Assembly (NCBI GenBank): GCA_024685775.1
Contig: JAIKVL010000033.1
Location: 7,908 to 71,907 of the forward strand
From: Clostridia bacterium
Lineage (GTDB): Bacteria > Bacillota > Clostridia > Christensenellales > CAG-1252
DNA length: 64,000 bases
Reading direction: 5' to 3'
Shown: positions 1 to 64,000 of the stretch, one piece after another
How the letters are laid out: each line of letters starts with the position of its first letter
Position numbering within the stretch: position 1 is the stretch's first letter
Notes under the pieces: model-generated
What the model saw: only the letters and a program-made list of their open reading frames with translations
The model's database searches: none
Told to the model about the DNA's origin: nothing
Made by a program: the position numbers and the translations under genes

Positions 1-2341
1 CCATACCCGACCCACTTACGGTACAATTCGTAAGATTACTCGTTGCGCTCGGATTAGTGGCTCCGATAAGTCCGCCTACGCCGCCTTTGTATCCATAAAT
101 CAAAAACCGATCGTTTGAGCAATTCGTCATTGTCAAGCTGGCGCCCGAGGCAACGTAACCGACGATTCCGCCCACATGACCGCCGTAAGAAGTTAGTCTT
201 TTCTTGGCGGATTTAACAGATACATTTCTCAGCGTAACAGATCCCAAAACGTGCCCAATGACACCGCCGACCTTTGCGCTGTCGTTATCATTATTTAAAC
301 CTCTATCGTCGGAATACTGAATTGTCAAGTTGTTGATCGTCGCAGTGTTCAACCGACGGAAAAAGCCCCACTCGCTTCGATTCGTCTTAGCAAAACTATT
401 GATCGTGATCGTGTGGGAACCGCCCTCAAAGACCGCGCCGTTATTAAGCTCCCAAATGCCCCACCATCTATTAAGCGTCAAATCATTTTGCAATTCATAA
501 TAAGCTCCGCGGAAGCGCACGTATAAACCGGTGCCATTCGCGTTATAATCCATTTCCACACCGCCGACAACGGAATTCGCTTGCGCTTGGTTGTAAATGC
601 GATATCTTGACGTACCGCTTCCGAGACCGACCGGCATCGGACAGCCTTTCGGAATGGGAATCCCGTTTTTGGGGAAATACCAATACGTAGTGCTGTACGG
701 GCTGGAAACGGTGGCAGTGGTGAGACCGTTGGTGGAAAGAATCGTCGGAGGATTGTAATAAAGGTAAGAAGTGTTATCGCATATGGAAAGCTTTGTATTC
801 TCCGTCGAGACAATACAAGTCCCGTTGTGACTGGAATAGGCGGGGCCTTCCCCCGGCTCAATGAGATACTGAACGGTTGTGTTTCCGACTTTGCAGCTCC
901 CCGTCTTGCAGAACAGATTGGTGTTGCTATCCATATAGTCGGTCTTTCCCGCAAGAGTGGAAATGTCGTAGCCGCTGACGCCGCTCGTACACGTGATGTT
1001 ACCCGCGAAATAACATTCGTCGATACACATCCAATTGGAATTCTGTCCTCCGATCATCTGCCCGCAAATGCCGCCGATATAATCGCAGCTCGAACCGCCC
1101 GTTATCTTCATTGCGCTGCCGCAGCGCTGGATCGCCACCCTGCCATAGTGCGTGATATCGGTATGACCGCAAATGCCGCCCGCGTTTTTCAGGACTTTTC
1201 CCGAGGCGTTTATTTCCCCCGTGCTGTAACACTGCGTGATCGACGTATAATCGGTTTTGTTACTGTTTGAGTCGTTTATTCCCGACCACCCGACGACGCC
1301 GCCGATTCCGTCCTTTGTGTAATCGTTATCGACGGTGATCTTCATATGCGAATAGACGTTGGTCACAAAAACGTGATCTTTCATCCAACCGACCAAACCG
1401 CCGACGAATCTGTTGGAGGATTCGTTTACCTTAATCTCTCCGAAAATCGAAAGTCCTCCGATTCCCGAGCAGTAGGCATTGCCATCACCAAGTTCTGAGA
1501 GATAACCGAAAAGCCCGACCGATTCCAAAGCAAGGTTATCGATATACATTCCGGTGATCGAATAACCGCCGCCGCTGAATCTGCCCTTGAACGGATGGCT
1601 TGACGATCCGATCGGAACATCCCAATAGTGATCTTCGAGATCGAGGTTATTGGCGAGTTGAAAGCACCCGCTCGTAAAAGACGTATTGCCTATGTCTTTT
1701 CCGGCATTGATGCGATACGCCATACTCGCGAGTTGCTCCTCGGATCTAATGAGCCAAGGATCCGAATACGTTCCGCTACCGCCGCCATACTTAAACTTCC
1801 CGGAATCGACGCCGTCGCCGGACGCTCTATGCCCACTCCAATTCTCCGAAATCGCCGCTTTCGCCGTTTCGACGGTCGGACTGACGAGCTTTACGTTATC
1901 GTACAAGCCGAGGAGCACGATCGCAAAGACCGCGATCAAAAGAATCGGGACGAGGATCGCTTTGAAAAGAGAAGGCTTTTTCGCTCTATCCGCCGCGCTT
2001 ACGCTTTCGCCGCGCTTCGCAGAAGATTCGCATTGCGACGGAGCCGCACCGCGAGCCTGCCGAAGGATTTTACTTGATTTCATAGTTTCGTCATTCTGCG
2101 CGAAGCGAAGAATCTCATCCGCTTTCATAGTTTCGTCATTCTGCGCGGAGCGAAGAATCTCATCCGCTTTCATAGCTTCGTCATGTTGCACCGAAGGTCC
2201 GCGTAGAGGCGAAGCTTCATAGCGAGCCTGTCGAAACATCTCATCCGCTTTCGAAAGAGAAGAGGCGCCGCGACGCTCACGATCGAGCCCCACGCGCTTT
2301 ACTGCGTATTCGCCGTTTTTATTCGGTTTCGCGCATTTCAT
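1..2341 (-). CDS. GLUG-motif cell-surface protein, 5' part only (gene continues past the left edge)
   Basis: The gene is edge-truncated and therefore absent from the ORF track. By hand translation of the reverse strand, ATG 2341 is preceded by AAGGAG with a 7 nt spacer, and an in-frame alternative ATG lies at 2083. The translation gives a TM anchor LFKAILVPILLIAVFAIVLLGL. It then reads HPFKGRFSGGGYSITGMYI, VGLFGYL, FVGGLVGW ... GGIVGYVASG, GGVGGLIGA, which is the GLUG-type repeat pattern of large adhesin/IgA-protease-like proteins. The frame at positions 2-4 agrees with the frame at 2083/2341. The middle was not translated codon by codon. Confidence 0.7.
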   Translation of the reverse strand, partial: MKCAKPNKNGEYAVKRVGLDRERRGASSLSKADEMFRQARYEASPLRGPSVQHDEAMKADEILRSAQNDETMKADEILRFAQNDETMKSSKILRQARGAAPSQCESSAKRGESVSAADRAKKPSLFKAILVPILLIAVFAIVLLGLYDNVKLVSPTVETAKAAISENWSGHRASGDGVDSGKFKYGGGSGTYSDPWLIRSEEQLASMAYRINAGKDIGNTSFTSGCFQLANNLDLEDHYWDVPIGSSSHPFKGRFSGGGYSITGMYIDNLALESVGLFGYLSELGDGNAYCSGIGGLSIFGEIKVNESSNRFVGGLVGWMKDHVFVTNVYSHMKITVDNDYTKDGIGGVVGWSGINDSNSNKTDYTSITQCYSTGEINASGKVLKNAGGICGHTDITHYGRVAIQRCGSAMKITGGSSCDYIGGICGQMIGGQNSNWMCIDECYFAGNITCTSGVSGYDISTLAGKTDYMDSNTNLFCKTGSCKVGNTTVQYLIEPGEGPAYSSHNGTCIVSTENTKLSICDNTSYLYYNPPTILSTNGLTTATVSSPYSTTYWYFPKNGIPIPKGCPMPVGLGSGTSRYRIYNQAQANSVVGGVEMDYNANGTGLYVRFRGAYYELQNDLTLNRWWGIWELNNGAVFEGGSHTITINSFAKTNRSEWGFFRRLNTATINNLTIQYSDDRGLNNDNDSAKVGGVIGHVLGSVTLRNVSVKSAKKRLTSYGGHVGGIVGYVASGASLTMTNCSNDRFLIYGYKGGVGGLIGATNPSATSNLTNCTVSGSGM
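2081..2170 (+). repeat. Two tandem 45-bp copies of a hairpin repeat (GTC-ATTCT-GCGCGAAGCGA-AGAAT-CTCATCC) inside the 5' end of the GLUG ORF
   Basis: 2081-2125 and 2126-2170 are nearly identical, and a longer variant (arms ATGTT/AACAT) follows at about 2171-2250. In the reverse coding frame they read MKADEILR(S/F)AQNDET twice. Confidence 0.85.
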
Positions 2342-3778
2342 AGTCAAACTCCTTTTTTCTTTGCCGCCCGCAAGCGGCGCGTTGGTTACCGTTTTTCTTT
2401 CGCCCGTTATCGGCGGGCTGCTCTTTTACTAATTCGTCATCCTGAGCTGCGAGAGTATCGAGCGCGCCGAAGGATCTTATCCGCATTACACTTTCGTCAT
2501 CCTGAGCTGCGAGAGTATCGAGCGCGCCGAAGGATCTTATCCATTTCTCGTCGCTTCTTGCCGCTTCTTGCCGCTTCGCCTTAGGGGATTCCTCGACGAC
2601 GGCGCTTTTGCGCCTACTCGGAATGACGTGCCTTTTTTCATTCGTCATGTCGAGCAAAGTCGAGACATCTCATCCGCGAAACCCTGCTTTCTCAACCCGC
2701 CTTGCGGCGGTAAACAGGTAATCGGCGATTTCTCCGCTCCGCTTCGCTTCGGTCGAAATGACAATGTTGCTTTCCTGCGCAGTTTCTTTATTTGTCATCC
2801 TGCACCGAAGGTCCGCGTAGAGGCAAAGCCTCATAGCGAGCCTGTCGAAGGATCTCATCCGCGAAGCCTGTTTCTCGAAGCCTCTCACACGCGAGCGTGT
2901 GCGGGCGCATCGCCTGCAAACGCGAAAGCCGCTACAAGAGAGAACGGAAAATTCCGAGTCCTTGCGCGGTCGCTGCTTTTCATATACCGATTTCGAGGCG
3001 GGGACGCCGCCCGCATTGAGAGCCGCCGCTCTTTTTATTTTATAAAAAGGGAGCCGCATTTCTCGCCGCATTTATATAATAATATATAGCGCGCCCGATT
3101 TCAATACCCCTCGCGAAATTTCTCCGATTTTTTGCCGATTTGTAAGCATCGCTTTGCAAAAATAGCGGGGTTTGTAATAGTTTTTTAACGAAATTTTCAG
3201 AAATATTAAGAAAATTTAATCATTGAGAGGAACCGAAACACCCCCCGCGGGAAGCCGAACCCCCTTAAACCAAACGCCGAATCAAAGCGAGTAATCGGCG
3301 ATTTCTCGACAAGCTCGAAATGACATTGGAACTTTGCCTGCGCAGACACTTTCTGTTCCGTCATCCCGAGGAATTCGAGGGATCGCCTTGCATTCTCCCC
3401 CCGCAAAGCCATGCTTTTTCAACCCGCCTTGCGGCGGTAAGCAGTAATCGGCGATTTCTCCGCTCCGCTTCGCTTCGGTCGAAATGACAAGATAGGCTTA
3501 GTCCGTGCTGTCATTTTCTTTTTTGTCATCCTGAGCCGCCGTCAGGCGCGCCGAAGGATCGCCTTGTACCGCCACCCGCAAAGTCCTGCTTCTCCGTCCG
3601 CCCTTCGGCGGTAAGCAGTAATCGGCGATTTCTCGACAAGCTCGAAATGACATTGGAACTTTGCCTGCGCAGACACTTTCTGTTCCGTCTTCCCGAGGAA
3701 TTCGAAGGATCGCCCTGTACCGTTACCCGCAAAGCCGCGCCTTCAAAAATTGCAAGCATTATTCGCACATTACAAGAA
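2342..3778 (+). repeat. Intergenic array of modular hairpin repeats, left of the GIY-YIG gene
   Basis: There are repeated modules, all in the same orientation. H1 is CCGCC-loop-GGCGG. L is GCG-ATTTC...GAAAT-GACA (copies starting at 2719, 3292, 3445, 3619). M is the inverted repeat ATGACA...TGTCAT around a 25-35 nt spacer that often carries CTGCGCAG. R is GTC-ATCCT...AGGAT-C with variants. A 50-bp identical core occurs twice with a 60-bp period (2433-2482 and 2493-2542). An AT-rich island with promoter-like hexamers lies at about 3040-3230. Confidence 0.85.
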
Positions 3779-4072
3779 TTAGTCTTCTTCCGTAAACGTT
3801 TCGGATAAATCCTTCCAAAACGGATTATTTTCATTGATAAGAGCGACTTTTTTCTCGCGACGCCAGCCTTTCAGTTGCTTCTCCCTCGAAATGGCGGCAT
3901 ACGCATCGCCGCAGGATTCCGCATACACGAGTTTATGAACGGCGTAACGCTTGGTAAACCCCTCGATCGCGCCGCTTTTATGCTCCGCAATACGACGAAT
4001 CAGATCATTCGTCACCCCGATATAAAGCGTTCGATTGTTTTCACTTGCCAAGATATAGACGTAATAATTCAT
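3779..4072 (-). CDS. GIY-YIG nuclease family protein (small UPF0213/YhbQ-SLX1-like type)
   Basis: The translation MNYYVYILASENNRTLYIGVTNDLIRRIAEHKSG...KRYAVHKLVYAE...AISREKQLKGWRREKK carries the GIY/YIG, Arg and Glu motifs of the family. ATG 4072 follows a purine-rich GGTGGGGAAGAAA. The ORF track starts 12 nt upstream at GTG 4084. Confidence 0.85.
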   Translation of the reverse strand: MNYYVYILASENNRTLYIGVTNDLIRRIAEHKSGAIEGFTKRYAVHKLVYAESCGDAYAAISREKQLKGWRREKKVALINENNPFWKDLSETFTEED

Positions 4073-4626
4073 TTTCTTCCCCACCCGCCCTGCGGCGGTA
4101 AACAGTAATCGGCGATTTCTCCGCTCCGCTTCGCTTCGGTCGAAATGACATGTAGCTTTCCTGCGCAGTTTCTTTATTTGTCATCCTGAGCCGCGAGAAC
4201 ATCGAGCGTGCCGAAGGATCGCCTTGTACTTTCGACCCGCAAAACCCTGCTTCTCATCCCGCTCTTTGAGCGGTAAACAGGTAATCGGCGATTTCTCGAC
4301 AAGTTCGAAATGACATTAAAACTATGCCTGCGCAGACAAATTCTATTCCGTCATCCCGAGGAATTCGAGGGATCGCCTTGTACATCGACCCGCAAAGCCA
4401 TGCTTCTCCGTCCGCCCTATGAGCGGTAAGCAGGTAATCGGCGATTTCTCCGCTCCGCTTCGCTTCGGTCGAAATGACAAGATAGGCTTAGTCCGTGCTG
4501 TGACTTCCTCTTTTGTCATCCTGAGCCACGAAAGTATCGAGCGTGTCGAAGGATCGCCTTGTACTCTCACCCGCGAAGCTCTGCCTCTCCGTCCGTGCTA
4601 CGGGCGCTATTTGATCTTATGCGATT
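4073..4626 (+). repeat. Intergenic array of the same modular hairpin repeats, right of the GIY-YIG gene
   Basis: Three head-to-tail H1-L-M-R units have L modules starting at 4106, 4282 and 4435 (spacing 176 and 153 bp). This mirrors the 153/174 bp spacing left of the gene. The H1 variant CCGCTC-TTT-GAGCGG at 4259-4273 shows compensatory changes. Confidence 0.85.
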
Positions 4627-6789
4627 TTATGCAATGGTATAGGAGAAATACGTAATCAACCCATCAAACGACACCGACGCGTAGAACGTCCCCTTTTCGG
4701 AGGAGTCGTAGCCGCCGATCATATCGTAGGTCAAAAAGACGGGCGTCGAAGAGCCGTCGGAATAGTTTGCGTAAAGGACGTAGCCGGAAATATCGAGCCC
4801 TTCGCCGACCGCGAAGGTCGTCTTGCCGCCCGATGTATCCACCCAAATTCCGCTCAAAGTGATTTCCTGCATACGGACGACGACCCAGCCGAAATCGCTG
4901 AATCCTAGGTAAGAAACGCGGATAACGTAGCTATCCGGAACGTTTGGATCGAAGGCAGGGTCATCGAAAGAGTACGTTGCACCGAGAGGGATTAACGCCG
5001 CAAGCGTCTTTTCCTCCTGCCGCTTTCCGCCCTCGTAATCGAGGACGACGACGCATTTTTCGGGATCGAACGCTTCGCCGACGTCATACTCCTGCATTTT
5101 GATCGAAAGCCCCGTTATGCCGAGGACGGTGTCGTCCGCGACGTTTACGTTATATTCGAGCGACTTGCCTTTATAGCGGATCGTGATGCGCTGCGAGCCC
5201 ACGACGCCCGGAGAAAAACCTTCGATCGAGACGGCGGCATTCGATAAAAGGACGCTGCCCGTCCGCGCGCCGTAACCGAATTCGAGCGTCAGCCGCGCGC
5301 CCGAGGGGATGACGAGCGCAGGCGAGGTCTTATAGGTCTTATCTTCCCATCCGGTCAAGCCCGTTATTGCCGTCAAAACGTCGGAATCATCGGGCGAAAC
5401 GACGGTTACGGACTGCGTCGCCGAAAAGCCTTGATAGGTCAAAGTCAGATCCTGCAATCCGGGCGTGTTCGGGTCGTAACCCGAGACGTATTCCGCAGTC
5501 AACGGGACGCTTTTATGCGAATAACCGTAGCCGTATTCGACCATCAGCGTGTAGTCGCCGAAAGTGAGGGCGTCACCGAGGTAAAGCCGCCCGTCCGCCG
5601 CGCCGCGCCAAAGCGTCGAAAGCCCCGTGATCCGCTTCGAATCCTCGTTTGAGACGACGCGAACGGTCGCGGATTCGGAGATCCCCATATAGGAGATCGT
5701 GAATTCGACTTGCTCACCGGGCGAATCGAACGGTCCTTTGGTAACGACCATTTCTTCCGTCAGCGCCACGCGCACCGAACCCGTGTAATATCGGTACTTA
5801 ACGCTTAAAAATGCCTCTTCGAGATCGGGCTTTTCGCCGACTTTATAGACGCGCTTCGGCAAAATCAGCTCCATATTTTCGATCGCGTACTGCTCGCCTT
5901 TCAGATACGCTTCTGCGTTGAAAACGAAGGTTTTTCCGCGATAAGATAGTTCCAAAGTCGTCTGGTAATTTTCCGCTCGCTCTTCGAGCCAAGAAGTCTT
6001 GATCTCGACGTATTCGTTATAAATCGAGACGTTTTCCGTCGTCAGATCGGTGTAGGTGACGAGGATGGTCCCGTTTCCCATAACGTTCTCTTTGGTCAGC
6101 GGCGCGCCCTGCTCCGCATAGAGTTTTCCCGCCGCTTCAAGGGATTTTATGACCTTCATTACCGTGTAACGGTAAACGCAGGAAATCGAGCCTCGGAAAG
6201 TCACCGTCGCTTCATATTCCCCGCTCTTCGCGCTGTCGAATCCCGAGATCATATCGGGCGTAATCGGGAAGGATCGGAAGGGCTTATCTTTATATGACAA
6301 GTCCAATATTCCACCTGTGGAAATAGCTTCGTTCGGCTCGTATTCCGTCTTCATACTGCCGACCCGTACCGAACATTCGGTTTCTTCCAACGAGACGACG
6401 AGGACGGTCGCGGGGATCGAACGATTTTTATAAGTGACCGTAACGTCCTTTTCGCCCCGCTCCTGTGTGTCGAACGGCGAAAGCATATAAGGCTTTACTT
6501 CGACGCGCGTTTTCTTCCCGGATCGCCGCGTAACGACGAGGAAAAGCCCGCCGTCATACTCTTCTCCCGCGAGGAGGACGGCGCCGCCTTCGGCGGTCAC
6601 GCTCTTGATCGGGAGCGTCAAGCCGAGCGAAAGCCCCAGCGCCAAAACGACGAGAAAAGCGCAGATTATCGCGATCGCGACGATCTTTTGCTTCGCCGTC
6701 CAAGCGGCGAAGAACTCTTTGATTTTTATCAGCTTTTCCCGTATTTTCATTTCAGTCCGTTTTACTCTTTTGCTCCGATTTCTCAGCAT
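4627..6789 (-). CDS. Membrane-anchored envelope protein made of bacterial Ig-like (Big_3-like) repeats
   Basis: This is a 720-aa ORF with an N-terminal TM (IVAIAIICAFLVVLALGLSLGL). It has repeated ~85-aa units ending in G(F/Y)DS..G.y...V.Y.G.s....V.V, for example SGFDSAKSGEYEATVTFRG and SGYDPNTPGLQDLTLTYQGFSATQSVTVV. The start is uncertain (ATG 6789 or 6750). Confidence 0.8.
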   Translation of the reverse strand: MLRNRSKRVKRTEMKIREKLIKIKEFFAAWTAKQKIVAIAIICAFLVVLALGLSLGLTLPIKSVTAEGGAVLLAGEEYDGGLFLVVTRRSGKKTRVEVKPYMLSPFDTQERGEKDVTVTYKNRSIPATVLVVSLEETECSVRVGSMKTEYEPNEAISTGGILDLSYKDKPFRSFPITPDMISGFDSAKSGEYEATVTFRGSISCVYRYTVMKVIKSLEAAGKLYAEQGAPLTKENVMGNGTILVTYTDLTTENVSIYNEYVEIKTSWLEERAENYQTTLELSYRGKTFVFNAEAYLKGEQYAIENMELILPKRVYKVGEKPDLEEAFLSVKYRYYTGSVRVALTEEMVVTKGPFDSPGEQVEFTISYMGISESATVRVVSNEDSKRITGLSTLWRGAADGRLYLGDALTFGDYTLMVEYGYGYSHKSVPLTAEYVSGYDPNTPGLQDLTLTYQGFSATQSVTVVSPDDSDVLTAITGLTGWEDKTYKTSPALVIPSGARLTLEFGYGARTGSVLLSNAAVSIEGFSPGVVGSQRITIRYKGKSLEYNVNVADDTVLGITGLSIKMQEYDVGEAFDPEKCVVVLDYEGGKRQEEKTLAALIPLGATYSFDDPAFDPNVPDSYVIRVSYLGFSDFGWVVVRMQEITLSGIWVDTSGGKTTFAVGEGLDISGYVLYANYSDGSSTPVFLTYDMIGGYDSSEKGTFYASVSFDGLITYFSYTIA

Positions 6790-7313
6790 TTTTCGTTAGT
6801 TTTCGCGCGCGCCGCGCGCCTTTTCCCGCTTCACATCAGGGGATCCTTCACTGCGTTCAGGATGACGCATTATTACCCAATTCGTCATGTTGAGCGAAGT
6901 CGAAACATCTCATTATTTCTTGCCGCTTCGCATTAGGGGATTCCTCGACGACGGCGCTTTTGCGCCTGCTCGGAATGACGCGCTTTTTTTCGTTCGTCAT
7001 CCTGAGCCGCGAGAACATCGAGCGTGTCGAAGGATCTCATCCGCTTCCTCCATTTCGTCATCCTGAGCCGCCGTTAGGCGTGTCGAAGGATCTCATCCTA
7101 TTCCCGTCCGCCCTGCGGCGGTAAACAGGTAATCGGCGATTTCTCCGCTCCGCTTCGCTTCGGTCGAAATGACATTGTAGTCGGAGTCTGCGCCGTCACT
7201 TTCTTTTTTTGTCATCCTGAGCCGCGAGAGTATCGAGCGAGCCGAAGGATCGCCTTGCACCGCTACCCGCGAAGCCCTGCTTAAACCTTTCCGCTTTCCT
7301 TCCGTAAGCGCCG
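6790..7313 (+). repeat. Third block of the modular hairpin repeats, between the two Ig-repeat genes
   Basis: It contains R-type hairpins at about 6883, 6994, 7054 and 7210, and an L module at 7130. A 62-bp module at 6919-6980 matches 2567-2628 with 2 mismatches. All copies have the same orientation as in 2081-4626. Confidence 0.85.
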
Positions 7314-9824
7314 CTATACGCGCTCGCGTACGGAATACGCGTACACCGCGCTCTTTCCCCCATACGCGATCGTTATCGCGTAATCGCCCGAATTTTCCGT
7401 CGAAAACTCGGGAGCCATATCCGCCGTTACGTTGACATGAGCCGACTCGCCCGACGCATACGACACCGAAAGGACGACGCCCGAAAGCGCGCTTCCCTTT
7501 TCGAACTCGGTCACCGAAGAACCGTCGATCTCGATCCGATCGACGACCGCTTCGCCGCCCGCTGCCGCAAAGGAAACGAGCGCATGGCAGGTTTTGCCCT
7601 TATAGGTGATCTCGACGCGTTCGACGCCGACTCTATCCACGGAGAACGGCGAAATTTCGACGCCCGCGGACGAAAGAGGAATATAGACGCGCCTGAGTCC
7701 GTAGCCGTATTCAAGCGTCAGAGGAGCCTTGGTAAGATCGGGATAGACGCCGACCGAAGAGCGGATCTCCTCGGCGTAGATCGCCGTGATCTCGGTTTTT
7801 TCGGAGACCGGATGCACCGCCACCGCAAAGGACTTTTCAAAGCCCTGATAGCGGAAAAGGACGGAGCTTTGCCCTTCTTCCGCAAAAGGCCCGCCGGAAA
7901 GCATCGAGGCTTCGAGCGGCAGGGTCTGCTCGGAATAACCGTAACCGAGCGTCAAAAGGACGCTTGCTCCCGCGATCGCTTCCGCGGTCAAAGAATCGCC
8001 CGCGAAAAGGACGGGATTGAAATCCAAAAGCAACGCATCCGTCGGTTTGTCTTTATCTTCCGCGGCGATCACGCGGATCGTTGCGGAGCAGGAAACGCCC
8101 TCGTAGGCGATCGTAATCGTCGTCTCGCCCGGCGCGGAAGAATCGAAGCCCGAGATCGCGGCGCTCGAAAGCGGAATCTCGCTCTCCAAGCGATAATTCC
8201 CGCCGTAATAGGCGATCAGCCCCGCTTGCGGGAATTCGGGCGAGCTCCCCGTCAAGACGATCGAGGGGAGATTATAGACGGCGATCGACGTTACGCGCGC
8301 GGCGTATGCGGCGGAAAGGACGTTTACGGTCGATTCGACGGTCTTCCCGAGCAGGCTGACCGTGATCGGGCGCGTCTCGTAATCTCCCGTTACGGGAGAA
8401 GAAGCGTCGAACGCGATCATCGACGATTCGAGCGGGACCGAAGCGGGTTCGAGGTATTTATAGCGGACGAAGACCATCATCCCCTCGACATCCGGTTCTT
8501 CTCCCGCAAGAATGGGCTTGAACGCGCCGCTGAGCTCGATCTCTTCGACGGCGTTTCGCTCTTCGGGATCATAGACCGTTACGGTAAAGAAGCATTCTTC
8601 TTCGCGGAAGACGACCTTTTGCCGCGTTTCGCCCACGGCGGACGTAATATACGTCAAGGTCAGCCTCGGATCGTTCAGCGGGATATTCTCCGTTTCACCG
8701 TCCTCATACGAGATCGCGAGGAAGCCGAATCCATCGAACGCGGAATCCTTCGGGACGGCTTCGGTAAACCCAACCGCCGTCGCTTGCGTTATGCTTCGCA
8801 GGACGACGTAAGAATAAGCGACGGTCTGACCCTGCGCGGTGATCTCCGCTTCGAACCGCCCGGCTTTCGAAGAATCGAACCCGACGACCTCCGCCGCGGT
8901 AACGGGGATATCCGCCGTCGTCCCGTCGTCATACGAGACCCGAATGACGCCGCCTTCGGGGAAGGCGCTCCGCTTTTCGATCTCGCGCGGAAGCAAATTC
9001 TCGACGAGGACCGCCGAGACCGATTTTTTGCCGACCGAATAATAGTAATCGCAAGAATAGGAAGAAAGCGAGACGCGGGCGCGGAAACTTCCGCCGAGAG
9101 CCGTCGAGAAATCGGAGACCATTTCCGCCGTAAGCGCGCGGAGAACGGTCCTGCCGCTCGCGTATTGGAATTTAACGTTCACGCCGCTCGTAAAAAGCGG
9201 TTCGCCGACGGAGTACTCCGACTTCGCGCCCACAAGCGAGACCGACGCGACGGAATCTTCTTTTACCGTCAGCTCGAAAGAATCGGACTCTCCCGCGTAG
9301 GTCACGCTGACGACCTGCGCCCCGAGCCGCATGGGATCGAAGCCGCCGAGCATCGAAGCCGTGATCGGGACGCCCGTTCGGGCGGCGCCGTTTATCATCG
9401 TCGCGCTGAGCGTCGCGCCTTCGGGGAAAGGTTGCCCCTTATAGACGACGCGCGGCAACGTTTCCTCATCCAAGGAGATCGCGGTCGCGACGAGCGGCCA
9501 AATGCGAAGACGCACTTTCGTTTTTTTCCCGGCGAAGGTGATCGTGATCATACAATCGCCTTGCTCGGAACTGTCGAACCCGGAAATCATATCCGCCGTA
9601 ATCGGAGTTACGCCGAAATAATCGGTTTGGTACCCGACTTTCAAAGTCCCCGTCGGATCCAACTCGTCGCCGACGAAATACTCGGTCTTGAAATCATCCA
9701 TAACGGAGAGATACAAAGGTCCGTCCGAAGAGCTTTTTTTACACGCGGAAAAAAGCACGCTCGAAATCAAAGCGAGCGCCGCGATCAAAAAAACAAACGT
9801 CGAAATTTTTATACTCTTCCGCAT
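7314..9824 (-). CDS. Lipoprotein made of bacterial Ig-like (Big_3-like) repeats, paralog of 4627-6789
   Basis: ATG 9824 is preceded by GAAGGA, and the N-terminus MRKSIKISTFVFLIAALALISSVLFSAC has a lipobox. There are eight or so repeats with GFDSS..G motifs (SGFDSSEQGDCMITITFAGK, VGFDSSKAGRFEAEITAQGQ, SGFDSSAPGETTITIAYEGV). The ORF track starts at 9854. Confidence 0.85.
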   Translation of the reverse strand: MRKSIKISTFVFLIAALALISSVLFSACKKSSSDGPLYLSVMDDFKTEYFVGDELDPTGTLKVGYQTDYFGVTPITADMISGFDSSEQGDCMITITFAGKKTKVRLRIWPLVATAISLDEETLPRVVYKGQPFPEGATLSATMINGAARTGVPITASMLGGFDPMRLGAQVVSVTYAGESDSFELTVKEDSVASVSLVGAKSEYSVGEPLFTSGVNVKFQYASGRTVLRALTAEMVSDFSTALGGSFRARVSLSSYSCDYYYSVGKKSVSAVLVENLLPREIEKRSAFPEGGVIRVSYDDGTTADIPVTAAEVVGFDSSKAGRFEAEITAQGQTVAYSYVVLRSITQATAVGFTEAVPKDSAFDGFGFLAISYEDGETENIPLNDPRLTLTYITSAVGETRQKVVFREEECFFTVTVYDPEERNAVEEIELSGAFKPILAGEEPDVEGMMVFVRYKYLEPASVPLESSMIAFDASSPVTGDYETRPITVSLLGKTVESTVNVLSAAYAARVTSIAVYNLPSIVLTGSSPEFPQAGLIAYYGGNYRLESEIPLSSAAISGFDSSAPGETTITIAYEGVSCSATIRVIAAEDKDKPTDALLLDFNPVLFAGDSLTAEAIAGASVLLTLGYGYSEQTLPLEASMLSGGPFAEEGQSSVLFRYQGFEKSFAVAVHPVSEKTEITAIYAEEIRSSVGVYPDLTKAPLTLEYGYGLRRVYIPLSSAGVEISPFSVDRVGVERVEITYKGKTCHALVSFAAAGGEAVVDRIEIDGSSVTEFEKGSALSGVVLSVSYASGESAHVNVTADMAPEFSTENSGDYAITIAYGGKSAVYAYSVRERV

Positions 9825-9866
9825 ACGGTTTCCTTCGCTCAGCAAGCGCGCCAAGCACTATAAGAC

Positions 9867-9896
9867 ATTATAAAGAATAAGGTGGGGTTTTGTCAA
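9867..9896 (-). promoter_or_regulatory. Sigma-70-type promoter for the Ig-repeat lipoprotein gene
   Basis: On the minus strand it reads TTGACA (9896-9891), an 18 nt spacer, then TATAAT (9872-9867). Confidence 0.6.
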
Positions 9897-10051
9897 GGCT
9901 CGGCGAAAGCCAAAAGCTACCAAACCGAATAGGTTCTCTTAATCAAAGTTGAGAAAGCATTAAAAATCGGAAAAGACGGGATAAAAGCGGCGAGCTTCGG
10001 GGTTTTCGCAAAAACGGAAAAAAGAGACGGATCAAGCCGCCTCCCGAAGGA

Positions 10052-10471
10052 TCATTCGCCGAACCGCTTCGCAAGGCTTGCGGGATAGCGCTCGGGATAA
10101 AAATCGAAACGCGAGAGTCCTCTCTCCGCGCGTTTCCTCTCGACGGACGGAATGCGGGAAAGAAAGCTCGGGATCGTTATGACGAAAAGGAAGAGCGGGC
10201 CCCACGCCAAGGACGCGAGATAATGCCCGTAAGCCGCGCCGCGCGCCGCTTCGGGAGCGGAAACGCGATTCGAGATAAAGGCGAATTCGCCGAGGCGCAA
10301 GGTAAAATCGAAGGGATGATACAAGACGATCATACCGCGATATTCGGAAAAGGTCGAAAACGGGAAAAGGAGGACGGCGAAAAGAAGCCCGAGAGCCGTC
10401 GAAGGCAAGCACCAAACGACGCTCAGCAAAAGAAGCCCGAGTCCTTTGAAAAACCTCTGCGCTTTTCTCAT
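10052..10471 (-). CDS. Small integral membrane protein, unknown function
   Basis: ATG 10471 is preceded by GGGGGAGG. The translation MRKAQRFFKGLGLLLLSVVWCLPSTALGLLFAVLLFPF has hydrophobic segments. I recognise no family. Confidence 0.55.
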   Translation of the reverse strand: MRKAQRFFKGLGLLLLSVVWCLPSTALGLLFAVLLFPFSTFSEYRGMIVLYHPFDFTLRLGEFAFISNRVSAPEAARGAAYGHYLASLAWGPLFLFVITIPSFLSRIPSVERKRAERGLSRFDFYPERYPASLAKRFGE

Positions 10472-10626
10472 TTTTCCTCCCCCGAGCGCTCGCGGGACTC
10501 CCCGCGCCGCGTTCCGTTTTATTCTATCACACCCCGCCCGATTATTCAAGCGAAAACGCGTCCCGTTTCTCTCGGAAAGATCGACGCGGGCTTGACGAAT
10601 CCCACGAATTATTGTATGCTGAATCC

Positions 10627-11427
10627 ATGAAAAAAATCGACCGAAAAAAAGTCCTGCTCTCCCTTGAAAGCCCTTTGGGAGAACCGCCCGCGAACGTTTG
10701 GGCGCGCTGCGGGAATTTCCCCGTCGAAATCGTCGCGAAGACGGGATCGACGAACGACGACTTGAAAGAAGCCGCGCGAAACGGCTCTGCGTGCCGCGCG
10801 CTGATCGCGGAAAAGCAGACGGCGGGAAAAGGCAGGCAGGAAAGAAGCTTTTTCAGCGAAGGCGGCGTCTATCTGAGCGCGATCCTTCCCCCGCTCGGCG
10901 AAGCCGCGCCTTTCGTCACGCATATCGCGGCGGTGGCGGTCGCGGAAGCTCTTCGCGCTTTGACGGGGAAAAACGCCGAGATAAAATGGGTAAACGACGT
11001 CTACATAGACGGGAAAAAAGTCTGCGGGATCTTATGCGAGAGCGTCGTTACGGAAAAAGGCAGAGCGTACGTCGCGGGGATCGGCGTCAACACGTCGGAG
11101 CCCAAAGGCGGGTTCCCCTCGGAGATCGCGGAAACGGCGGGCGCCGTTCCTTGCGACCGAAGCGCGCTCGCGGGCGAAATCCTGAAACGCCTTTTTTATC
11201 AACTTGTCTGTTTTGATCGGAAAAATCTGCAAAAATCCTACACGGAACTCTGCTTTTTACAGGGGAAAGAAGTCGTCGTCGTGCAAAACGAAAGCGAAAG
11301 ACCCGCGACTGTCCTCGGACTGACGGAAGATCTCGGATTGACCGTCCGCTATTCGGACGGATCAAAAGAGGATCTCCGTTCGGGCGAAGTCCGCTTACGC
11401 CTCCGGCGCGCTGACCGTGATCTTTAA
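10627..11427 (+). CDS. birA: Biotin--[acetyl-CoA-carboxylase] ligase, short form without an N-terminal HTH
   Basis: It carries the motifs AEKQTAGKGRQERSFFSEGGVYLSAIL and KWVNDVYIDGKKVCGILCE. The likely start is ATG 10627 (MKKIDRKK); the ORF track begins at TTG 10612. Its 3' end overlaps the convergent gene by 33 nt. Confidence 0.85.
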   Translation: MKKIDRKKVLLSLESPLGEPPANVWARCGNFPVEIVAKTGSTNDDLKEAARNGSACRALIAEKQTAGKGRQERSFFSEGGVYLSAILPPLGEAAPFVTHIAAVAVAEALRALTGKNAEIKWVNDVYIDGKKVCGILCESVVTEKGRAYVAGIGVNTSEPKGGFPSEIAETAGAVPCDRSALAGEILKRLFYQLVCFDRKNLQKSYTELCFLQGKEVVVVQNESERPATVLGLTEDLGLTVRYSDGSKEDLRSGEVRLRLRRADRDL

Positions 11428-12237
11428 TTTCGCATACGGAGGGAGCGCGGATTCCGCGATTTCGATCTCGATCTCGTAAATCCTTTCGCCGAAATCCAGC
11501 CGCGCATTCGCGTACTTCATTCCGGCGCTTTCTTCATAAAAGGTAACGTCCGCAGCGTTGAGCGCAATATAAGCGGAAACCAGATCGCTTTCCGTCATGT
11601 GCGTGATCGAGAAGCGATACGTCGTCGAATACGCCCCGACCGTCTCTTTCAAATCTTCGGGAAATCCCCCGAAATATCCGAGTAATTCTTCGAGAAAATC
11701 ATTTTTCCCTTCAAAGGAAACGTAATGCGGGCAGTTTTGCAAATGACCGTTGCCGCTTTTCTTTTCGATCCCGCAGACTTCGCACCGCTCCGCGTTTTCC
11801 GAAGAAGGTCTCGCGACGACCGTTTCGTCTTCTTTCTTCGGCGCCTCGCCGTTCGGGTCGATCGGCTCTTTCCCCGCGCCTTCGTTCGCATTTTCGTTTG
11901 TCTTGTTTTCGTCCGAAAAACCAGGCGTTTCCGCATTTTCCGCGTTTGGATCGGTCGGAGGTTCGGAGGGCGCGTCTTCTTCTTTCGATCCCGTCTCGTT
12001 TTTCTCTTCCGTAGGGGTCGGTTGCGCTTCTTCGGGTGTTTCGGACGTTTCGGCGGGCGATTCTTCTTTCCCGATCGACTCCGATCCGTCGCCGCCGACC
12101 GCTCTTTCTTCCGACTCCAAAACGGAAGGTATCTCGCCGCGAAGAGAATTCCGCGCGACCTCACCGCAAGCGGCAAGCCCGAGAAGCAAAAATACAGCCG
12201 CTAGAACGGCGATCGCGAAACGGATTTTTCCTTTCAT
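11395..12237 (-). CDS. Lipoprotein with an acidic Pro/Glu-rich linker and a Cys/His-containing C-terminal domain
   Basis: MKGKIRFAIAVLAAVFLLLGLAACGE carries a lipobox. A long E/P/T/N low-complexity stretch follows, then CEVCG...HLQNCPHY and a globular tail. Confidence 0.7.
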   Translation of the reverse strand: MKGKIRFAIAVLAAVFLLLGLAACGEVARNSLRGEIPSVLESEERAVGGDGSESIGKEESPAETSETPEEAQPTPTEEKNETGSKEEDAPSEPPTDPNAENAETPGFSDENKTNENANEGAGKEPIDPNGEAPKKEDETVVARPSSENAERCEVCGIEKKSGNGHLQNCPHYVSFEGKNDFLEELLGYFGGFPEDLKETVGAYSTTYRFSITHMTESDLVSAYIALNAADVTFYEESAGMKYANARLDFGERIYEIEIEIAESALPPYAKLKITVSAPEA

Positions 12238-12294
12238 AACGATCTTATTCTACCGTTTTTCGACAAATTTCGCAACATCGCAAGCGATATTGAT

Positions 12295-12332
12295 AAAAAA
12301 AAAGGATAGGGAATCTTTGAGACTCCCTATCC
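12295..12332 (-). terminator. Intrinsic terminator after the ABC gene
   Basis: The stem is GGATAGGGA (12304-12312) paired with TCCCTATCC (12324-12332), with an 11-nt loop. On the minus strand a run of 9 T follows (the + strand A-run at 12295-12303). Confidence 0.8.
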
Positions 12333-12347
12333 CGCTTTTCTTTTCGA

Positions 12348-15300
12348 TTACAGCGCGCGGATGCTTTCGACCGGAGATTTCTTCGCCGCGAAGAAGACGG
12401 GAAGGAATGTCGCGAGAACGGAAATGAAGATCGAGACTCCGAAGATCAAAGCGACGTTGATCGGTCCGAAATTCAAAAGCTGCATCGAGACCGCATCGAC
12501 CAGCGACCGATTCAGGAAGAAGCAGACGATAAACGATCCGACCGACGCGAGAATAAAGCAAATAAACGCGATGATGAACGCTTCCGCGTAGAAAATCTTG
12601 AAGACGTCCGATCCTCTTGCGCCGACCGCGCGCAGGATCCCGATATCTTTGCGCTTCGCGGAGATCGAAACCGCAATGAAGTTCAAAAGGAACAGCGCGG
12701 CGATCGCACCGACGACCAATCCGACGATCAGGAAAATTTTCTGCAACATTTTGATCATGGAAAGGAACATTTCGAGTTGCTCGTAGACTCTGCTCTCGAC
12801 GCCGTACTTCACGTTGTCGCCCCCTTTCAGCGCAGAAGTGATCTGCGCTTGCGAATTATCCGTCGGAGAGAAAATCAGATTGTACTTCGCATCGTCCGGG
12901 CGAACGTAATCGGTTTTATACGACATACTCCAATGATAGCCGCCGTCTTGATTCATCGTGGCGTGCGCTTCCATCCAAGACTCGGAAATCGCATAATAAG
13001 CGCCGAGGTTTGCGACCGAAGAATCAAAGTAACCCGCGATTTCAAGCGTTCCCGAGGCGTTATACTTGTCGCGGAACCAAAGCGTTCGTACGAAAGAATC
13101 TACGTCGCACGCAAAAACTTTATCGATCTCATCGACGCTTTTCCCTTTTCCCGCGAGGAACGCGTCGACGGCCGCTTTGTACTCTCTGAATTCATCTTCT
13201 CCGCAACTCCGGTTTTTGAGGGAATCGATAACGTTCCACACGATATCGTTATCAAAGATGGATTCGTTAACGTTCCAATAGTATTCAACGATCAAGCCGT
13301 ATACTGTTTGGAGATAATCCGTCTTGAAATCCGAAGAAACGACGGCTTCGATCGCAGCCCAATCCGCGGCGGTCGGCTCGATCGCGTTTTCCGACATATT
13401 CACATAATATTGAATTTTTTCGTAGGCAGCCGAGAAATTTTCCGTAGAATACCCGTTATTCCGAAGAATGGACGCGGCGTCGTACAAATATTTTCTGTAC
13501 ATAAGCTTTTGAAACCAAGTTTGAACGTATCCGACGTACGGCGCGGGATCGGTCGAATTCCAAAAAGCGTTCGTCAAATCGTCGTTGAAAAGCGCGCGCG
13601 CCTCCGGATCGAAAAGCGCATTATCTCGGCAGCGATTGAAATAGTTTGCGAGCGCGTTTTTCAACATCTCGCGATACGTTGAAAAATTCAGATATATTTT
13701 TCCGTCTTCGAAAGAGGGCTCCGCGATCACGGTTCCGTTCGGCGCATAAAAAACGATTTCGCTTTTATGATTGTTGCAAAAACGATCGGTAAAGATCGTT
13801 TCGCCTGCCCACTGTTCGAGGTCTTGATCGTTTCTTTCATTCGAAAATCGGATGCTTTTGAAATAGCGCCCGTCGAGGTTTCTCATATTACTGTTTTTCG
13901 GCATCCGATCCTTATAGGCGTCGTAAAAAGAAGCGCCGACGAAAATCACGGTATTGAAACTGTTTCTCAAATAATCTTCAAAAGAACGTTTCAAATTTTC
14001 TCGGTTTTCCTCGCTGATGGAATTCGGCGAGGTTTTCAAAACGTCGAACTTGAACGGAATCGATTCGACTGAGACGATGCCTTTGATCGTAAACTTGGAA
14101 TCTTCGCCTCGGAAAACATCCCTGCCGCCCGACAAGCGGATGGTTTTCCCGATCAGATCGGAGACGGAATTCACGTTCGCGCCTTCGGTTTCCGCAAAGA
14201 GTTCGGCGAGATACTCGGGAAGCGCGATCTCGTTTTTCGCCGAAGGATATTCCCCGATCAGGCGATACCCGACGGAAGAAAGATACTCCGCGCCGCAATC
14301 GGAAAAACCGAGAGCCGTCGTAACGGAATAAAACGACCGATGGTCCGAACCGACGGAAACGGGAATATAGCTATCTCCCGAAACGAGATCCAAAGTATAG
14401 CCGGAACGCTCGTAATACGAGTAGTCCGAAAAGTCGAAAACGCCCGCGAATTTGAGCCCGTCTTTGCTCTTCGATCCGACTTCGGACGCGCCGAATAACG
14501 TCGTAACGTAGTCCGTGTCGCGATCCATGACTTCTTCATTCCCGGAAGAATCCATGCGAATTTGTTCACACATCACCTTATAGGATTTGCTCAGCGTGAG
14601 CATAGGATAATTCGCTTCTTTCAGCGCTTTGGAAATCGAATAGTTCGAATCGTACAGCATAAAGGTGGAAGCGACACCGAACATGACGAACGCCGCGACC
14701 GATAAAAGGATCGTAAAGATCAAGCGGATCGGCTTGCTTTTGAGACCGCTCGCGCCCATCTTGATCGCGTGCCCCATCGGCAGGCGCGACTTGATAAACT
14801 TCGTCTCTTTTCCGTTATACGCTTTCGTTTCTACGGCGTCGGTCTGCTTAAAGGATTCTTTCGAGCCGTCGTCATTGATCTTGCAGGCGCGCTTTACGTC
14901 TTTGAGCTCGCGCTCCCCTGCCGCGATGATCGCTTCGCCGCCTTTCTTTTTCAAAACTTCCGCGATCTTTTTAATATCCGCATCCGTGATCGCCGCGCCG
15001 TCCTTGACACGGATCGTGTCGTCCATAACGACGACGTTCTCGTCGGAATTTTCGGGTTCGATATAGGTTTTGCTGACGTCCGAAAGGATCTTTCCGTCTT
15101 TCAGTTCGATGATCCTGTCGCCGTAAAACTCCGCGAACTCCCGATCGTGAGAAACGACGATGACGAGTTTGGTTTCGGACAGCTTCTTCAAAGTGTCCAA
15201 GACCTGCTTTCCCGTGTTGGAATCGAGCGCGCCCGTCGGTTCGTCCGCCATAATGATCTCGGGCTGTTTGATAAGAGCGCGCGCGATCGCGACCCTCTGC

Positions 15301-15737
15301 TTCTGACCGCCGGACAAGGTGTTCGGTTTTCTCTTCCCGTACCCCTTCAAATCCACCTGCTCCAAAAGATCGGCGACCGCCTTTTTATCGTTCGGTTTGT
15401 TTTGAAGTTGCAGAGCGAGCGCGATATTCTGCTCGATCGTAAACTCGTTCAAAATGTTGTACTCTTGGAAGACGAATCCGATAAAGGTATTCCGATAGCT
15501 GTCGAAATCCGCTCCGGAGAATTCCTTACTGCTTCGCCCTTTCACGAGGATCTCGCCGCCGTCCGGCTTATCCAAGCCGCCCGCGACGTTCAAAAGCGTC
15601 GATTTACCCGAACCGCTCTTACCGAGCAAAAAGACCATTCCTTTTTCGGGGAACGTTACGGAAACGTCGTCGAGCGCGCGCACTTCGACGCCGCCCTTTC
15701 CTGCGTAGACTTTGGTCAGGTTTTTAACCTCTAACAT
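12348..15737 (-). CDS. Fused ABC transporter: N-terminal ATPase plus FtsX/MacB-type permease with a very large extracytoplasmic domain
   Basis: This is a 1129-aa ORF. It has Walker A GKSGSGKST, signature LSGGQKQR and Walker B IIMADEPT. A TM lies near aa 335-360, about 640 aa of soluble region follows, and three C-terminal TMs are typical of FtsX (…GILRAVGARGSDVFKIF…). Confidence 0.85.
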   Translation of the reverse strand: MLEVKNLTKVYAGKGGVEVRALDDVSVTFPEKGMVFLLGKSGSGKSTLLNVAGGLDKPDGGEILVKGRSSKEFSGADFDSYRNTFIGFVFQEYNILNEFTIEQNIALALQLQNKPNDKKAVADLLEQVDLKGYGKRKPNTLSGGQKQRVAIARALIKQPEIIMADEPTGALDSNTGKQVLDTLKKLSETKLVIVVSHDREFAEFYGDRIIELKDGKILSDVSKTYIEPENSDENVVVMDDTIRVKDGAAITDADIKKIAEVLKKKGGEAIIAAGERELKDVKRACKINDDGSKESFKQTDAVETKAYNGKETKFIKSRLPMGHAIKMGASGLKSKPIRLIFTILLSVAAFVMFGVASTFMLYDSNYSISKALKEANYPMLTLSKSYKVMCEQIRMDSSGNEEVMDRDTDYVTTLFGASEVGSKSKDGLKFAGVFDFSDYSYYERSGYTLDLVSGDSYIPVSVGSDHRSFYSVTTALGFSDCGAEYLSSVGYRLIGEYPSAKNEIALPEYLAELFAETEGANVNSVSDLIGKTIRLSGGRDVFRGEDSKFTIKGIVSVESIPFKFDVLKTSPNSISEENRENLKRSFEDYLRNSFNTVIFVGASFYDAYKDRMPKNSNMRNLDGRYFKSIRFSNERNDQDLEQWAGETIFTDRFCNNHKSEIVFYAPNGTVIAEPSFEDGKIYLNFSTYREMLKNALANYFNRCRDNALFDPEARALFNDDLTNAFWNSTDPAPYVGYVQTWFQKLMYRKYLYDAASILRNNGYSTENFSAAYEKIQYYVNMSENAIEPTAADWAAIEAVVSSDFKTDYLQTVYGLIVEYYWNVNESIFDNDIVWNVIDSLKNRSCGEDEFREYKAAVDAFLAGKGKSVDEIDKVFACDVDSFVRTLWFRDKYNASGTLEIAGYFDSSVANLGAYYAISESWMEAHATMNQDGGYHWSMSYKTDYVRPDDAKYNLIFSPTDNSQAQITSALKGGDNVKYGVESRVYEQLEMFLSMIKMLQKIFLIVGLVVGAIAALFLLNFIAVSISAKRKDIGILRAVGARGSDVFKIFYAEAFIIAFICFILASVGSFIVCFFLNRSLVDAVSMQLLNFGPINVALIFGVSIFISVLATFLPVFFAAKKSPVESIRAL

Positions 15738-15765
15738 ATTTATTCTCCCTTTTTGTAATACTTTA

Positions 15766-15794
15766 ATTATATATGATTCTATTCCTTATATCAA
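15766..15794 (-). promoter_or_regulatory. Sigma-70-type promoter for the ABC gene
   Basis: On the minus strand it reads TTGATA (15794-15789), a 17 nt spacer, then TATAAT (15771-15766). The site lies 29 nt upstream of ATG 15737. Confidence 0.6.
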
Positions 15795-15804
15795 TAGGAA
15801 AAAT

Positions 15805-15829
15805 AAAAAAAAGGGAAGAACCCTTCCCC
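15805..15829 (-). terminator. Intrinsic terminator closing the six-gene McrB-like/SipW operon
   Basis: On the minus strand it reads GGGAAG-GGTT-CTTCCC followed by T8. It begins 7 nt after the stop codon at 15836-15838. Confidence 0.8.
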
Positions 15830-15835
15830 TTTTCG

Positions 15836-16588
15836 TTACTTTCTGCGTTTTCTCTGCGCTTCTTCCAGGCGCTTTTTGCTCGCGATATACTCCTCGACGG
15901 CTTTTCTTTTGATCTCGTCCTCTCTCTGCTTGATGAGTTCTTCGGGAGTGAGCTGCTCTTTCTTCAATTCCGCGTCGTCCTTCATCTTGCAAGCGCGCAC
16001 GAAATTGATGATTTGGATGACGAGCAAGCAAAAGAGCGGGACGAAGACGATCAATCCGAAGCCGAGCTTACTGCGGAACGCATTGTAGACGAAGGTCATG
16101 ACGACGGACGTCCGAACGTACTTCCCGATGACGTCGGTATACTCGATCGGTTTATCCGCGATCCCGTAATTCGCGTCGCCGCAGGTCGTCAGTTTCCCGT
16201 CCTCGACGCCTTCGCTTATGATCCTATGCGTAACGATCTTGCCCGAGAGCTCGCCTTTCCCGACGAAGGTAACGATATCTCCCTTTTTGAGTTCGTTTTC
16301 GGAACCCACTTTTTTAACGATAATGACGTCGCCGACGTCCAAAGTCGGGCGCATGGATCCCGAAATAACGGTATAGACCCCGTAACCGAAGAGATTCGGA
16401 CGCTTCGCCGTCTTCACCTGAATGAGCGTAAAGATCACGAACCCGAGCAAAAGAAGCAGAAACACCGTTACGACGGTGCTTACGATCTTTTGGGCGACGG
16501 ACGGCTTTTTTCCGTTCGTTTCTTGTTTTTTAACGCTTTCTTTTTCTTTCATAGTCGCGTAAAGAGACGGCGAACCGTCTCTTCTCAA
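15836..16588 (-). CDS. SipW-type (ER/archaeal-type) signal peptidase I, copy 2, with a charged C-terminal tail
   Basis: It has a TM (VVTVFLLLLLGFVIFTLI), catalytic-region motifs ISGSMRPTLDVGDVIIV, VTHRII and CGDANYGIAD, a second TM, and a K/E-rich tail containing EIKRKAVEEYI. The start is ambiguous: TTG 16588 lies 3 nt after the upstream stop, and ATG 16552 is the alternative. Confidence 0.8.
   Translation of the reverse strand: MRRDGSPSLYATMKEKESVKKQETNGKKPSVAQKIVSTVVTVFLLLLLGFVIFTLIQVKTAKRPNLFGYGVYTVISGSMRPTLDVGDVIIVKKVGSENELKKGDIVTFVGKGELSGKIVTHRIISEGVEDGKLTTCGDANYGIADKPIEYTDVIGKYVRTSVVMTFVYNAFRSKLGFGLIVFVPLFCLLVIQIINFVRACKMKDDAELKKEQLTPEELIKQREDEIKRKAVEEYIASKKRLEEAQRKRRK
16563..16582 (-). 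other. Perfect 8-bp hairpin at the junction between the McrC-like gene and sipW copy 2
   Basis: AGAGACGG-(4 nt loop)-CCGTCTCT lies between the stop at 16592 and ATG 16552. No clear U-tract follows. Confidence 0.5.
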
Positions 16589-16591
16589 TGC

Positions 16592-19228
16592 TTATTTCTT
16601 TTTATCTTTCTTTTTGTCTTTCTCTTTTTTATCCCCGATCACGTCGTGAACGTTCTGCGGCGTTATGGAAAGAGGCGTGTAAGAACGCGGGATAAACGTG
16701 CGGGCGCGGCCGCCGTCCGAGGGATTCGGAGTGACTTCCGAGATCTTCGGCTCTTCTCTCTCGATCGAGTTTTCTTCAAACGAACGCGCATCTTCGGAAG
16801 GCGACGTCGGCGCAAACGGTTTCGGCGCCAAAATATCCTTCGCGGACGGCGTGTAGGGGTTGGGCGCGGCGGGCTTCTTCGATTTGGGCGAGGTCGGAGC
16901 GAAGCTGGTGGCGCCTTGCGCCTTGTTCTCCTCTTCGAGTCTCTTCAACTTCTCTTTGAATTCCGCCTTCTCTTGCGCTTTCTTCGCCTTTTCCTCTTCC
17001 TTCTTCGCTCTCGCTTCTTCTTTCTTTCTGAGCTTGAAGGCTTTTCTCTCCTCTTTCGAAGTCGCGACGTTCTCGCGATCTTCCTCGGGGGTCAGCTTCA
17101 TCGCGGACACGTCCTTGTTGATGAGCTTCTCGTCCACGTTCAATTCGTCGATAAAGCTCCAATCGTCCTCCGCGGTCGGGAGCTCTTCTTCCTCTTCTTC
17201 TTGGGGCGCTTCTTCGGGTTCGGGCTCGGGCTCTTCCTCGGGAACGAAGTCGAAGACGACCTCTTCCGCGTTCTGACCGAGCTCCGTATAGCCGATATCG
17301 CCGACTTCGGGCGTAGGCGCGACCGCCTCTTCCTTCTCTTTTTCAAGCTCTTCCGGCGTAAGTTTATCGTTCAGAATCTCGTTGATCTGTTCCTTTCCGT
17401 AGGTCAGGACGTTGACGTCTTCCGCCTCCATCGCGTCGGCGCGCTCTTCTTCGGTCGCGGTCACGCTGTCGAAGTTAATGAGCTGCGCAAGCTCTTCCAT
17501 ATCGATAATCGCCTGCTTTTGCTGGGCTTCCATATCGGCGTAGTGCGTGCTGATGAGCTCCTGCATCGTGTGCTCTTGCTCGCGGCGCATTTCCTCGATC
17601 CTGCGGATCTCTTTTTTACGAAGCAATAACAGCGCTTCGCCTTCGATCGGAGCGATATAGGTCATCGTCTTTTCGCGTTCGAGCTGCTCGGCGAGAAGTT
17701 GCTTTTCGGTCGCCATACGCTCTTCTTCCGAGCGTTGGATCGCAAGCAGTCTTTCCTTTTCCGCGGCGAGGCGCTTCTCCATTTCCGCTTCTTCTTTGCA
17801 GAGGCGCAAACGCATGAGTCTTTCTTCCGCGCGAACGATGCGATCGTGCATCTCTTTCTTTTCGCGTTTGATGCGCTCTTGTTCTTCCTTCTGCGCGAGC
17901 TTCATCGCCTTTTCCGCTTCTTTCTCCGCGCGGATACGCTCTCTTTCTTCGGCTTTGCGGCGTTTTTCTGCGTCCTTCGCGTCCTTCTCCGCCTGCCTGA
18001 GCGCTTCGAGTTTAAGCTCGGCTTCCTCTTTGAGCTGTTGCTTCAACAAGGCTTTTTGCCGCGCGCTGTCTTCCTTGGCGGTGTTGATCTTATACTGGCG
18101 AATGACGCGATCCAAAGCCGCGTTCATCTTGCGAACGTCGTCCATTGGGACTTCGCGCTCGCCCGGAACCGTCGTGTACAAACGGCGGATCTCGTGAAGA
18201 TCCATATGGAGCTGCGGGAAATCGTCCGGGACGAAATCGTCGATATTCTTGGTCAGGTATTCGTTCTCGACGTTCTTTTCTTTTTCGAGATCTTTCTCTT
18301 CCACGAGCCCGCCTTCGGCTTTCGCCGCCATCGACTCGATGATAAGAGTGTTCAAATAAATAAGGTCGCGATACTTTTCGGAAACGGAAGGCGAAAGATC
18401 GCGCGTCTCCGTAACCGTTTCGACTTCGAAACCGATCTTGTTATACGATTCGATGAACTGCCAAAGGACCAGAGCTTTTTTGAAGTTCGGGTCTTTCAAG
18501 ATGACGTTCGTACGGGTGATCGGCGGGCGGACCAGCGCGCAACTGACCATTTCCTTCGCGAACGGGCTCGCAAGGAAGCTCGAAACGATGCTGTTGATCC
18601 TTTCCACGCGTTGAACCAACGTTCGGTTGTCGTCCGCGCCCATTAAGTTTTCCACCGGCATATTCGCGGTGGTGGACATTGTGTAGCTGATCGAATTATC
18701 ATTTTTCAGTCCGAAATCGGAAGTAACGTTGACGACGATCTGGTCGCTGTTCGCGTTCGCCTGCTTGATCAAATTAAAGCGGCGGGTAATGAAATCCTTC
18801 GTCTTCAAAAGGAGGGTATAGATAAAACGGTTCTCGTAAATCTCGTACGACTCTTCTTTCGACGTGTTCAGGATTTTACTCGGAATGACCATTCCGTCTT
18901 TGGTAACGGAAGAAATGTAGTTCGTGTGCTGCGCAAGGTGCTTGACGGACTCGACGGAAATACTCCTCGCGAGAGAGATATCGACGATATCTTCTTCGAC
19001 GACGATGAACTTACGCGGGTTACGAACGATCGTGTCGAGCGCGACGATACAATCTTCGAGGGTGTCGATCCAACTCTCGTCGAAGATCTGCTTTTGGAAG
19101 CGCTGCGACACTTGAAAACTATTCTTACCCTGCGCGATATAATCCGAATAATCGGAATAAAAGTCCTCCTGTTTGAGGAGCGTACTCAGGTAATATAGAT
19201 ATTCTTCGTACCTTTTCTTGTCTGCCAT
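16592..19228 (-). CDS. McrC/DUF2357-like N-domain protein with a ~200-aa coiled coil and a Pro/Lys-rich tail; no nuclease motif seen
   Basis: This is an 878-aa ORF starting 20 nt after the McrB-like gene. The N-domain (aa 1-305) has SYEIYENRFIYTLLL and ITRTNVILKDPNFKKALVLWQFI, which resemble the ENRF and YxxLxxW segments of McrC-N/DUF2357 proteins. That judgement is by eye only. Residues 385-580 form an E/K/R heptad-like coiled coil. The rest is acidic, then P/K-rich, and ends in KKEKDKKKDKKK. I found no D...(D/E)xK nuclease core. Confidence 0.55.
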   Translation of the reverse strand: MADKKRYEEYLYYLSTLLKQEDFYSDYSDYIAQGKNSFQVSQRFQKQIFDESWIDTLEDCIVALDTIVRNPRKFIVVEEDIVDISLARSISVESVKHLAQHTNYISSVTKDGMVIPSKILNTSKEESYEIYENRFIYTLLLKTKDFITRRFNLIKQANANSDQIVVNVTSDFGLKNDNSISYTMSTTANMPVENLMGADDNRTLVQRVERINSIVSSFLASPFAKEMVSCALVRPPITRTNVILKDPNFKKALVLWQFIESYNKIGFEVETVTETRDLSPSVSEKYRDLIYLNTLIIESMAAKAEGGLVEEKDLEKEKNVENEYLTKNIDDFVPDDFPQLHMDLHEIRRLYTTVPGEREVPMDDVRKMNAALDRVIRQYKINTAKEDSARQKALLKQQLKEEAELKLEALRQAEKDAKDAEKRRKAEERERIRAEKEAEKAMKLAQKEEQERIKREKKEMHDRIVRAEERLMRLRLCKEEAEMEKRLAAEKERLLAIQRSEEERMATEKQLLAEQLEREKTMTYIAPIEGEALLLLRKKEIRRIEEMRREQEHTMQELISTHYADMEAQQKQAIIDMEELAQLINFDSVTATEEERADAMEAEDVNVLTYGKEQINEILNDKLTPEELEKEKEEAVAPTPEVGDIGYTELGQNAEEVVFDFVPEEEPEPEPEEAPQEEEEEELPTAEDDWSFIDELNVDEKLINKDVSAMKLTPEEDRENVATSKEERKAFKLRKKEEARAKKEEEKAKKAQEKAEFKEKLKRLEEENKAQGATSFAPTSPKSKKPAAPNPYTPSAKDILAPKPFAPTSPSEDARSFEENSIEREEPKISEVTPNPSDGGRARTFIPRSYTPLSITPQNVHDVIGDKKEKDKKKDKKK

Positions 19229-19248
19229 TCCCTATCTTTCCCTTACCG

Positions 19249-20829
19249 TTAGAAGAGTTTCTTCAACCTTTCGAGGTATTCCTTACATTCGGTCATGTTT
19301 TCCTCTCCGAAGTGATCGGAAAGGTATTGGATATAGTCGTCAACCTCGTCGCGGATGTAGGCAAGGTTCAAGGATTCGAATTTACGAAGGATCTTGTTAC
19401 AGAGGACGTAGTCCAAGCCGTCGATCTCCGTTCCGCCGCAAGCGACGTACACGGGGACGAATTCTCTTAATTGCTTAACGATACGGTTACCGAACGCCAA
19501 GCGGAAATGCTCGATAACGTAATCATCCATCTCTTCGAATTTTCTCAGGTTCTCTTCGCTGACCTTATGCTCTTCCTGCGCTTTTGCAAACAGGGATTCG
19601 AGATACTTATAAGACAGCGGCATCATATTCGTCAAAGGCGCGTCGAAAGGCTTCGCCTTGCTGTTGATGTTGATCGGCATACCACGGTCGTAAACCTTAT
19701 CGGAGATCGCGAACGTCGAGTCATCGTTGTTCGCCGTTCCGACGAACCACATGTTTTCCGGCAAACGGAAACGACCTTTTTCAACGTGCTTCGGGTCGGA
19801 AGGCCAACCGCTCGGAACGAGGTCGACGATCCATTGATCACGCGACGGCATTTCGAGAATGGACAACATTTCCGCGAAGTAGTACTCGACACGCGCGATG
19901 TTCATTTCGTCGAGGACGGTCAGATACATATCTTCGTTATAGGTCGCGTCGTACATCGCTTTCAGCGTTTCCGTTTCGTTGAACCTCTTGGTAAATTCGT
20001 TGAAGTATCCGAAGATTTCGGTTCTATCACGCCAAGACGGCTGAACGGAAGCGATCGTCGTCGGGTTGTCGATAAAGTGACCGATACATTCGGGAAGTGA
20101 GGTTTTACCGGTACCGGATATACCTTGCAGGATGATGAGCCTCGTCGTTGCAAGACTTGCGAAGAACAATCGAATGATCTTGGGTTCGTAATAAAGCTTA
20201 CGCCACGGTCTGTCGGGGTTATTCGCCGCGTAATTTCGGAAGGTGTCGCAAAGCTCCGAAAGCGTAAAATCCTTTCGGAATTCGGTATGACGCTGCGAGC
20301 CTTCTTCCGCGTATTGGTTATCGACTTCCGTCAGCTTGTAGAAACGGCTCTCGCCTTCCTTTTTCGCGCTGGACGTGTCTTCGCCTTCGTTTCCTTCCAA
20401 AACGTCGTAGCCTTGATAGCCGATCTTCAAACCGAGGATGCGGTCTTTTTCTTTCGTCAATTTAACGATCTGACCTTTTAAGTTTCCGATCTCGTCCACG
20501 AGGTCTTGATTCAAAACCCTCGAACCGAAGAGTCTTTTGAAGAAACGGACGAGGAAGTAAGCGCCGACGACGACGATCGCAAGAAGAGCGAGAACGACGA
20601 GGATAATGATCACCCAAGCGCCGATCCATTGCCCGGTACTCATCTGCTTCATCGCTTGGAATTTTTCTACGACCGCAATATAGCTGTCTATCGCGAACAA
20701 TTGACGGAACGCGCCGAAGAAACCGCCGTACCAATTAAAACCGGAAATACCGTGCGGTTGCGTATAGAAAAAGCCAAGAAATCCAAAGAAGAATACTTGC
20801 AAAAATTCTTTTATAAAATCAGTAAACAT
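19249..20829 (-). CDS. Membrane-anchored McrB-type AAA+ (AAA_5) GTPase
   Basis: This is a 526-aa ORF with a TM helix WIGAWVIIILVVLALLAIVVVGAYFLVRFF (aa 67-95) and a short coiled coil. Walker A is ILQGISGTGKTS. SVQPSWRDRTEIFGYFNEF compares with McrB vqFHpsYsYeDFveG. Walker B and following, LTVLDEMNIARVEYYFAEMLSILE, compares with lIiDEiNRanlskifGEl..llE. RLPENMWFVGTANNDDSTFAISDKVYDRG compares with f.iP.Nl.iiGTmNtaDrs...lD.AlrRRF and includes the NxxD GTP motif. Confidence 0.75.
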   Translation of the reverse strand: MFTDFIKEFLQVFFFGFLGFFYTQPHGISGFNWYGGFFGAFRQLFAIDSYIAVVEKFQAMKQMSTGQWIGAWVIIILVVLALLAIVVVGAYFLVRFFKRLFGSRVLNQDLVDEIGNLKGQIVKLTKEKDRILGLKIGYQGYDVLEGNEGEDTSSAKKEGESRFYKLTEVDNQYAEEGSQRHTEFRKDFTLSELCDTFRNYAANNPDRPWRKLYYEPKIIRLFFASLATTRLIILQGISGTGKTSLPECIGHFIDNPTTIASVQPSWRDRTEIFGYFNEFTKRFNETETLKAMYDATYNEDMYLTVLDEMNIARVEYYFAEMLSILEMPSRDQWIVDLVPSGWPSDPKHVEKGRFRLPENMWFVGTANNDDSTFAISDKVYDRGMPININSKAKPFDAPLTNMMPLSYKYLESLFAKAQEEHKVSEENLRKFEEMDDYVIEHFRLAFGNRIVKQLREFVPVYVACGGTEIDGLDYVLCNKILRKFESLNLAYIRDEVDDYIQYLSDHFGEENMTECKEYLERLKKLF

Positions 20830-20906
20830 AGGCTTTACCCTTCCTTTCCCATTTTCGCTCGGGCGCGACGAACGCGCCTTCGCTCTTTCGTTTCACGCGC
20901 CGAAAC

Positions 20907-21806
20907 TTACGCTTTTGTCTCTTCTCCTTTTTGATCGGAAGCGCCGCCATCTCCCGCAGCGGGGCTGAGCCCCTGACTCTTCAAATACTCTTCGATCGCC
21001 TTGCGCTTGATCGCTTCTTCGTCGATCGATGCGAGAGCCGCCTGCTTCGCGCTTTCCGCCGCCGCCGCTTTCGCCTTCTTCATCTTGTTTTCGACGACGA
21101 TCTGCGCGACCAAATAAATATTATAGATCAGCAACAATCCGAGAGGAATGATGATGACGTAGATGAAATGGTATCCGTCGCGGATCCAAGTCAACGCCGA
21201 ACCGAGTCCGTTGATATGGAACGCATAAACGGCGAGGATATCGCCCGCGAGCTTATCCGCTTCGTCCGGGAGCGGGTTGGCGTCGCCCTGCGTCCTGTAC
21301 TTCTTGACGCCGTCGACGTCTTTGACTTCGATAATTCTGTGCGTTACGAGAATGACTTGACGGCTGTTGTCTTCAAGCATCTTGAACGTCACGATGTCGC
21401 CGACTTTCAGATCGTTCCCGCCTTTTTTCGGGCTCGTCGCGAAAACGAGCGCGCCTTCGGGGAAACTGTCCTTTTTATCCCCGTCCATTGATCCCGTCAA
21501 AACGGGAAGTAACTTCAACCCGACGGGAGAGACCTTGTCGCCCGATTGCGGGTTCAGCATAACGACCAAACAAATGACGATCGCGAGGACGACGAAAGCG
21601 ATCTGCACGGCGAGAACAACCGCGTTCGCGATCCTTTTGCCTTTGCTCATCGGTTTCTTTTCCCTTTCGTCGATTTTTTTCGCCGCAGATTCGACTGCGG
21701 GAGCCGCCTCGACCGTTTCCGCATTTTCTTCGACCGCTTCGGTGACGGGCGTCGCCGCGGTTTCTTCCGTTTCGGTTTCGTTACTCAATTTCTTGTCTTT
21801 TTCCAT
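20907..21806 (-). CDS. SipW-type (ER/archaeal-type) signal peptidase I, copy 1, with an acidic N-extension and a charged C-terminal tail
   Basis: ATG 21806 has GAGGAG 11 nt upstream; the ORF track starts at 21941 inside the previous gene. It has a TM (AVVLAVQIAFVVLAIVICLVVML), the motifs VLTGSM, VGDIVTF, VTHRII and QGDANPLPDE, a second TM, and a tail containing AIKRKAIEEYL. Confidence 0.8.
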   Translation of the reverse strand: MEKDKKLSNETETEETAATPVTEAVEENAETVEAAPAVESAAKKIDEREKKPMSKGKRIANAVVLAVQIAFVVLAIVICLVVMLNPQSGDKVSPVGLKLLPVLTGSMDGDKKDSFPEGALVFATSPKKGGNDLKVGDIVTFKMLEDNSRQVILVTHRIIEVKDVDGVKKYRTQGDANPLPDEADKLAGDILAVYAFHINGLGSALTWIRDGYHFIYVIIIPLGLLLIYNIYLVAQIVVENKMKKAKAAAAESAKQAALASIDEEAIKRKAIEEYLKSQGLSPAAGDGGASDQKGEETKA

Positions 21807-21823
21807 TTCAGTTTGTTCTCCTC

Positions 21824-22777
21824 TTAGCTTTGGGTGACGAATTCGACCGCAAGTTTGACTTGCCCGCCGAGAATACCTCTTTCGCTGTCTACCGTGCTGG
21901 ACGCGTCGCCGATACACTGCGGATCCTCGCCTTCCAGCCAAATAATGATCGTGTACTTAATGATCTCGCCGGGGTTTAAGGGGAAGAGTTCGCTGTTCAG
22001 GACGTAGCCGCCGCCTTGGAAAGGCTTCGCAAGCCAGACGCCGTCTTCCGCGATCGTTCCTTCCTCAAACGTGAATCCGTTGAAAACGTCGATCGTCTGC
22101 GGTTTGTAATTCTTCCCGGGGACGACTTCTTCCGGAATCACGTTTCCTCCTTCGTCGAGAAGGTTTTTGCCTCTTTGATCGGTCTGCGGCGCGGAGTAGA
22201 CCGAGATCGTTCCGTAGTTCTCGTCCGTCAGATCGGAATCCTTGATGACGAGGACGCGGATCGCTTTATCCATATTCCGCATCGCGCGTTCGATCGAGAT
22301 CATTTCCCGATAGCCGACCGCGCCGGTTCCGCTGTTTTTCAAATAGAACGACGTCGCGATAAAGAAATCCTGCGTGCCTTCGCCCTTGTAGGGACCGTTC
22401 GACTCGTAAATATCTTTAATCTTTCCGTCGATATAGTTGCACAAAGTACTGTTGTCCATATTCTTCGGCGCGGCGACGTCCAAAACGCTGGTCGGGTTCG
22501 TAAACTCGAAGTCCTTGGAAAGAGAGAGCCACGAAGTACCCGTCTGCGAAACGGTAACGCGGAAGTTGTTGTTATCCACGAAACGCATAATCGCGTACGT
22601 TATGCCCGCGAGAAGGGTGACGATAAGCAAGAAGAGCAGAAGAATGATAATGACCGCTCTTCTGCGCGCTTGCCGACGGACGCGTTTGTTTTTGATAACG
22701 TACTCGTTCTCCGCCGCCAATTGCTCCTGAATCAGTTGATCGGGAGTTTTTTCAACGTCACTCTTTGTTTTCGCCAT
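21824..22777 (-). CDS. TasA/camelysin-like (Peptidase_M73-like) secreted beta-rich protein with a signal-anchor
   Basis: This is a 317-aa ORF. A 40-aa charged N-extension precedes the TM/signal segment AVIIILLLFLLIVTLLAGITYAIMRF, which compares with the SipW-type signal ..GGTyAyF. FYLKNSGTGAVGYREMISIE compares with TasA F.F.N.GSL. The C-terminal WLEGEDPQC...GGQVKLAVEFVTQ compares with TasA yQGNSIKLQFSFEATQ. The assignment is by motif only. Confidence 0.5.
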   Translation of the reverse strand: MAKTKSDVEKTPDQLIQEQLAAENEYVIKNKRVRRQARRRAVIIILLLFLLIVTLLAGITYAIMRFVDNNNFRVTVSQTGTSWLSLSKDFEFTNPTSVLDVAAPKNMDNSTLCNYIDGKIKDIYESNGPYKGEGTQDFFIATSFYLKNSGTGAVGYREMISIERAMRNMDKAIRVLVIKDSDLTDENYGTISVYSAPQTDQRGKNLLDEGGNVIPEEVVPGKNYKPQTIDVFNGFTFEEGTIAEDGVWLAKPFQGGGYVLNSELFPLNPGEIIKYTIIIWLEGEDPQCIGDASSTVDSERGILGGQVKLAVEFVTQS

Positions 22778-25571
22778 TGTTCTTTACCTTAGGCACCGGC
22801 TTTATGTTCGTCAGCGCCAAATTGATAATTCTCATCGGGCGCGCGACCGCATCGCCCTGTATGACCTTTACGCCGTGATCGAGAAGGATCCTCGCCTCCT
22901 CTTTATGCTCGCAGTTGATGGACGTCGTTACGATATTCTGAACGTCCGCATACCCCGTTATCATATCGAGGTGAGAAAGCCGCTTGGAGCTGTCGCCGCT
23001 GTAATAGCGGGCGTCCAAACGGAGATAATCGAATTCGTACTCGGTCAAGACGCGCATACTCGCGCTTTCCGCGTTGTCGATCATAATGAGCGCGCCTTGC
23101 GTTTTCAAAGTGTTGATCGCGCTGATGCCGACGTAGCCGACCGCTTCGAGCATCGCGCAGTCGAACGCGAGAATCAGGTTCTTATGCTCGGTCTGCATTT
23201 TGTCGACGAGCTTCGTCAAGGTTTCCTGTTTCAGCAAAAGACGGCAACTGATCTTGACCGCGAAACGAATATCCGGGTTCTCGTTGCAATCCTTTACGAC
23301 GTTGTCGAGCGCGATATAATTCAATTCCTCGATACGGGAGCTGCCCTCCGCGATCGCGAAATACTCCTGCGGGATCATCTTGCCGAGGAATTTATCGTTC
23401 AGGACCTGATACACGTTCAGATACTGGACGACGCCTTCCTCATTGATCGCCGCGTCGTAAAAGAAGACGATCGGAGTCGCGAGCGCCACGCCCGCATTCA
23501 GGGTCTTGGCTTTGCTTCTTTGCAGTTCGAGAAGGTCGCGCGCGGTGAGACCGTCGTCCGGCTTATACCCCTTCGGGACGCCCCAAGCGTCCGTCGCGCC
23601 CATCTGCTCGCGAAGATGCTCGGTCAATTCGCCGTAAACGTCGGCGTACTCTTCCCCTTCGCGTTTTACGAACGGTTTATCCTCTTCGCCTTTGAAGACG
23701 GCGTTTTTGATATACGGGTATTTCTCCGCGAACGGAACGTACGCATAGCGCTTGTTGCGTTCGAGCCCGTTTTCCTTCATCAACTCCGTGATGAGTTTGA
23801 CGGCTGCGTCGCGCTCCTTTTCGTTCTCGATCTTCAAAAGGAGCTTCGTGCCTTCGTAACCGATCTGATCCGAAGCGTCCTTATGCTTATACTTCCGCGT
23901 CGGATATTTTTTCGGATCGAGCGCAAGATAGAGCCTGACGATCTCCGCGACGATCGTAATACGCGCGATCAGCTTTTTGCCCGACTTGAAATTGTCGTTC
24001 TTGACCGTCATTTCGGATTTGACCGTCTTGTAGGACAAAAGCTCGTTTTTGATCTTGCTGTATAAGATCTTGATCGTGTTCGGGCACTGGTGGATCTTGT
24101 TTTCGAGCGTCAGAGGAAGGACGCTTAACGGCTGCGCTTCTTCTTGGACGATTTGGATCTCCTGCTCCGGCTCTTCGGAAAGACCCGCGGCTTTTCTTTC
24201 TTCCGCGCGCTTTTCCTTGATGAGGTTTTGCTCGTCCTTCTCTTCGAGAGAAAGATATTTGCCTTTCGTGTCCAGAACCGCGTCGCTTCTTCTCGGGAAG
24301 TTCGGGAGATAATCCACCGTTTCCGGATTTTCAAGGCGGCTTATATTGAATTTGCCCATCATCAGGGCGAGAAGCTCGATCACGATCGCGAATTCGTCGT
24401 CGTTACGGACGCGAAGCAACATTCTCGCGTCGTCGAAATCGACTTCGGAACGATCCGCCTGCTTATAGCGATCCACGTCGAATTCCACGGGATCGAGCGC
24501 GAAATAGATGCGGGTGAAACCGGCGACGGACAAACGCGCCAAAACCTGCTTCCCGCGACGGAAAACCTCGGTCGCCGTCTGCATTTCCGCCTTGACGCCA
24601 TCATACGCCAAGATCTCGTTTTTGAGCTTGTTGTAATACCTGCGCTCGCGCGTGTCGGCGAGGGCGAGTTTATTTTCGAGGCTGCGCTTCAAAACGGCTT
24701 TGCCGTCTTCGTTCAAAAGCTCGCCTCGCTCGTTATACTTCGGCTCCGCTTTCTTCGCCTCTTCCTTTTCCTGCTCTTGCTTTTCGAGGTACTCCGTTCC
24801 ATCTTCGGCTAAGGTCTCGGCGTTATCCGCGATCTGATCCAAGAGCTCTTGCCTTTCTTCGAAGTTGCCGCCGTAGACGAAGTCGTCCATCGCGCCTTCC
24901 GCCATGAAGGCTTGCATATAGTCGTCGTCCATAACGAAGGCCTCGCCTTCACCGTTTCCTTCCGCGGGAGTCGAAGACGTTTCCTGCGACGCCTCGTTCG
25001 ACGATTCCGCAGACTCGGACTCAGTCGGTTCTTCCTGCGCGCTCATCGCGGGCGCGACGGCAAAAACGACGTCCGAAGGCTCGGCGGACATAATCCCGTC
25101 GTCCATCGCCTGCACTTCGGCGAGAAGCGCGGCTTCTTCTTCGGGATCGAGCGGCGCATCCTGCGACGTCGCGGATTCTTCCGCGGCTTCGGATCCGTCA
25201 ACCGAACTTTCCGCTTCTTCGGGAGCGGGCTCTTCCGTCTCGGTTTGCGGCTCGGTGGGACTTTCCGGCGCCGTCTCTTCGGCGGAGGCTTCGGATCCGA
25301 GATCTTCCGATGCGGGATCGGGGTTCTCGGTCGGTTCCGTTTCTTCTTCGGGGACGAAGGGCGTTACGGCAGTCGCGTCTTCACTGACGGGACGAAAAGA
25401 ATTCGCCCGCTTGGGCGCTTCCGTTTCTTCGGTTAACGCTTTTTGATTCTCGGCGTCGAATTCTTCTCCGTACAAAACGGAGGAATCCTCTTTACGCTTC
25501 TTCTTATCAGTCCGCCATTTGAATGCCAAAGCAACCTCCCGACCAGTGTCAACAACCCAAAAGAATCGCAA
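22758..25571 (-). CDS. Large cytoplasmic protein: acidic IDR, two ~105-aa internal repeats, and a C-terminal degenerate EAL-like domain
   Basis: This is a 937-aa ORF. EAL-like landmarks at aa 698-915 are IPQEYFAIAEGSSRIEELNYIAL (matching P.eFi..AE..g.I), AVKIS (for VNlS), LAFDCAM (for lEiTE), LIMIDNAESAS (for alDDFGtG), YLRLD (for lKiD), VTTSINCE (for vAEGVE) and VIQGDAVARPM (for QGy.f.rP). The start is uncertain. It is either TTG 25571 or TTG 25529, which lies 5 nt after GGGAGG. Confidence 0.7.
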   Translation of the reverse strand: MRFFWVVDTGREVALAFKWRTDKKKRKEDSSVLYGEEFDAENQKALTEETEAPKRANSFRPVSEDATAVTPFVPEEETEPTENPDPASEDLGSEASAEETAPESPTEPQTETEEPAPEEAESSVDGSEAAEESATSQDAPLDPEEEAALLAEVQAMDDGIMSAEPSDVVFAVAPAMSAQEEPTESESAESSNEASQETSSTPAEGNGEGEAFVMDDDYMQAFMAEGAMDDFVYGGNFEERQELLDQIADNAETLAEDGTEYLEKQEQEKEEAKKAEPKYNERGELLNEDGKAVLKRSLENKLALADTRERRYYNKLKNEILAYDGVKAEMQTATEVFRRGKQVLARLSVAGFTRIYFALDPVEFDVDRYKQADRSEVDFDDARMLLRVRNDDEFAIVIELLALMMGKFNISRLENPETVDYLPNFPRRSDAVLDTKGKYLSLEEKDEQNLIKEKRAEERKAAGLSEEPEQEIQIVQEEAQPLSVLPLTLENKIHQCPNTIKILYSKIKNELLSYKTVKSEMTVKNDNFKSGKKLIARITIVAEIVRLYLALDPKKYPTRKYKHKDASDQIGYEGTKLLLKIENEKERDAAVKLITELMKENGLERNKRYAYVPFAEKYPYIKNAVFKGEEDKPFVKREGEEYADVYGELTEHLREQMGATDAWGVPKGYKPDDGLTARDLLELQRSKAKTLNAGVALATPIVFFYDAAINEEGVVQYLNVYQVLNDKFLGKMIPQEYFAIAEGSSRIEELNYIALDNVVKDCNENPDIRFAVKISCRLLLKQETLTKLVDKMQTEHKNLILAFDCAMLEAVGYVGISAINTLKTQGALIMIDNAESASMRVLTEYEFDYLRLDARYYSGDSSKRLSHLDMITGYADVQNIVTTSINCEHKEEARILLDHGVKVIQGDAVARPMRIINLALTNIKPVPKVKNNGENKE

Positions 25572-25718
25572 AACACCGATTACTTATCGGAGATGCGCTC
25601 TTTCGTTTATTTTTATTCGCTTCGAGATCGGGAAATTCTACTCACTTTTCATTGAAAACCGCGCAAATATTCGCATTTTTCAAAATTTGAAGCAAGGCAT
25701 ACCCTCTCCCGTTTAATC

Positions 25719-25727
25719 ATTATACCA
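25719..25727 (-). promoter_or_regulatory. Extended -10 promoter element (TGGTATAAT) upstream of the six-gene operon
   Basis: The reverse complement of 25719-25727 reads TGGTATAAT. It would give a leader of roughly 150-190 nt. The -35 region is weak. Confidence 0.45.
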
Positions 25728-25751
25728 TACATTCCTTTTCGATACGGAATT

Positions 25752-25767
25752 ATTAAGAATTCTTAAT
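25752..25767. promoter_or_regulatory. Perfect 16-bp palindrome ATTAAGAATTCTTAAT, candidate operator in the divergent control region
   Basis: The sequence is self-complementary over 16/16 positions. It sits immediately upstream of the -35 position of the minus-strand extended -10 promoter. Confidence 0.4.
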
Positions 25768-25879
25768 GTTGCTAATTCCTGTAAAAATCCAGCTTTTTCG
25801 GGACATTTCGACTTATGTTAGAGCAAATTTACAAGAATGTATAAATGCGGTTACAAAATGACGGAAAAACTCACCCCTA

Positions 25880-25908
25880 TTGAATTTTCTTCTTTTATTT
25901 GGTATAAT
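25880..25908 (+). promoter_or_regulatory. Sigma-70-type promoter for the 25933 membrane-protein gene
   Basis: It reads TTGAAT (25880-25885), a 17 nt spacer, then TATAAT (25903-25908). The TGG preceding the -10 makes it an extended -10. Confidence 0.6.
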
Positions 25909-25932
25909 ATTTTTCACAAAGGAGGTACGTTT

Positions 25933-26424
25933 ATGGACAATCCCATCGGAGAAAAAGAAGCGCTCGCCGCCGAAGCGGAAACGAAAAACGCGGAAGTTGT
26001 CGCAGATCCGATCGAAGAGCCGACCCCGCAAAATCTTCTTTCCGAAAACGCGCTTTGCGCCGTTAAAAAGGGACCGAAAAAAGCAAGTTACGTCTTTTTC
26101 GTGCTTGCCGTTTTGACCTTTATTCCGTTCATTTTTCTGACGATGCCGTTCTTGGGCGCCTTCTTTGACAGCTCGCCCGAGGACCTCGGCGAAGCGCTCG
26201 GAAAAGTCTTCGGGCTGCTCTTCGTGATCATCTTTATGGCCATCACGGGGATCCCGAATTTCATCTTTTCTTTGCTCTCCACGATCTTTTTCGGGACGGC
26301 GATCGGAAAGACGGATCCCAAGCGCAAGGTGAAAACCATCGTCTTTTTCGCGATCTCGCTCGCGCTTTTGATCGCCGTCGTTACGATCGCGCTGATCAGT
26401 TTCATCGTCATAAAAAGGAACTGA
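25933..26424 (+). CDS. Four-TM membrane protein, unknown function
   Basis: ATG 25933 is preceded by AAGGAGGT. The translation is MDNPIGEKEALAAEAETKNAE... followed by four hydrophobic helices. The ORF track starts earlier, at 25837. Confidence 0.65.
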   Translation: MDNPIGEKEALAAEAETKNAEVVADPIEEPTPQNLLSENALCAVKKGPKKASYVFFVLAVLTFIPFIFLTMPFLGAFFDSSPEDLGEALGKVFGLLFVIIFMAITGIPNFIFSLLSTIFFGTAIGKTDPKRKVKTIVFFAISLALLIAVVTIALISFIVIKRN

Positions 26425-26451
26425 ACCGGTCGATCCTTCCAAACACAGCAT

Positions 26452-26489
26452 AAAAAAATCGCTCGCAATATGCGAGCGATTTTTCTTTG
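26452..26489. terminator. Bidirectional intrinsic terminator (end of the ribosomal alpha operon and of the 25933 gene)
   Basis: It has a 10-bp perfect stem ATCGCTCGCA-ATA-TGCGAGCGAT, flanked by A7 on the left and T-rich sequence on the right. Confidence 0.85.
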
Positions 26490-26504
26490 TTAAACGTTTT
26501 CCGA

Positions 26505-27014
26505 TCAAAGCATCTCGATGATCGCCATTTCCGCGGCGTCGCCTTTTCTTTGACCGAGCCTAAGGATGCGGGTATATCCGCCGCCTTGGGTCTGTTTGTC
26601 GTTGCGCTCTTTATACTTCGGAGCGTACTCGTTGAAGATCTTCTCGATCAAAGGATGATTGATGTCCTTCGTCCTCGCAGCGTACTTGCTCTTGCTCTCT
26701 TTCTCGCCCTTCTTCTCTTGAATATCGTAAAGCTCAGCCATCAAACGACGCCTTGCCGCGAGCTTTTTCGGACCGTCGTTCGTAAATTTGACGGACACTT
26801 TCTCGTCTTTGAGGTTGACTTTTTCTTTGACAACTTCAACGGTGTCTTGATAGGTGTTGATAGCGAGAGTGAGAAGTTTTTCAGCCATACGACTTACCTC
26901 TTTGGCGCGGTCGAAGGTGATCTCGATCTTTCCGTACCACAAAAGGTCGGAAACTTCGTTCTTCAACATCGCCATACGTTGGTCTGTCGGTCTTCCTAAT
27001 TTTCTTTGATTCAT
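26505..27014 (-). CDS. rplQ: 50S ribosomal protein L17 (with an internal insertion)
   Basis: MNQRKLGRPTDQRMAMLKN...GGYTRILRLGQRKGDAAEMAIIE. It is the last gene of the alpha operon. Confidence 0.95.
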   Translation of the reverse strand: MNQRKLGRPTDQRMAMLKNEVSDLLWYGKIEITFDRAKEVSRMAEKLLTLAINTYQDTVEVVKEKVNLKDEKVSVKFTNDGPKKLAARRRLMAELYDIQEKKGEKESKSKYAARTKDINHPLIEKIFNEYAPKYKERNDKQTQGGGYTRILRLGQRKGDAAEMAIIEML

Positions 27015-27028
27015 ATCAAGCCTCCCAA

Positions 27029-27988
27029 TTATTCCTCGTTACTGCGGAGAGAAAGCCCCAATTCCGCAAGTTTGAATTTGACTTCTTCCAGCGATTTTTG
27101 TCCCAAGTTACGCACTTTGAGCATATCCCCTTCCGACTTCTCGACGAGATCGCCGACAGTGTGGATACCCGCTCTCTTCAAGCAGTTGTAAGAACGGACG
27201 GAGAGATCGAGCTCTTCGATCGTCTTTTCAAGGTGCGTATCGCGGGGATCGGGCTCGTCCGGTTCGAGGATCGGACCCATCTCTTCCACGCTCTCGCAAA
27301 GATTGATGAAGAGTTTCGCGTGATCGTCGAGGATCTTCGCCGCGAGAGACAGAGTTTCCTTCGCGGGAGTCGTCCCATTCGTCTTGACGTTCAAAACGAG
27401 CCTGTCGTAGTTGATATCTTGACCCACACGAGCGTCCTCAACGGTGTAACTCGCCGAAAGAACGGGGGTAAAGATGCTGTCCACGGGGATGTAGCCGATC
27501 GGTGCGGAAGCGTCTTTGTTCTTATCCGCGCCGACGTAACCTCTGCCGCTCATAACGGTGATCTCCATATCGAGCTCGCCGCCTTCGTTGATCGTGCAGA
27601 TGTGGTGATCTTGGTTCACCACGGAAACCGCCATGCCGCAATCGATATCCTTACCGAGGACGGGACCGGGCTTGTTGGTTTTGATCGTAACGACGACTTT
27701 TTGATTGTCTTCGAGAGCGGTGTTCGCCTTGAAAGCCAAACCTTTGATGTTAAGGATGATATCCACGACGTCCTCAACGATATTGGGGATCGTGGAAAAT
27801 TCGTGCATAACGCCGGCAATTTTGATGCCGACCGCCGCGACGCCCGGAAGATCGGATAACAGCATCCTGCGAAGAGCGTTTCCGAGAGTGGTGCCGAGAC
27901 CTTTTTCAAGCGGCTCCACGGTAACGACCGCGATCGACCCGTCTTGATTCTCCGATGCGTTGATTTGCGGTGTTTTGATTTTTATCAT
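27029..27988 (-). CDS. rpoA: DNA-directed RNA polymerase subunit alpha
   Basis: VEPLEKGLGTTLGNALRRMLLSDLPG... and C-terminal IEELDLSVRSYNCLKRAGIHTVGDL. Confidence 0.97.
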   Translation of the reverse strand: MIKIKTPQINASENQDGSIAVVTVEPLEKGLGTTLGNALRRMLLSDLPGVAAVGIKIAGVMHEFSTIPNIVEDVVDIILNIKGLAFKANTALEDNQKVVVTIKTNKPGPVLGKDIDCGMAVSVVNQDHHICTINEGGELDMEITVMSGRGYVGADKNKDASAPIGYIPVDSIFTPVLSASYTVEDARVGQDINYDRLVLNVKTNGTTPAKETLSLAAKILDDHAKLFINLCESVEEMGPILEPDEPDPRDTHLEKTIEELDLSVRSYNCLKRAGIHTVGDLVEKSEGDMLKVRNLGQKSLEEVKFKLAELGLSLRSNEE

Positions 27989-28003
27989 AATATTCCTCCT
28001 TTA

Positions 28004-28660
28004 TTACTTGGAGTACAACTCGACGATCATGTGCTCCTTGATTCTGAGGTCGATATCCTCGCGCTTCGGCATTTGCAGGACTTTACCGGTAAGGGTGGTC
28101 TTGTCAAATTCGAGCCACTGGGGAAGAGCGGACTTCGCGCCCACTTCTTTGACCGCCTCGAATAATTTCTTGCCCTGCTTATTCTCTTTCACGGCGATAA
28201 CGTCGCCCGGAGAGACCAAATAAGAAGGAATATTAACGTTTTTGCCGTTCACGGAAATGTGGCCGTGATTGACGATTTGTCTGGCTTGCGCTCTGCTGCC
28301 GCCGATTCCGAGACGGAAGACGACGTTGTCCAGTCTGCGCTCGATGAGGATAAGCATGTTTTCACCCGTGATACCCTTCATGCGCTCCGCTTTCTCGTGG
28401 TACATACGGAATTGCTTTTCCATAATGCCGTACGCTCTCTTGGTCTTCTGCTTTTCGCGAAGCTGCAAAGCGTAAGCGGACACTTTTCTTCTGCCGGTTT
28501 TGACGGGACCCGGGGGATTGATGCGCCCTTTCTCCAAGGGGCAAAGCTTCCTGCCTTGCGTTCCGTCGCTGCTGATATTATAACATCTGTCGCCTTTGAG
28601 GTATAATTTTTCACCCTCTCTTCTGCACAAGCGACAATCGGGACCTGTGTACTTAGCCAT
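28004..28660 (-). CDS. rpsD: 30S ribosomal protein S4 (Cys-containing N-terminal form)
   Basis: MAKYTGPDCRLCRREGEKLYLKGDRC...RLDNVVFRLG...QIVNHGHISVNG. Confidence 0.97.
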   Translation of the reverse strand: MAKYTGPDCRLCRREGEKLYLKGDRCYNISSDGTQGRKLCPLEKGRINPPGPVKTGRRKVSAYALQLREKQKTKRAYGIMEKQFRMYHEKAERMKGITGENMLILIERRLDNVVFRLGIGGSRAQARQIVNHGHISVNGKNVNIPSYLVSPGDVIAVKENKQGKKLFEAVKEVGAKSALPQWLEFDKTTLTGKVLQMPKREDIDLRIKEHMIVELYSK

Positions 28661-28674
28661 ATCTTTTCTACCTC

Positions 28675-29067
28675 CTATAACCTTCTGCGCTTAGGCGGAC
28701 GGCATCCGTTGTGCGGAATGGGCGAAACGTCTTGAATCGAAGTAACCGCGATCTCCGCGTTTTGAAGCGCGCGAATTGCGGATTCTCTGCCCTGACCGGG
28801 GCCTTTTACGAAGACGTCGACGCTCTTCAAGCCGTGCTCTTTCGCCGCTCTCGCCGCGTCTTCCATAACCATTTGCGCCGCATACGGCGTGCTCTTCTTC
28901 GAACCGCGAAGACCGAGCTTACCCGCGCTGGACGCGCTGATCGCGTTGCCTTGGATATCGGTTATGGTAATGATCGTGTTGTTAAAGGAACATTGGATAT
29001 GCGCCTGTCCCCTGTCAACGCGCGTAATGTCCTTACGCTTTTTGGTTGCACTTTTCTTTACTGCCAT
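28675..29067 (-). CDS. rpsK: 30S ribosomal protein S11
   Basis: [30 protein letters not shown]...[17 protein letters not shown]. Confidence 0.97.
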
Positions 29068-29081
29068 TGTTGCGTCCTCCC

Positions 29082-29450
29082 TTATTTCTTAGAACGGCCG
29101 ACGGTACGTCTCGGGCCTTTGCGGGTACGAGCGTTCCTCTTGCTGCTTTGTCCTCTTACGGGCAAACCCTTTCTATGACGGACGCCGCGGTAGCAACCGA
29201 TTTCGCGAAGTCTTTTGATATTCATATCGATTTCACGTTTGAGATCGCCTTCCACGCGCAAATTCTTTTCGATGTACTCTCTGAGTACGGCAACGTCGCT
29301 CTCTGCCAAATCTTTTACCCTTATGTCGGGACTGATTCCCGTCTCTGCCAAAATTTTGCGCGAAGTGGCAAGACCTATACCGAAAATATACGTCAAACCG
29401 ATTTCGAGCCTTTTTTCTCTTGGCAAATCTACACCGGATATACGAGCCAT
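29082..29450 (-). CDS. rpsM: 30S ribosomal protein S13
   Basis: [26 protein letters not shown]...[18 protein letters not shown]. Confidence 0.97.
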
Positions 29451-29561
29451 TAAAATACCTCCATTTAATCTTTGATGTTTATCTTGTTACCCGACCGAGA
29501 GGACGAAATGTGATTTGGAATGAATTCGTCCAGCCGCTCCCCGACCGAATAAAGGATTTAC

Positions 29562-29678
29562 TTAACCTTGAACCTGCTTGTGGCTCTTGCTCTTGGAGCA
29601 AATAACCATAACCTTTCCGTGACGCCTAATGATCTTGCATTTGTCGCACATGGGTTTAACCGACGGTCTAACTTTCAT
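29562..29678 (-). CDS. rpmJ: 50S ribosomal protein L36 (zinc-binding form)
   Basis: It is too short for the ORF track. Hand translation gives [38 protein letters not shown]. Confidence 0.95.
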
Positions 29679-29691
29679 ACTATCCTCCCTG

Positions 29692-29916
29692 TTAGTTCTT
29701 ATCTCTCCAAACGATGCGACCCTTGGTCAGATCGTAGGGACTGATTTCGACTTTTACCGAATCGCCTTCGATGATCTTGATGCTTTTGATCCGCATCTTT
29801 CCCGACGGATAGGCGATGATCTGCGCGCCGCTCTTTTCAAGTTCTACTCTGTAAGATTGATACGGCAACACCTCAATTACTTTGCCTTGGACCTCAATAA
29901 CGTCTTCCTTTGACAA
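29692..29916 (-). CDS. infA: Translation initiation factor IF-1
   Basis: [42 protein letters not shown]... Confidence 0.97.
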
Positions 29917-29926
29917 AATGACCTCC

Positions 29927-30199
29927 TTATTTGCCCGAGTACAGCCTCAGCGCGCTCTTGATCTCGCTGTCGAACACTTGTTTTTCCGACAACAATTTTT
30001 CCTGTATCGTATCGTTAACTTCGCCGATCGGTTCGAGATGCTTGACGTTCTTTCGTTTGGGAGCCGACAGGGATTTTTCGCTTCCGTTCGCGACGTAGGC
30101 GTATCCTTTATCGTCTAACCTTACTATTATATAACACTTTCCGCGATCTCGTCCAGCCTTTGAATAAACAATACTGCCGACGAAAACTTCTTTTTGCAT
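29927..30199 (-). CDS. KOW domain-containing small RNA-binding protein
   Basis: [21 protein letters not shown]. It occupies the map-infA position typical of Clostridia. Confidence 0.8.
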
Positions 30200-30209
30200 A
30201 TTTTTTTCC

Positions 30210-30956
30210 TTAAAGCGTCAGAATCTCGACGCCGTCTTCCCAAATCACCACGGTATTCTCGTAATGCGCGGAAGGCGAGCGGTCTTTCGTCCTGACCGTC
30301 CAGCCGTCGCGTTCGGTATAGACGTCGAACCTTCCGAGGTTGATCATCGGCTCGACCGCCAGCGTAAGTCCGCTGTGCAATCGAAGCCCGCGACCTTTCA
30401 CCCCATAGTTGGGAACGGAAGGATCTTCGTGCATTTCGCGCCCGATCCCGTGCCCGGTGAGCGCTCGAACGACGGAGTAACCTCTGCTTTCAACGTACTC
30501 CTGAATCGCGCCGGAAATATCTCCGAGGCGAGAGGACGCGTTGATCCCTTCGATCCCTTTGAAAAAGGCTTTTTCGGCGGTTTCCACGAGATCTCTTTTC
30601 TCGCGACTGACCTTTCCGATCATAAACGTCCGCGCGCCGTCGCCGTGATATCCGTCGATATACGCGCACAGGTCGACGCCGACGATCTGACCTTCTTCGA
30701 TATACGTCTTTTTCGAGGGGATCCCGTGCACGACGACGTCGTCGACCGACACGCACGCACTGGCGGGATAACCTTCATAACCGAGGCAGGAAGGGATCGC
30801 TCCCTGACTCTCGATGTACTCTTTGACCCACGAATCGACGTCCGCGGTCGTGACGCCTTCTTTGATCCTGTCACCGACGTAAAGAAGGGTATCGCGAACG
30901 ACGCGGCAAGCTTTCCGCATCACGTCGACTTCTTCTTTTGTCTTAACGAAAATCAT
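30210..30956 (-). CDS. map: Type I methionine aminopeptidase
   Basis: VVHGIP...GQIVGVDLCAYIDGYHGDGARTF...TGHGIGREMHEDP...LTLAVEPM. Confidence 0.95.
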   Translation of the reverse strand: MIFVKTKEEVDVMRKACRVVRDTLLYVGDRIKEGVTTADVDSWVKEYIESQGAIPSCLGYEGYPASACVSVDDVVVHGIPSKKTYIEEGQIVGVDLCAYIDGYHGDGARTFMIGKVSREKRDLVETAEKAFFKGIEGINASSRLGDISGAIQEYVESRGYSVVRALTGHGIGREMHEDPSVPNYGVKGRGLRLHSGLTLAVEPMINLGRFDVYTERDGWTVRTKDRSPSAHYENTVVIWEDGVEILTL

Positions 30957-31570
30957 TTCAGCACCTTCATAATGTCCGCGTAGACCGCTTCGATCCCCTG
31001 CGCGCCGTCAATATTTTTCAAAAGATCTTTTTTCGCGTAGTAATCGATCAGGGGCGCGGTTTCCGCGTGATACACGGCAAGCCTGTTTTTGACGGTCTCT
31101 TCTTTGTCGTCCTCGCGTTGGTACAGCTCTCCGCCGCACTTCTCGCAGGTCGTCCTGCCGTTCAGGAATGCGACGTTGTACGTTTCGCCGCAACGGCACA
31201 TTCTTCTTCCCGCGACGCGCTTTACGATCGCTTCGTCATCCACGACGAGGTTGACGACGACGTCGATCGAGGTGATCGCTTCGAGCGCCTCTGCTTGCGA
31301 GATCGTTCTCGGGAATCCGTCCAAAATGAAACCGGCTTTGCAGTCTTCTTGCGAAAGGCGATCCGCCACGATCTTGATGACGACGTCATCGGGAACGAGC
31401 GCGCCTTTATCGATATAACTCTTCGCAAGAAGCCCGAGCGGGGTGCCGCCTTTGATATTCGCGCGGAAGATGTCTCCCGTGGAAATATGCGGCACGCCGA
31501 GCTCTGTTTTTACGCGCGTCGCGTGGGTGCCTTTTCCGCTCCCCGGCGCGCCTAAGAAAATCACTTTCAT
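30953..31570 (-). CDS. adk: Adenylate kinase (zinc-lid form)
   Basis: MKVIFLGAPGSGKGTHA...GFILDGFPRT...CRCGETY...CEKCGGELYQREDD. Confidence 0.97.
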   Translation of the reverse strand: MKVIFLGAPGSGKGTHATRVKTELGVPHISTGDIFRANIKGGTPLGLLAKSYIDKGALVPDDVVIKIVADRLSQEDCKAGFILDGFPRTISQAEALEAITSIDVVVNLVVDDEAIVKRVAGRRMCRCGETYNVAFLNGRTTCEKCGGELYQREDDKEETVKNRLAVYHAETAPLIDYYAKKDLLKNIDGAQGIEAVYADIMKVLK

Positions 31571-31571
31571 A

Positions 31572-32855
31572 TTACTTCAAGAAGCCCTTGTAGTGCTTCA
31601 TCATCAACTGATTCTGCAACTGCGTATCGAATTCCATCGCAACGCTGACGACGATCAGAAGACCCGTCGCGCTGAACGCGTTCGCAAGACCGTTGGATTG
31701 ACCGAGGGCAGCGAAGACGACGCTCGGGACGAGAGCGATGATCGCGAGGAAGATCGCGCCGAACAGGGTGATCCTGTTGTTGATCCTCTTCAAAAATTCG
31801 CTCGTCGGTCTGCCCGGACGGATGCCCGGGATGAACCCGCCGTTTTGTTGGATGTTGCGGCTGATGTCTTCCGGATTGAACTGGATCTGCGAATAGAAGA
31901 ACGAGAAGAACAAGATCAGCAAGCACATGACCGCGATATAGATCGGAGTTCCGATGCCGAGCCACTTCGCCCACCAAAGGTAGAACTTGCTCGTCGGCCA
32001 GAAGCTCGCGATCATTTGCGGGAACATCAGGAAGGACGAAGCGAAGATGATCGGCATAACGCCGCTCGCGTTGACCTTCATCGGGATGTGGGTAGATTGA
32101 CCGCCGTACATCTTATTTCCCTTGATCTGCTTCGCGTATTGGATCGTGATCTTTCTCTCCGCGAGATCCACGAAGATGATGAAGACGAAGACGAACAAGA
32201 CGACGAGCAGGAACGCGATAATGAGCCACACGTTTTTCGCGACGTTGCCGTCACCGATATTCTTGAAAGCGGTAACGAGGGATTGCGCCGCGGAAGCGAG
32301 GATACCGACGAAGATGATCAGCGACGTTCCGTTTCCGATCCCGTACTCGGTGATGCGGTCGCCGATCCACATAACGAGGCAGCTGCCGCCGACGAGCATA
32401 ACGATGACCAAAGCCATCGAAAATTTCTGGGATCCGAAGGTCGCGTCGAACATATCCGCGCCCCAAGCGAGGCAGATACCCACGCCTTGGATGATCGCGA
32501 GAACGATCGCCATGTAACGCGTGATTTGCGTAAGTTTTTTTCTTCCGTCCTCACCCTGCTTCGAAAGTCTGTCGAGAGGCGGGATGACGAGCGTCAGAAG
32601 TTGCATGATAATGAAAGCGTTGATAAATGGGAGAATACCGAGCGCAAACAGAGTGCCGTTTGCGAGCGATCCGCCGGTGATGGTGGACATAACGCTGAAA
32701 AAGTCGTTGCTCGCAAGGTTCTGGAAGCTTGTTGACGCGATGCCCGGGACGGGAATGAAGCACCCGATCCTGAACACCAACAGCATCAAAAGCGTCAGGA
32801 GCATTTTCTTTCGTATTTCCTTCTCACGGAAGGCATTTATCAGCGTATTTAACAT
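31572..32855 (-). CDS. secY: Preprotein translocase subunit SecY
   Basis: This is a 427-aa polytopic protein with ...GSLANGTLFALGILPFINAFIIMQLL... and GGFIPGIRPGRPTSEFL. Confidence 0.97.
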   Translation of the reverse strand: MLNTLINAFREKEIRKKMLLTLLMLLVFRIGCFIPVPGIASTSFQNLASNDFFSVMSTITGGSLANGTLFALGILPFINAFIIMQLLTLVIPPLDRLSKQGEDGRKKLTQITRYMAIVLAIIQGVGICLAWGADMFDATFGSQKFSMALVIVMLVGGSCLVMWIGDRITEYGIGNGTSLIIFVGILASAAQSLVTAFKNIGDGNVAKNVWLIIAFLLVVLFVFVFIIFVDLAERKITIQYAKQIKGNKMYGGQSTHIPMKVNASGVMPIIFASSFLMFPQMIASFWPTSKFYLWWAKWLGIGTPIYIAVMCLLILFFSFFYSQIQFNPEDISRNIQQNGGFIPGIRPGRPTSEFLKRINNRITLFGAIFLAIIALVPSVVFAALGQSNGLANAFSATGLLIVVSVAMEFDTQLQNQLMMKHYKGFLK

Positions 32856-33298
32856 TACAGCACCTCGACTTTGCCGCCGGCTTTCTCGATCGCTTCTTTC
32901 GCGGTCTCGGTGAAGTACGCCGCTTGAACGGTAAGCGCTTTGGTCAGCTCGCCGCCGCCGAGGACTTTGAGTCCGTAGGGCTGCGCCTTAGAGAGGATCC
33001 CGGTCGCGAGGAGGACTTCCTCGTTAATGACCGCACCCGCCTCGAAGCATTCGAGATCCCAAAGGTTAACGATGTTGTATTCTTTCTTAAAGATGTTCGT
33101 GAAGCCGCGCTTCGGAAGGCGCCTCGTCAAAGGCATTTGACCGCCTTCGAATCCGGGACGTACGCCGCCGCCGCTTCTCGCCCATTGACCTTTATGGCCC
33201 TTGCCCGAAGTCTTTCCGAGACCGGAACCGATACCTCTGCCGAGTCTTTTCGCGGAAGTTTTTGAATTCGGAGCGGGCGCTATGGTGTGCAATTTCAT
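32855..33298 (-). CDS. rplO: 50S ribosomal protein L15
   Basis: [40 protein letters not shown]. Confidence 0.97.
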
Positions 33299-33310
33299 TT
33301 TTCTACCTCC

Positions 33311-33493
33311 TCAATCGGCGTTCTCTACTTTTACGAGGTGAGAAACGACCTTAATCATTCCGCGCGTGGTAGCGGTGTCTTCGAGAACGTTGGAGCTACC
33401 GACTTTACGAAGACCGAGCGCGGCTACGTTTGCCTTTTGCTTTTCGAGCGCGCCAATGGTGCTCTTAACGAGAGTAACTTTGATCTTAGCCAT
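33311..33493 (-). CDS. rpmD: 50S ribosomal protein L30
   Basis: [33 protein letters not shown]. Confidence 0.95.
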   Translation of the reverse strand: MAKIKVTLVKSTIGALEKQKANVAALGLRKVGSSNVLEDTATTRGMIKVVSHLVKVENAD

Positions 33494-34029
33494 TATTCTT
33501 GCGCCTCCTTACCGAGAATTTCCTCAACGGTCTTGCCGCGAAGCGCCGAGATCTGCTCGACGGTCATAAGACGGGAAAGTCCGTCCATCGTCGCCTTCGC
33601 GCAGTTGATCGGGTTGTTCGTTCCGATCGCCTTCGTGCGGATGTCTTGGATACCCGCCATTTCGAGAACGGCACGAACCGGACCGCCCGCGATAACGCCG
33701 GTACCGACTTCGGCGGGCATCAGGAGAACTTGACCGCGACCGAACACGCCGGTGATTTGGTGCGGGATCGTCGTTCCGACGATAGGCACTTTGATCAGGC
33801 TGTTCTTCGCAGCGGTCGTCGCCTTCTCGATCGCGTCCGTCGCTTCGGTGGCTTTACCCATTCCGAGTCCGACTTGACCGTTCTTGTCGCCGACGACGAT
33901 GAGCGCCGCTTGACGCATCGTTCTACCGCCTTTAACGACCTTCGTGACGCGGTTCATCGCGATCGTCACTTTGTCGAATCCGTCTTTTACTTCTCTGTCT
34001 TTATTGAATTTATCATCACGTCTTGCCAT
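33493..34029 (-). CDS. rpsE: 30S ribosomal protein S5
   Basis: ATG 34029 is preceded by AAGGAG ([10 protein letters not shown]...). It contains [33 protein letters not shown]. The ORF track start at 34077 overlaps rplR. Confidence 0.95.
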
Positions 34030-34039
34030 AACTATCTCC

Positions 34040-34408
34040 TTAGAACTGCAAACCGGCTTCTCTCGCGCCGTCCGCAAGGGCTTCCAAACGGCCCATGTAA
34101 AGGTAGCCGCTTCTATCGAACACGCAAGTCGAGACTCCTTTTTCGACCGCGCGCTGACCGAGGATCGTGCCGACGTATTTCGCTTGCTCGCTCTTGGTCA
34201 TATCTTTCACCGCTTCGGCGATCGCCTTTTCGACGGTGGACGCGGCGGCGATGGTCACGCCGGCGACGTCATCGATAAGTTGCGCGTAGATGTGTTTGCT
34301 GCTTCTGAAAACCGAAAGGCGGGGGCGCTCCGCCGAGCCGCTGATCTTATTTCTGATGCGCTTATGCCTTTTGATTCTTTCGGAATTTTTATCGATCTTG
34401 GTTATCAT
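34040..34408 (-). CDS. rplR: 50S ribosomal protein L18
   Basis: [34 protein letters not shown]...[26 protein letters not shown]. Confidence 0.97.
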
Positions 34409-34422
34409 ATCAATTCACTCCT

Positions 34423-34965
34423 TTATTTACCCGCGGTCTTACCGACTTTCTTTACGATGACCTCGTCTTTATAACGGATACCGTAAATGTGATAGGGATC
34501 GGGTCTCTTGATGTCGCGAAGGTTCGCCGCGAACTGTCCGACAAGCTCTTTATCGATACCGGTAACGGTGAGTTCAAGACCGTTTTCCGCTTTCGCTTTG
34601 ATGCCTTCGGGGATCTCGACGGGAACGTTGTGAGAGAAACCGACGTTAAACACGACTTTGTTTCCTTCCACAGCAACTTTGTAACCGACGCCGTTTACCA
34701 CGAGCGTTTTGCTGAATCCCTTGGTGACGCCGACGACCATATTGTTGATAAGGACGCGCGTAAGACCATGGATTGCTTTGCTTTCTTTTTCGTCGTTCGT
34801 ACGGGCGACGTGAACGCGATTGCCTTCCATCGTGATGACCGAGGAAGCGGGAAGCGCGCGCGTCAAGGTTCCGAGGGGACCTTTGACCGTAACGACGTTA
34901 TTCTCCCCGAGCGTAACGGTAACGCCCGCGGGGATCTCAACGGGAAGTCTTCCGATTCTTGACAT
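34423..34965 (-). CDS. rplF: 50S ribosomal protein L6
   Basis: MSRIGRLPVEIPAGVTVTL...VGVTKGFSKTLVVNGVGYK. Confidence 0.97.
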   Translation of the reverse strand: MSRIGRLPVEIPAGVTVTLGENNVVTVKGPLGTLTRALPASSVITMEGNRVHVARTNDEKESKAIHGLTRVLINNMVVGVTKGFSKTLVVNGVGYKVAVEGNKVVFNVGFSHNVPVEIPEGIKAKAENGLELTVTGIDKELVGQFAANLRDIKRPDPYHIYGIRYKDEVIVKKVGKTAGK

Positions 34966-34978
34966 CTTTCTACCTCCC

Positions 34979-35374
34979 TTACCAGACGTAAGCCATCACT
35001 TCGCCGCCGACGTTTGCGGTGCGAGCGTTCTTATCCGTCATGATGCCCTTCGAAGTCGAGATGATCGCGATGCCGAGACCGTTCAGAACTTTCGGAAGGT
35101 CTTCGCAGTTCGCGTACACCCTGAGGCCCGGCTTGCTGATGCGCTTCAAACCGTTGATAACGCTTCTGCCCGCGCCGTACTTCAAAGTAATGTTCAAATA
35201 GCTGTTAACGCCGTCTTCGACTTTCTCGACGGCTTCGATATATCCCTCTTCGAGCAAGATGTCCGCGATCGCGGCTTTCACCTTGGAGGTCGGGATTTTA
35301 ACGTCGGAATGCTTCGCGGTAAGGGCGTTCCTTATCCTCGTGAGCATATCCGCAATAGGATCGGTCACTACCAT
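34979..35374 (-). CDS. rpsH: 30S ribosomal protein S8
   Basis: ATG 35374 is preceded by AAGGAGGAG. The translation is [17 protein letters not shown]... Confidence 0.95.
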
Positions 35375-35391
35375 TTCTATCTCCTCCTTAA

Positions 35392-35577
35392 TTACCAACT
35401 GGACTTCTTAATGCCGGGTATTTGGCCTTTGTAAGCAAGCTCTCTGAAACAAACCCTGCAAATTCCGTACTTTTTCAAGACGGCGTGCGGTCTGCCGCAA
35501 ATCGAACATCTCGTGTATTCGCGGGTCGAGAACTTTTGAGGTGCTTTTTGCTTATTTTTAAGCGCCATTCTTGCCAT
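35392..35577 (-). CDS. rpsN: 30S ribosomal protein S14 type Z (zinc form)
   Basis: The protein is 61 aa: [37 protein letters not shown]. Confidence 0.95.
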
Positions 35578-35591
35578 ACTCTTTACCTCCG

Positions 35592-36182
35592 TTAGTTACG
35601 AGCAAAAGGCATACCGAGCAAATCCAAAAGCTCTTTTGCCTCCTCGTCCGTCTTTGCCGTGGTCACCACGCAGATGTCAAGGCCTCTCGTCTTTTCCACT
35701 TGATCGTAGGAGATCTCCGGGAAGATAAGTTGCTCTTTCAGTCCCATCGCGTAATTGCCCCTTCCGTCGAAAGACTTGGTGGAAACGCCTTTGAAGTCTC
35801 TGACGCGGGGAAGGACGATGCTGATCAACTTGTCGAGGAAGTCATACATCTTGCCCGAGCGAAGGGTAACTTTCGCTCCGATGCTTTGACCTTCTCTGAC
35901 TTTGAAGTTCGCAACGCTCTTTTTCGCTTTGGTAACGACGGGTTTTTGACCGCTGATGAGTTTAAGCTCTTCGACGGCGAGCTGGAAGCTCTTGCCGTTG
36001 TCTTTCTCATCGCCGAGACCCATGTTCAAAACGATCTTTTCAAGCTTCGGAACTTCGTTCACGTTCTTGTAGTTGAACTTGCTCATCAGAGCGGGAACGA
36101 CTTTCTCGGCATAATAGGTTTTAAGCCTGTATTCTCTTTTGGTATCAGCCGCGCTTGCAGCTTGATTTTTCTTCTCTGCCAC
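35592..36182 (-). CDS. rplE: 50S ribosomal protein L5
   Basis: [37 protein letters not shown]...[15 protein letters not shown]. Confidence 0.95.
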
Positions 36183-36197
36183 TTTCTGTACCTCCGT

Positions 36198-36656
36198 TTA
36201 CGCTTCCGCCTTGGGAGCCGCTTTCTTGGTCGCCTTCTTGGTGGCGGTCGCAGTTACGGTCTGTTCGGTGGTTTCCACAGCCTCGGTTTCTTTGGTCGCT
36301 TTCTTGGCGGTGGCTTTCTTAGCGGTCGCTTTCTTCGGAGCCGCTTTCGTGTCGATCACGGCGCCGCATTTTTTGCATTTTCTGACGTTCTTGCCGTCAA
36401 CCTTCTCGTGAGCGACTTTGGTCGCTTTGCCGCAAGAGGGGCAAACGAGCATAACGTTGGAAGCGTCGATCGCGGCGGGTTGCTCGACTTTGCCGCCCGG
36501 TTGCTGCGCGCTTCTTGCCTTAACGTGCTTGGTGACCATATTGAGGCCTTCGAGCACAACTTTATTATCCGCGGGGTACGCCTTGATAACGGCTGCTTTC
36601 TTGCCCTTATCTTTGCCGGTAAGTACCACTACGCTATCACCTTTCTTAATCTCCAT
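36198..36656 (-). CDS. rplX: 50S ribosomal protein L24 with a CxxC...CxxC segment and a Lys/Ala/Thr-rich C-terminal extension
   Basis: ATG 36656 is preceded by AAGGAGGA. The translation is MEIKKGDSVVVLTGKDKGKKAAVIKAYPADNKVVLEGLNMVTKH..., then MLVCPSCGKATKV...RKCKKCGAV, then AAPKKATAKKATAKKATKE...KKATKKAAPKAEA. Confidence 0.93.
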   Translation of the reverse strand: MEIKKGDSVVVLTGKDKGKKAAVIKAYPADNKVVLEGLNMVTKHVKARSAQQPGGKVEQPAAIDASNVMLVCPSCGKATKVAHEKVDGKNVRKCKKCGAVIDTKAAPKKATAKKATAKKATKETEAVETTEQTVTATATKKATKKAAPKAEA

Positions 36657-36666
36657 ACTGTCCTCC

Positions 36667-37035
36667 TTAAAGCACTTCGGGTGCAAGAGAGATGATCTTC
36701 ATATAGTCTTTATCTCTCAACTCTCTCGCGATCGGCCCAAAGATACGGGTTCCGCGCGGTTGCTTTTGGTTGTCGATGATGACTGCCGCGTTCTCGTCGA
36801 ACTTGATATGGGAGCCGTCTTTTCTGCCGATGCCGCGAACGGATCTTACGATGACCGCCTTGACGACGTCGCCTTTCTTGACCGTGCCGCCCGGAGTTGC
36901 GGTCTTAACGGACGCGACGATAACGTCGCCGATATTACCGAACTTTCTGAACGAGCCGCCCAGCACTTTGATACACATGATTTCTTTGGCGCCGGTGTTA
37001 TCCGCGACGACCAATCTGGTTTGAGGTTGTATCAT
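36667..37035 (-). CDS. rplN: 50S ribosomal protein L14
   Basis: [28 protein letters not shown]. Confidence 0.97.
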
Positions 37036-37050
37036 ATTCGCTGCTCCTCC

Positions 37051-37317
37051 TTACTTCGCCTTGCTGATGATCTCGACGAGACGCCAGCGCTTTTCTTTGC
37101 TCAAAGGACGGGTCTCGGTGATCTCGACGGTGTCGCCGACGTGCGCGGCGTTCTCTTCGTCGTGCACTTTGTATTTATTGGTGATACGAACCGTCTTCTT
37201 ATAGAGGGGATGCTTATATTTGACTTCCACCGCAACGACGATGGTCTTTTCCATCTTGTCGCTGACGACGATGCCCACCCTGCTCTTTCTCAAATTTCTT
37301 TCCATAGCATTTTCCAT
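37051..37317 (-). CDS. rpsQ: 30S ribosomal protein S17
   Basis: [22 protein letters not shown]...[37 protein letters not shown] lies 9 nt upstream of ATG 37317. Confidence 0.95.
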
Positions 37318-37330
37318 TGCGTTCTACCTC

Positions 37331-37546
37331 CTACTTCGCCGAAGCCTCGCCTTTGAGCTGCAATTCTCTCTGACGAAGTATGGTGTTTACTCTTGCGATA
37401 TCGCGCTTCACGTTCTTCAACGCGCTGTTGTTGGTAAGTTGTCCGGCAGCGTGTTGAAAACGAAGATTGAAAAGTTGCGACTTCAACTTCGCGAGCTCTT
37501 TATCGAGTTCGCCCGTGCTCATTTCAAAATATTGCTTAGCTTTCAT
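37331..37546 (-). CDS. rpmC: 50S ribosomal protein L29
   Basis: ELAKLKSQLFNLRFQHAAGQLTNNSALKNVKRDIARVNT. Confidence 0.95.
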   Translation of the reverse strand: MKAKQYFEMSTGELDKELAKLKSQLFNLRFQHAAGQLTNNSALKNVKRDIARVNTILRQRELQLKGEASAK

Positions 37547-37983
37547 TATTCTTCACCGCCTTCCGCTGCGACGGGGATCTCCTTCACAACGATTTTAGAC
37601 TTAACGGGTAATTTGTGGGAAGCAAGTCTCAACGCCTCTTTTGCGACTTCGAGGTCGATACCCGCCATTTCAAACATAACTCTGCCCGGCTTAACGACCG
37701 CAACCCAGTATTCCGGGGAACCCTTACCGCTACCCATGCGCGTTTCGGCGGGTTTCTTCGTTACGGGTTTGTGGGGGAAGATGTCGATCCAGACCTTTCC
37801 GCCCCTCTTGGTGAAACGAGTCATCGCGATACGAGCCGCCTCGATTTGGTTCGAGGTAACCCATCCGCATTCGTCCGCCACCAAAGCGATCTCGCCGTAA
37901 GCGATAACATTGCCTTTATTTGCTTTTCCTTTCATACGGCCGCGAGAAACTTTTCTACGCTTGACCCTCTTCGGCATTAACAT
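37546..37983 (-). CDS. rplP: 50S ribosomal protein L16
   Basis: [21 protein letters not shown]...[20 protein letters not shown]. Confidence 0.97.
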
Positions 37984-38741
37984 TACGCTTCACCTCCTTC
38001 ACTCTGAGCAGGCTGCGCTTTCTTCACAAGCACTTCGCCTTTGTAAATCCACACTTTGACGCCGATACGCCCGTAAGTCGTGTGCGCCTCCGCGAAACCG
38101 TAATCGATATCCGCGCGCAACGTTTGAAGGGGGATCGAGCCTTCGTGATACTGCTCGGTACGCGCGATCTCCGCGCCGTCCAATCTGCCGGAAACCATCG
38201 TCTTGATACCCTTCGCGCCGGCTTTATTCGCTCTGGACATCGCAAGCTTCATCGCTCTGCGGAAGCTGATTCTCTTTTCGAGTTGATTCGCGATATCTTC
38301 CGCGACGAGTTGCGCGTCCGCATCCGCCACTTTGACGGGGATGAACTCGATCAACACGGTCGGATAGTTGTGTCCGTTCTTCTTCGCGATCTTGATGACC
38401 TGCGCGCGAATCTTTTCCGTTCCGACGCCTTTTTGTCCGATCAAGAGACCGGGGCGGGCGGTAAAGACCTTGACTTTGAGATACTTGTCGCATCTCTCGA
38501 TGTCCACGCGGGAGATTCTGGGTCTGTCGTCAAGCTTTTTGACGAACTTTTCGCCTTCTTGCTGAACGGGTTCTTCGCTGGTCGTTTTGAGCTCGGGCTT
38601 GTAAACGTCCTTGATGAAGTGACGGATCTGATTGTCTTCAAGGAGATAGCTGCCGAAATCTTTCTTACCGGCAAACCATTGGGCTTCCCATTCTTTATTG
38701 ATTCCTATTCTAAGTCCGTTAGGATTAACTTTCTGTCCCAT
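37983..38741 (-). CDS. rpsC: 30S ribosomal protein S3
   Basis: [24 protein letters not shown]...[31 protein letters not shown]. Confidence 0.97.
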
Positions 38742-38752
38742 TGTTTACCTCC

Positions 38753-39139
38753 TCAGTTGTTCGCGCTGTCAAGGATCACGGTGATGTGGCTCGTGCGCTT
38801 TAAGATGCGGTATGCGCGGCCTTTCGCACGCGGCATGATTCTCTTTAACGTGGGGCCTTGATCCGCAAACGCTTCCGCTACGAACAAGTCGCTCTTGCTG
38901 ATGTTCTTGTACTCGGCGTTCGCCGCGGCGGAGTCGAGGACTTTGAGGACCACGGGAGCGGCGGACTTGTTGGTATTCTTCAAGATAGCCGCGGCTTCGG
39001 TGTAATTCTTGCCTCTGATGATGTCGAGTACGATTCTTACTTTATAAGGGGAGATCCTTATATATTTGGCAGTTGCCTTGGGACGCTTGTCCGCGTTCTC
39101 AATGCGCGCTGCGCTCTTTTCTTTCATACGAGTTGCCAT
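38753..39139 (-). CDS. rplV: 50S ribosomal protein L22
   Basis: [23 protein letters not shown]...[24 protein letters not shown]. Confidence 0.97.
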
Positions 39140-39147
39140 ATTTCCTC

Positions 39148-39426
39148 CTACTTGGAAGCAGCGCTCTTGCTGCCGGGGTGTCCTTTGAACGTTCTGGTGG
39201 GCACGAACTCACCGAGTTTGCAACCGACCATATCTTCGGTGATATAGACGGGTACGTGCTTTCTGCCGTCATGAACCGCGATCGTGTGACCGATCATATC
39301 GGGGAATATCGTGCTCGCCCTCGACCACGTCTTGATCGCTTTCTTTTCGTTCGCGTCGTTCATGGCTTGGATTCTTTTCAACAACCTTTCTTCAACGTAA
39401 GGTCCTTTTTTAACTGATCTGCTCAT
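39148..39426 (-). CDS. rpsS: 30S ribosomal protein S19
   Basis: [19 protein letters not shown]...[28 protein letters not shown]. Confidence 0.97.
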
Positions 39427-39437
39427 ATTCCCTCCTA

Positions 39438-40268
39438 TTAGTTCACGCGCTTAATGATGAACTTGTCAGACGCGTTCTTCTTCTTGCGAGTCTTGTAACC
39501 GAGCGCGGGTTTACCCCAAGGCGTAACAGGACTTGCCATACCGACCGGGCTCTTGCCCTCGCCGCCGCCGTGCGGGTGATCGCAGGGGTTCATAACCACA
39601 CCGCGAACCGTCGGACGGGTTCCCATATGTCTTTTCCTACCCGCTTTACCGAGGGAGACGATCTCGTTATCTTTGTTGCCGAGTTCGCCGACCGTCGCGC
39701 GGCAGTTCAGCGGAACGTATCTCATTTCGCCGCTGGGCATCTTGATGATCGCGCCTTTGCTTTCTTTCGCCATAAGCTGCGCGCTGATGCCCGCCGAACG
39801 AGCGATCACGCCGCCGCGGCCCGCGTGCATCTCGATGTTGTGGATAAACGTACCGACCGGGATCGAGGAAAGCGGCAAGCTGTTTCCGAGTTTGATATCG
39901 ACGTCCGCGCCGCTGACGACCGTGTCGCCGACTTTCAAACCGTCCGGAGCGAGGATATATCTCTTTTCGCCGTCCTCATATTGGAGAAGCGCGATGTTGA
40001 CCGTGCGGTTCGGATCGTATTGAACGCCGATCACTTTCGCGGGAACGTTGTCCTTATTTCTCTTGAAGTCGATCACTCTGTACTTTTGTCTGTTCCCACC
40101 GCCGATGTGTCTGACCGTGATTCTTCCGGTCGCGTTTCTACCGCCGCTCTTTTTCTTGTTTTCAAGCAAGGATTTTTCGGGGGATTGAACGCCTTGGAGC
40201 TCGTCGAACGCCGAAACGCTCATTCCGCGGCGACCCGCCGTTGTGGGGTTATATCTCTTGATAGCCAT
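39438..40268 (-). CDS. rplB: 50S ribosomal protein L2
   Basis: [17 protein letters not shown]...[20 protein letters not shown]. Confidence 0.97.
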
Positions 40269-40284
40269 CTCTGTGTCCTCCCTA

Positions 40285-40575
40285 TTACGTCAAACTGTCG
40301 AAGAACTCGATGCTCTTACTCGACTCGGTAAGTTGCACGATCGCTTTCTTGTAGTCCGGTCTCTTGCCTTCCGTCGCGCCGCGTCTCTTGATCTTGCCTT
40401 GCACGTTAACGGTGTTGACTTTCGCGACCTCGACGCCGAACACTTCTTCAACCGCTCTCTTGATATCCACCTTGGTCGCGTTCTTCGCAACTTTGAAGGT
40501 GTATCTCTTCATTTGAATGCCGCTGAAACTTTTTTCGGATAAGATCGGCTTGATTATAATATCGTAATTGTTCAT
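40285..40575 (-). CDS. rplW: 50S ribosomal protein L23
   Basis: [14 protein letters not shown]...[26 protein letters not shown]. Confidence 0.97.
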
Positions 40576-40585
40576 ACCTTTCCTC

Positions 40586-41212
40586 CTACGCCTCTAACTG
40601 ATTCTTTTCGATCTGCTCCGCGGCTTCCTTCGTGAAAAGGCATTTCGCGTTCGCGACGACGTCGAGCACGCTGATGAGATTCGCGTTCACCGTCGTTACG
40701 TTCGGGATGTTGCGGGAAGCGACGACCGCTCCGTCGTCATGATCGCCGAGCACGATAAGGGTGCTCTTATCCATATTGAAATTTTTAAGCACGGAAGCGA
40801 TCTCTTTGGTCTTCGCGTTTTCGAGAGCGAGCGAATCGACGACGACGGCTTCCTCGTTTTGGAATTTATAGGAGAGCGCGCTCTTCAACGCTTCTCTTCT
40901 CATAACCTTATTGACTTTCTGGGAGAAGTCGCGGGGCTTCGGAGCGAAGACTACGCCGCCTTTGACCCATTGCGGAGCGCGGGTGCTACCCTGACGAGCG
41001 TTACCGGTTCCCTTTTGTCTCCAAGGTTTCCTGCCGCCGCCGCGGACTTCCGTCCTCGTCAAGGTGCTCTTCGTGCCTTGGCGCATATTGTTTCTTTGCG
41101 CGACGACGCATTGATGAATGATGGCTTCGTTGTACTCTCTCGCGAAGACTTCGTCCGAGAGATCCATGCTGCCCACTTCTTTTGCCTGTTTATCGTAAAT
41201 CTTAACCAACAT
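40586..41212 (-). CDS. rplD: 50S ribosomal protein L4
   Basis: GTKSTLTRTEVRGGGRKPWRQKGTGNARQGSTRAPQW. Confidence 0.97.
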   Translation of the reverse strand: MLVKIYDKQAKEVGSMDLSDEVFAREYNEAIIHQCVVAQRNNMRQGTKSTLTRTEVRGGGRKPWRQKGTGNARQGSTRAPQWVKGGVVFAPKPRDFSQKVNKVMRREALKSALSYKFQNEEAVVVDSLALENAKTKEIASVLKNFNMDKSTLIVLGDHDDGAVVASRNIPNVTTVNANLISVLDVVANAKCLFTKEAAEQIEKNQLEA

Positions 41213-41225
41213 AACTTTCTTCTCC

Positions 41226-41855
41226 TTACGCCTTCACGGAGTTCCTCAAAACGAGGAGACCACCCTTGGGTCCGGGCACGCCGCCCTTCACGAGGATCAG
41301 ATTACGCTCGGCGTCCACCTTGACGACTTCAAGGTTTTGCACGGTGACGTTCTCATGACCGTATTGACCCGCCATATGCTTGTTCTTGAACACGCGGCTC
41401 GGGTCGGAGTTCGCAGCCATGGAACCGACCGAACGGTGGATCGGACCGGTACCGTGGGACATGGATCCGACGCGCTGCGCGTTCCATCTCTTGATAACGC
41501 CCGAGAAACCGTGACCTTTGGAAACGCCGCTGACGTCCACCTTGTCGCCGACTTCGAACTGCGCCGCCGTAAGGACGGTCTTGCCGACCTCGGCTCCCGC
41601 GATATCGAGTTTGAGTTCTTTCAGGTAACGCGCGTTCTTCACGCCCGCCTTTTGGAACACGCCCTTTTGCGGCTTGTTGAGTTTTTCGGACTCACCGAAC
41701 GCGACTTGAAGCGCTTCGTAGCCGTCTTTCTCGACTGTCTTGATATGCACGACGGGACATGGGCCTGCTTCGATGACCGTCACGGGAATGACTTGCCCAT
41801 CCTGTGCAAACACTTGGCTCATACCAAGTTTCTTTCCGACGATTGCTTTACTCAT
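41226..41855 (-). CDS. rplC: 50S ribosomal protein L3
   Basis: [30 protein letters not shown]...[16 protein letters not shown]. Confidence 0.97.
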
Positions 41856-41886
41856 AGATAAAGTTCACCTCCAAATTATTTCCGAA

Positions 41887-42195
41887 TTAAAGTTTGATTT
41901 TGATATCCACGCCCGCCGGCACGTCGACGTTCATCAAGCATTGAACGACTTTCGCCGAAGGATTGTAAATATCGATAAGACGCTTATGCGTCCTCATCTC
42001 GAATTGCTCGCGCGAATCCTTATATTTGTGCGTCGCACGAAGGATCGTTACGATTTCACGCTCGGTCGGAAGGGGGATCGGTCCCGAGATCTTCGCGCCG
42101 CATTTCGTGATCGCGTCGACGATTTTGGTCGCGACACCGTCAACGAGTTCGTGATCGTAGCTTTTAAGTTTGATTCTGATCGTTTGTCCTGCCAT
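41887..42195 (-). CDS. rpsJ: 30S ribosomal protein S10
   Basis: [19 protein letters not shown]...[39 protein letters not shown]. Confidence 0.97.
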
Positions 42196-42398
42196 TTGTT
42201 ACTTCCTCCTGTTATTTCTAACTCGATATTCCGCGCTGCCGTGTGTTTCTTGCTCCCTGTAAATTTAAGGCAGCTCTCGCTGCCGATCTATTTACGAGTT
42301 AGCGCCCGATCGACTCGAACTGGTCCGCGCGAACTAGCCCCGGATTGGGAAACCTCGCGCATCATCCGTAACGGAGCGTCACTTGGCAATGCTTGTTT

Positions 42399-42427
42399 AT
42401 TATATAAAAGCCCAAACTTCTTGTCAA
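42399..42427 (-). promoter_or_regulatory. Consensus sigma-70 promoter of the S10 operon
   Basis: On the minus strand it reads TTGACA (42427-42422), a 17 nt spacer, then TATAAT (42404-42399). It is followed by a ~200-nt GC-rich leader before rpsJ. Confidence 0.75.
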
Positions 42428-42699
42428 ATAAAGTTTTATTAAATTTTCTTAATGTTTGATTTTCGGGTGTTTTTTCCTCGAAAAACGGGGTTTTCCACCC
42501 CGCTCGGCGCCGCCGCGCGCCCCTTTCTCGCCGAAATCCCCCGCAAAGTCGCCGCGTTTCTCTCCCGGTTTCGCCCCGACGACGCGGCTTATATAATATA
42601 GTCACGCGCGCGGGTATTGACATAAACAGACGGAATATGCTATATTTATACTTACGCGGCGCGAACGCGCGCTCCGCCGCGTCCACAGGAGGGCAACGG

Positions 42700-44382
42700 A
42701 TGAAATTCCCCGTAAAAAGACTTATCAAAAATGCGAAACGGAGAAAGACCTTGATCGGGATTGCGATCGCTGCGGCGGTCATTGCGCTGATCGTCGGCGT
42801 TGCCGTTTTTATGGACGCAAGTTCCGTCACTTTGATCAACACGAACGCCAAAGCCGGTAGCATCATCGGCGGCGGCAGGATCAGCAGCGGCAGCAACGCG
42901 ACGATGCGTGCGGTCGCCTTCGACGGATACGTCTTTACGGAGTGGACGAATAAAGACGGTTCGGTCGCAAGCCGCGAGCCGAGCTACAAAATGCAGATCC
43001 CCGCGTCCGACATTACTCTTTACGCGAATTGGAAACTCATCGACTGGTCTTTGGAGCTCAATCTGAACAGCAACGACAACACGACCGAATACCCTAAGAC
43101 CTTTACCGTCGAATCCGAAACCATCTTTTTGAATCCGCCGACGCGAACCGGCTACACCTTCCTCGGTTGGTATCTCGACGAAAATTTTCTGAAACCCTAC
43201 AAATACGATTACATCCCCCAAGGCACGGCGGAAGAGATCACGCTTTACGCAAAATGGGCGCCGTCTTACAAGATCACCTACGATCTCGACGTCCGAGTTT
43301 CGAACGATCCCGATAATCCCACGACCTACACCGAGTTCAATTCCGTCCTTCTCGAAAGCCCCGTTTGGTACGAGCTGAACGACCGCGGACAATCGACGGG
43401 CGGCAGCTATAAGTTCCTCGGTTGGTACGACGAAGGCAACAATCGCGTTACGGAGATTCCCAAAGAATGGAAGCGCGACGTTACCCTTCACGCGCGCTGG
43501 GATATGACAGACCCCGTTTATTACAACATCTACACGAAAGGCAACTACATCTACGTCGACCTCGGGCATTACCCCAACCATATCCTCGAAGACCCCGCGA
43601 CCTTATATTTCCTCAAAGAAGCAATCCGAACCGGCGCGATCGAGCCCGACCCCGAAACGCATCTTTTCAGCTATCAAAACACGCTGTACGCGCAAGCGAC
43701 CGCGTCACCCTATCAAAGCGGAACGTATTTCAGCGACGACACCTACGTTAAAAAAGGCGAATCCTTCTTCTTCATCGTGGAGCCGATCCGTTGGCGCGTC
43801 CTCTCGGGCGATCCGAACGACCCGAATTCCGTCGTCACCCTTCTTTCGGAAGACATCTTGACCGCCTCCCCGTTCCAGACCTCGCTGCAAGTCCGCTCCT
43901 ATGCGGGCGTCCCCGTCTACGCGAACAACTGGGAAAAGAGTATGCTGCGCGAGTTTCTGAACGGAACCTTCTACGCCGAAGCGTTCAAAGAAGGCGAAGC
44001 GAAATTCATTCAAACGACGCAAGTGGATATCGGTAGGGGCGTTTCTCACTTCGACACCTTCGCAAACGGCAAAAAGTGCGACGATAAGGTTTACCTTTTG
44101 AGCTACAAAGATCTCGCGAATTCGAAATATCATTGGGATCACTGGACGAAGACCGAAGATTCCCGCAAAGTCGCGAAAGCGACCGATTACGCCAAAGCGA
44201 TGGGCGTTTACAGCAGCCTGAACGGCGGGAAAGAGCGCGACGCTTGCCACTGGTGGCTTCGCACGCCGGGCGACTTTGAGGACACCGCGTCTTTGACGAC
44301 GGCGCTCGGAACGGTCGGCACTTATAACGTAAAAACGTCTTGCATCGGAGTCCGCCCCGCGATCACCGTCAAACTCGGCTGA
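42700..44382 (+). CDS. Secreted/anchored surface protein: Listeria-Bacteroides (InlB B-type, Flg_new) repeats plus a DUF6273-like C-terminal domain
   Basis: ATG 42700 is preceded by AGGAGGG, and the signal-anchor is KTLIGIAIAAAVIALIVGVAVF. The repeats are GYVFTEWTNKDG...ITLYANW, GYTFLGWYLDENF...ITLYAKW and YKFLGWYDEGNN...VTLHARW. The C-terminal part has FFIVEPIRWRVL, YLLSYKDL, WWLRTPG and GVRPAITV. Confidence 0.8.
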   Translation: MKFPVKRLIKNAKRRKTLIGIAIAAAVIALIVGVAVFMDASSVTLINTNAKAGSIIGGGRISSGSNATMRAVAFDGYVFTEWTNKDGSVASREPSYKMQIPASDITLYANWKLIDWSLELNLNSNDNTTEYPKTFTVESETIFLNPPTRTGYTFLGWYLDENFLKPYKYDYIPQGTAEEITLYAKWAPSYKITYDLDVRVSNDPDNPTTYTEFNSVLLESPVWYELNDRGQSTGGSYKFLGWYDEGNNRVTEIPKEWKRDVTLHARWDMTDPVYYNIYTKGNYIYVDLGHYPNHILEDPATLYFLKEAIRTGAIEPDPETHLFSYQNTLYAQATASPYQSGTYFSDDTYVKKGESFFFIVEPIRWRVLSGDPNDPNSVVTLLSEDILTASPFQTSLQVRSYAGVPVYANNWEKSMLREFLNGTFYAEAFKEGEAKFIQTTQVDIGRGVSHFDTFANGKKCDDKVYLLSYKDLANSKYHWDHWTKTEDSRKVAKATDYAKAMGVYSSLNGGKERDACHWWLRTPGDFEDTASLTTALGTVGTYNVKTSCIGVRPAITVKLG

Positions 44383-44608
44383 TCCTCTCGGACCTCGAAG
44401 CGATAAGAACATGAAACGTTGCGCCCGACTTACGGCTTTTTGACGTTTTTCGCGATCATTACGGCGACCGCCCTTTCTTCCGAAAACGCGGAAGAGTCGG
44501 TCGCCCGTTCTTTTGTTATCGCGCGTACGAAGAGAAAAACGCCCGCCGAACCTCGTAACGGCGGACGTCAATCAAACGAAATCGAAAATCAACAAGGAGA
44601 GACTCATT

Positions 44609-45532
44609 ATGCGGGAATTTAAGCTCAAAAGTTTTGACGAAACGGAAATCTATTGCACTATCTGGGACGACGTGCACGCGCCGAAAGGCGTCGTCCAACT
44701 CCTTCACGGGATGAGCGAGTACGGCGGGCATTACGCGGGATTCGCCGAGTATCTGAATTCCCGCGGCTATATCGTCTTCGCGGACGATCACCGCGCGCAC
44801 GGAAGAACGGAAACGGAAAAAGAGCGCGGCAGGCATAAGGGCAACATTTTCCGCGACACGTTGAAGGACGAACTCTTCTTCCGCGAGTGGCTCAAAGAGC
44901 AATACGACCTTCCGATCTTTTTGGCGGGGCATTCCTACGGCAGTTTTCTCTGTCAGGCGTTCGCCGAATCCGAGACGGACGTCCCCGCGATCGCGATCTT
45001 CGGGACGGGACACATGCGCACGCTTTGCACGATCGGCAAGATCCTGACGATCCCCCTCTTCCTCGTGGCGAGGAATTGGCGACCTAAATTCGTAAACTTC
45101 CTTTCGGACAACCTGTTTCGCTTCAAGGGAGACAAAGGTAAAGCGCAATGGATCAACGACACCGCGGCGGTCCGCGAAGCCTTTATCCGCGGCGAATACA
45201 CCCACACCGACATGAGCGTCGCTTTCGACTACTATATGATGAGTGAAGCAATCAAACTATATAAGAAAAAGAATCTCGCTAAGCTGAACCCGAAAACTCC
45301 GATCGGCATTTTCTGCGGCACGCAGGACGTCGTCGGACTTTGCACGAGAGGCGCGAAAAAGCTCGACCGCACCTATAAAGAATGCGGCGTGCCGAGCGAA
45401 CTCCGCTTCTACGAAGGCTCCCGCCACGAGATCGTCTACGGTAAAAACGCCGATCGGGCGAGAGCGGATATCGCGGACTTTTTCGATCGCGTCCTCGAAG
45501 GCTCTTCGCAAAGCGGCGCGGAGGAAAACTGA
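44609..45532 (+). CDS. Alpha/beta hydrolase (lysophospholipase / monoacylglycerol-lipase-like)
   Basis: ATG 44609 is preceded by AAGGAGA. It has VVQLLHGMSEYGGHYAGFAEYL, the nucleophile elbow LAGHSYGSF, and C-terminal GSRHEI. Confidence 0.75.
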   Translation: MREFKLKSFDETEIYCTIWDDVHAPKGVVQLLHGMSEYGGHYAGFAEYLNSRGYIVFADDHRAHGRTETEKERGRHKGNIFRDTLKDELFFREWLKEQYDLPIFLAGHSYGSFLCQAFAESETDVPAIAIFGTGHMRTLCTIGKILTIPLFLVARNWRPKFVNFLSDNLFRFKGDKGKAQWINDTAAVREAFIRGEYTHTDMSVAFDYYMMSEAIKLYKKKNLAKLNPKTPIGIFCGTQDVVGLCTRGAKKLDRTYKECGVPSELRFYEGSRHEIVYGKNADRARADIADFFDRVLEGSSQSGAEEN

Positions 45533-45587
45533 CGCTCTCCGCAATGCGCTCCCAAAAACCGCGGTCTTCCCCACCCCCGCGAAACGT

Positions 45588-45616
45588 TTGCGTCGTGGCG
45601 GGGCGCGTGCTATAAT
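45588..45616 (+). promoter_or_regulatory. Sigma-70-type promoter for the 45645 gene
   Basis: It reads TTGCGT (45588-45593), a 17 nt spacer, then TATAAT (45611-45616) with TGc immediately upstream. Confidence 0.5.
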
Positions 45617-45644
45617 AAAATAACTCTTTTCGGAGGATATAAAA

Positions 45645-46373
45645 ATGGTAACCTATATTTTGCTCGCCCTCGGCGGCGTCAGTTTGATTTTCTTTTTACT
45701 TTTCCGCGATCAGGACGGCGGAATCCTTCCGCTCGCGCTGAAAACCGTGACCAGCCTGCTCTTCGTCGGAACGGCGATCGCGGCTGCCGTCGGGAATTAC
45801 AACTTGACAGGGACGGAATCCTTCGGCAAGATCGCGTTTATGGGGCTCGTTCTTATGGGACTCGTCTGCGGTTTGGTCGGCGACATCGCGCTCGACCTCA
45901 AAATCACCTATTTCGAAACCAGCGTTCGTCACAGCGATCTGTACACCTTTATGGGGATCAGTTCGTTCGGGATCGGGCACATCTTCTACGTTATCGCGAT
46001 CGCAACGCTTTTCGGTTTCTCGCCTTGGGCGATTTTGATCGCCGCCGCCGCGACCGCCGCGGTCTTCGGGATCGGAAAATTCCTCTTTAAGATCAATTTC
46101 GGAAAGTTCTTTATCCTCTGCGTGATCTACGCGTTCCTTTTGACGCTCTTCCTCTCTTCCGCGATCGTGGGCGGGATTTTGAGCGGATTCGGTCTGTCCG
46201 TGATCCTTTTGATCGTCGGCGCGTCGCTTTTCCTCGGCTCCAACCTGCTCCTCGCTTTCATTTATTTCGACGGGAACGACAGCCGCATTATGATCATCCT
46301 CGACAACGTCCTTTACTACGGCGGGCAGTTCGCGATCGCGCTCAGCCTTTTCTACCTCGGAACGTTGCTTTGA
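45645..46373 (+). CDS. Polytopic membrane protein, possibly of the YhhN/lysoplasmalogenase family
   Basis: The protein is 242 aa with about 7-8 hydrophobic helices and a GGAGGA RBS. The YhhN assignment rests on size and topology only and is tentative. Confidence 0.35.
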   Translation: MVTYILLALGGVSLIFFLLFRDQDGGILPLALKTVTSLLFVGTAIAAAVGNYNLTGTESFGKIAFMGLVLMGLVCGLVGDIALDLKITYFETSVRHSDLYTFMGISSFGIGHIFYVIAIATLFGFSPWAILIAAAATAAVFGIGKFLFKINFGKFFILCVIYAFLLTLFLSSAIVGGILSGFGLSVILLIVGASLFLGSNLLLAFIYFDGNDSRIMIILDNVLYYGGQFAIALSLFYLGTLL

Positions 46374-46396
46374 TCTTTTCCAAATCGCAATACGAC

Positions 46397-46427
46397 AAAA
46401 AAAGCGATCCGTTCGGATCGCTTTTTT
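46397..46427. terminator. Bidirectional intrinsic terminator between convergent genes
   Basis: The stem-loop is AGCGATCC-GTTC-GGATCGCT, flanked by A7 upstream and T6 downstream. Confidence 0.85.
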
Positions 46428-46445
46428 CTATGCTTGCAGATTCTC

Positions 46446-48722
46446 CTATTTCCCGATGACCGCTTGCGCGATCTTGACCGTTTCGAGCGCGTCTTTCCCG
46501 TAATAGTCCGCGCCGACTTCCGCGGCGTACTCCTTCGTCAGGACCGCGCCGCCGACCGCGACTTTCGCGGTGGACCCCGCCGCCTTCAACGCTTCGATCG
46601 TCCGTTTCATCGAAGGAACGGTCGTCGTCATAAGCGCGGAAAGCCCCACAAGGGGCGCTTTCGTCTTTTTCCAAGCTTCCACGACCGTTTCCTCGGGGAC
46701 GTCCTTCCCGAGATCCAAAACTTTGAACCCGTAGCTTTGCAGAAGCATCTTGACGATATTCTTTCCGATATCGTGGATATCGCCTCGGACGGTTGCGAGG
46801 ATCACGTCGGGCAGAGCCTCGCCGTCCTCTTCCTTTTTCATTACTTCCATTCCGCGTTTAACGACTTCCGCCGCCGCGATCAATCGAGGCAGGAACACCT
46901 CTCCTTTCTCGAATTTCGCGCCGATCTCGTTCAGCGCGGGGATAAATTCTTCGTTTATGACGTCGAGCGGCGCGCGCGTTTTCAGCGCTTCTTCGACCGC
47001 GCTCTCGATCCCGCCAACGACGCCGCAAAAGATCATTCCGCGGATCCCTTCCGCGCCGTCCTTATCGAACGTAAAATAGGACGAGGTATCGAGCGAAATG
47101 AGTTTGCCCGAAAGCGGTTCCGCATACTCTTGAACGAGCGGATTCAAAATCGGAGCGGAAAGCCCCGCTCTCAGACAGCGCGACAAAAACGCCGCGTTGA
47201 TCTTCAATCTGTCCGGCATTCCGAAACTGACGTTACTGACGCCGAGCACCGTCTTTACGCCGAGCTCTTTCGTCACCTTTTCCACGGCGAGCGCAGTCTC
47301 TTCGGCTTGCGTCTCGTCCGTCGCGATCGTCATGACCAAACAGTCGATCAAAATATCCTTCTTGGGAATCCCGCGCTCCGTCAAAGCGGAGACAAGCTCT
47401 TTCGCGAACGCGAAACGCTCTTCGTGCGTCTTCGGCATCGTCTCGCCGAGACACAGCCCGACGAGCGCCGCGCCGTACTTCTTCGCGATCGGCGCGATCC
47501 TTTCCACGCTCTCTTTTTTGAGGTTTACGGAATTGATGATGGGCTTACCCGCGTAGATACGGCAAGCGGCTTCGAGCGCCTCTTTCGACGAGGAATCGAG
47601 TTGGAGCGGAAGATCGATCGTCCCTTGCAGTTCCTTGACGACTTTCGTCAAAACCGTCTTTTCGTCGATCTCGGGAAGCCCGACGTTTACGTCCAGAATG
47701 TCCGCGCCGGCGCGTTCTTGGTCGATCGCTTCGCGCAGGAGATAATCCATATCCCCTTCGATCAAAGCGGCTTTGAGTTTCTTTTTTCCGGTCGGGTTCA
47801 ACCTTTCGCCGATGATCTTGACTCCCTCGTCCAAAATGACGGTCTTCGTGGCGCTCGTGGCGGCGGTGACCTCTTTCACCTCTCTCCGAACGGGCGTCAT
47901 ACCTTGCAGGATTTGTTTCAGCGCGGAAATATGCTCGGGGGTCGTTCCGCAGCACCCGCCGAGGATGGACGCGCCCGCCTTCGCGATCTCTTTCATCGCG
48001 GCGGCAAAAGAAGTCGGCGTGTCGTCGTACACGGTTTTTCCGTCCACGACTTTCGGAAGCCCCGCGTTCGGCTGGACGATGACGGGACAGGTCGCGTACT
48101 TGCAAACCTTTTCGACCATCGGAAGCATATCCTTCGCGCCGAGAGAGCAGTTGATCCCGACCGCGTCCGCGTGAAGCGCGGAAAGCGTGATCGTGGCGGT
48201 GACGGGATCCGTCCCGAGGAAGGTTCTTCCGTCCTCCATATAGGTCATCGTAACGTAAACGGGGAGCGAGGTATTCTCTTTTGCGGCAAGGAGCGCGCAT
48301 TTCGCTTCCAAAAGATCGCTCATCGTCTCGATGAGGATCAAGTCCGCGCCCGCTTCTTCGCCCCAAATCACGATCTTTTTATAGTTTTCGTAGGCTTCGT
48401 CGAAGCCGAGCGTCCCGTTCGGTTCGAGAAGCGCGCCGTGAGAAGAGACGTCAAGCGCGACCTTTTTCGCGCCCGATTCCTTCGCGATCTTCACGCCGCT
48501 CTTGATGACCGCCTCGACGTCCGCGCCTTTCATTTTGAAAGGATTCGCGCCGAAGGTATTGGCGGTGACGACGTCCGCGCCCGCTTGAACGTAGGCTTTG
48601 TGGATCTCGGAAACGATCTCGGGATGCGTCAGATTATAAAGCTCGGGGAATGCGCCGGCTTTCAGCCCGCGCGCCTGCAACATCGTCCCCATTGCGCCGT
48701 CGAACAATAAAAACTCTTTCAT
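46446..48722 (-). CDS. metH: Cobalamin-dependent methionine synthase core (Hcy-binding, pterin-binding and B12-binding domains), lacking the activation domain
   Basis: ATG 48722 begins MKEFLLFDGAMGTMLQ. The Hcy S-methyltransferase region contains GINCSLG and GGCCGTTP. The B12 motif is GDIHDIGKNIV...LGKDVP...LVGLSALMTTT. The ORF track starts at 48752. Confidence 0.9.
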   Translation of the reverse strand: MKEFLLFDGAMGTMLQARGLKAGAFPELYNLTHPEIVSEIHKAYVQAGADVVTANTFGANPFKMKGADVEAVIKSGVKIAKESGAKKVALDVSSHGALLEPNGTLGFDEAYENYKKIVIWGEEAGADLILIETMSDLLEAKCALLAAKENTSLPVYVTMTYMEDGRTFLGTDPVTATITLSALHADAVGINCSLGAKDMLPMVEKVCKYATCPVIVQPNAGLPKVVDGKTVYDDTPTSFAAAMKEIAKAGASILGGCCGTTPEHISALKQILQGMTPVRREVKEVTAATSATKTVILDEGVKIIGERLNPTGKKKLKAALIEGDMDYLLREAIDQERAGADILDVNVGLPEIDEKTVLTKVVKELQGTIDLPLQLDSSSKEALEAACRIYAGKPIINSVNLKKESVERIAPIAKKYGAALVGLCLGETMPKTHEERFAFAKELVSALTERGIPKKDILIDCLVMTIATDETQAEETALAVEKVTKELGVKTVLGVSNVSFGMPDRLKINAAFLSRCLRAGLSAPILNPLVQEYAEPLSGKLISLDTSSYFTFDKDGAEGIRGMIFCGVVGGIESAVEEALKTRAPLDVINEEFIPALNEIGAKFEKGEVFLPRLIAAAEVVKRGMEVMKKEEDGEALPDVILATVRGDIHDIGKNIVKMLLQSYGFKVLDLGKDVPEETVVEAWKKTKAPLVGLSALMTTTVPSMKRTIEALKAAGSTAKVAVGGAVLTKEYAAEVGADYYGKDALETVKIAQAVIGK

Positions 48723-48723
48723 A

Positions 48724-49326
48724 TCATTCCCCCGCATCCGCTTTTTTCTCAAACACGCCGACGATCCCGACGACGCTTTTTCTCGGAAGCAACAGTCCGC
48801 CTTCCGTCACGGAAAGCCCGATCTTTTTCGCCGCGTTCAAAGCGCGGGCGACGCTCTCGTTAAAAAGAAGCGATAAGTCTCCGTAGCCGGGGCAAAAGCG
48901 GAAATTCGTCCTCAACCCTTTTGCCGCAAAGGCGTCTCTTTCCTTTTGAAGTTCTTCATCCGCCGCGAGTTCGGCGTACACGCTTGCGATCGCATTCAAA
49001 GCGACGCTCTCCGACGGGCGCGAATACGAGAGTTCTTTGATCCTTTTATCCGCGAGCGCGCCGAGCGTAAACGCGTTCAGAAGCGCGAAAGACGCGCCGT
49101 CCAAATGCTTTTTTATGCTGTCACCCGTCAAGCAAACGTCCGTTCCTTCGAGGCAAACGCCCTCGCTCGAAAAGAGAACGGGGAACGCCGCGAAAAGAGA
49201 ACGCGGACAAAAGCACGAGACGTTCTCGTCGTACACCCTTTCCAAAAGGCTCTCGGAAGACGGGTCCGACTGCTTCGCGCCGAGAGAAAGGCAGGCGGCT
49301 TTCAGGACGCGCGCTTCCTCCATCAT
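48724..49326 (-). CDS. Stand-alone methionine synthase activation (reactivation) domain-like protein
   Basis: The protein is 200 aa. FRFCPGYGDLSL and LLLPRKSVVGIVGV resemble the Met_synt_B12 domain. Its start overlaps the metF stop as ATGA. Confidence 0.65.
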   Translation of the reverse strand: MMEEARVLKAACLSLGAKQSDPSSESLLERVYDENVSCFCPRSLFAAFPVLFSSEGVCLEGTDVCLTGDSIKKHLDGASFALLNAFTLGALADKRIKELSYSRPSESVALNAIASVYAELAADEELQKERDAFAAKGLRTNFRFCPGYGDLSLLFNESVARALNAAKKIGLSVTEGGLLLPRKSVVGIVGVFEKKADAGE

Positions 49327-50189
49327 TTCAAGTAGCCGAGCGCTTTCAGTCTCTCCACGAGACCGCGCGCGACTTCGGGACGATTCATCGTGTAAAAGTG
49401 GATATCGTCCACGCCCATATCGAAAAGCTCCGCGACTTGCTTCGCCGCGTAATCGAGACCGGCGGACAACAGCCCCTCTTTATCGAACTCGTAACGATTC
49501 AAAATGCGGATGATCTCCCCGGGAAGCGAAACGGCGCACATATAGATCATTCGATTGACCTGCGCTTTGCTCATAATCGGCATAATGCCCGCGCAAACGG
49601 GCGATTCGATCCCCGCTTTGTCCACGCGGTCGAAAAACTCTTTGAAGCGCCGATTGTCAAAGCAGAGCTGCGACACGAAATAGGACGCGCCGAGCTCTTC
49701 TTTTTTCTTCATATATTTGATATCTTCGTCCAAACACGGGGAAGAAGGATGTCCCTCGGGATAGCAACTCGCGCCGACGCAAAACCCTTTTTCGACGAGA
49801 TACGGCATGATCTCGGTCGGATGCGAATATCCGTCTTTGACGGCGAGATCTTCGATTCGATCGCCGCGGAGCGCGAGGACGTTCTCGATCCCTCTCGCCG
49901 CGAAGGAATCCACGACGCGCTTCACCTCGCTCTTTTCGCTGTTGATGACCGTGACGTGACAACAGGAAGGCATATGATAATCGCTTTGCGCCATATACGC
50001 GATCTCTTCGGTCAAAGCGTCGTTTTTGGAACCGCCCGCGCTGTACGTCACGCTGACGTAAGAAGGAGCGAGCGGAGAAAGCTCCGCAAGAAGGGAACGC
50101 ACGACGAAGACATCGAATTCGCCTTTCGGCGGAAAGATTTCGAAAGAAAGCGTGTTTCCTCTTTTTTTGATAACGTCCCGAATTTTCAT
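49323..50189 (-). CDS. metF: Methylenetetrahydrofolate reductase
   Basis: LSFEIFPPKGE...SVTYSAGGS...ALRGD...AGIMPI. The RBS is AGAGGTGA. Confidence 0.9.
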   Translation of the reverse strand: MKIRDVIKKRGNTLSFEIFPPKGEFDVFVVRSLLAELSPLAPSYVSVTYSAGGSKNDALTEEIAYMAQSDYHMPSCCHVTVINSEKSEVKRVVDSFAARGIENVLALRGDRIEDLAVKDGYSHPTEIMPYLVEKGFCVGASCYPEGHPSSPCLDEDIKYMKKKEELGASYFVSQLCFDNRRFKEFFDRVDKAGIESPVCAGIMPIMSKAQVNRMIYMCAVSLPGEIIRILNRYEFDKEGLLSAGLDYAAKQVAELFDMGVDDIHFYTMNRPEVARGLVERLKALGYLK

Positions 50190-50223
50190 TTTTCACCTCT
50201 ATTGCGATTTTCGCTTATTATAA

Positions 50224-50252
50224 ATTATAATTTCCCGAGGTTTCAAAGTCAA
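50224..50252 (-). promoter_or_regulatory. Sigma-70-type promoter for metF / activation domain / metH
   Basis: On the minus strand it reads TTGACT (50252-50247), a 17 nt spacer, then TATAAT (50229-50224). The leader is only about 30 nt. Confidence 0.65.
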
Positions 50253-50277
50253 TGTTTTCGTTCACGCAAACTTGTTG

Positions 50278-50305
50278 TTGCAATACGAATAAAGTATGAT
50301 ATAAT
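50278..50305 (+). promoter_or_regulatory. Sigma-70-type promoter for the 50343 gene
   Basis: It reads TTGCAA (50278-50283), a 16 nt spacer, then TATAAT (50300-50305) with the TGa extended -10. Confidence 0.6.
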
Positions 50306-50342
50306 AAAATATAACGATCCGAACGAAAAGCGAGGTTAAATT

Positions 50343-51644
50343 ATGCGTAGCAACAATTCGAAAGAAAGGAACGACAAACCGATCGGTTTCTTCCCGACCC
50401 CACGCGACGAAGAAGAATCTCTTCCCGAAGTTTACGCAGCTTCGGAGGAAGAAGACGCTTCTCCGATCGAAAGCGCGGAGGCGCCCGAAGAAGCTCCCGC
50501 CTTGGAAATAGAAGAACCCGCGGTACCGGAAAAACCCGCGGTACCGGAAGAGATCGCAGTCCCGGAGGAAGTTCCTTTTCCGACCGAAGAGTCCGCTCCC
50601 GCGCCCCAAGAAGAGGAAGCGCCGAGGGAGTACGGCGCGCCGCAACCCCTTTTCGAAGATATCATCCCCGCCGGATTCTCGCTCGAAGAGAAAAAGAAAG
50701 AGCGTGAAAGGGAAAAAGAGCGCATCGCCGCGATCAAGCGGGCGGAAGCCGAAGAAAAGCGCCGCCAAAAAGAATGGGAAGAAGGCGAAAAGAAGCGCAA
50801 AAAGGAAGAAGAAGCCGACGCGAAAAAGCAGTCGAAAAACGATAAGAAGAAATCGAAGAGCGCCGAGGCGATCGCGATCGAAGATGCGGAAGCCGCCGAG
50901 ATCCCGAGCGAAGAAAACGCCGGAACCTCCAAGAAAAAGAAAAAAGAAGCTCCCATCCTCGCGGACGATTTCTTCGCTTCTCCCGCCAAAGAGTACACGA
51001 AGGCGGAAGCGCGCCTCCGCAGAAAATACAAAATGAATAACGACGTCCTCCTTTCGGAAAACGACGTCGTCCCGGGGTTCGTCATCGCGAAAGGCGAAAA
51101 CATCGTCCGCACCTATAACTGCCTTTCCGGAAAAGGCGGCGGCACGATCTGCCTGACGAATAAACGCCTTTTGATCAACGCGACGGAACGCTCCGAAATG
51201 GACATCAAACAGGTCTCGGGGATCAAATTCAGCAACTACACGAATTTCAATTTCTTAAAATTCCTGTTCGGTCTTATTTTCGTCGCGCTCGGCGGCTTTT
51301 TGATCGCCGTTCCCGCGATCCGCAATTCGGTCGCGATCCCCTATCTCACGGGCGAAGCGTACAAATCTTGGTTTGCCTACGTCCTTTATCCGTGCGGCGG
51401 CGTCTCCGCCTTGATCGGTCTGCCGCTTCTTTTTACGACGATCAAGACGTCGTTCTATTTCTACGTCTACGCGCGCGTGGAAACGCCCTTCCTCGAATGC
51501 AAGAGCGCGGCGCTGGCAAAGCGCGAGCGCAAAGAAAAAGCCTACAAATTTATGGTCGCGAAACCGGGCAAAGAAAGCGACAAAGCCGCTCGCGAACTCG
51601 GCGCGCTGATCATTGAAGTCAAAGACGGGAAGTACGATAACTGA
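50343..51644 (+). CDS. Membrane protein with a long acidic/Lys-rich disordered N-terminus, a PH/GRAM-like segment and TM helices
   Basis: The protein is 433 aa. Residues 1-200 are E/P/A/K low complexity. Then come NIVRTYNCLSGKGGGTICLTNKRLLINATE and hydrophobic helices (FLFGLIFVALGGFLIAVPAI, YVLYPCGGVSALIGLPLLF). Confidence 0.6.
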   Translation: MRSNNSKERNDKPIGFFPTPRDEEESLPEVYAASEEEDASPIESAEAPEEAPALEIEEPAVPEKPAVPEEIAVPEEVPFPTEESAPAPQEEEAPREYGAPQPLFEDIIPAGFSLEEKKKEREREKERIAAIKRAEAEEKRRQKEWEEGEKKRKKEEEADAKKQSKNDKKKSKSAEAIAIEDAEAAEIPSEENAGTSKKKKKEAPILADDFFASPAKEYTKAEARLRRKYKMNNDVLLSENDVVPGFVIAKGENIVRTYNCLSGKGGGTICLTNKRLLINATERSEMDIKQVSGIKFSNYTNFNFLKFLFGLIFVALGGFLIAVPAIRNSVAIPYLTGEAYKSWFAYVLYPCGGVSALIGLPLLFTTIKTSFYFYVYARVETPFLECKSAALAKRERKEKAYKFMVAKPGKESDKAARELGALIIEVKDGKYDN

Positions 51645-51647
51645 ACT

Positions 51648-52271
51648 ATGAAACGAGGAAAATTCATCGTCTTCGAAGGAATCGACGGCAGCGGGAAAAG
51701 CACGCACGCCGCCCTTCTTAAAGAAAAGCTCGAAGCATCGGGTGAAAAAGTATATTTGACCGCGGAGCCGTCGGAAGGCGAAGCGGGCAAGCTCCTGCGC
51801 CGCTGTTTGCGGGGAGAATCCGATCTTCCCGAAGAGGCGATCGCGGGGCTTTTTATGACCGATCGACTGGATCATATCAAGAACCCGAACGGCGGTCTTC
51901 TCTCCCGCTTGGAAAAGGGCGAGATCATCCTTTGCGACCGCTATTATTTCTCTTCTTTCGCCTATAACGGCGCTTATGCGCCCCTTGATTGGGTCATGGC
52001 GATCAACGCGCTTCCCCGCGCCCTGCTCCGCCCCGATCTGACGCTTTTTTTGGACATTCCGCCCGAGCGTTTTTTAAGCCGCATCGAGAACCGCTCCGAA
52101 ACCGAACGCTACGAAAAGCTCGAAGTGTTGAAGCGCGTTCGCGAAAACTATTTCGCGGCGTTTGAAAAATTCCCCGACGAGAACGTCGCCGTGATCGATA
52201 ACGACAAACCCCTCGCCGAAGCCGCGGAGGACGTCTACCTCGCGGTCAAATCGCTTTTCGAAGCCCGCTGA
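51648..52271 (+). CDS. tmk: Thymidylate kinase
   Basis: KFIVFEGIDGSGKSTHAALL...LCDRYYFSSFAY. Confidence 0.93.
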   Translation: MKRGKFIVFEGIDGSGKSTHAALLKEKLEASGEKVYLTAEPSEGEAGKLLRRCLRGESDLPEEAIAGLFMTDRLDHIKNPNGGLLSRLEKGEIILCDRYYFSSFAYNGAYAPLDWVMAINALPRALLRPDLTLFLDIPPERFLSRIENRSETERYEKLEVLKRVRENYFAAFEKFPDENVAVIDNDKPLAEAAEDVYLAVKSLFEAR

Positions 52272-52286
52272 CGGGCTTTTCTTCTT

Positions 52287-53810
52287 ATGCCGGAGATCCA
52301 GAACCTGATCCTTCCCCTCGGCGCGAGTCAAGCCGAGATCAAAAAAGCCGCCGCGAAAAAAGCGGGGCTTGATCTTTCGCGCGTAAAAACTTTTCTCATT
52401 ACAAAAGAATCCATCGACGCCCGCCGCAAAAGCGAGATCAAAAAGGTCTATTCCGTCCTGATCTCCGAAGCGGTCGAAAAGGAAGCGGAACTCTCGATCC
52501 CGAAGATCGGCGAACGCTCCTTCCGCCCGATCGTCGTCGGATTCGGTCCCGCCGGGATCTTCGCGTCTTACGTCCTTGCGCGCGCGGGAATGAAACCCAT
52601 CGTCCTCGAACGCGGGTTTCCGATCGAAGAGCGCGTAAAAGGCGTGGAATCCCTGTGGAAAAAGGGCGTCCTTATGAAAGACGCGAACGCGGAGTACGGC
52701 GAAGGCGGCGCGGGCGCATTCTCGGACGGAAAACTAAACAGCGGCGTTAAGGACAAAGAACTTTCCTCGTTCGTCTTAAAGACGTTCGTTTCCTGCGGCG
52801 CGCCCGAAGAGATCGCCTATCTCGCAAAACCCCATATCGGGACGGATCGGCTGAGAGAAGCCGTCGTTTCGCTCAGAAAAAAGATCGAAAGCCTCGGCGG
52901 CGAGATCCGCTTTTCCGCGCAAATGACCGATATAAGAAAAGAAGGAAACCTGATCCGCGTCCGCGCGGACGAGGACTACGAGACCGACCGACTGATCCTC
53001 GCGATCGGACACAGCGCGCGCGACACCTACGAGCTTCTCGAGCGGCGCGGCTTTTTGATGGAGAACAAACCCTTCGCCGTCGGCGTCCGCATCGAACAGT
53101 TGCAAAAAAGAATCAATCTCGCGATGTTCGGAAAAGAAAGCGATCCCCTGCTCCCGCCCGCGGATTACAAGATCTGGGAACACACGAAGGCGGGCGGCGC
53201 GTACAGCTTCTGTATGTGCCCCGGGGGCTTCGTCGTCTGCGCCTCGTCGGAAGACGGCGGCGTCGTAACGAACGGAATGAGCTATCACGCGCGCGACGGG
53301 AAGAACGCGAACGCCGCGCTCCTCGTCGGCGTGGACGAAGCGGATTACGGAAAAAAACTGCTCGGCGGCGTTTCCTATCAACGCGCGCTCGAACAAAGCG
53401 CGTTCCGCGCGGCGGGCGGCGGTTTCAAAGCCCCTTGCCAACGCGTCGCGGACTTTATGAAGAAACAAAAAGGAACGCTTGACGGCGCGGTCGCCCCGAC
53501 CTACGCGCCGGGAGTCGCCCCTTGCGACTTAAACGCGATCCTTCCCCCTCGCGTTTCGGAAGCGTTGCGCCTCGCGCTCCCCGTTTTCGACCGAAAGATC
53601 AAAGGATTCTCCGCTCCGGACAACCTTTTGACGGGCGTGGAAACGCGCAGTTCTTCCCCCGTTCGCGTTCTGCGCGGCGAAGATTATCAAAGCGTTTCTC
53701 ACCCGCGCGTTTATCCTTGCGGCGAAGGTTGCGGCTATGCGGGCGGCATTATGAGCGCGGCGATGGACGGGATCAAAATCGCGCTGCAAATCATTAAGGA
53801 ATCCCGATAG
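52287..53810 (+). CDS. FAD-dependent oxidoreductase of the COG2509 type
   Basis: The N-terminal alpha/beta part is KESIDARRK. It has the dinucleotide motif VVGFGPAGIFASYVLARAG...ERG and the C-terminal CGEGCGYAGGIMSAAMDG. Confidence 0.8.
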   Translation: MPEIQNLILPLGASQAEIKKAAAKKAGLDLSRVKTFLITKESIDARRKSEIKKVYSVLISEAVEKEAELSIPKIGERSFRPIVVGFGPAGIFASYVLARAGMKPIVLERGFPIEERVKGVESLWKKGVLMKDANAEYGEGGAGAFSDGKLNSGVKDKELSSFVLKTFVSCGAPEEIAYLAKPHIGTDRLREAVVSLRKKIESLGGEIRFSAQMTDIRKEGNLIRVRADEDYETDRLILAIGHSARDTYELLERRGFLMENKPFAVGVRIEQLQKRINLAMFGKESDPLLPPADYKIWEHTKAGGAYSFCMCPGGFVVCASSEDGGVVTNGMSYHARDGKNANAALLVGVDEADYGKKLLGGVSYQRALEQSAFRAAGGGFKAPCQRVADFMKKQKGTLDGAVAPTYAPGVAPCDLNAILPPRVSEALRLALPVFDRKIKGFSAPDNLLTGVETRSSSPVRVLRGEDYQSVSHPRVYPCGEGCGYAGGIMSAAMDGIKIALQIIKESR

Positions 53811-53840
53811 AAAAAGGTCGCCTGCGCGACCTTTCTTTTT
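53811..53840. terminator. Bidirectional intrinsic terminator between the FAD protein gene and nrdG
   Basis: The stem-loop is AGGTCGC-CTGC-GCGACCT, followed by TTCTTTTT and preceded by AAAA. Confidence 0.8.
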
Positions 53841-53863
53841 GCTTTTTCGATCTCCGCGATCCC

Positions 53864-54556
53864 TCAATACCCTCTGAGTCCGACCGTCGGCACGACTTTC
53901 GAGACTTCGGCGAGGAACTTTTTCGCCTCGGCTTCGGGGAGTTCGTGTAAAAGCCCTTGGGTCAGATTATTTTCTCCGTCTTTGAATTTCTGAATAAAGA
54001 AGCGTTTCGCGCCGCGAACGATCTCCGCGATCGCCGCGAAGTTTTTCTCGCTGTGGAATTCCGCGATCGCCGTCGTCCGAAACTCGTACTCGATCGGAGA
54101 ATTTTTCAAAAGTTCCACGCTCGATTTGACTCGTTCGAGGAGCGCGGGACTTTCCACGCCGATGACTTCGGCGTAACCCGCGAAATCGCTCTTGATATCC
54201 ATCGCCACGTAATCGAGAAGCCCCTCTCCGATCAATTCTTCGAGAAGGGCGGGGTTCGTTCCGTTGGAATCGAGCTTGACCTTATAGCCGAGCGCGCGCA
54301 CGCGTTTGATAAAATCTTTGAGGTCGGATTGCAGCGTCGGTTCGCCCCCCGTTATGCAGACGGCGTCCACAAGCCCTTTTCTCTTATTCAGATAGTCGAA
54401 CACCTCGCTTTCGGGGATCTCCGCCGCGCCGCCCGTAACGAGAATCGCGTTATGGCAAAACGGACAGCGAAAATTGCAGCCCGGCGTAAACACCGTGCAG
54501 GAAATATAGCCGTCGTAATCCACCATGGAAAACTTTTCCATTCCGCAAATCTTCAT
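53864..54556 (-). CDS. nrdG: Anaerobic ribonucleoside-triphosphate reductase activating protein (radical SAM)
   Basis: ATG 54556 is preceded by AAGGAGAA. The translation begins MKICGMEKFSMVDYDGYISCTVFTPGCNFRCPFCHN. The ORF track starts at 54682. Confidence 0.9.
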   Translation of the reverse strand: MKICGMEKFSMVDYDGYISCTVFTPGCNFRCPFCHNAILVTGGAAEIPESEVFDYLNKRKGLVDAVCITGGEPTLQSDLKDFIKRVRALGYKVKLDSNGTNPALLEELIGEGLLDYVAMDIKSDFAGYAEVIGVESPALLERVKSSVELLKNSPIEYEFRTTAIAEFHSEKNFAAIAEIVRGAKRFFIQKFKDGENNLTQGLLHELPEAEAKKFLAEVSKVVPTVGLRGY

Positions 54557-54621
54557 TTCTTCTCCTTTTGCGCCCGAACCTCGGGGGAACAAAAAAGGGC
54601 GGATACCGCCCTTTCCCTTTT

Positions 54622-55545
54622 TTATTTTAAGGCGTCGATATAACTCGCCGCGGCGATCGCCGCGACCGATCCGTCCGCGCAAGCGGTCGTCACCTGTCGG
54701 ATCTTTTTCGATCGGCAGTCTCCCGCGACGAAAAGCCCCGCGGTCTTCGTCATCGTGTCTTCGCCCGCGAGGACGTAGCCTCCGCGATCGAGATCGACGA
54801 GGTTTTTGATCGCGTCGTTATTCGGGACTTGCCCGACTGCGATAAAGCAACCTTTGACCTTATACTCTTTGATGCTCTTGTCCTTCGTGTTTTCGAAAAC
54901 CAATCCCGCAAGTTCGCCCTTCTCGTTCGTCAGGAACTTTTGAAGGGAAAGATTATGCTCGTAAGAAACGTTTTCGCGCGCGAGGACGGCGTCTACCATC
55001 GCTTTTTCGCCGAAGAAACGGTCGAAGAGCGTGCAGATATAGACGTGACGGCAGCAATTCGAAAGAAACATCGTGTAGGAAAGAGCGGTATTCGCGTCGC
55101 CGATCATGACGACGTCTTCGCCCGTAAAGAACGCGCCGTCGCAAAGGGCGCAATAGGAAACGCCTTTGCCGATGAGTTCTTCCTCGCCTTGGACGCCGAT
55201 ATGGCGATGCTTCGCCCCCGTTGCCCAAATCACGGCTTTCGCTTCGAATTCGTTGTACTCGCAACGGACGAGGAAATCCCCTTCCCCTCTTTTTACGACT
55301 TCCGAAACGCGGTCGAGTTCGAGTTCCGCGCCGAACGCGGTCATTTGCTCGAACATTTTATCCGCGAGATCGCTTCCAGAGGACGCTTGCACCGTCGGGA
55401 AATTCTCGATACGCGGAGAGTTGGACATTTGCCCGCCGATGGTTTCCGCTTCGACGACGAGGACGCTTTTTCCTGCGCGGAGCGCGTAGGTCGCCGCGCT
55501 CATTCCGGCGGGACCCGCTCCTATGATAACGATATCGTATTTCAT
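54622..55545 (-). CDS. Thioredoxin-reductase-like flavoprotein with a CxxC site but degenerate NADPH-binding motifs
   Basis: YDIVIIGAGPAGMSAA is the FAD motif, VSYCALCDGAFF the redox CxxC, and GLFVAGDC follows. Where E. coli TrxB has VIGGGNTAVEEA and HLIHRRDGFRA, this protein has MIGDANTALSYT and YICTLFDRFFG. Its start overlaps the nrdD stop (TAATG). Confidence 0.8.
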   Translation of the reverse strand: MKYDIVIIGAGPAGMSAATYALRAGKSVLVVEAETIGGQMSNSPRIENFPTVQASSGSDLADKMFEQMTAFGAELELDRVSEVVKRGEGDFLVRCEYNEFEAKAVIWATGAKHRHIGVQGEEELIGKGVSYCALCDGAFFTGEDVVMIGDANTALSYTMFLSNCCRHVYICTLFDRFFGEKAMVDAVLARENVSYEHNLSLQKFLTNEKGELAGLVFENTKDKSIKEYKVKGCFIAVGQVPNNDAIKNLVDLDRGGYVLAGEDTMTKTAGLFVAGDCRSKKIRQVTTACADGSVAAIAAASYIDALK

Positions 55546-57926
55546 TATTTCTTGCAGTTTTCGATGAAGCCTTTGATCTCGCTGGCGTTCTCGAAACGAT
55601 CGTAGCCGCCCGCCGCGTTCGGGACGAGGAGAGTCGGAGCCTTGCGAACGCCCATCTTGACGGTTTGATCTTTATTGTCTTCCGCGTCGATCGGGGTGTA
55701 CGCGATGCCCGCTTTGTCGAGCATCATTTTGCTCATTTTGCAGTTCGGGCAGGTCTTGGTCGTAAAGAGGATCATCCCTTCCGCCGCCGCGGCTTGCGCT
55801 TCTTTCGCGACCGCGCCTTCCGCGTCGTTTTTGACGTCGCCGCCCTTAAAGACCGAACCCGCGATATCGTAGGTCTTTCTGTGTTTGAACTCTTCGACCT
55901 TGCCGTCGTTCCAGTTTTGGACGGGGCGATAGTAGCCCGTGATACGGCTGTACACTTCGGTGGATCTGCCGCAGACGGGGCACTTTCTGACCTCGCCGGA
56001 GAGATATCCGTGTTCGGCGCAGATCGAGTACGTCGGGCTCATCGTGTAGTACGGAAGCTTATAGTTCTCCGCGATCTTTCTGACGAGGTTCGCCGCCGCC
56101 TGCCAGCTGTCGAGTTTCTGACCGAGGAAAGCGTGGAAGACCGTTCCGGAGGTGTAAAGCGTTTGGAGATCGTCTTGGATATCCAAAGCGTCGAAGATAT
56201 CGGAAGTAAAGCCGACGGGAAGGTGCGAGCTGTTGGTGTAGTACGGAGTCGCGTCTCCTTCCGAAGCGGTGATGATATCGGGGAATCTCTTCTTGTCGTG
56301 CTTCGCGAGGCGATACGCGGTGGATTCCGCGGGAGTCGCTTCGAGGTTATAAAGATCGCCGTACTCTTCTTGATAATCGGAGAGCTTTTCTCTCATAAAG
56401 TTCAAGGTCTTCTTCGTAAACTCCTGCGCCTCTTTGTGCGTCAGATCCTTACCGATCCAATTCGCGTTCAGGCAGGCTTCGTTCATACCGACGAGACCGA
56501 TCGTCGAGAAGTGGTTATTGAAGGTGCCGAGGTAACGCTTCGTGTAGGGATACAAGCCTTCGTTCAAAAGCTTGGTGATGACATTTCTTTTGATCTTCAA
56601 AGAACGCGCCGCGAGATCCATCAAGCGGGTCAATCTTTGGAAATACTCGTCTTCGGTCTTGGAAAGATAGGCGATACGCGGCATATTGATCGTAACGACG
56701 CCGACGCTGCCCGTGCTTTCGCCGCTGCCGAAGAAACCGCCGGACTTTTTCCTGAGCTCGCGGAGATCGAGGCGCAAGCGGCAGCACATCGAACGGACGT
56801 CGGACGGCTCCATATCGCTGTTGATATAGTTGCTGAAATACGGCGTTCCGTACTTTGCGGTCATTTCGAAAAGGAGTTTGTTGTTCTCGGTTTCGGACCA
56901 GTCGAAATTGCGGGTGATCGAATAGGTCGGGATCGGATATTGAAAGCCGCGGCCGTTCGCGTCGCCTTCGATCATGATCTCGATAAAGGCTTTATTGACC
57001 ATCGCCATTTCTTTGACGCAGTCCTTATACTTGAAGTCCATTTCCTTGCCGCCGACGATTGCGTTCAGCTCCGCCATATCGTTCGGAACGACCCAGTCAA
57101 GCGTGATATTCGTAAACGGAGATTGCGTGCCCCAGCGAGAGGGGGTGTTGACGCCGTAAATGAAGGATTGGATGCATTGCTTGGTCTCTTTGTAAGAAAG
57201 GTTATCCACCTTTACGAACGGCGCGAGATAGGTGTCGAACGAGGAGAACGCCTGCGCGCCCGCCCATTCGTTCTGCATAATGCCGAGAAAGTTCACCATT
57301 TGGTTACACAGGGTGGAAAGGTGACCCGCGGGAGCGGAAGTGATCTTTCCGGGGACGCCGCCGAGACCTTCTTGGATCAGCTGCTTCAAGCTCCAACCCG
57401 CGCAATAACCGGTCAGCATCGAAAGGTCGTGGATATGGATATCCGCGTTACGGTGCGCGTCCGCGATCTCGTCGTCATAGATCTCGCTGAGCCAGTAGTT
57501 CGCGGTGACCGCGCCGCTGTTGGAAAGAATCAAACCGCCGACCGAATAGGTCACGGTGCTGTTTTCCTTAACGCGCCAGTCGTTGATCTTCAAATAGTTA
57601 TCGACGGTGGACTTATAGTCGACGAGCGTGGAGCGCATATTACGCACTTTCTCGTGTTGCTTTCTGTAAAGAATGTAACTCTTGGAAACGTCCACGAAGC
57701 TCGCTTGGATCAAGACGACCTCGACGCTGTCCTGAATGTCTTCGACGGTTACGCAATCGTCTTTAACCTTATTCTGGAAATCCGCGCAAACTTTCAGCGC
57801 GATTAAATCAATGATGTCGTCCGTATGCGCGCGGTTGACCGAATCGAATGCTTTTACGATCGCGACTTTGATCTTTCCGAGATCGAAAGGCACGATTTGT
57901 CCGTCTCTTTTCTTTACGTTTAACAT
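55545..57926 (-). CDS. nrdD: Anaerobic (class III) ribonucleoside-triphosphate reductase with an N-terminal ATP-cone and a C-terminal fused glutaredoxin/NrdH-like domain
   Basis: The protein is 793 aa. The ATP-cone is MLNVKKRDGQIVPFDLGKIKVAI. The Zn site and glycyl radical region are CAEHGYLSGEVRKCPVCG...YSRITGYYRPVQNWNDGK. About 40 aa of linker follow, then ILFTTKTCPNCKMSKMMLDKAGIAYTPIDAE...APTLLV. Confidence 0.93.
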   Translation of the reverse strand: MLNVKKRDGQIVPFDLGKIKVAIVKAFDSVNRAHTDDIIDLIALKVCADFQNKVKDDCVTVEDIQDSVEVVLIQASFVDVSKSYILYRKQHEKVRNMRSTLVDYKSTVDNYLKINDWRVKENSTVTYSVGGLILSNSGAVTANYWLSEIYDDEIADAHRNADIHIHDLSMLTGYCAGWSLKQLIQEGLGGVPGKITSAPAGHLSTLCNQMVNFLGIMQNEWAGAQAFSSFDTYLAPFVKVDNLSYKETKQCIQSFIYGVNTPSRWGTQSPFTNITLDWVVPNDMAELNAIVGGKEMDFKYKDCVKEMAMVNKAFIEIMIEGDANGRGFQYPIPTYSITRNFDWSETENNKLLFEMTAKYGTPYFSNYINSDMEPSDVRSMCCRLRLDLRELRKKSGGFFGSGESTGSVGVVTINMPRIAYLSKTEDEYFQRLTRLMDLAARSLKIKRNVITKLLNEGLYPYTKRYLGTFNNHFSTIGLVGMNEACLNANWIGKDLTHKEAQEFTKKTLNFMREKLSDYQEEYGDLYNLEATPAESTAYRLAKHDKKRFPDIITASEGDATPYYTNSSHLPVGFTSDIFDALDIQDDLQTLYTSGTVFHAFLGQKLDSWQAAANLVRKIAENYKLPYYTMSPTYSICAEHGYLSGEVRKCPVCGRSTEVYSRITGYYRPVQNWNDGKVEEFKHRKTYDIAGSVFKGGDVKNDAEGAVAKEAQAAAAEGMILFTTKTCPNCKMSKMMLDKAGIAYTPIDAEDNKDQTVKMGVRKAPTLLVPNAAGGYDRFENASEIKGFIENCKK

Positions 57927-57977
57927 AGTTCCTCCAAATAGCGGGTCTCCCGCTTCTCAAAAATTTCGTACTCGTTT

Positions 57978-58006
57978 AGTATAGCAACCGAACCCGCCTT
58001 TGTCAA
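57978..58006 (-). promoter_or_regulatory. Sigma-70-type promoter for the nrdD operon
   Basis: On the minus strand it reads TTGACA (58006-58001), a 17 nt spacer, then TATACT (57983-57978). Confidence 0.6.
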
Positions 58007-58015
58007 TAGGAAAAA

Positions 58016-58063
58016 TTACAAAATATTGCGATTTTTCAAATTCGTCAACACAAGATATTGTGG
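58016..58063. promoter_or_regulatory. Tandem NrdR-box-like operators
   Basis: ACACAAGATATTGTGG (58048-58063) matches 14/16 positions of the ACACAATATATTGTGT-type consensus. TTACAAAATATTGCGA (58016-58031) matches 11/16. The box starts are 32 bp apart, about three helical turns. Confidence 0.6.
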
Positions 58064-58216
58064 TTTTATTCGATTTCAACCACAACCGTTTTTTCAAGGA
58101 TTTTCGCTTTGTTCGACAATTTCCGCATTTTTTAAGATTTTTTAATAATTCGTCTGCGGGCAAAACCGTTTCAATAATTTTTCAAAACGCCGACATACTA
58201 TGCGCGAGGTATGTTT

Positions 58217-58423
58217 ATGAAAATTTGGTCGTACGTTTTACTCGCCGTCTTAGTCGTCGCCGCGCTGTTTTTGTACTTCGTGCCGACCGTGATCGCGTTT
58301 AAGAGCGGAAGAGACGGGAAATGGCTGATCTTCGCGCTGAACGCCCTGCTCGGCGTAACGATCCTCGGTTGGATCGGCGCGCTTCTTTGGGCGACCTCGC
58401 CGAGAACTTCCGCGCAAAAATGA
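58217..58423 (+). CDS. Superinfection-immunity (Imm_superinfect) family small membrane protein
   Basis: MKIWSYVLLAVLVVAALFLYFVPTVIAFKSGRDGKWLIFALNALLGVTILGWIGALLWA matches the family pattern (YFlPtiiA..r.h.....IfllNlllGwT.lGWi.aLiWA). GAGGT lies 6 nt before ATG 58217. The ORF track starts at 58211. Confidence 0.75.
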   Translation: MKIWSYVLLAVLVVAALFLYFVPTVIAFKSGRDGKWLIFALNALLGVTILGWIGALLWATSPRTSAQK

Positions 58424-59718
58424 AAAAGTTCGTCGCCGTGGCGTTCCTCGCCGCGCTTTTTCTTCTCCTCTTCGGAGGGAGCGCGCCTTACGTCAAAAAG
58501 CCCCTGACCGTCGCGATCGACGGAGAGACGGTTTTCGAGGGAGAGATCAGGATCGACGCGATCGTAAGCCGCCGCGCGGTCAAACACGGCGGGTATCTTC
58601 GATTTTATAAAGACTTGCGCGCGCGTTACGGGGAAAAGGAATCGCTGAACTATCTTTCGCGAGGACTCGGCGATTTCCTTTCGGCGGCGTGCGAGCGAAA
58701 AAGGATCGATCCTTTGTCCGCCGCGATGGAATGGACGAAAGATCTCTCTTCCCCTTTCATCTACTACGAAGCGCGCGATGGGCGGGAGATCCCCTCGGAC
58801 GAGCTCGGGCGAAGGGTCGCGGCGGCGCTCGACGGAAAGGGCGAAGCGAAAGTCTTTTCCGCTTCGGTTCGACCCGAAGTTACGGTCTCGGATCTCAAAG
58901 CCCGAACGCGCGAAATGGGGAGATTTACGACCTACTTTCACACTTCGGGCGAAAACAGGCGACATAATCTGAAACTCGCCGCCGAAGCGATCTCGGGGAC
59001 CGTCCTCGGCGCGGGCGAGACCTTTTCCTTTAACGAAGCGGTCGGCGAACGGACGGAAGAGAGGGGTTTTCGGATCGCGACCGTCGTCGTCGGCGGCGAC
59101 TTCGTTAAAGGCGTCGGCGGCGGGGTCTGCCAAGTCAGCACGACCCTTTATAACGCCGCGCTGCTCTCCTCTCTTCCGATCGGGAAAGCCGCGGCGCATT
59201 CCCGCCCCGTCTCCTACGTCCCCTATGCGAGAGACTGCACCGTCTCTTCCGCGATCGACTTTACCTTTACGAACGACACGCCCCACCCCGTCTATCTCGC
59301 GGCGAAGATCGAAGAGGGCGCGCTGACGTTCGCGCTGTTCGGCGAAAGGAAAGAAGGCTCGGTCACGCTTCAAAGCGAAGTCACGGAGAGGATCCCCTTT
59401 CGCGCCCTAACCGAGGACGGCGCTCCCGCCTCGCTCGAAGCAAAGCAGCTTTCTCCCGGAAGAGAAGGGATCAAAAGCCGCCTGTACCTCGTCCGAACGA
59501 AGAACGGCGTCACGACGAAGACCCTCGTTCGGGAAGCCTACTATCCGCCGAAAAACGCAATCTACGCAAACGAATGCGAAACCGTCGCGCTATGTAGCGG
59601 GCGCGGCGCGCCCTCCCCTTACTCCTTGGTGAAAGAAGTATTCGTGCATTTCGGGCAAGGCGGAATCTTGTCGTTCTTGCCGAGGCAGACGTCCGTGCCG
59701 CAGTTCGTGCAGCTGTAA
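58420..59718 (+). CDS. VanW family protein with an N-terminal signal/anchor
   Basis: ATG 58420 overlaps the upstream stop as ATGA. The N-terminus is MKKFVAVAFLAALFLLLFGG. The VanW core is GETFSFNEAVGERTEERGF...GGGVCQVSTTLYNAAL...AHSRPVSYVPYARDCTV. The last ~100 nt overlap a convergent small gene. Confidence 0.8.
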   Translation: MKKFVAVAFLAALFLLLFGGSAPYVKKPLTVAIDGETVFEGEIRIDAIVSRRAVKHGGYLRFYKDLRARYGEKESLNYLSRGLGDFLSAACERKRIDPLSAAMEWTKDLSSPFIYYEARDGREIPSDELGRRVAAALDGKGEAKVFSASVRPEVTVSDLKARTREMGRFTTYFHTSGENRRHNLKLAAEAISGTVLGAGETFSFNEAVGERTEERGFRIATVVVGGDFVKGVGGGVCQVSTTLYNAALLSSLPIGKAAAHSRPVSYVPYARDCTVSSAIDFTFTNDTPHPVYLAAKIEEGALTFALFGERKEGSVTLQSEVTERIPFRALTEDGAPASLEAKQLSPGREGIKSRLYLVRTKNGVTTKTLVREAYYPPKNAIYANECETVALCSGRGAPSPYSLVKEVFVHFGQGGILSFLPRQTSVPQFVQL

Positions 59719-59759
59719 ACGCCGTCGCCGGGTTTTTCGCCGGTGTGATAGTACTTCAT
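59619..59759 (-). CDS. Small zinc-ribbon protein (46 aa), not in the ORF track
   Basis: Hand translation gives MKYYHTGEKPGDGVYSCTNCGTDVCLGKNDKIPPCPKCTNTSFTKE. GGAGGG lies 6 nt upstream of ATG 59759. It has two CxxC pairs. Confidence 0.7.
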   Translation of the reverse strand: MKYYHTGEKPGDGVYSCTNCGTDVCLGKNDKIPPCPKCTNTSFTKE

Positions 59760-59814
59760 GCGTCACCCTCCTTTTTTTGATATCCGAATTATGGACGAAC
59801 GGCGAAAAACTATA

Positions 59815-60321
59815 CTATAAAACGCGACAAAGCAAGCAGGAAAAAACCGTCCCCGCAAAAGTCGCCGCAAGGGCGATCGCGATCGCGCCTTTATATTTTT
59901 TGATCTTCGTTCCGCTCGCATACAAAGCCGCGACGTAAAACACCGTTTCGCTGCTTCCGACGATGACGCTCGCGACGCGCGCCGGATAACTATCCGCGCC
60001 GAAACGCGCGTAGACGTCGGACAGAAGCGCGAGGGAACCGGAGCCGCTCATCGGGCGGACGACGATGAGTTCGGTGAGTTCCGAGGGGATCCCCAAGACG
60101 CGAAAGGCGGGCGAAAGGAAGGAAGCGAGCGCGGAAGACAGACCGCTCGACTCGAAAAGCGACACCGCGATCAGGACGGCGGCAAGATAGGGAAAAAGAT
60201 CCGCCGCAAGGCGAACCGCGCCTTTCGCGCCCTCGATAAACGCATCGAACACGGGGACGCGGCGAATGGCGGCGATCAAAAAATTCAACCCGATAAACGC
60301 GGGAAGGACGTAGACGCTCAT
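59815..60321 (-). CDS. spmB: Spore maturation protein B (nucleoside-recognition/Gate-domain membrane protein)
   Basis: ATG 60321 overlaps the spmA stop as ATGA. The translation is MSVYVLPAFIGLNFLIAAIRRVPVFDAFIEGAKGAV...VRPMSGSGSLALL. The ORF track starts at 60474. Confidence 0.8.
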   Translation of the reverse strand: MSVYVLPAFIGLNFLIAAIRRVPVFDAFIEGAKGAVRLAADLFPYLAAVLIAVSLFESSGLSSALASFLSPAFRVLGIPSELTELIVVRPMSGSGSLALLSDVYARFGADSYPARVASVIVGSSETVFYVAALYASGTKIKKYKGAIAIALAATFAGTVFSCLLCRVL

Positions 60322-60872
60322 TTCCGTCTGCGAAAGAGAAAGCAAAGCAAAACGCCGATCCCCGCCGTAAGAAGAGTGCAAAGCGCGGTCGGCAAAAAGA
60401 TATCGGACGGCGACGCGCTCCCCGCGCCCGCGCGCAGGGCGATGATCGTCCCCGGGATCAACTGCACGCCGCAAGCGTTTAAGACGATAAAAAGGACGGC
60501 GTTATCCGTCGCCTCTTCCTTTTCCCCCTGCATCAAGGCGGTCGCGCGGATCCCGAGCGGTGTGGCGGCGCCGCCCACTCCGAGGAAATTCGCCGCGAGG
60601 TTTTGGGAAATAAGATCGTGCGCCTCGTCCGATTCCCCCTTGAATAATCTCCTCGTCAGAGGGCGAAACAGGCGCGAAACCGCCTTCGTTACGCCGTTTC
60701 TTTGCATCACGCCGAGGACGCCGAGCCATAAGGCGTAGACCGCGAGCATCTTGATCGACAGCGCGACGGCATTTTCCGCGCCCGCAAGCGCGGCGGAGAT
60801 CGCCCCTTCGGGATCCGTGAAAAGTATATATCCGATCGAAGAAAAAACCATCAGAAAAAAGACGACGCTCAT
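60318..60872 (-). CDS. spmA: Spore maturation protein A (nucleoside-recognition/Gate-domain membrane protein)
   Basis: AENAVALSIKMLAVYALWLGVLGVMQRNGV...ISQNLAANFLGVGGAATPLGIRA. Confidence 0.8.
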   Translation of the reverse strand: MSVVFFLMVFSSIGYILFTDPEGAISAALAGAENAVALSIKMLAVYALWLGVLGVMQRNGVTKAVSRLFRPLTRRLFKGESDEAHDLISQNLAANFLGVGGAATPLGIRATALMQGEKEEATDNAVLFIVLNACGVQLIPGTIIALRAGAGSASPSDIFLPTALCTLLTAGIGVLLCFLFRRRK

Positions 60873-60920
60873 AAAAATATGCTATTCCGCAAAAGCGCGA
60901 AATAGCACGAAACGAAACGA

Positions 60921-60945
60921 AAAAAAGGGGGCGAGCCCCTTTTTA
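60921..60945 (-). terminator. Intrinsic terminator after the 105-aa gene
   Basis: On the minus strand it reads GGGG-CTCG-CCCC followed by T7. The stem is short, and an A/T run on the other side makes it potentially bidirectional. Confidence 0.5.
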
Positions 60946-60950
60946 TCCTT

Positions 60951-61268
60951 TCAAATCGAACTTTCCGAAAGCGATTCCCATTCCCACTCGCCGTTCGTTG
61001 TTTCTACGTCAGAACCCAAAAGTAATTCCTTGCAGTTGGGTTCAAACCAAGGGTTCTTACAAAGTATCATATAAGCAGCAGTACATCTGCCCCAATCCTC
61101 ATTGCTGTCGTTTCCCCAATACGTCAAGACACCGCCTTCTTCAATCTCACCCTTACGCAACCCGGCTTCGTCGAAGATCTCGTCAATCGCCTGATACACC
61201 TTCTTCAGATTGATGACGTTCTCCCGCAGGATCTTTTCTTCATTCATTTGGATCTTCATTCCGAACAT
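60951..61268 (-). CDS. Hypothetical 105-aa acidic, Trp-rich protein
   Basis: ATG 61268 is preceded by AAGGAGAAAGG. The translation is MFGMKIQMNEEKILRENVINLKKVYQAIDEIFDEAGL...EWEWESLSESSI. I recognise no family. Confidence 0.55.
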   Translation of the reverse strand: MFGMKIQMNEEKILRENVINLKKVYQAIDEIFDEAGLRKGEIEEGGVLTYWGNDSNEDWGRCTAAYMILCKNPWFEPNCKELLLGSDVETTNGEWEWESLSESSI

Positions 61269-61310
61269 ATTCCTTTCTCCTTTTTGTATTAAAATGAATC
61301 CGGTAAGCCT

Positions 61311-62081
61311 TTACTCCGCGTGAGAAGATTCTTTCGGCGACAGCAACGCTTGATACGCGCGCCGATCCCGCTCGGAGAAAACGCAGAAAACGACCTTTTC
61401 AAGGCTTCGGTTTTCGGACGAAAGAAAGGCGCGCACCGCGCCGACCGCGATCGCGGCGGCTTCCCCGTTCGGATAGCCGAAAACGCCCGTCGATAAAGAG
61501 CAAAACGCAAGGGAAGAAAGCCCCGTTTCGTTCGCTTTTCTCAAACACGACTCGTAGCAGCTTTTGAGATCCTCGGCGTCCTTTTCACTTCCCGAATAAA
61601 TAGGTCCGACCGTATGGAAAACGTACTTTGCGGGGAGATTATAGCCTTTCGTAACCTTGCACTTTCCGTTCGGCTCGTCATGCCCCTGCTCTTTCATGAC
61701 CTTCATCAGATCCCGCCTGACCTGCAAACCCGCGAAGGAATGGATCGCGTTGTCCACGCAATGACACCCGGGCGCGAAGCATCCGAGCAACCTGCGATTG
61801 CAAGCGTTTACGATCGCGTCAACCGCGAGAAGGGTGATATCCCCTTGATACAGGCAGATCTTCCCCTCGATCGATTCGATCTCGCCCGCGGAAACGACTT
61901 TTTTCGACGCAAGGATCGTTTGCAAGACGGCGTCCTGCCTCTCGTAAAATTCATCGCCGAGCGAAAACGGCATCGTGACGTTTTGCAGCGCGCGGAACGT
62001 CTCCTCGCTCGAAGAAAACGCGCTGGGATCTTCCCCGTTTTGCTTCGCGAGATATTCGACGCACCAAGAAAGATCGCTCAT
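61311..62081 (-). CDS. Macrodomain protein-ADP-ribose hydrolase
   Basis: ATG 62081 overlaps the upstream stop as ATGA. It has LYQGDITLLAVDAIVNACN, VDNAIHSFAG, VTKGYNLPAKYVFHTVGP and LAFCSLSTGVFGYP. The ORF track start at 62288 lies inside the upstream gene. Confidence 0.8.
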   Translation of the reverse strand: MSDLSWCVEYLAKQNGEDPSAFSSSEETFRALQNVTMPFSLGDEFYERQDAVLQTILASKKVVSAGEIESIEGKICLYQGDITLLAVDAIVNACNRRLLGCFAPGCHCVDNAIHSFAGLQVRRDLMKVMKEQGHDEPNGKCKVTKGYNLPAKYVFHTVGPIYSGSEKDAEDLKSCYESCLRKANETGLSSLAFCSLSTGVFGYPNGEAAAIAVGAVRAFLSSENRSLEKVVFCVFSERDRRAYQALLSPKESSHAE

Positions 62082-62470
62082 CGAATCTCTTCGGGCGCGG
62101 TGAAAAAGCTGAATTTGACCGCTTTCGCGTCGGTCAGTTTGAACGTGGCGAAGCGACCGTCGCCCGCCGTATAAAGTCCTTTCGGACCGGTCGGATCCGC
62201 CAGAACCGCGTCTTGGACTTCGATCCGATCGTCCTCTACGAGCGTAGCCGTAACGCGAAGCCACGAAGTTTGATCGTACATTCCGCAAAGTTCCACCTTC
62301 GGATTCGCCGCGATCTGCTTATAGACTTCCTTGAAGTTCCCGCAGCAGATAAACGCTTCCCCTTCGAATTCGGTAACGCTTCCGAACGGGCGAACCCTCG
62401 GCTGATCTTTCTCGACCGTCGCGATATAAAACACGCCGACCTTTTTGAGTTCTTCCACGATTTTATTCAT
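62078..62470 (-). CDS. Pyridoxamine 5'-phosphate oxidase-like (FMN-binding split barrel) family protein
   Basis: The protein is 130 aa: VGVFYIATVEKDQPRVRPFGSV...FICCGNFKEVYKQIAANPKVEL. The RBS is AAAGGAGA. Confidence 0.7.
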   Translation of the reverse strand: MNKIVEELKKVGVFYIATVEKDQPRVRPFGSVTEFEGEAFICCGNFKEVYKQIAANPKVELCGMYDQTSWLRVTATLVEDDRIEVQDAVLADPTGPKGLYTAGDGRFATFKLTDAKAVKFSFFTAPEEIR

Positions 62471-62591
62471 ATTATCTCCTTTTGAAAGGTTACCCTTCCC
62501 GAAAAACGGTTTTACGACACCCGGTCATTCCTTCCGTTTCGTCATGCGGCGACAAAGGCAGTAAACGAAGCAGATGCGCCCTTATCCGCGC

Positions 62592-63992
62592 TCAACCAAG
62601 GGCGCGGAACTTCTTAACCCCCACCACTTTCAACCAATACGCCAAGCCCACGTCGACTCCCGCGAACAAGACCGCGAGGATCAAGACGTAAAATCCGTCC
62701 CACATATATCGACCGACCCAAAGATACAGAGCCATAAGCGCCATCATAAACAGGTACTCCGAAAAGACGGAGATCAAGACGCTTGGCGATTGCTTCAACG
62801 CGACGACTTCGCTCGTCCATTTGAGATCGGGTTTGAGAAGGTTCAAAACCAAGCCGTACTCCGCGGTAAACAGCATAAACGCGAGGACCAAAAAGATCAT
62901 TAAGACCGAGGAGAGCGCGCTCGCCCCGATCGCGTAAAGAGCCGCCGCCGAGACGAAGAGGACGGGGACGACCGTCAAAACGACGTGCATCGCGATCTTC
63001 GCGATGAAAACCTGCTCCGTGCGGATCGGCAGAGAAAGCAAGATCCAAATGCGGTTTCCTTCCAGCGTGACGGAAGGCGCGGTCAGATCATTTCCCGAGG
63101 AAAGCAGGCAGACGATCCCCGCCGCGAGGATCAAGCCTTCGCTTCTCGGCAAGACCTGCCCGATCGCGCCCGTCAAAGCGCGGATCTTCGCGCCCATAAT
63201 GAAGAAGAACACGCCCGCGACGAGCATCATCAGCGTCCCGAACGAGCAGTTCAAAATGTAGTTCGGGCTGGACCCGTACCGTTTGAGTTCGCGCGTCAAA
63301 AGCGAAGCCCCGACTTTCGCCACGCGAATCTTTCCCTTTTTCGCTTTCACGGAAGCGGACTTTTTCGCCGTCGAAAAGCGAATGTAATTCTTCGTCAGAA
63401 GGAAATACGCCAAAAAGAACAAGCCCGCCGAGATCGAAGAGAAGATCAGCATCGACAAAGGATTGCCTTCCGCCGCGACCCCCATATGATAAAACGGGAA
63501 CATCCACTTTTTGATCGCTTCCGGGACGGTCGTCAGTTGCATAAGTTTCATAACCGCCGACTGCGCCTTGAAGTACAGGAAGTAATACAAAGCGAGCATC
63601 AAGATCGAGATCGCGACGGTAAAAACGGTCTTGCTTTTGACCTTTCGGACGATCGCCGCGACGACGAAGCCGAGCGCGATCGACAAGGCGACGACGAACG
63701 CCGTCACGAAGACGGAGAGCAACAGCGTGTTCACGACGCAAAGCACCGTGACTTTGCGATAGATCACACGCGCGAGAAACGCGGGAATCAAGACGAGCGC
63801 TTCATACAGCGCCGCCATGATCGCGACCGAAAACACGCGCACGAGGACGATCTTCGAAGGCGGGATCGGAAGGGAGAGAAGAAGCTCGTTATCCTTCGCG
63901 TCGAACACCGAAAAATAGGTGTTGAAGACGCTGCCGAGGATCCCGAGCGCGATCGCGATCAGACCCATTACGAAATAGTAAAGACTCATCAT
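62592..63992 (-). CDS. ABC-2/putative ABC-exporter type polytopic permease
   Basis: The protein is 466 aa with about 12 hydrophobic helices, including DNELLLSLPIPPSKIVLVRV. The start ATGATG lies 8 nt from the window edge, and a longer N-terminus cannot be excluded. Confidence 0.65.
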   Translation of the reverse strand: MMSLYYFVMGLIAIALGILGSVFNTYFSVFDAKDNELLLSLPIPPSKIVLVRVFSVAIMAALYEALVLIPAFLARVIYRKVTVLCVVNTLLLSVFVTAFVVALSIALGFVVAAIVRKVKSKTVFTVAISILMLALYYFLYFKAQSAVMKLMQLTTVPEAIKKWMFPFYHMGVAAEGNPLSMLIFSSISAGLFFLAYFLLTKNYIRFSTAKKSASVKAKKGKIRVAKVGASLLTRELKRYGSSPNYILNCSFGTLMMLVAGVFFFIMGAKIRALTGAIGQVLPRSEGLILAAGIVCLLSSGNDLTAPSVTLEGNRIWILLSLPIRTEQVFIAKIAMHVVLTVVPVLFVSAAALYAIGASALSSVLMIFLVLAFMLFTAEYGLVLNLLKPDLKWTSEVVALKQSPSVLISVFSEYLFMMALMALYLWVGRYMWDGFYVLILAVLFAGVDVGLAYWLKVVGVKKFRALG

Positions 63993-64000
63993 ATCGTCGC

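Follow-up and report, generated by a model that had tools for sequence, protein, structure and literature searches.

McrBC is the textbook DNA-restriction machine. Its E. coli form (6hz4, 6ut6, 7vsr) pairs an AAA+ GTPase carrying a DNA-binding N-domain with a partner protein that carries a PD-(D/E)xK nuclease. Bell et al. (2024, eLife, PMC11090510) defined an NxD branch of the McrB GTPases and, within it, named CoCoPALM a system in which the GTPase is fused to a transmembrane (TM) segment and a coiled coil and is accompanied by signal peptidases and by an McrC homologue with a coiled coil. CoCoPALM receives one paragraph in that paper, where its analysis is deferred, and its N-terminal fusion is described there as homologous to FtsB. 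The term is absent from the eLife supplementary files that we examined, and a literature search returned no follow-up paper on the system.

We analysed a 64,000-nucleotide stretch of DNA from a Clostridia bacterium (hereafter the window), in which a gene for an McrB-like GTPase with an N-terminal membrane anchor had been picked out from the sequence. The encoded protein is very probably a CoCoPALM-type McrB homologue, as judged from its sequence: it shares with the described system the NxD branch, the fusion to a TM segment and coiled coil, a DUF2357 partner with a charged helical extension, and adjacent signal peptidases, and no architectural difference was detected in the window system. As this TM-McrB architecture has already been named, it is not new. 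What the window adds to the description is a pair of apparently intact SipW-type peptidases, a candidate TasA-fold protein, a degenerate EAL protein, and a level of constraint on the GTPase typical of housekeeping genes. The features of the locus are collected in Table 1.

Table 1. Features of the CoCoPALM-type locus (positions in the window; aa, residues of the respective protein; KD19, 19-residue Kyte-Doolittle mean; AF2, AlphaFold2).
Feature	Position	Strand	Basis
Degenerate-EAL protein, 937 aa, first gene of the predicted operon	22758..25571	(-)	Pfam EAL E=2.6e-19
p317, predicted membrane-anchored beta-sandwich protein	21824..22777	(-)	AF2 pLDDT 80.4
SipW-type (ER/archaeal-type) signal peptidase I, upstream copy	20907..21941	(-)	TIGR02228 66.6 bits, cutoff 51.85
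McrB-like NxD-branch AAA+ GTPase, N-terminal membrane anchor	19249..20829	(-)	526 aa ORF
GTPase: aromatic/Gly-rich N-terminal segment, aa 2-45	20695..20826	(-)	aligned in 21 homologues; AF2 helices 2-18, 37-44
GTPase: main transmembrane helix, aa 67-95	20545..20631	(-)	KD19 up to 3.31; AF2 helix 65-101
GTPase: short coiled-coil-like helix, aa 105-137	20419..20517	(-)	AF2 helix 108-137
GTPase: disordered acidic linker, aa 138-163	20341..20418	(-)	AF2; pLDDT <50 for 130-158
GTPase: AAA+ core, aa 216-400	19630..20184	(-)	motif positions and match to McrB
GTPase: C-terminal all-helical domain, aa 407-526	19252..19611	(-)	AF2 helices 407-525
McrC-like partner, 878 aa	16592..19228	(-)	starts 20 nt past GTPase stop
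Partner: DUF2357 (McrC N-domain), aa 58-163	18740-19057	(-)	Pfam
SipW-type signal peptidase I, downstream copy, last gene of the predicted operon	15836..16588	(-)	TIGR02228 79.2 bits, cutoff 51.85
Intrinsic-terminator-like hairpin closing the predicted operon	15807..15834	(-)	12-bp stem and T-run directly after SipW stop

The open reading frame of the GTPase and all the motifs quoted for it in the initial annotation were found exactly where that annotation had placed them, on the minus strand. Walker A reads GISGTGKT (aa 236-243, nt 20101-20124) and is followed by the McrB-signature loop VQPSWRDRTEIFGYF (aa 262-276, nt 20002-20046). Walker B reads LDEMN (aa 306-310, nt 19900-19914; VLDEMN, aa 305-310), with IARVEYYFAEMLSILE directly after it (aa 311-326), and the stretch GTANNDDS (aa 364-371) holds the sensor-1 residues N367-N-D369-D370 (nt 19720-19731); R382 is the candidate arginine finger. 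Both Walker motifs are invariant across 21 aligned homologues, and the very highly conserved C-terminal domain contributes many invariant columns to the same alignment. In the AlphaFold2 model (mean pLDDT 71.7) the acidic linker is succeeded by the alpha/beta AAA+ core and this by the helical C-terminal domain, and the most conserved loop of the protein (aa 263-285) is modelled with low confidence. Residues 1-60 can be aligned with those of homologues, which shows that the F/G-rich N-terminus is both translated and conserved. This alignment, together with a good Shine-Dalgarno-like sequence, GGAAAGGAAGGG, ahead of the ATG at 20829, led us to reject a later start at M60 or M63, which would leave out the F/G-rich segment.

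Sequence searches support an McrB-like core. Among solved structures E. coli McrB (6hz4) was the sole significant match (phmmer against the PDB, E=1.8e-6, aa 218-408), and the NCBIfam McrB model was matched at E=2.9e-6, although its 26.3 bits fall far short of the family cutoff, 637; the adjacent gene, moreover, encodes a DUF2357 partner. The score with Pfam AAA_5 (17.6 bits) lay under the gathering score of 22, and the PADLOC model PDC-M26A was matched at E=2.6e-37. A Foldseek search with the AlphaFold2 model, whose most conserved loops are of low confidence, returned Lon, MCM, RavA, dynein and BrxL as top matches and McrB at rank 21. Since the fold search did not single out McrB, the McrB identity rests on the sequence and the partner gene, not on the fold. 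The window protein and E. coli McrB have in common the AAA+ GTPase core, both Walker motifs, a loop at the QSYSYEDF position, the sensor-1 Asn and a partner with the McrC N-domain, and the candidate arginine finger aligns without gaps. They differ in that the window system has neither the DNA-binding N-domain nor the PD-(D/E)xK nuclease, in the membrane anchor of the window GTPase, and in the conservation of NxD rather than NxxD.

This last difference overturns an earlier reading, in which the sensor-1 stretch had been taken for the NxxD pattern of GTP specificity. Among the 134 clade representatives closest to the core of the window GTPase, the third position of the motif is D in 134/134, while the fourth is D in 95, E in 33, Q in 3, A in 2 and G in 1. 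Because D is invariant at the third and not at the fourth position, the conserved signature is NxD[D/E] and not NxxD, and the NNDD of the window protein fits NxxD only by coincidence. The same AAA+ core clade includes the CoCoNuT systems (PADLOC candidate PDC-M26; a coiled-coil, McrB-like CnuB, and CnuC with nucleases), which show 45-50% core identity, a DUF2357 partner as in the window, and the common motifs GxSGTGK[ST], LDEMN[IL][AS]R[IV]EYYFA and GTANxD[DE]STF. In contrast to the membrane-anchored window protein, in whose operon no nuclease was found, these relatives have no TM segment and carry long soluble N-terminal regions.

The N-terminal region had been proposed to consist of an aromatic/Gly-rich hydrophobic segment (aa 8-45), one clear TM helix (aa 67-95, nt 20545-20631) and a short coiled coil, in place of a DNA-reading domain. 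Its absence of a DNA reader and the presence of the TM helix and coiled coil were borne out: residues 1-160 gave no domain match in Pfam and consist of membrane anchor, coiled coil and disordered linker, and this arrangement, with anchor and coiled coil instead of a DNA-reading N-domain, is kept in thousands of homologues. The 19-residue Kyte-Doolittle mean peaks at 3.31 over aa 69-87 and exceeds 1.6 in every span from 62-80 to 83-101, where the model has a long helix; a scan of the whole protein found no second segment above 1.6 outside this TM region. The conserved coiled-coil helix shows a 3-4 hydrophobic spacing (L109/I113/L116/I120/L123/I130), as read from the sequence. One part of the proposal needed refinement. 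The aromatic/Gly-rich segment is indeed conserved, but its hydrophobicity is only borderline in the window protein (maximum KD19 1.32), and the segment may be a peripheral helix or else form a weak first helix in the membrane; a further helix is modelled at aa 47-59. In 32/116 homologues the segment reaches at least 1.6, so that the anchor could be a hairpin of two helices and not the single helix first described, clear as that helix is.

Across the 116 homologues, the 15 residues flanking the TM helix contain on average 4.27 K+R on the C-terminal side versus 1.11 on the N-terminal side. The C-terminal side of the helix is very probably cytoplasmic, with the catalytic ring at the cytoplasmic face of the membrane, and the coiled coil must be cytoplasmic as well because it is continuous with the NTPase.

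The product of the next gene matches Pfam DUF2357 (E=5e-8) with 32.9 bits, where the gathering score is 23.3, as do 18 of 26 of its homologues. Beyond about residue 340 it continues into a region of about 300 residues that is helical and rich in E/K/R (residues 341-640 are 67% E/K/R/Q/A/L by composition), then into an acidic stretch and a P/S/T-rich tail, and its maximum KD19 of 1.25 indicates no TM segment. DUF2357 was the only match in Pfam, NCBIfam and PADLOC, and no nuclease, PD-(D/E)xK included, was found in these searches. When a profile of the partner family was compared with PDB sequences, McrC was not retrieved and the matches were coiled-coil or charged proteins only; those of the charged region were weak and non-significant (E 0.35-10) and included long helical or coiled-coil proteins. 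With McrC absent from the PDB matches, the identity of the partner rests on Pfam DUF2357. One partner homologue bears the NCBI name 'cell envelope integrity protein TolA'. Plus-strand open reading frames across the tail of the partner gene (for example 15773-17629, 618 aa) were treated as artefacts of a purine-rich, low-complexity coding strand.

GTPase and partner genes form part of a minus-strand series of six in the order degenerate EAL, p317, SipW, McrB-like, McrC-like, SipW. The genes overlap or are separated by gaps of 3-77 nt, and they are very probably cotranscribed as one operon. A promoter-like site for the next gene, matching at 11/12 positions, lies at 15794-15766. The upstream SipW retains the motifs TGSM, VTHRI and GDAN, and its true start is likely the ATG at 21806; the downstream copy retains SGSM, VTHRI and GDAN. 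By these Ser/His/Asp motifs both copies are predicted to be catalytically intact. The EAL domain of the first gene product is C-terminal (aa ~700-937) and departs from the EAL domain of Bd1971 at the positions N, E, DD, K and E, all of which are substituted. Searches of the operon with Pfam and PADLOC gave neither a nuclease nor a toxin domain.

The initial annotation had suggested a search for other TM-fused McrB homologues and an inspection of their neighbours. More than 8000 homologues of the GTPase were found; the best 120 are 51-91% identical to it, most of them along the whole protein. Full-length identity spans 52-92% across Christensenellaceae, Oscillospiraceae, Acutalibacteraceae and some Bacilli. 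Gene context was counted in 80 loci from genomes of other species, drawn from at least 588 matching stretches. The McrB-like gene is followed by an McrC-like gene in 70/80 of these loci, SipW occurs in 73/80 (113 copies), members of the p317 family occur in 59/80 (152 copies), and an EAL gene stands ahead of p317 in 42/80. With few exceptions these genes share the strand of the GTPase gene, and most of the 80 loci repeat the set EAL, p317, SipW, McrB, McrC, SipW on a single strand. In the two closest relatives the GTPase is 92% and 88% identical to that of the window, whereas ribosomal protein L17 from the same loci reaches 89% and 78%, and p317 and SipW are only 55-65% identical to their counterparts there. 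The operon lies just downstream of rplQ in the window and in both of these relatives. The early suggestion that the protein works at the membrane and not on bulk DNA agrees with this context: the partner lacks a nuclease, and the operon holds SipW peptidases together with a beta-sandwich protein that is either secreted or anchored.

Conservation of this kind bears on whether the module is a defence system. It might be a membrane-sited sensor, akin to CoCoNuT or McrBC, of infection at the envelope (for example phage DNA entry or pilus-dependent adsorption) that, by way of SipW, p317 or the EAL protein, sets off an effector. The match of the core to PDC-M26A, a PADLOC candidate-defence model, speaks for such a role, as does the ancestrally defensive character of the whole McrBC family (PMC11090510), and relatives at 45-50% core identity do occur in defence surroundings: in the one case inspected, a TM-less sister protein lies in a defence island with its DUF2357 partner, a PLD nuclease, a helicase and a methylase. 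The window operon, however, unlike that island, has no detectable nuclease or toxin domain, and most of the 80 loci keep to one gene order and one set of partners. The GTPase, moreover, is conserved at least as well as L17, and at 52-92% across families, which is not typical of defence genes, as these evolve fast and move horizontally. We regard defence as quite improbable.

The same housekeeping-level conservation would suit a factor of the cell envelope or of division, in which an FtsB/DivIC-like anchor and a TolA-like partner would make up a GTP-dependent machine for envelope integrity or septation, SipW and p317 being only loosely related to it. The reported FtsB homology of the N-terminal fusion (PMC11090510), the name TolA given by NCBI to a partner homologue, and the position next to rplQ in the three genomes also fit this reading. 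A single-sequence Pfam scan of aa 1-177 of the GTPase at E up to 10, however, gave only noise for DivIC/FtsB, so that the published homology was not reproduced. The coiled coil of FtsB is extracytoplasmic, which is opposite to the cytoplasmic coiled coil of the window GTPase. The name TolA, in turn, appears to reflect nothing but the E/K-rich low-complexity tail, and it is SipW and p317 that are conserved near the GTPase in the 80 related loci, where no conserved division or cell-wall genes were found. A role in division or envelope integrity thus seems rather improbable.

p317 begins with a conserved basic cytoplasmic tail (aa 1-39, …YVIKNKRVRRQARRR-TM), followed by a TM segment (aa 40-63) with a putative, TasA-like SipW site, T-Y-A|I, at its outer end. 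In a Foldseek search its model retrieved the TasA fibre 8aur as top match (E=2.5e-4, prob 0.99) and also the archaeal TasA-like bundling pilus 7ueg (prob 0.94), with low TM-scores of 0.25-0.38 in this search. Profile comparison with TasA, the sequence of which was confirmed, was insignificant (hhalign, prob 10%), and neither p317 nor seven paralogues or neighbours matched a TasA, camelysin or Peptidase_M73 model in Pfam or NCBIfam. On the strength of the predicted fold, p317 is a candidate TasA-like fibre or anchor subunit. Within the window no protein with a classical T[FY]AWF signal peptide was found, and the operon carries the long-tailed p317 alone; T[FY]AW[FY]-type signal peptide ends are encoded in 61/81 loci, among them those of adhesin-like proteins of 1200-2600 aa with LRR_5 and M26_N repeats, just downstream of the McrC-like gene.

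The combination recalls the TapA-SipW-TasA operon of B. subtilis and the SipW-BsaA operon of C. perfringens, in which a dedicated ER-type SipW likewise stands beside secreted beta-sandwich proteins, and the end of the TasA signal, GTWAAF, resembles the T[FY]AWF-type ends found in relatives of the window locus. Unlike the window operon, these two operons contain no cytoplasmic NTPase, and p317 differs from TasA-type subunits in its long conserved cytoplasmic tail as well as in the insignificance of its sequence similarity to TasA. Type IV pili and archaella follow a comparable logic, with subunit precursors anchored in the membrane, a signal peptidase dedicated to them and a hexameric NTPase at the cytoplasmic face. 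The likeness is one of inferred analogy only, as the families are unrelated: PilB/FlaI against McrB-type AAA+, PilD/FlaK against SipW, and type IV pilin against a TasA-like fold.

Taking these observations together, we consider it reasonably probable that an McrBC module has been exapted as a GTP motor or switch at the cytoplasmic face for SipW-dependent fibre biogenesis; it would then be a defence system turned to housekeeping-grade use and not a restriction enzyme. By extrapolation from E. coli McrBC, the GTPase would form a hexamer into which the DUF2357 domain of the partner plugs, stimulating hydrolysis, and would use GTP rather than ATP. In place of cleaving DNA, the module would act on membrane-embedded protein substrates as a GTP-powered motor or checkpoint, linking the cytoplasm with the export of TasA-like surface-fibre and adhesin subunits, with their cleavage by SipW, and with their anchoring or donor-strand polymerisation. 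The basic tail of p317 would be the most plausible handle for a cytoplasmic machine, and the degenerate EAL protein a plausible c-di-GMP-responsive input. The assembly of B. subtilis TasA fibres is not known to involve a cytoplasmic NTPase, so that a motor is not obviously needed.

A ring that handles SipW substrates could also serve their extraction or quality control, clearing the cleaved signal-anchor remnants or gating SipW cleavage without powering fibre growth. The unusually long, conserved and basic n-region of p317 ahead of its TM segment and T-Y-A|I site would suit such a task, and the low model confidence of the most conserved GTPase loop (aa 263-285) is as expected of a mobile element that contacts substrate. 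We regard this alternative, which is pure inference, as unlikely: to our knowledge no McrB-family ring threads polypeptides, and in many related loci most subunits carry only short-tailed classical signal peptides.

The preferred reading, a motor or switch for SipW-dependent fibre biogenesis, can be carried further, to a picture that we put forward as possible though doubtful. In it, a domesticated McrBC would be the dedicated cytoplasmic engine of an unrecognised pilus-assembly pathway of gut Clostridia. The membrane-anchored NxD GTPase hexamer, switched on by the nuclease-less McrC, would grip the conserved basic tails of TasA-like, signal-anchored subunit precursors and couple GTP hydrolysis to SipW cleavage and donor-strand polymerisation, under c-di-GMP control through the degenerate EAL protein. 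If true, this would be the first NTP-driven machine for TasA-type fibres and the first non-defence, protein-directed function in the McrBC family. The operon model, together with a candidate substrate (p317 and its paralogues) and a candidate regulator (the degenerate EAL protein), makes the function of CoCoPALM directly testable. In this clade DNA reader and nuclease have both been lost and a membrane anchor acquired, and across hundreds of Bacillota species from gut and rumen it shows the conservation of a ribosomal protein, which points to a core cellular role. CoCoPALM would offer a clear case of a defence system taken over for housekeeping. Its core role is most likely the building of surface fibres or adhesins, through which Christensenellales, Oscillospirales and related groups colonise hosts and form biofilms.

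E. coli McrB chains were the sole significant matches when the McrB-like GTPase was compared with all PDB sequences (E = 1.8e-6 to 4.1e-6, aa 218-408), and the alignment is ungapped across Walker A, the loop at the QSYSYEDF position, Walker B, and the sensor-1 region. The Pfam AAA_5 model matched below threshold (E = 0.004), and the NCBIfam McrB equivalog gave E = 2.9e-6, yet far under the model cutoff. A Foldseek search with the AlphaFold2 model returned generic AAA+ proteins, McrB ranking 21st, so the modeled fold by itself does not discriminate McrB among AAA+ proteins. All the motifs quoted in the initial annotation were found where it had placed them; Walker A and B and the sensor-1 Asn are intact, and the finger position is occupied by a conserved Arg. 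A search with the core (aa 200-410) across 1.84 billion representative proteins yielded 7759 matches at E<=1e-3, of which 632 reached E<=1e-30. Among the best 150, the sensor-1 motif was readable in 134, with Asp at the third position in 134/134 and a variable fourth position (D 95, E 33, Q 3, A 2, G 1). Because position 3 is invariant and position 4 is not, the signature of the clade reads from these alignments as NxD[D/E], exactly as Bell et al. describe, and the NxxD pattern originally assigned has to be corrected to NxD, NNDD in the window fitting NxxD merely as its fourth residue happens to be Asp.

Features of the operon and its surroundings in the window
Feature	Position	Strand	Details
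rplQ	26505-27014	-	just upstream of operon
Terminator	26454-26484		perfect 14-bp hairpin, after the 195-aa ORF
Multi-TM ORF	25837-26424	+	195 aa, between rplQ and operon
EAL protein	22758-25571	-	operon gene 1, 937 aa
p317	21824-22777	-	operon gene 2
SipW, upstream copy	20907-21941	-	operon gene 3
McrB-like GTPase	19249-20829	-	operon gene 4, 526 aa
GISGTGKT	20101-20124	-	aa 236-243
VQPSWRDRTEIFGYF		-	aa 262-276
QPSWRDRTEIFGYFNEFTKRFNE	19975-20043	-	aa 263-285
LDEMN		-	aa 306-310
IARVEYYFAEMLSILE		-	aa 311-326
GTANNDDS		-	aa 364-371
McrC-like partner	16592-19228	-	operon gene 5, 878 aa, starts 20 nt past GTPase stop
Partner C-terminal ~100 aa	16592-16900	-	terminal KKEKDKKKDKKK run
ORFs antisense to partner tail	15773-17629, 17699-18646	+	these and others, up to 618 aa
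SipW, downstream copy	15836-16588	-	operon gene 6
Operon-end terminator	15834-15807	-	12-bp hairpin and T-run
Promoter-like site	15794-15766		strong, for the next gene
ABC/FtsX fusion	12348-15737	-	1129 aa
Its terminator	12333-12303		

A transmembrane (TM) helix had been proposed at aa 67-95 of the GTPase, in agreement with a 19-residue Kyte-Doolittle scan that peaked at 3.31 (aa 69-87) and exceeded 1.6 only within aa 62-101. The aromatic/Gly-rich segment preceding it is also real, since residues 1-60 can be aligned across homologues; the start ATG at 20829 is preceded by GGAAAGGAAGGG. The AlphaFold2 model, built from a 21-sequence alignment (pLDDT 71.7), begins with three short helices, continues with a helix of 37 residues (65-101) and another at 108-137, and, after a disordered acidic linker, ends in an alpha/beta AAA+ core and a helical C-terminal domain. 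Across 116 homologues, the 15 residues flanking the TM helix contain on average 4.27 K+R on the C-side versus 1.11 on the N-side, which places the coiled coil and the NTPase on the predicted cytoplasmic side; we regard a membrane anchor with a cytoplasmic NTPase as established. The F/G-rich segment, of borderline hydrophobicity in the window (1.32) and reaching at least 1.6 in 32/116 homologues, may be a second membrane helix. An envelope or division factor is a rival reading of such an anchored protein; homology of the N-terminal module to FtsB was not reproduced in a Pfam scan, and the topology of the GTPase is opposite to that of FtsB. Conservation in the protein is highest at aa 263-285, where nearly all residues are invariant; the stretch is modeled with pLDDT <50 and may be a mobile loop, at the pore or an interface, for whose ordering the oligomer or the partner is required.

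Scanning of the whole partner gave no domain match because of the biased composition of its tail. Residues 1-343 score 32.9 bits against Pfam DUF2357 (gathering score 23.3), the domain found at the N-terminus of McrC; 18/26 homologues match it as well, and databases name the homologues 'DUF2357 domain-containing protein'. The partner has no hydrophobic segment, E/K/R/Q/A/L make up 67% of aa 341-640, followed by acidic and P/S/T-rich stretches, and no nuclease domain was detected in Pfam, NCBIfam, and PADLOC scans. The pair is therefore, by its domains, an McrBC derivative in which both the DNA reader and the nuclease are missing, and we count a cytoplasmic, nuclease-less McrC-type partner in a fixed operon as demonstrated. 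Homologues differ widely in tail length (total 540-940 aa), and the P/S/T-rich C-terminal region in the window includes two FAPTSP repeats. The translations of the ORFs opposite the E/K-rich tail are low-complexity and R/F/L-rich, and these ORFs look like artefacts of a purine-rich coding strand, not genes.

The six operon genes are closely packed or overlapping. Scanning one genome per species, we found at least 588 stretches encoding a GTPase relative, in lineages that include Christensenellales, Oscillospiraceae, Acutalibacteraceae, Ruminococcus, and some Bacilli/Anaeroplasmataceae. In the 80 loci retrieved out of these, McrC-like genes were present in 70 (70 copies), SipW in 73 (113 copies), the p317 family in 59 (152 copies), and EAL genes in 42 (42 copies), almost all on the GTPase strand. 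A membrane-sited defence system is one rival explanation, and the PADLOC candidate-defence model PDC-M26A does match the GTPase (E = 2.6e-37). However, GTPase identity to the window is 92% in the closest locus and 88% in the second (ribosomal protein L17, 89% and 78%), versus 58% and 65% for p317 and 55% and 58% for SipW, so that the cytoplasmic engine is very strongly constrained whereas the exported parts evolve fast. Judged from these sequences, such a combination fits what one would expect if a motor serves a surface structure, and does not fit a defence island. The position just downstream of rplQ is common to the two closest relatives (L001, L011) and not to more distant ones. The ABC/FtsX gene directly downstream, with its own promoter-like site and terminator, encodes an ABC ATPase fused to an FtsX-type permease and to a very large extracytoplasmic region of ~750 aa; ABC/FtsX genes recur near some related loci.

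Both flanking SipW peptidases score above the cutoff of TIGR02228, a model for signal peptidases of the ER/archaeal type, and keep the GSM, THRI, and GDAN motifs; they look active, and the operon also encodes predicted exported beta-sandwich proteins. The membrane-anchored p317, with only 79 detectable homologues, has a TM helix at aa 40-63, a conserved basic cytoplasmic tail (...EYVIKNKRVRRQxRRR), and an outer-face AGITYA|IMRFVDN resembling GGGTWA|AFNDI of TasA. Its AlphaFold2 model (pLDDT 80.4) is a beta-sandwich; a fold search of the PDB placed the TasA fibre first (8aur; E = 2.5e-4, prob 0.99) and also recovered 7ueg, an archaeal bundling pilus of TasA-like type (prob 0.94), although with low TM-scores (0.25-0.38). 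Comparison by hhalign with a TasA sequence verified against 8aur was insignificant (prob 10%). A TasA-like nature of p317 is thus plausible from the model but not proven.

The window operon contains only the long-tailed p317 form; related loci usually have 1-6 extra paralogues whose signal peptides are short, of the classical kind, and end in T[FY]AW[FY] (61/81 loci, 134 proteins). Very large adhesin-like proteins also occur there, of 2000-2600 aa with M26_N repeats or 1200-1800 aa with BspA-type LRRs, and those encoded after the McrC-like gene or the p317 paralogues may be fibre tip adhesins. In 19/80 loci of Acutalibacteraceae/Ruminococcus type, a secreted protein, typically 2000-2600 aa with M26_N-type repeats, follows the McrC-like gene (for instance L041 14069-21535, L044, L048, L053, L072, L078). 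In Oscillospiraceae-type loci (L025/L027/L028/L057), three p317 paralogues and a second SipW are followed by 1100-1800-aa proteins with a YAWF-type signal, the single one scanned having BspA-type LRRs.

The first operon gene encodes a C-terminal EAL domain (Pfam E = 2.6e-19) in which, by alignment to the Bd1971 EAL domain, Asn, Glu, the second Asp, Lys, and the first Glu of the catalytic/metal-binding set are replaced. Phosphodiesterase activity is therefore improbable, yet conservation of the protein in the closest relatives is 86-87%, and a role as c-di-GMP receptor is a reasonable guess. Its ~700-aa acidic/repeat N-region contains a pair of similar ~130-aa repeats (near aa 320-450 and 480-610), the second matching PADLOC PDC-S18 (E = 3e-6); most relatives encode the EAL protein on its own, with a length of about 250-270 aa.

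Among the same 134 core relatives, 56 have no TM helix (typically 700-870 aa), 38 have 1-2 as in the window (about 500 aa), and 36 have three or more (550-840 aa), the last including a sister architecture with 4-5 predicted N-terminal helices (P0360, P0361, P0364, P0367, and others). In the one context inspected, a five-TM relative (L081 960-3074) has as neighbours an unannotated gene (509 aa), DUF3800, and genes for polysaccharide synthesis, and SipW is absent. A TM-less 737-aa relative (L082/L083 8001-10214; 46% core identity) lies inside a typical defence island, whose other genes encode a DUF2357 partner, a large helicase/STAND protein, a DNA methylase, a VWA, kinase, and PP2C trio, HTH regulators, and a protein weakly matching PLD nucleases. 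This arrangement is likely the ancestral state of the clade.

We propose that the GTPase ring and its partner would work like McrB/McrC, as a hexamer with partner-stimulated GTP hydrolysis, but would act on membrane-embedded protein clients, with the p317 tail as a possible handle. A machine for signal-anchor extraction or quality control is a rival reading of such an activity. In the proposed scheme, the pair would power, or give the go-ahead for, the SipW-dependent biogenesis of fibres or adhesins, and the EAL protein would be a regulator of the system.

The large clade of NxD-motif McrB GTPases was reported by Bell, Makarova, Wolf, and Koonin (eLife 2024, PMC11090510, section 7), who named it CoCoPALM and deferred its analysis; our literature search found the term in no other paper. 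Their definition comprises a GTPase with an N-terminal TM and coiled-coil fusion, reported to be homologous to FtsB, next to signal peptidases and an McrC homologue with a coiled coil. The window operon has every CoCoPALM feature that could be checked, and the TM-anchored McrB architecture is thus already named, though uncharacterised. The initial finding was accurate, and it concerns a biologically interesting class already known by name.

Follow-up and report, generated by a model that had tools for sequence, protein, structure and literature searches.

A degenerate EAL-domain protein with a duplicated YjbR-like module heads a CoCoPALM-type McrBC-like/signal-peptidase operon in Christensenellales

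Results

Organization and conservation of the operon

The window, a 64,000-nucleotide stretch of DNA from a Clostridia bacterium, harbors a six-gene operon whose first gene encodes an EAL-like protein (Table 1). As a preliminary description of this DNA had proposed, the EAL-like gene stands first in the operon; it is also translationally coupled. It diverges from its upstream neighbour, rplQ is followed by a terminator hairpin, and the genes downstream overlap or lie directly next to one another, beginning with gene 2, which overlaps the EAL-like gene by 20 nt; a terminator-like hairpin follows the sixth gene. The open reading frame at 22758..25571 on the minus strand was confirmed in the sequence, with the start most likely at the TTG at 25529 (codon 15) rather than the TTG at 25571. 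The former is preceded by a GGGAGG ribosome-binding site and yields a product 100% identical to the public database protein P0001, with an N-terminus (MAFKWR) that is conserved among homologues. The residue numbers of the preliminary description are therefore 14 too high relative to the protein; its nucleotide coordinates stand. The candidate promoter is absent from the consensus-scan list because its -35 element is weak.

Table 1. Features of the operon and of the EAL-like protein encoded by its first gene.
Feature	Coordinates	Strand	Remarks
Candidate extended -10 promoter, TGgTATAAT	25719..25727	(-)	~190 nt upstream of start codon; read from sequence
EAL-like protein CDS (gene 1)	22758..25529	(-)	923 aa + stop
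Basic N-terminal segment MAFKWRTDKKKRKEDSSVLY	25470..25529	(-)	aa 1-20, pI 10
Acidic intrinsically disordered region	24933..25469	(-)	aa 21-199; AF2 pLDDT <50
Conserved acidic/aromatic motif FVMDDDYM.AFM.EGAMDD..YG, then long helix	24705..24932	(-)	aa 200-275
Module 1	24270..24698	(-)	aa 278-420; diverged near-neutral copy (pI 5.7) of YdhG/YjbR/DUF5655-like domain
Module 2	23700..24125	(-)	aa 469-610; basic copy (pI 9.65); pLDDT 92.5
Conserved linker, YVPFAEKYPY and EEY.D.YGELT motifs, helix into EAL-like domain	23478..23699	(-)	aa 611-684
Degenerate EAL-like TIM-barrel domain	22824..23477	(-)	aa 685-902
Gene 2: cytoplasmic basic tail, one TM helix, exported domain ending IIIWLEGEDPQC	21824..22777	(-)	317 aa
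Gene 3: SipW-type (archaeal-type) signal peptidase I, C-terminal TM helix and tail	20907..21806	(-)	TIGR02228, 66.6 bits, cut-off 51.85; start uncertain, ORF extends to 21941
Gene 4: membrane-anchored coiled-coil McrB-like AAA+ GTPase/ATPase	19249..20829	(-)	526 aa
Gene 5: McrC N-terminal (DUF2357)-like domain, long coiled coil, acidic/basic IDR	16592..19228	(-)	878 aa
Gene 6: second SipW-type signal peptidase I	15836..16588	(-)	TIGR02228, 79 bits
Terminator-like hairpin closing the operon	15807..15834	(-)	12-bp stem + T run

The downstream machine, which had not been recognised previously, is a CoCoPALM-type McrBC-like/signal-peptidase cluster. Gene 4 carries Walker A (GISGTGKT) and Walker B (VLDEMNIA) motifs, gene 5 is 37% identical to the DUF2357 protein P0070 (E 8e-43) with no nuclease domain detected in this McrC-like protein, and gene 2 is a conserved partner in all CoCoPALM loci examined. 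SipW-type signal peptidases are likewise encoded with exported substrates in tapA-sipW-tasA of Bacillus and sipW-bsaA of Clostridium perfringens; to our knowledge, however, these matrix-fibre operons have neither an McrB/McrC-like pair nor an EAL-like gene. Related CoCoPALM loci contain several paralogues whose signal end is of the T.A.F type (STATFAWF) and resembles the SipW-cognate signal, and such 'TFAWF'-signal subunit genes are absent from the operon in the window; its exported proteins gave no Pfam or NCBIfam match to TasA/camelysin. CoCoPALM systems have so far only been named, with their analysis deferred and a predicted function linked by the authors to pilus assembly (PMC11090510). 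Shared with those systems are an McrB-like GTPase fused to an N-terminal TM and coiled-coil (FtsB-like) segment, an McrC-N/DUF2357 homologue with coiled coils and signal-peptidase-family neighbours, whereas the text and two supplements of that paper mention neither an EAL-like first gene nor a YdhG/YjbR-like module.

Among uncultured Christensenellales of gut and rumen, the EAL-like gene is the conserved first gene of this little-studied operon. Synteny of the cluster extends over 36 species-level genomes and many metagenome contigs, and it upholds the tie between the EAL-like gene and the downstream machine that had been suggested. All 36 GTDB loci with enough flanking sequence carry the CoCoPALM cluster, with the sole exception of L030, and in the close clade it occupies a fixed place adjoining rpoA-rplQ. 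Across Christensenellales the AAA protein of gene 4 shares 73-95% identity, against 35-50% for the EAL-like protein. At least six lineages have a degenerate EAL gene at the head of the CoCoPALM operon; all these genes score above the Pfam EAL gathering threshold, all are without catalytic residues, and they have in common a clade-specific (I/L/M)ND(K/R) motif.

Architecture and the duplicated module

The EAL-like protein is cytoplasmic and consists of four main parts, namely an acidic disordered region, two paralogous modules of ~140 aa and a C-terminal EAL domain. The acidic region, earlier put at 180 aa, comprises 179 aa (29% D/E, 2% K/R, pI 4.05) and differs among homologues in both sequence and length. 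The two modules are indeed paralogous, as the copies share 31% identity across 142 aa when compared by BLASTP (E 2e-25), but the ~105-aa limits first assigned to them are too narrow. The module has no sequence match among Pfam or NCBIfam models, in agreement with the initial failure to place it in a family, and in this it differs from YdhG/DUF1801, YjbR and DUF5655. The predicted fold, with the order helix-helix-4 strands-strand-helix in module 2, nevertheless resembles YjbR (2fki) and a YdhG-like protein (9t2w) at TM 0.61 and probability 0.99 in Foldseek, where E-values against the PDB are weak (0.06-0.3); it also matches DUF1801 (2oc6) and a phage DUF5655 protein (E 4.7e-4). NCBI's name for the YjbR-like fold designates it as DNA-binding.

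Module 1 exists as a separate copy only in close homologues (≥75% identity). The distant ~550-aa members that were aligned have one degenerate module each, and P0057 shows a weak second match to the module 1 region (E 1e-9). More broadly, the module domain was found in 2,408 clusters, unannotated and mostly basic, and usually lies in long Clostridia proteins that carry 2-7 copies in tandem together with acidic linkers.

The EAL domain has lost most canonical residues

Assignment of the C-terminal region to the EAL family is borne out by profile and by structure. Pfam PF00563 matches with 70 bits against a cut-off of 31.3 (E 2.6e-19), aligning ORF residues 710-912 to positions 23-236 of the 236-position profile, and the AF2 model superimposes on ~100 solved EAL structures with a TM(target) of 0.7-0.8 (Foldseek). 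The substitution of metal and catalytic positions described previously also holds, as column-by-column alignment shows 7 of the 10 canonical EAL residues replaced and three left. The ExLxR motif is fully lost, reading N-V-Y-Q-V (E to N, R to V), with QQVLNDKFLGKM in place of EALxRW; NxS has become K-I-S, ExxE has become A-F-D-C (AFDCA), DDFG is reduced to D-N with a two-residue deletion (IDN.E for DDFGTG in loop 6), KxD is R-L-D (R.D.RYY for K.D.SF), and the first E of EGVE is I, or S given a one-residue shift. Both metal-binding glutamates are replaced. Retained are the first D of DD together with P..F..AE and QG, the two substrate-proximal segments already noted as kept.

Three independent alignments (phmmer to Bd1971, profile to PA3825 and MAFFT with PdeL/PdeH) concur that N, ExxE, the second D, K and the general-base E are lost. 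The ExLxR assignment lies in the N-terminal half of the domain, which HMMER runs with single PDB sequences left unaligned, and rests on MAFFT, the exact spacing to P..F..AE and the Pfam envelope. The E and R of this motif are gone in every family member (N/T/D-V/I-Q-Q-V/I), the EAL Glu position being N, T or D. Because its metal and catalytic positions are substituted, the domain is not a phosphodiesterase; it is a true EAL fold that, judged from its sequence, is unable to hydrolyse c-di-GMP. It is also the best-conserved part of the protein, with invariant polar motifs of its own (QQVLNDKF.GK, AFD, DN.E and R.D.RY). These appear to align to the positions of the canonical EAL active-site motifs, which we take to be strand ends on the ligand face of the barrel.

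Discussion

The DDFG loop is retained in LapD, FimX and YkuI, and FimX and YkuI keep the ExLxR arginine. In LapD this arginine (R450, KVL..R450) is likewise kept, at the centre of the c-di-GMP site (PMC3032553), and ExLxR has been described as determinative, or needed, for c-di-GMP binding by inactive EALs (PMC10333796). Since ExLxR is kept in these receptors, the EAL-like protein does not belong with LapD, FimX and YkuI, and the initial view of its pattern as typical of such receptors is not supported: with E and R absent family-wide and three of ten residues left, it is nearer to YdiV. It resembles the receptors in having an inactive EAL domain as regulatory module of a cell-surface system, in operon-level coupling to the regulated machine and in keeping QG and P..F..AE, and differs from them in its ExLxR and DDFG positions and in lacking a GGDEF, HAMP or PAS partner domain.

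YdiV has lost 8 of the 10 canonical residues and does not bind c-di-GMP, although its groove is retained and holds phosphate and glycerol, leading its authors to suggest other small ligands (PMC3510510). Like YdiV/RflP and STM1697, the protein described here combines an EAL fold with loss of most of the ten residues, lacks the ExLxR arginine, and would be expected to act through protein-protein contact rather than c-di-GMP turnover. In contrast, YdiV is a stand-alone protein of ~237 aa that titrates FlhD4C2 in gamma-proteobacteria, whereas the Christensenellales protein has 923 aa, a disordered region, two extra domains and an McrBC-like/signal-peptidase operon. The two share no specific sequence relationship, their substituted motifs differ, and the best structural neighbours of the EAL-like domain include the active EALs Bd1971 and MorA.

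Surface-filament and biofilm machines are classic c-di-GMP targets. In the LapD/FimX-type receptor model first proposed, the degenerate EAL domain would bind c-di-GMP without hydrolysis and relay its level to the export/assembly machine. Retention of QG, the first Asp and P..F..AE, together with related head genes nearer to canonical EALs (160 bits in L071; E...R and IDDFG kept in L075, L077 and L081), indicates that an unconventional c-di-GMP site may exist. Also in its favour, three genes with GGDEF domains flank the L043 cluster, one of them encoding a GGDEF-EAL protein, as does one EAL-only gene besides the cluster's own head gene. However, the determinative ExLxR (PMC10333796) is absent throughout the family, loop 6 is two residues shorter, N, K and both metal-binding glutamates are replaced, and YdiV, with similar losses, does not bind (PMC3510510). 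Furthermore, no GGDEF gene lies within 10 kb at any of 122 loci other than L043, and none occurs among the 25 of 36 Pfam families listed for the window (31 ORFs lying beyond the operon and beyond most of the ribosomal-protein region). Given the loss of ExLxR and the YdiV-like degeneracy, nucleotide sensing is the less likely half of the original alternative between nucleotide sensing and scaffolding, and on sequence grounds c-di-GMP sensing is doubtful, if still the leading competitor. Rather less probable is a role as enzyme or sensor acting on some other small molecule, such as another cyclic or linear nucleotide, through the invariant N711, D712, K713, K717, D790, D818, E821, R837, D839 and R841. 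Strong family-specific conservation at positions aligned to the canonical active-site motifs would fit, D790, D818, D839 and E821 could still hold metal, and the YdiV groove accommodates phosphate and glycerol (PMC3510510), yet a protein-protein interface could explain the conservation equally well, and we know of no precedent for a neo-functionalised EAL enzyme.

A function in anti-phage defence, with the cluster a derivative of McrBC-type restriction and the EAL-like/module protein a sensor or specificity subunit whose basic modules recognise foreign nucleic acid, is improbable. McrB/McrC ancestry, the basic YjbR-like modules and matches to PADLOC candidates (the AAA protein to PDC-M26A, E 2.6e-37; module 2 to PDC-S18, E 3e-6) would agree with such a role. 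Against it, the McrC-like protein has no detected nuclease domain, the close clade keeps the cluster beside rpoA-rplQ, the 73-95% identity of the AAA protein suggests vertical, housekeeping-like conservation, signal peptidases and exported proteins are obligatorily associated with the cluster, there are no PHROG matches, and the CoCoPALM authors connect these systems with pilus assembly (PMC11090510). Finally, an active phosphodiesterase with misaligned catalytic residues would account for the above-threshold Pfam match but is exceedingly improbable: the three alignments agree on the residue losses, and the EAL Glu is N, T or D family-wide.

The EAL-like protein is best explained, with a probability of roughly 0.6, as a non-catalytic cytoplasmic accessory subunit, either adaptor or regulator, of the CoCoPALM cluster. 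By comparison with YdiV/RflP, the remodelled EAL pocket would offer a docking surface or accommodate some ligand that is not canonical Mg-c-di-GMP. The basic YdhG/YjbR/DUF5655-like modules may bind a polyanionic partner, candidates being nucleic acid or acidic tails on proteins of the system itself, and the acidic region could act as tether or autoinhibitor. Jointly, these parts would link a signal in the cytoplasm to the export or assembly, driven by the GTPase, of putative SipW-processed surface proteins. In other Clostridia the module is fused to an McrC-like (DUF2357) protein, in P0070 and in 6 of the 40 best-matching module proteins, providing a Rosetta-stone link between the module, the EAL-like protein and the McrC-like protein.

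Layout of the EAL-like protein

The open reading frame at 22758..25571 (-) is real, and translation of its product, the EAL-like protein, probably begins 14 codons inside it, at a TTG at position 25529 preceded by a GGGAGG ribosome-binding site. A start at this codon yields exactly the 923-aa database protein P0001 ('MAG: EAL domain-containing protein [Clostridia bacterium]'), with an N-terminus, MAFKWR..KKK, that is kept among homologues. Because residues are numbered from this TTG, those of the preliminary description are 14 higher. The layout shown in the table is based on an AlphaFold2 (AF2) model from 59 homologues and on composition statistics. What had been observed by reading the sequence, namely an EAL domain with substituted catalytic positions, a pair of paralogous modules and an acidic disordered region, is confirmed.

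Features of the EAL-like protein (aa), of the surrounding DNA (window positions) and of related loci (locus positions)
Feature	Position	Strand	Remarks
Basic N-terminus	aa 1-20		EAL-like protein
Acidic disordered region	aa 21-199		29% D/E, 2% K/R, pI 4.05, pLDDT <50
Conserved acidic/aromatic motif and long helix	aa 200-275
Module 1	aa 278-420		pLDDT about 90
Acidic linker			between modules 1 and 2
Module 2	aa 469-610		pLDDT about 90
Conserved linker	aa 611-684
C-terminal EAL-like domain	aa 685-902		pLDDT about 90
Palindromic hairpin	26454-26484		perfect 14-bp, flanked by A and T runs; directly after rplQ (L17)
Small membrane-protein gene	25933-26424	+	about 163 aa from ATG behind GGAGG; divergent from EAL-like gene
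Promoter-like site	25880-25908		TTGAAT-17-TATAAT with TG; near divergent small gene
Extended -10 element of EAL-like gene	25719-25727		TGgTATAAT
Terminator-like hairpin	25576-25590	-	CCGATAAGTAATCGG and T-rich tail; in leader of about 190 nt, just 5' of EAL-like start
Strong terminator	15807-15834		ends six-gene unit
Promoter-like site of ABC-FtsX gene	15766-15794		11/12
ABC ATPase-FtsX permease fusion	12348-15737	-	MacB-like, 1,129 aa; directly 3' of operon
Putative lipoprotein	11395-12237	-	280 aa; LAAC lipobox-like signal
Exported paralogues, L001	5103-9990
Exported paralogues, L002	4524-6119
Exported paralogues, L043	3643-7042

A degenerate EAL domain without the ExLxR arginine

The C-terminal domain is related to EAL both by profile and by predicted fold. 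It scores 70 bits on Pfam PF00563 (EAL), for which the cut-off is 31.3 (E 2.6e-19, profile 23-236/236), with the catalytic columns substituted, and the distant relatives P0057 and P0060 match the same model at 56 bits. A Foldseek search with the AF2 model returned about 100 solved EAL structures, including MorA, BifA, MucR, FimX, TBD1265 and RocR, with matches spanning 240-250 columns at a TM(target) of 0.70-0.80 and 12-19% identity.

Substitutions were read from three concordant alignments, made by phmmer to Bd1971, by family profile to PA3825 and others, and by MAFFT with E. coli PdeL, PdeH and YdiV taken from the K-12 genome. Measured against ten canonical residues, listed from the summary in the YdiV paper (PMC3510510) and general knowledge, the domain has lost seven and kept three. 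The metal-binding Glu of the EAL motif is replaced by Asn (N705; the family has N, T or D here), the Arg of ExLxR by V709 (V or I in every member), the Asn of NxS by K759, the first Glu of ExxE by A788, the second Asp of DD by N819, the catalytic Lys of KxD by R837 and the general-base Glu of EGVE by I871 (or S870 given a one-residue shift), while E728 of the P..F..AE motif, D818 as the first Asp of DD and Q891 of QG are retained. Loop 6, canonically DFG(T/A)GYSS, reads IDN--AESAS, with a two-residue deletion and the FG gone. The N-terminal half of the domain, used as a HMMER profile, matched none of the single PDB sequences, so the ExLxR assignment rests on MAFFT and on exact spacing, which is gap-free and runs 11 residues from R to P and then to F/Y..AE, precisely as in PdeL. 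On the concordance of the three alignments, an active c-di-GMP phosphodiesterase (class 1 EAL) was rejected; the protein is non-catalytic and lacks ExLxR.

Decay of a pseudogene is contradicted by the pattern of conservation, as the EAL-like domain is the best-conserved part of the protein (members with 25-33% identity in their modules are 42-53% identical here) and the motifs that replace the canonical ones are themselves invariant: QQVLNDKF.GK, F..AE.S.RI..LN, (A/S)FD, D(N/G).E, R.D.R(Y/F) and (Q/E)G. These align to the positions of the canonical active-site motifs, which in this fold occupy strand ends on the barrel face that usually receives the ligand. From this we infer that the invariant motifs mark a remodelled functional surface.

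The preliminary description had interpreted the domain as a degenerate EAL of the inactive receptor class typified by LapD, FimX and YkuI; the degeneracy stands, and the class assignment fails on the loss of ExLxR. Inactive EAL receptors that bind c-di-GMP retain this motif, whose Arg sits in the middle of the site for the dinucleotide (PMC10333796, PMC3032553). At that position the present family carries an aliphatic residue throughout. FimX and YkuI, too, presumably retain the Arg. YdiV, which has lost eight of the ten residues, neither hydrolyses nor binds c-di-GMP (PMC3510510), and by the criterion of ExLxR and residue loss the predicted domain groups functionally with such YdiV/RflP-type (class 3) 'EAL-like' proteins. 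It is not, however, a relative of YdiV by sequence, architecture or taxon: YdiV/RflP is a stand-alone, EAL-only enterobacterial protein, whereas this is a 923-aa multidomain protein of Christensenellales, and YdiV is absent from its 50 best structural matches.

A widespread basic module of YdhG/YjbR/DUF5655-like fold

Modules 1 and 2 are 31% identical across 142 residues (E 2e-25), and their region is matched at E <= 0.1-1 by no Pfam or NCBIfam model, including those of YdhG/DUF1801, YjbR and DUF5655. Searched against 1.84 billion cluster representatives, module 2 retrieved 2,408 proteins at E <= 1e-3 (each representing a cluster at 50% identity) and 816 at E <= 1e-10. The proteins that bear it range from 296 to 2,828 aa and usually carry 2-7 tandem copies, several with N-terminal membrane segments and acidic linkers. 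Among the 40 best, DUF2357 is found in six and a uL15-like C-terminal domain (PF00828) in six; the modules of the EAL-like protein are thus shared with McrC-like proteins. The fusion to uL15 is recurrent: many proteins with the module, such as P0065, P0066, P0080 and P0104, close with a domain of about 70 aa that matches the C-terminal part of uL15 at up to E 3e-15.

Modelled alone, the module is predicted with high confidence (pLDDT 92.5, pTM 0.84) in the order helix-helix-four strands-strand-helix. In structure it comes closest to YjbR (2fki), a YdhG-like protein (9t2w), YdhG/DUF1801 of B. subtilis (2oc6) and a DUF5655 protein from a phage. Against the PDB, E values are 0.06-0.3 overall, with 2fki and 9t2w at probability 0.99, TM 0.61 and E 0.06-0.07; against viral models they reach 3e-5 and 5e-4, the DUF5655 phage protein itself scoring 4.7e-4. 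On the basis of this model we place the module in the YdhG/YjbR/DUF5655 fold group, as a family that is new at the level of sequence. A phage origin was rejected, as a PHROG search with the module gave no match. The module is characteristically basic, with a pI above 8 in 91% of 348 instances, and it probably binds a polyanion. Module 2 conforms to this (pI 9.65), and module 1 has drifted to 5.7; as a separate copy module 1 is found in close homologues only, and those distant members, of about 550 aa, that were aligned have a single degenerate module.

The EAL-like gene as first gene of CoCoPALM operons

Behind the EAL-like gene come five more genes on its strand, which overlap or are closely spaced, in the order gene 2 (exported, single-pass, 317 aa), a SipW-type peptidase, the McrB-like protein, the DUF2357 protein and a second SipW-type peptidase. 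Both signal peptidase genes match TIGR02228 (66.6 and 79.2 bits; cut-off 51.85). The 526-aa McrB-like protein matches the McrB AAA+ domain at E 1.8e-6, with Walker A and B intact, the MN..D region aligned and a GTPase signature, A-N-N-D-D-S, readable as NxD or NxxD; N-terminal transmembrane helices and a heptad-like coiled-coil segment can be read from its sequence. The 878-aa protein gave no Pfam match directly, and its N-terminus is homologous to the DUF2357 (McrC N-terminal) region of P0070 (E 8e-43), which itself reaches 29.4 bits against a cut-off of 23.3, with the homologue in L054 at 37 bits. A long coiled coil and disorder follow, and no nuclease domain was detected in it. The cluster thus combines a transmembrane, coiled-coil McrB-like GTPase, a coiled-coil McrC-N homologue and adjacent signal peptidase genes, and is a CoCoPALM system. 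CoCoPALM was named by Bell et al. 2024, who left its analysis to 'a separate, forthcoming publication' (PMC11090510); we found no mention of it in the literature beyond that paper, and no mention of EAL in the paper's main text or two of its supplements.

Among 185,579 species, each represented by one genome, 36 loci carry an EAL-like gene, all in MAGs of uncultured Christensenellales or Clostridia that come from rumen, gut and digesters. Wherever the flank suffices, the gene lies beside the same five same-strand genes, with L030 the sole exception; in the most distant members the order is permuted, and the EAL-like gene immediately precedes that of the GTPase. Where the EAL-like proteins share 35-50% identity, the GTPases share 73-95%. 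The EAL-like gene is a conserved, co-transcribed-looking member of the CoCoPALM operon.

An independent sample, assembled through the GTPase, gave at least 447 metagenome matches, of which 80 were kept. Common to these systems are exported protein(s), SipW, GTPase and McrC-N, to which a second SipW may be added. At least six sequence lineages have an EAL gene at the head of the cluster (L044/45, L047/49, L050, L053/54/57, L071/72/74/75/77 and L081); all of these head genes exceed the Pfam threshold, at 42-160 bits, and all are without catalytic residues. Degeneration forms a gradient across them, from L075, L077 and L081, which keep E...R and IDDFG and lack the N, K and Q, to the family of the window, the most degenerate. 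A motif directly after the EAL motif, (I/L/M)ND(K/R), is common to the CoCoPALM head EALs and absent in ordinary EALs. A large, nearly clonal human-gut clade (L080-L122), with a GTPase 53% identical to that of the window, has two gene-2-like exported proteins and no EAL gene within 10 kb upstream, indicating that the EAL subunit is lineage-specific and not universal.

The metagenomic locus L043 (ERZ28633829 scaffold_445, 105-22146), on a Clostridia contig, is informative for the connection between these components. Its CoCoPALM has a 245-aa degenerate EAL head gene, and the module resides on the DUF2357 protein rather than on the EAL head protein, a Rosetta-stone argument that the EAL-like, module and McrC-like parts work together. 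Its cluster includes three paralogues with an 'ASFAWF' signal, and its flanks hold three GGDEF-containing genes (one with EAL, one with dCache-HAMP) and a further EAL-only gene. In many CoCoPALM loci there are several paralogues that have 'STATFAWF' at the signal end and W(F/Y)DG as a C-terminal motif, and these are plausible substrates of SipW. Those of L001, L002 and L043 share an N-terminal (S/A)T(A/S)(T/S)(F/Y)AW(F/Y) and a C-terminal (V/I).(V/A)W(F/Y)DG, match no Pfam or NCBIfam model and are likely to be subunits of a filament or matrix that the SipW-like peptidases process. No gene for a 'TFAWF'-type subunit lies within the 64-kb window, and Pfam/NCBIfam models of TasA/camelysin and of SipW-cognate signals did not match the exported proteins.

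Role of the EAL-like protein and alternative explanations

Our principal reading, to which we assign a probability of roughly 0.8, is that the EAL-like protein is a dedicated non-catalytic subunit of CoCoPALM. In such a subunit the EAL-like barrel would serve as a docking site or bind an alternative ligand, the basic modules would bind a polyanionic partner, and the acidic disordered region could tether or autoinhibit. The assembly might then tune the membrane GTPase/McrC-like motor and so the export or polymerisation of SipW-processed proteins, and a candidate contact is the gene-2 protein, which is translationally coupled and has a conserved basic tail in the cytoplasm.

Whether such a subunit would respond to c-di-GMP is a separate matter. 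That the domain still senses the nucleotide, as the receptor interpretation holds, seems unlikely to us given the missing ExLxR Arg, and the idea is kept alive by the near-canonical EAL cousins in other CoCoPALM loci, by the QG and AE motifs that remain and by surface-filament biology. No GGDEF partner was found among the 25 of 36 Pfam families listed for the 31 window ORFs outside the operon, and L043 is alone among 123 related loci in having GGDEF within 10 kb. An Rfam scan of the divergent leader of about 400 bp gave no credible riboswitch, such as c-di-GMP-I/II. We put outright insensitivity to c-di-GMP at a little under even odds. A defence function for the whole cluster, which we consider improbable, would accord only with its McrBC ancestry and with PADLOC 'candidate' matches, to which we found no reference in the literature; against it stand the constant place on the chromosome, conservation that is strongly vertical, the secretion genes and the failure to find a nuclease domain. 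The matches themselves are of the McrB-like protein (19249-20829, -) to candidate PDC-M26A at E 2.6e-37 and of module 2 to PDC-S18 at E 3e-6, so some PADLOC phage defence candidate models may describe CoCoPALM-type components.

Beyond the dedicated subunit itself, a broader scheme can be offered tentatively, and we would sooner expect it to fail as a whole than to hold. The EAL-derived clade marked by (I/L/M)ND(K/R) where RW.hP would stand would be the dedicated cytoplasmic control subunit of CoCoPALM, whose Christensenellales branch left c-di-GMP for a new ligand or docking role; the fused basic YjbR/DUF5655-like domain would connect it to the McrC-like subunit, possibly via nucleic acid; and CoCoPALM would be a GTPase-driven, McrBC-derived machine for the export or assembly of SipW-processed surface filaments.

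EAL proteins of degenerate type were known before, and this gene already carried an automatic annotation as EAL-containing. New are the particular motif set with loss of ExLxR, the fusion to a widespread unannotated domain and the recurrence as first gene of CoCoPALM. These unexplored systems, abundant in gut Clostridia, thereby gain a conserved cytoplasmic input subunit, and since such subunits range from near-canonical to fully degenerate EAL, c-di-GMP control, and when it was lost, becomes directly testable. A large domain family is also defined, mostly tandem, basic and YdhG/YjbR/DUF5655-like in fold, and reproducibly linked to McrC-like proteins and uL15-like C-terminal domains. Finally, the label 'EAL domain-containing protein' is corrected for a protein that c-di-GMP censuses of Christensenellales would otherwise include among the phosphodiesterases.

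Boundaries and neighbours of the operon

Upstream of the operon lies the end of a ribosomal-protein/rpoA cluster (SecY, Adk, Map, S13, S11, S4, RpoA, L17). The palindromic hairpin that follows looks like a bidirectional terminator between this cluster and the divergent small gene. A 231-aa ORF at 25813-26508 (-) was rejected as a gene, being the shadow of that small gene on the + strand. The hairpin in the leader of the EAL-like gene could be an attenuator. Beyond the operon, the putative lipoprotein has a long acidic, Pro/Glu-rich linker and matches no family. The ABC-FtsX fusion is found downstream in L005 and L011 as well, at 51-56% identity, and may therefore be loosely associated with the operon.

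Follow-up and report, generated by a model that had tools for sequence, protein, structure and literature searches.

The window, a 64,000-nt stretch of a contig of a Clostridia bacterium (order Christensenellales), contains at positions 55545–57926 of the minus strand a single uninterrupted open reading frame (ORF) of 793 aa, with its stop codon at 55545–55547 and no internal stops. All other features described below lie on the same strand. Based on the ORF list and on Pfam and NCBIfam domains, the gene was identified as an nrdD-grx fusion. The encoded protein (NrdD-Grx) comprises an ATP-cone, a class III ribonucleotide reductase (RNR) core, an Ala-rich linker of approximately 27 residues and a 78-aa thioredoxin-fold domain with a CPNC motif, in that order. 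The ATP-cone (residues 3–92, positions 57651–57920) matches PF03477 with 74.2 bits and has a pLDDT of about 90 in the full-length AlphaFold2 (AF2) model. The catalytic core with the glycyl-radical domain (residues 121–686, positions 55869–57566) spans positions 1–562 of the 562 in the NRDD profile PF13597 (640 bits, cut-off 26.2), and also scores above the cut-offs of the NrdD models PRK08270 (NCBIfam; 1136 bits vs. 548) and TIGR02487 (530 bits vs. 326). As the PRK08270 match stops at residue 688, and the alignment with Thermotoga maritima NrdD reaches residue 687 at most, some 105 C-terminal residues are additional. Upstream of the gene, a promoter-like site (TTGACA-17-TATACT, positions 57978–58006) was recognized by consensus match only; it agrees at 11 of 12 consensus positions and carries a TG extension.

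The original prediction held that the ORF runs on past the glycyl-radical region through an Ala-rich linker into a 77-aa thioredoxin-fold segment with a CPNC active site. Its two quoted strings, YSRITGYYRPVQNWNDGK and ILFTTKTCPNCK...APTLLV, both lie within the 793-aa ORF, and nucleotides 55548–55778, to which the segment had been assigned, encode residues 717–793. Linker and domains share one stop-free frame, and the prediction is correct on this point. The linker (approximately residues 689–715, positions 55782–55862) is Ala/Glu/Lys-rich, lacks cysteines and appears flexible, with pLDDT below 50 over residues 657–715. Across homologues its sequence varies, as does its length (5–52 residues, median 29).

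The C-terminal domain itself (residues 716–793, positions 55548–55781) was assigned to the glutaredoxin-like thioredoxin fold using PF00462, AF2 and Foldseek. The Glutaredoxin profile PF00462 aligns to residues 719–765, scoring 27.2 bits when the full protein is searched and 31.5 bits with the segment by itself, both above the gathering score of 22.9. Modeled by AF2 (pLDDT 87.3), the domain shows the topology beta-alpha-beta-alpha-beta-beta-alpha, and Foldseek against the PDB retrieved thioredoxins, mycoredoxin and glutaredoxins with probability 1.00 and a TM score of about 0.7. The redox-active C726-P-N-C729 (positions 55740–55751) is read directly from the sequence, and Pro764 of an A-P-T stretch (positions 55635–55637) occupies the cis-proline position of the fold, A51 and P52 being invariant in the domain alignment. 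Profile score, CxxC, cis-proline and fold, the features that go with PF00462, are thus all present, and the concern that the segment might fail thioredoxin-fold profiles is dispelled. Among 30 homologous domains with 41–72% identity, both cysteines of the CPNC motif, its proline and the cis-proline (APT) are invariant and the asparagine nearly so; CPNC was found in 117 of 121 homologues.

The more specific label of a glutaredoxin/NrdH-like domain stands as far as the PF00462 match and the CxxC redoxin are concerned, but the curated cut-offs for NrdH and for classical glutaredoxins are not reached: with the NCBIfam NrdH and glutaredoxin models all scores were 31 bits or less vs. cut-offs of 66–129. 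NrdH-redoxin (TIGR02194) gave 21.4 bits with the full-length sequence and 26.3 bits with the segment, short of its cut-off of 85.75, and the likeness to NrdH is at fold level only (PDB 1r7h, E 1.4e-4). Classical glutathione-dependent glutaredoxins (e.g., Grx3, TIGR02181) were rejected as well (25.6–30.5 bits vs. a cut-off of 90); the domain contains GGYD in the glutathione-binding GG-x-D region, which is unconserved among homologues. A thioredoxin identity (PF00085 / TIGR01068; 19.1 and 23.1 bits vs. a cut-off of 23.5) was also discarded; the active site reads TCPNC rather than WCGPC. At approximately 78 residues, the domain is without the beta-alpha unit found at the N-terminus of thioredoxins.

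For the NrdD core, the best relatives in the PDB are the T. maritima NrdD structures 4coi and 4u3e, a distant relationship (E 7e-45) that nevertheless allowed the active-site residues to be placed by alignment. The conserved beta-A cysteine is Cys175 (T. maritima C125; positions 57402–57404, HMMER alignment), the finger loop is M380-C381-C382-R383 (SCCR 328–331 in T. maritima; positions 56778–56789), and Glu529 (positions 56340–56342) corresponds to E495. All are invariant in 22 fused homologues, and the string RSMCCRL occurs in 120 of 121 homologues. A zinc-ribbon-like C636-x2-H639 ... C649-x2-C652 (positions 55971–56021), with all four residues invariant in the 22 fused homologues, aligns with a Cys-rich stretch of T. 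maritima NrdD. It is followed by the glycyl-radical motif R661-I-T-G664-Y665 (RIVGY in T. maritima; positions 55932–55946), again invariant in 22 homologues, so that the class III arrangement of RxxGY after a Cys-rich zinc site is found. The full-length AF2 model (mean pLDDT 56, core mostly below 50) is too poor for docking the redoxin domain on the active site, because the underlying alignment is shallow (22 sequences, approximately 80% identical).

Comparison of this Cys/Met/Glu pattern with characterized subclasses gives a mixed answer. The third active-site Cys and the active-site Glu that define NrdD2 (PMC4493059) are both present in NrdD-Grx. An active-site Glu marks formate-independent reduction, and T. 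maritima E495 is the proposed proton donor of the thiol-type enzyme (PMC9669993); in the order's MGCR-type NrdDs, the position of Glu529 is taken by I or L. The finger-loop Met is tied to formate chemistry, the MCCR majority being compatible with formate or thioredoxin, and its absence characterizes the thioredoxin-only subclades (PMC9669993), but in the fused proteins Met380 is invariant. The cysteines and the glutamate are of the thiol type and the methionine is as in the formate type; the proposal of a thiol rather than formate reductant gains from the former, while with Met380 retained the enzyme may also use formate.

The stop codon of nrdD-grx overlaps the ATG of the next gene as TAATG. 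This gene (positions 54622–55545) encodes a thioredoxin reductase (TrxR)-like flavoprotein of 307 aa, as judged from TIGR01292 and from alignment with 7aaw and 4gcm, the Firmicute NADPH-TrxRs that are its best relatives in the PDB (219 and 217 bits). The FAD motif is retained, as is the redox-active C132-A-L-C135 (positions 55141–55152), which aligns with CAVC of both structures. In contrast, the NADPH site (positions 55009–55101) is degenerate in the same alignment, where GDANTA replaces GGGDSA and TLFDRFFG replaces HRRDxLRA. An assignment as NADPH-dependent TrxR was consequently rejected, with TIGR01292 scoring 289.8 bits vs. a cut-off of 343.45 and both the GxGxxA and HRRxxxR motifs gone. 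Since both NADPH motifs are lost, the flavoprotein probably takes its electrons from a source other than NADPH. The clostridial ferredoxin-dependent flavin thioredoxin reductases (FFTRs; PDB 6gna and 6gnc) are likewise TrxR-family flavoproteins without these two motifs (PMC10880999). By similarity the window's protein is nonetheless probably not one of them, as the FFTR structures score 96–116 bits vs. about 217 bits for NADPH-TrxRs; this greater proximity to NADPH-TrxRs makes the loss of the NADPH site look independent. Two genes downstream of nrdD-grx lies the activase gene nrdG (positions 53864–54556, likely start the ATG of MKICGMEK), with a Radical_SAM domain and a match to the NrdG2 model TIGR02495 (218.7 bits vs. 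a cut-off of 131). The listed nrdG ORF begins at a TTG at 54682.

A survey of databases for NrdD-Grx fusions, as the original prediction had proposed, recovered the same in-frame fusion in at least 599 species genomes and on 27 viral contigs, and NrdD-length proteins sharing the C-terminal domain form 2153 protein clusters. Of 400 genomes sampled from the class, approximately 70 have the fusion, as do 37 of 121 from the order; in the window's family it occurs in three of the four genera. In a tree of NrdD cores, the fused genes group together without exception (support 98), and their sister group consists of the order's unfused MCCR genes; the fused clade extends over roughly one sixth of the sampled Clostridia genomes and is also found in gut Bacilli and on phage contigs. 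That a sequencing or assembly frameshift spuriously merged two genes, nrdD and one for a free glutaredoxin, is a negligible prospect given this distribution: the identical stop-free frame, with variable linkers, recurs in hundreds of assemblies that were made independently in different studies, which rules out an assembly artefact, and the fusion is explained without need for a start codon or ribosome-binding context. Judged from these genome sequences, nrdD-grx is a genuine design and a common one among gut anaerobes.

Only cores that combine the third Cys with the Glu bear the redoxin domain, although the order has the MGCR type too. A TrxR-like gene directly follows the fused nrdD in 71 of 80 loci, with its start no more than 300 nt away in 69; the CxxC is kept in all 71 neighbors, and 25 of them have the same NADPH-site substitutions. 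By comparison, at 38 loci of the order with an unfused NrdD (26 MCCR+Glu, 12 MGCR), no TrxR-like gene lies within approximately 5 kb. Genomic context strongly ties the fused redoxin domain to the TrxR-like protein as its putative partner. On viral contigs, no TrxR-like neighbor accompanies the fused gene (0 of 47), so the partner need not be a dedicated one.

The source genome is 97% complete, which is the basis for the following absence calls. NrdD-grx is its sole PF13597 match, and neither a class I nor a class II RNR was found in it. The same genome yielded no PFL-like enzyme, no TrxR homologue beyond the TrxR-like neighbor, no second glutaredoxin domain (PF00462) and no match to the Fe-S FTR-type reductase (PF02943). 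It has no match to the glutamate-cysteine ligase PF04262, and a match to PF02955 was set aside as an unspecific ATP-grasp match. A single free TrxA is encoded elsewhere and is presumably also served by the TrxR-like protein.

The relation of the fusion to formate metabolism is less uniform. The broad PFL-like family PF02901 is found in 332 of 400 class genomes, and in approximately 54 of 69 fused genomes; as this is too broad to be informative, the comparison was redone at the level of the order with true PFL, defined as TIGR01255 above cut-off. True PFL occurs in 12 of the 37 fused-NrdD genomes vs. 37 of the 84 others, a weak depletion among related genomes, and the fusion was dropped as a general marker of formate-less organisms. 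The association was kept for the source genome and for genus g6, in which three fused-NrdD genomes (G140, G195, and G327) have no PF02901 match, TIGR01255 having been applied to G140 only, while two congeners (G077 and G168) carry an MGCR (formate-type) NrdD together with true PFL. MGCR-type NrdDs show the strongest link with PFL (10 of 12), and in the loci examined they never carry a redoxin domain. In family f106, unfused MCCR+Glu nrdD genes adjoin pfl, so that formate could well be the reductant for active sites of this type.

Both NrdDs that depend on a redoxin and fusions of Grx with RNR are already known, and nrdD-grx is no new kind of system. As outlined in PMC4493059 and PMC9669993, NrdD2 is a thioredoxin-dependent class III RNR, exemplified by the Neisseria bacilliformis enzyme with TrxA, TrxB and NADPH and by T. 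maritima NrdD (Wei et al., PNAS 2014). With it, NrdD-Grx shares the third Cys, the Glu, the beta-A Cys, a host without PFL and the expectation of an active-site disulfide that is re-reduced by a redoxin. It differs from the NrdD2 system, as far as this is covered there, in that its redoxin is part of the same polypeptide and the operon includes the reductase gene, and in that the NADPH motifs of the reductase are missing in the source genome; T. maritima NrdD differs in its finger loop, SCCR instead of MCCR. NrdD3 of Methanosarcina barkeri works with an NrdH-like redoxin and a ferredoxin:disulfide reductase (Wei et al., Biochemistry 2015, cited in PMC5704485; see also Table 1 of PMC9176816). 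By these sources, the two systems have in common a class III RNR, a dedicated glutaredoxin-like redoxin and, encoded alongside, a dedicated reductase that works without pyridine nucleotides, as is probable for the one in the window. However, NrdD3 as described there (QCCR) is devoid of both the Glu and the Met and uses a redoxin that is a protein of its own, and its reductase is of the Fe-S FTR type, whereas that in the window is a TrxR-family flavoprotein.

For covalent fusion, a functional precedent is the Grx-ATP-cone-NrdB of Facklamia ignava, in which the fused Grx was shown to be the reductant of its own RNR (PMC6187632). We count this in favor of reduction of NrdD by the redoxin domain, although the F. 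ignava fusion is N-terminal, glutathione-dependent and concerns the class I radical-generating subunit, whereas in NrdD-Grx the redoxin domain is C-terminal on the class III catalytic subunit. In the literature searched for Grx-NrdD fusions, the only mention was a table line on a 'Glutaredoxin:NrdD' of Lachnospiraceae bacterium TWA4, a single RefSeq entry of subclass NrdDd without ATP-cone (PMC6187632, Table S1). At the level of this table entry, to which the comparison is confined, the notation suggests another domain order. The NrdH-redoxins that work with TrxR for class Ib RNR are likewise small Grx-like CxxC proteins reduced by a TrxR-family flavoprotein and not by glutathione; unlike these, the domain in the window is tethered, lacks the NrdH signature motifs and would have a class III client. 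The TrxR-like/Grx-like pair Cp34/Cp9 of Clostridium pasteurianum resembles the window's proteins in the same respects as NrdH-redoxin and TrxR.

Taken together, the sequence data indicate that the electrons for NrdD-Grx probably come from protein thiols and not from formate. We consider it likely, with reasonable though not high confidence, that NrdD-Grx is a thiol-dependent class III RNR that carries its own reductant, recharged by the neighboring flavoprotein. That the catalytic features of the redoxin domain are invariant while the linker is free to vary is counted for this mechanism. A split-gene precedent in phage phiCTP1 is counted for it as well: there, a YruB-like glutaredoxin is encoded by a gene of its own, which overlaps the beginning of an MCCR-type nrdD. 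As BLASTP of phiCTP1 gp45 against the window's redoxin domain gave no alignment, this precedent consists in the shared YruB-like family and in position, not in orthology. We infer each electron-transfer step of the following scheme, as well as the identity of the ultimate donor. Turnover would leave a disulfide between Cys175 on beta-A and Cys381 or Cys382, with Glu529 as proton donor. The CPNC redoxin, on its disordered linker of approximately 27 residues, would then swing in and reduce this disulfide by thiol-disulfide exchange, either within its subunit or across the dimer. The CALC pair of the TrxR-like flavoprotein, the product of the translationally coupled next gene, would in turn return the oxidized CPNC to the reduced state; the flavoprotein may itself receive electrons from a low-potential protein such as ferredoxin or flavodoxin.

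The position of the redoxin domain, right after the zinc-ribbon and glycyl-radical domain, would also fit a role in activation, in which it keeps this region reduced for NrdG while formate or free thioredoxin feeds turnover. Glycyl-radical formation in Escherichia coli NrdD reportedly needs the thioredoxin system, with the C-terminal cysteines reduced, and the retention of Met380 and the presence of PFL in many fused genomes agree with such a role. We nevertheless regard it as rather unlikely, as the fusion is confined to cores that have both the third Cys and the Glu and does not involve the MGCR type, the source genome has no PFL, and the linkage with the reductase gene is explained no better than by a role in turnover. 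The same Met in the MCCR motif, PFL in about one third of the fused genomes and the unfused MCCR nrdD beside pfl in family f106 could alternatively mean that formate is the physiological reductant and the redoxin an accessory redox guard or sensor, e.g., for disulfide repair after oxygen exposure. Against this, which we hold to be unlikely, stand the lack of a PFL-like gene in the 97% complete source genome, the invariance of Glu529 and the finding that the PFL-linked MGCR-type NrdDs are without the redoxin domain in the loci examined.

A reading in which the TrxR-like protein and the tethered redoxin form a general disulfide-reducing system, with NrdD as one client among many, draws on the reductase being the sole TrxR homologue of a genome with one free TrxA elsewhere, and on the viral fusion copies, which rely on a host reductase. 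We judge it very unlikely, as a domain tethered one to one to NrdD would be a poor general carrier and the reductase gene is linked to nrdD only where the latter is fused. At the NrdD step it is compatible with the thiol-dependent mechanism set out above.

In a broader and more tentative form, which we put forward as a possibility that is less likely than its converse, the entire dNTP supply of the source organism would depend on an NAD(P)H-independent chain running from a low-potential protein donor via a TrxR-derived flavoprotein, its NADPH site lost independently of the clostridial FFTRs, and the tethered redoxin to NrdD. Such a chain would be the flavin-based equivalent in bacteria of the NrdD3/NrdH/ferredoxin:disulfide reductase system of methanogens, apparently carried in part by phages between gut lineages.

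Class III RNRs divide into formate-driven and redoxin-driven enzymes, and those with a double-Cys finger loop, Met and Glu make up the largest class III sequence group. A redoxin welded onto a core of just this type, together with a linked reductase gene, is natural evidence for the thiol route, and the NAD(P)H-independent chain, if true, would bear on thiol vs. formate use throughout this large group. As nrdD-grx is the sole RNR gene and is paired with the sole TrxR homologue, the electron source would set how DNA synthesis is coupled to metabolism in the source organism, a small-genome gut anaerobe relying on the nrdD-grx module. With enzyme and reductant in a single polypeptide, the protein also offers an easy experimental handle.

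The nrdD-grx gene is a single open reading frame (55545–57926, minus strand) of 793 amino acids, and the coordinates and peptides quoted for it in the original prediction are correct. Pfam profiles identify an ATP-cone (residues 3–92), the class III ribonucleotide reductase (RNR) family domain NRDD (residues 121–686; full profile, 640 bits) and a glutaredoxin domain (PF00462, residues 719–765), which exceeds the gathering score of 22.9 bits both in the whole protein (27.2 bits) and on the segment singled out initially (31.5 bits). The best NCBIfam model, PRK08270 (1136 bits), ends at residue 688 and the alignment with T. maritima NrdD reaches residue 687 only, so the C-terminal ~105 residues are an add-on, in agreement with a frame predicted to run past the usual NrdD end through an Ala-rich linker. 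This Ala/Glu/Lys-rich linker (about residues 689–715) leads into a 78-residue C-terminal redoxin domain, in which the CPNC motif (C726-P-N-C729) is read directly from the sequence, together with an A-P-T cis-proline site. Modelled with 30 homologues, the domain (pLDDT 87) shows a minimal β-α-β-α-β-β-α thioredoxin fold, and Foldseek matched it to thioredoxins, mycoredoxin and glutaredoxins (probability 1.00, TM about 0.7), which bears out the thioredoxin-fold assignment. Among 22 aligned full-length homologues the core is ~80% identical and the linker differs in length and sequence; residues F721, T723-K-T-C-P-N-C-K730, A763-P-T765 and other positions of the redoxin domain are invariant. In 30 more diverse domains (41–72% identity), both cysteines and the proline of CPNC and the A-P of the cis-proline site are invariant, and the Asn of CPNC and the Thr of the cis-proline site are kept in at least 90%.

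By alignment, Cys175 corresponds to C125 (βA) of T. maritima NrdD, M380-C-C-R383 to its SCCR finger-loop motif (328–331), Glu529 to E495 and Gly664 to the glycyl-radical glycine; all of these are invariant across the fused family. A third cysteine and the glutamate mark the NrdD2 type, a subtype shown to work with thioredoxin in Neisseria bacilliformis (PMC4493059), and under these definitions the enzyme is of NrdD2 type. A finer analysis implicates the methionine of the MCCR majority in formate chemistry (PMC9669993), and places the enzyme within that majority, with the Met kept. The Cys/Met/Glu comparison proposed in the original prediction thus reveals the third Cys and the Glu and also the Met, and therefore the residues allow a thiol route, but do not prove it.

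A protein search with residues 690–793 only, restricted to NrdD-length proteins, found 2153 clusters; of the 120 listed, nearly all have PF03477 and PF13597, joined in most by PF00462. Scanning a single genome for each species gave at least 599 relatives, of which the best 80 are all fused (73–81% identical) and derive from Christensenellaceae, Oscillospiraceae, Acutalibacteraceae, Lachnospiraceae and uncultured Bacilli MAGs of gut and rumen origin. Three of the four genera of the window's family have the fusion, as do 37 of the 121 genomes sampled within its order and about 70 of the 400 sampled within its class. This survey answers the concern that a frameshift had joined two genes, as the fusion is conserved across relatives, and the comparative evidence argues overwhelmingly against an assembly artefact. 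In a RefSeq survey from 2018 (PMC6187632), just one protein is given as ‘Glutaredoxin:NrdD’, from Lachnospiraceae bacterium TWA4. This was the one relevant line in the searched literature, where no biochemistry on an NrdD-Grx fusion was found, and an RNR-extension analysis (PMC9669993) and a 2026 GRE review do not mention a class III redoxin fusion. We consider the module real, widespread and experimentally attractive, yet unsurprising to an RNR specialist. In two genomes of the window's genus (G001:C2 20272–22616 and G002:C6 69420–71848), the nrdD-grx match falls into two pieces on one strand (query 1–319 and 343/376–793, about 120–145 nt between), which may reflect a frameshift, a small insert or an assembly problem.

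The nrdD-grx stop codon and the start ATG of the following gene overlap (TAATG). That gene encodes a 307-aa thioredoxin reductase (TrxR)-like flavoprotein (54622–55545, minus strand) and precedes nrdG (53864–54556, minus strand); a strong promoter-like site, identified by consensus match, lies upstream of nrdD-grx. The flavoprotein retains the FAD motif and a CALC redox pair, with GDANTA replacing GGGDSA and TLFDRFFG replacing HRRDxLRA, and scores under the TIGR01292 cut-off. The solved structures closest to it are 7aaw and 4gcm, both NADPH-dependent TrxRs from Firmicutes (about 217 bits). We did not file it as an FFTR, because its scores against clostridial ferredoxin-dependent FFTRs (96–116 bits) are far lower, and it seems to have lost the NADPH site independently of these enzymes. 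Downstream of the TrxR-like stop (54622) and ahead of the likely nrdG start (54556), a perfect 9-bp GC-rich palindromic hairpin (54594–54614) may serve the operon as an attenuator or as a processing site.

The genome of the window's organism (1.71 Mb, 97% complete) encodes a single NrdD and no class I or class II RNR, so that all dNTPs must come from the fused enzyme. No PFL-like glycyl-radical enzyme was found in it, and no formate source is obvious from the gene content. It contains one ordinary thioredoxin, encoded elsewhere, and no further glutaredoxin domain, FTR-type reductase, PF04262 glutamate-cysteine ligase or second TrxR homologue; a PF02955 match was discounted as an unspecific ATP-grasp match. 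The next-best TrxR match, at locus L002 1156–3877 (G000:C17), is a generic 412-aa pyridine-nucleotide-disulfide oxidoreductase, a flavoprotein whose gene overlaps a glycerol-3-phosphate-oxidase-like gene by a few bases. The operon flavoprotein is thus the only recognisable disulfide reductase of the organism.

The evidence best supports a self-contained chain of electron transfer from the flavoprotein to the NrdD active site, in which electrons would pass from the CALC pair to the tethered CPNC and from there to a Cys175–Cys381/382 disulfide, with Glu529 as the putative proton donor; we infer all electron-transfer steps. NrdD2 with thioredoxin offers an analogous chain, although the redoxin is free there and tethered here, and so does the proven Grx-NrdB fusion of Facklamia ignava (PMC6187632). 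The linker has pLDDT <50 in the full-length AF2 model (mean pLDDT 56) and spans 5–52 residues in homologues; such a predicted disordered and variable segment would suit a swinging arm. About half of the 120 homologue proteins have two or more cysteines between the NWNDGK motif and CPNC (CAC, CCC, CxC, CC or CDCC), which may act as a shuttle pair, recalling class I C-terminal tails. They are not essential, because the window's linker has none. As alternatives to this chain, the redoxin domain could serve activation, by keeping the adjacent zinc-ribbon cysteines reduced, or be an accessory redox guard, with formate as the reductant, or flavoprotein and redoxin could form a general thiol system merely located in the nrd operon.

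At the 80 fused loci, the position of nrdG is variable (upstream, downstream, on either strand, or absent from the locus), and in 71 of them the fused gene is followed on its own strand by a TrxR-like gene, with its start at most 300 nt away in 69 of these; two of the nine exceptions stop at a contig edge. As a control we used 38 unfused NrdD loci of the same order, comprising 26 MCCR cores with the Glu (45–50% identical to the window's) and 12 formate-type MGCR cores without it, and no TrxR-like gene occurs within about 5 kb of any of them. By nucleotide-site motif the 71 partners fall into at least three groups: 25 are like the window's (GDANTA/GDGNxA and TLFD, with LFD-type residues replacing HRR) and accompany the nrdD-grx genes closest to it, 32 have GGGNSA with QNL or QDL where HRR is expected, nine are canonical (GGGxxA and HRR) and five have other, odd motifs. 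The constant feature is therefore a tethered redoxin with a TrxR-family reductase, and the ultimate electron donor seems to differ by lineage.

Among genomes of the order, the PFL-specific model TIGR01255 detects a true PFL in 12 of 37 with the fusion versus 37 of 84 others, which only weakly supports a general replacement of formate by the fusion. Divided by NrdD type at the fetched loci, in small samples of related genomes, PFL accompanies 10 of 12 MGCR, 8 of 24 unfused MCCR and 12 of 37 fused enzymes, so that the MCCR type as a whole, fused or unfused, is less tied to PFL than MGCR. Very small genomes (0.8–1.0 Mb) of genus g6 differ in this respect: G140, G195 and G327 have the fusion and no PFL-like match (PF02901), and G077 and G168 have an MGCR NrdD and a true PFL. 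In three genomes of family f106 (G529:C31 946–6194; G482:C65 17719–22967; G450:C41 10724–15972), an unfused MCCR+Glu nrdD and a true pfl share contig and strand, about 1.3 kb apart. This counts against the thiol reading, and the MCCR+Glu type may use formate there.

In a FastTree phylogeny of the core only (residues 101–686; 112 bacterial and viral rows), the fused genes all fall into a single clade (support 98), whose sister group is the unfused MCCR genes of the order (support 99); the MGCR genes serve as outgroup, and the window's gene clusters with a Christensenella MAG. Viral contigs in IMG/VR (L142–L188) contain 27 fused copies, many without the ATP-cone, and about 13 close relatives (66–82% identity) stop directly after the glycyl-radical domain. 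The fusion state requires about seven changes on this tree, which would fit a single gain and repeated losses in viral contigs. A TrxR-like gene is missing from all 47 viral loci, so that the tethered redoxin is presumably rechargeable by a host reductase. At three viral loci (L184, L185 and L186) the NrdD match is interrupted at query residue 381, within the finger-loop Cys-Cys, and roughly 600 extra codons follow in frame; the insert looks like an intein at the catalytic cysteine. Clostridium phage phiCTP1 has a separate 74-aa YruB-like glutaredoxin gene, gp45 (L140 2783–3007), without direct sequence similarity to the window's redoxin domain, which overlaps the start of gp46 (L140 3001–4761), an MCCR-type, cone-less nrdD; redoxin and nrdD are thus split, in the opposite gene order to the window. 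A whole nrdG, nrdD-grx and TrxR-like cassette is found in MT835493.1 (L141; ‘UNVERIFIED: Bacteriophage sp.’), a putative phage from human faeces, and is of the window's type, with a GDANTA/LFD reductase (59% identical).
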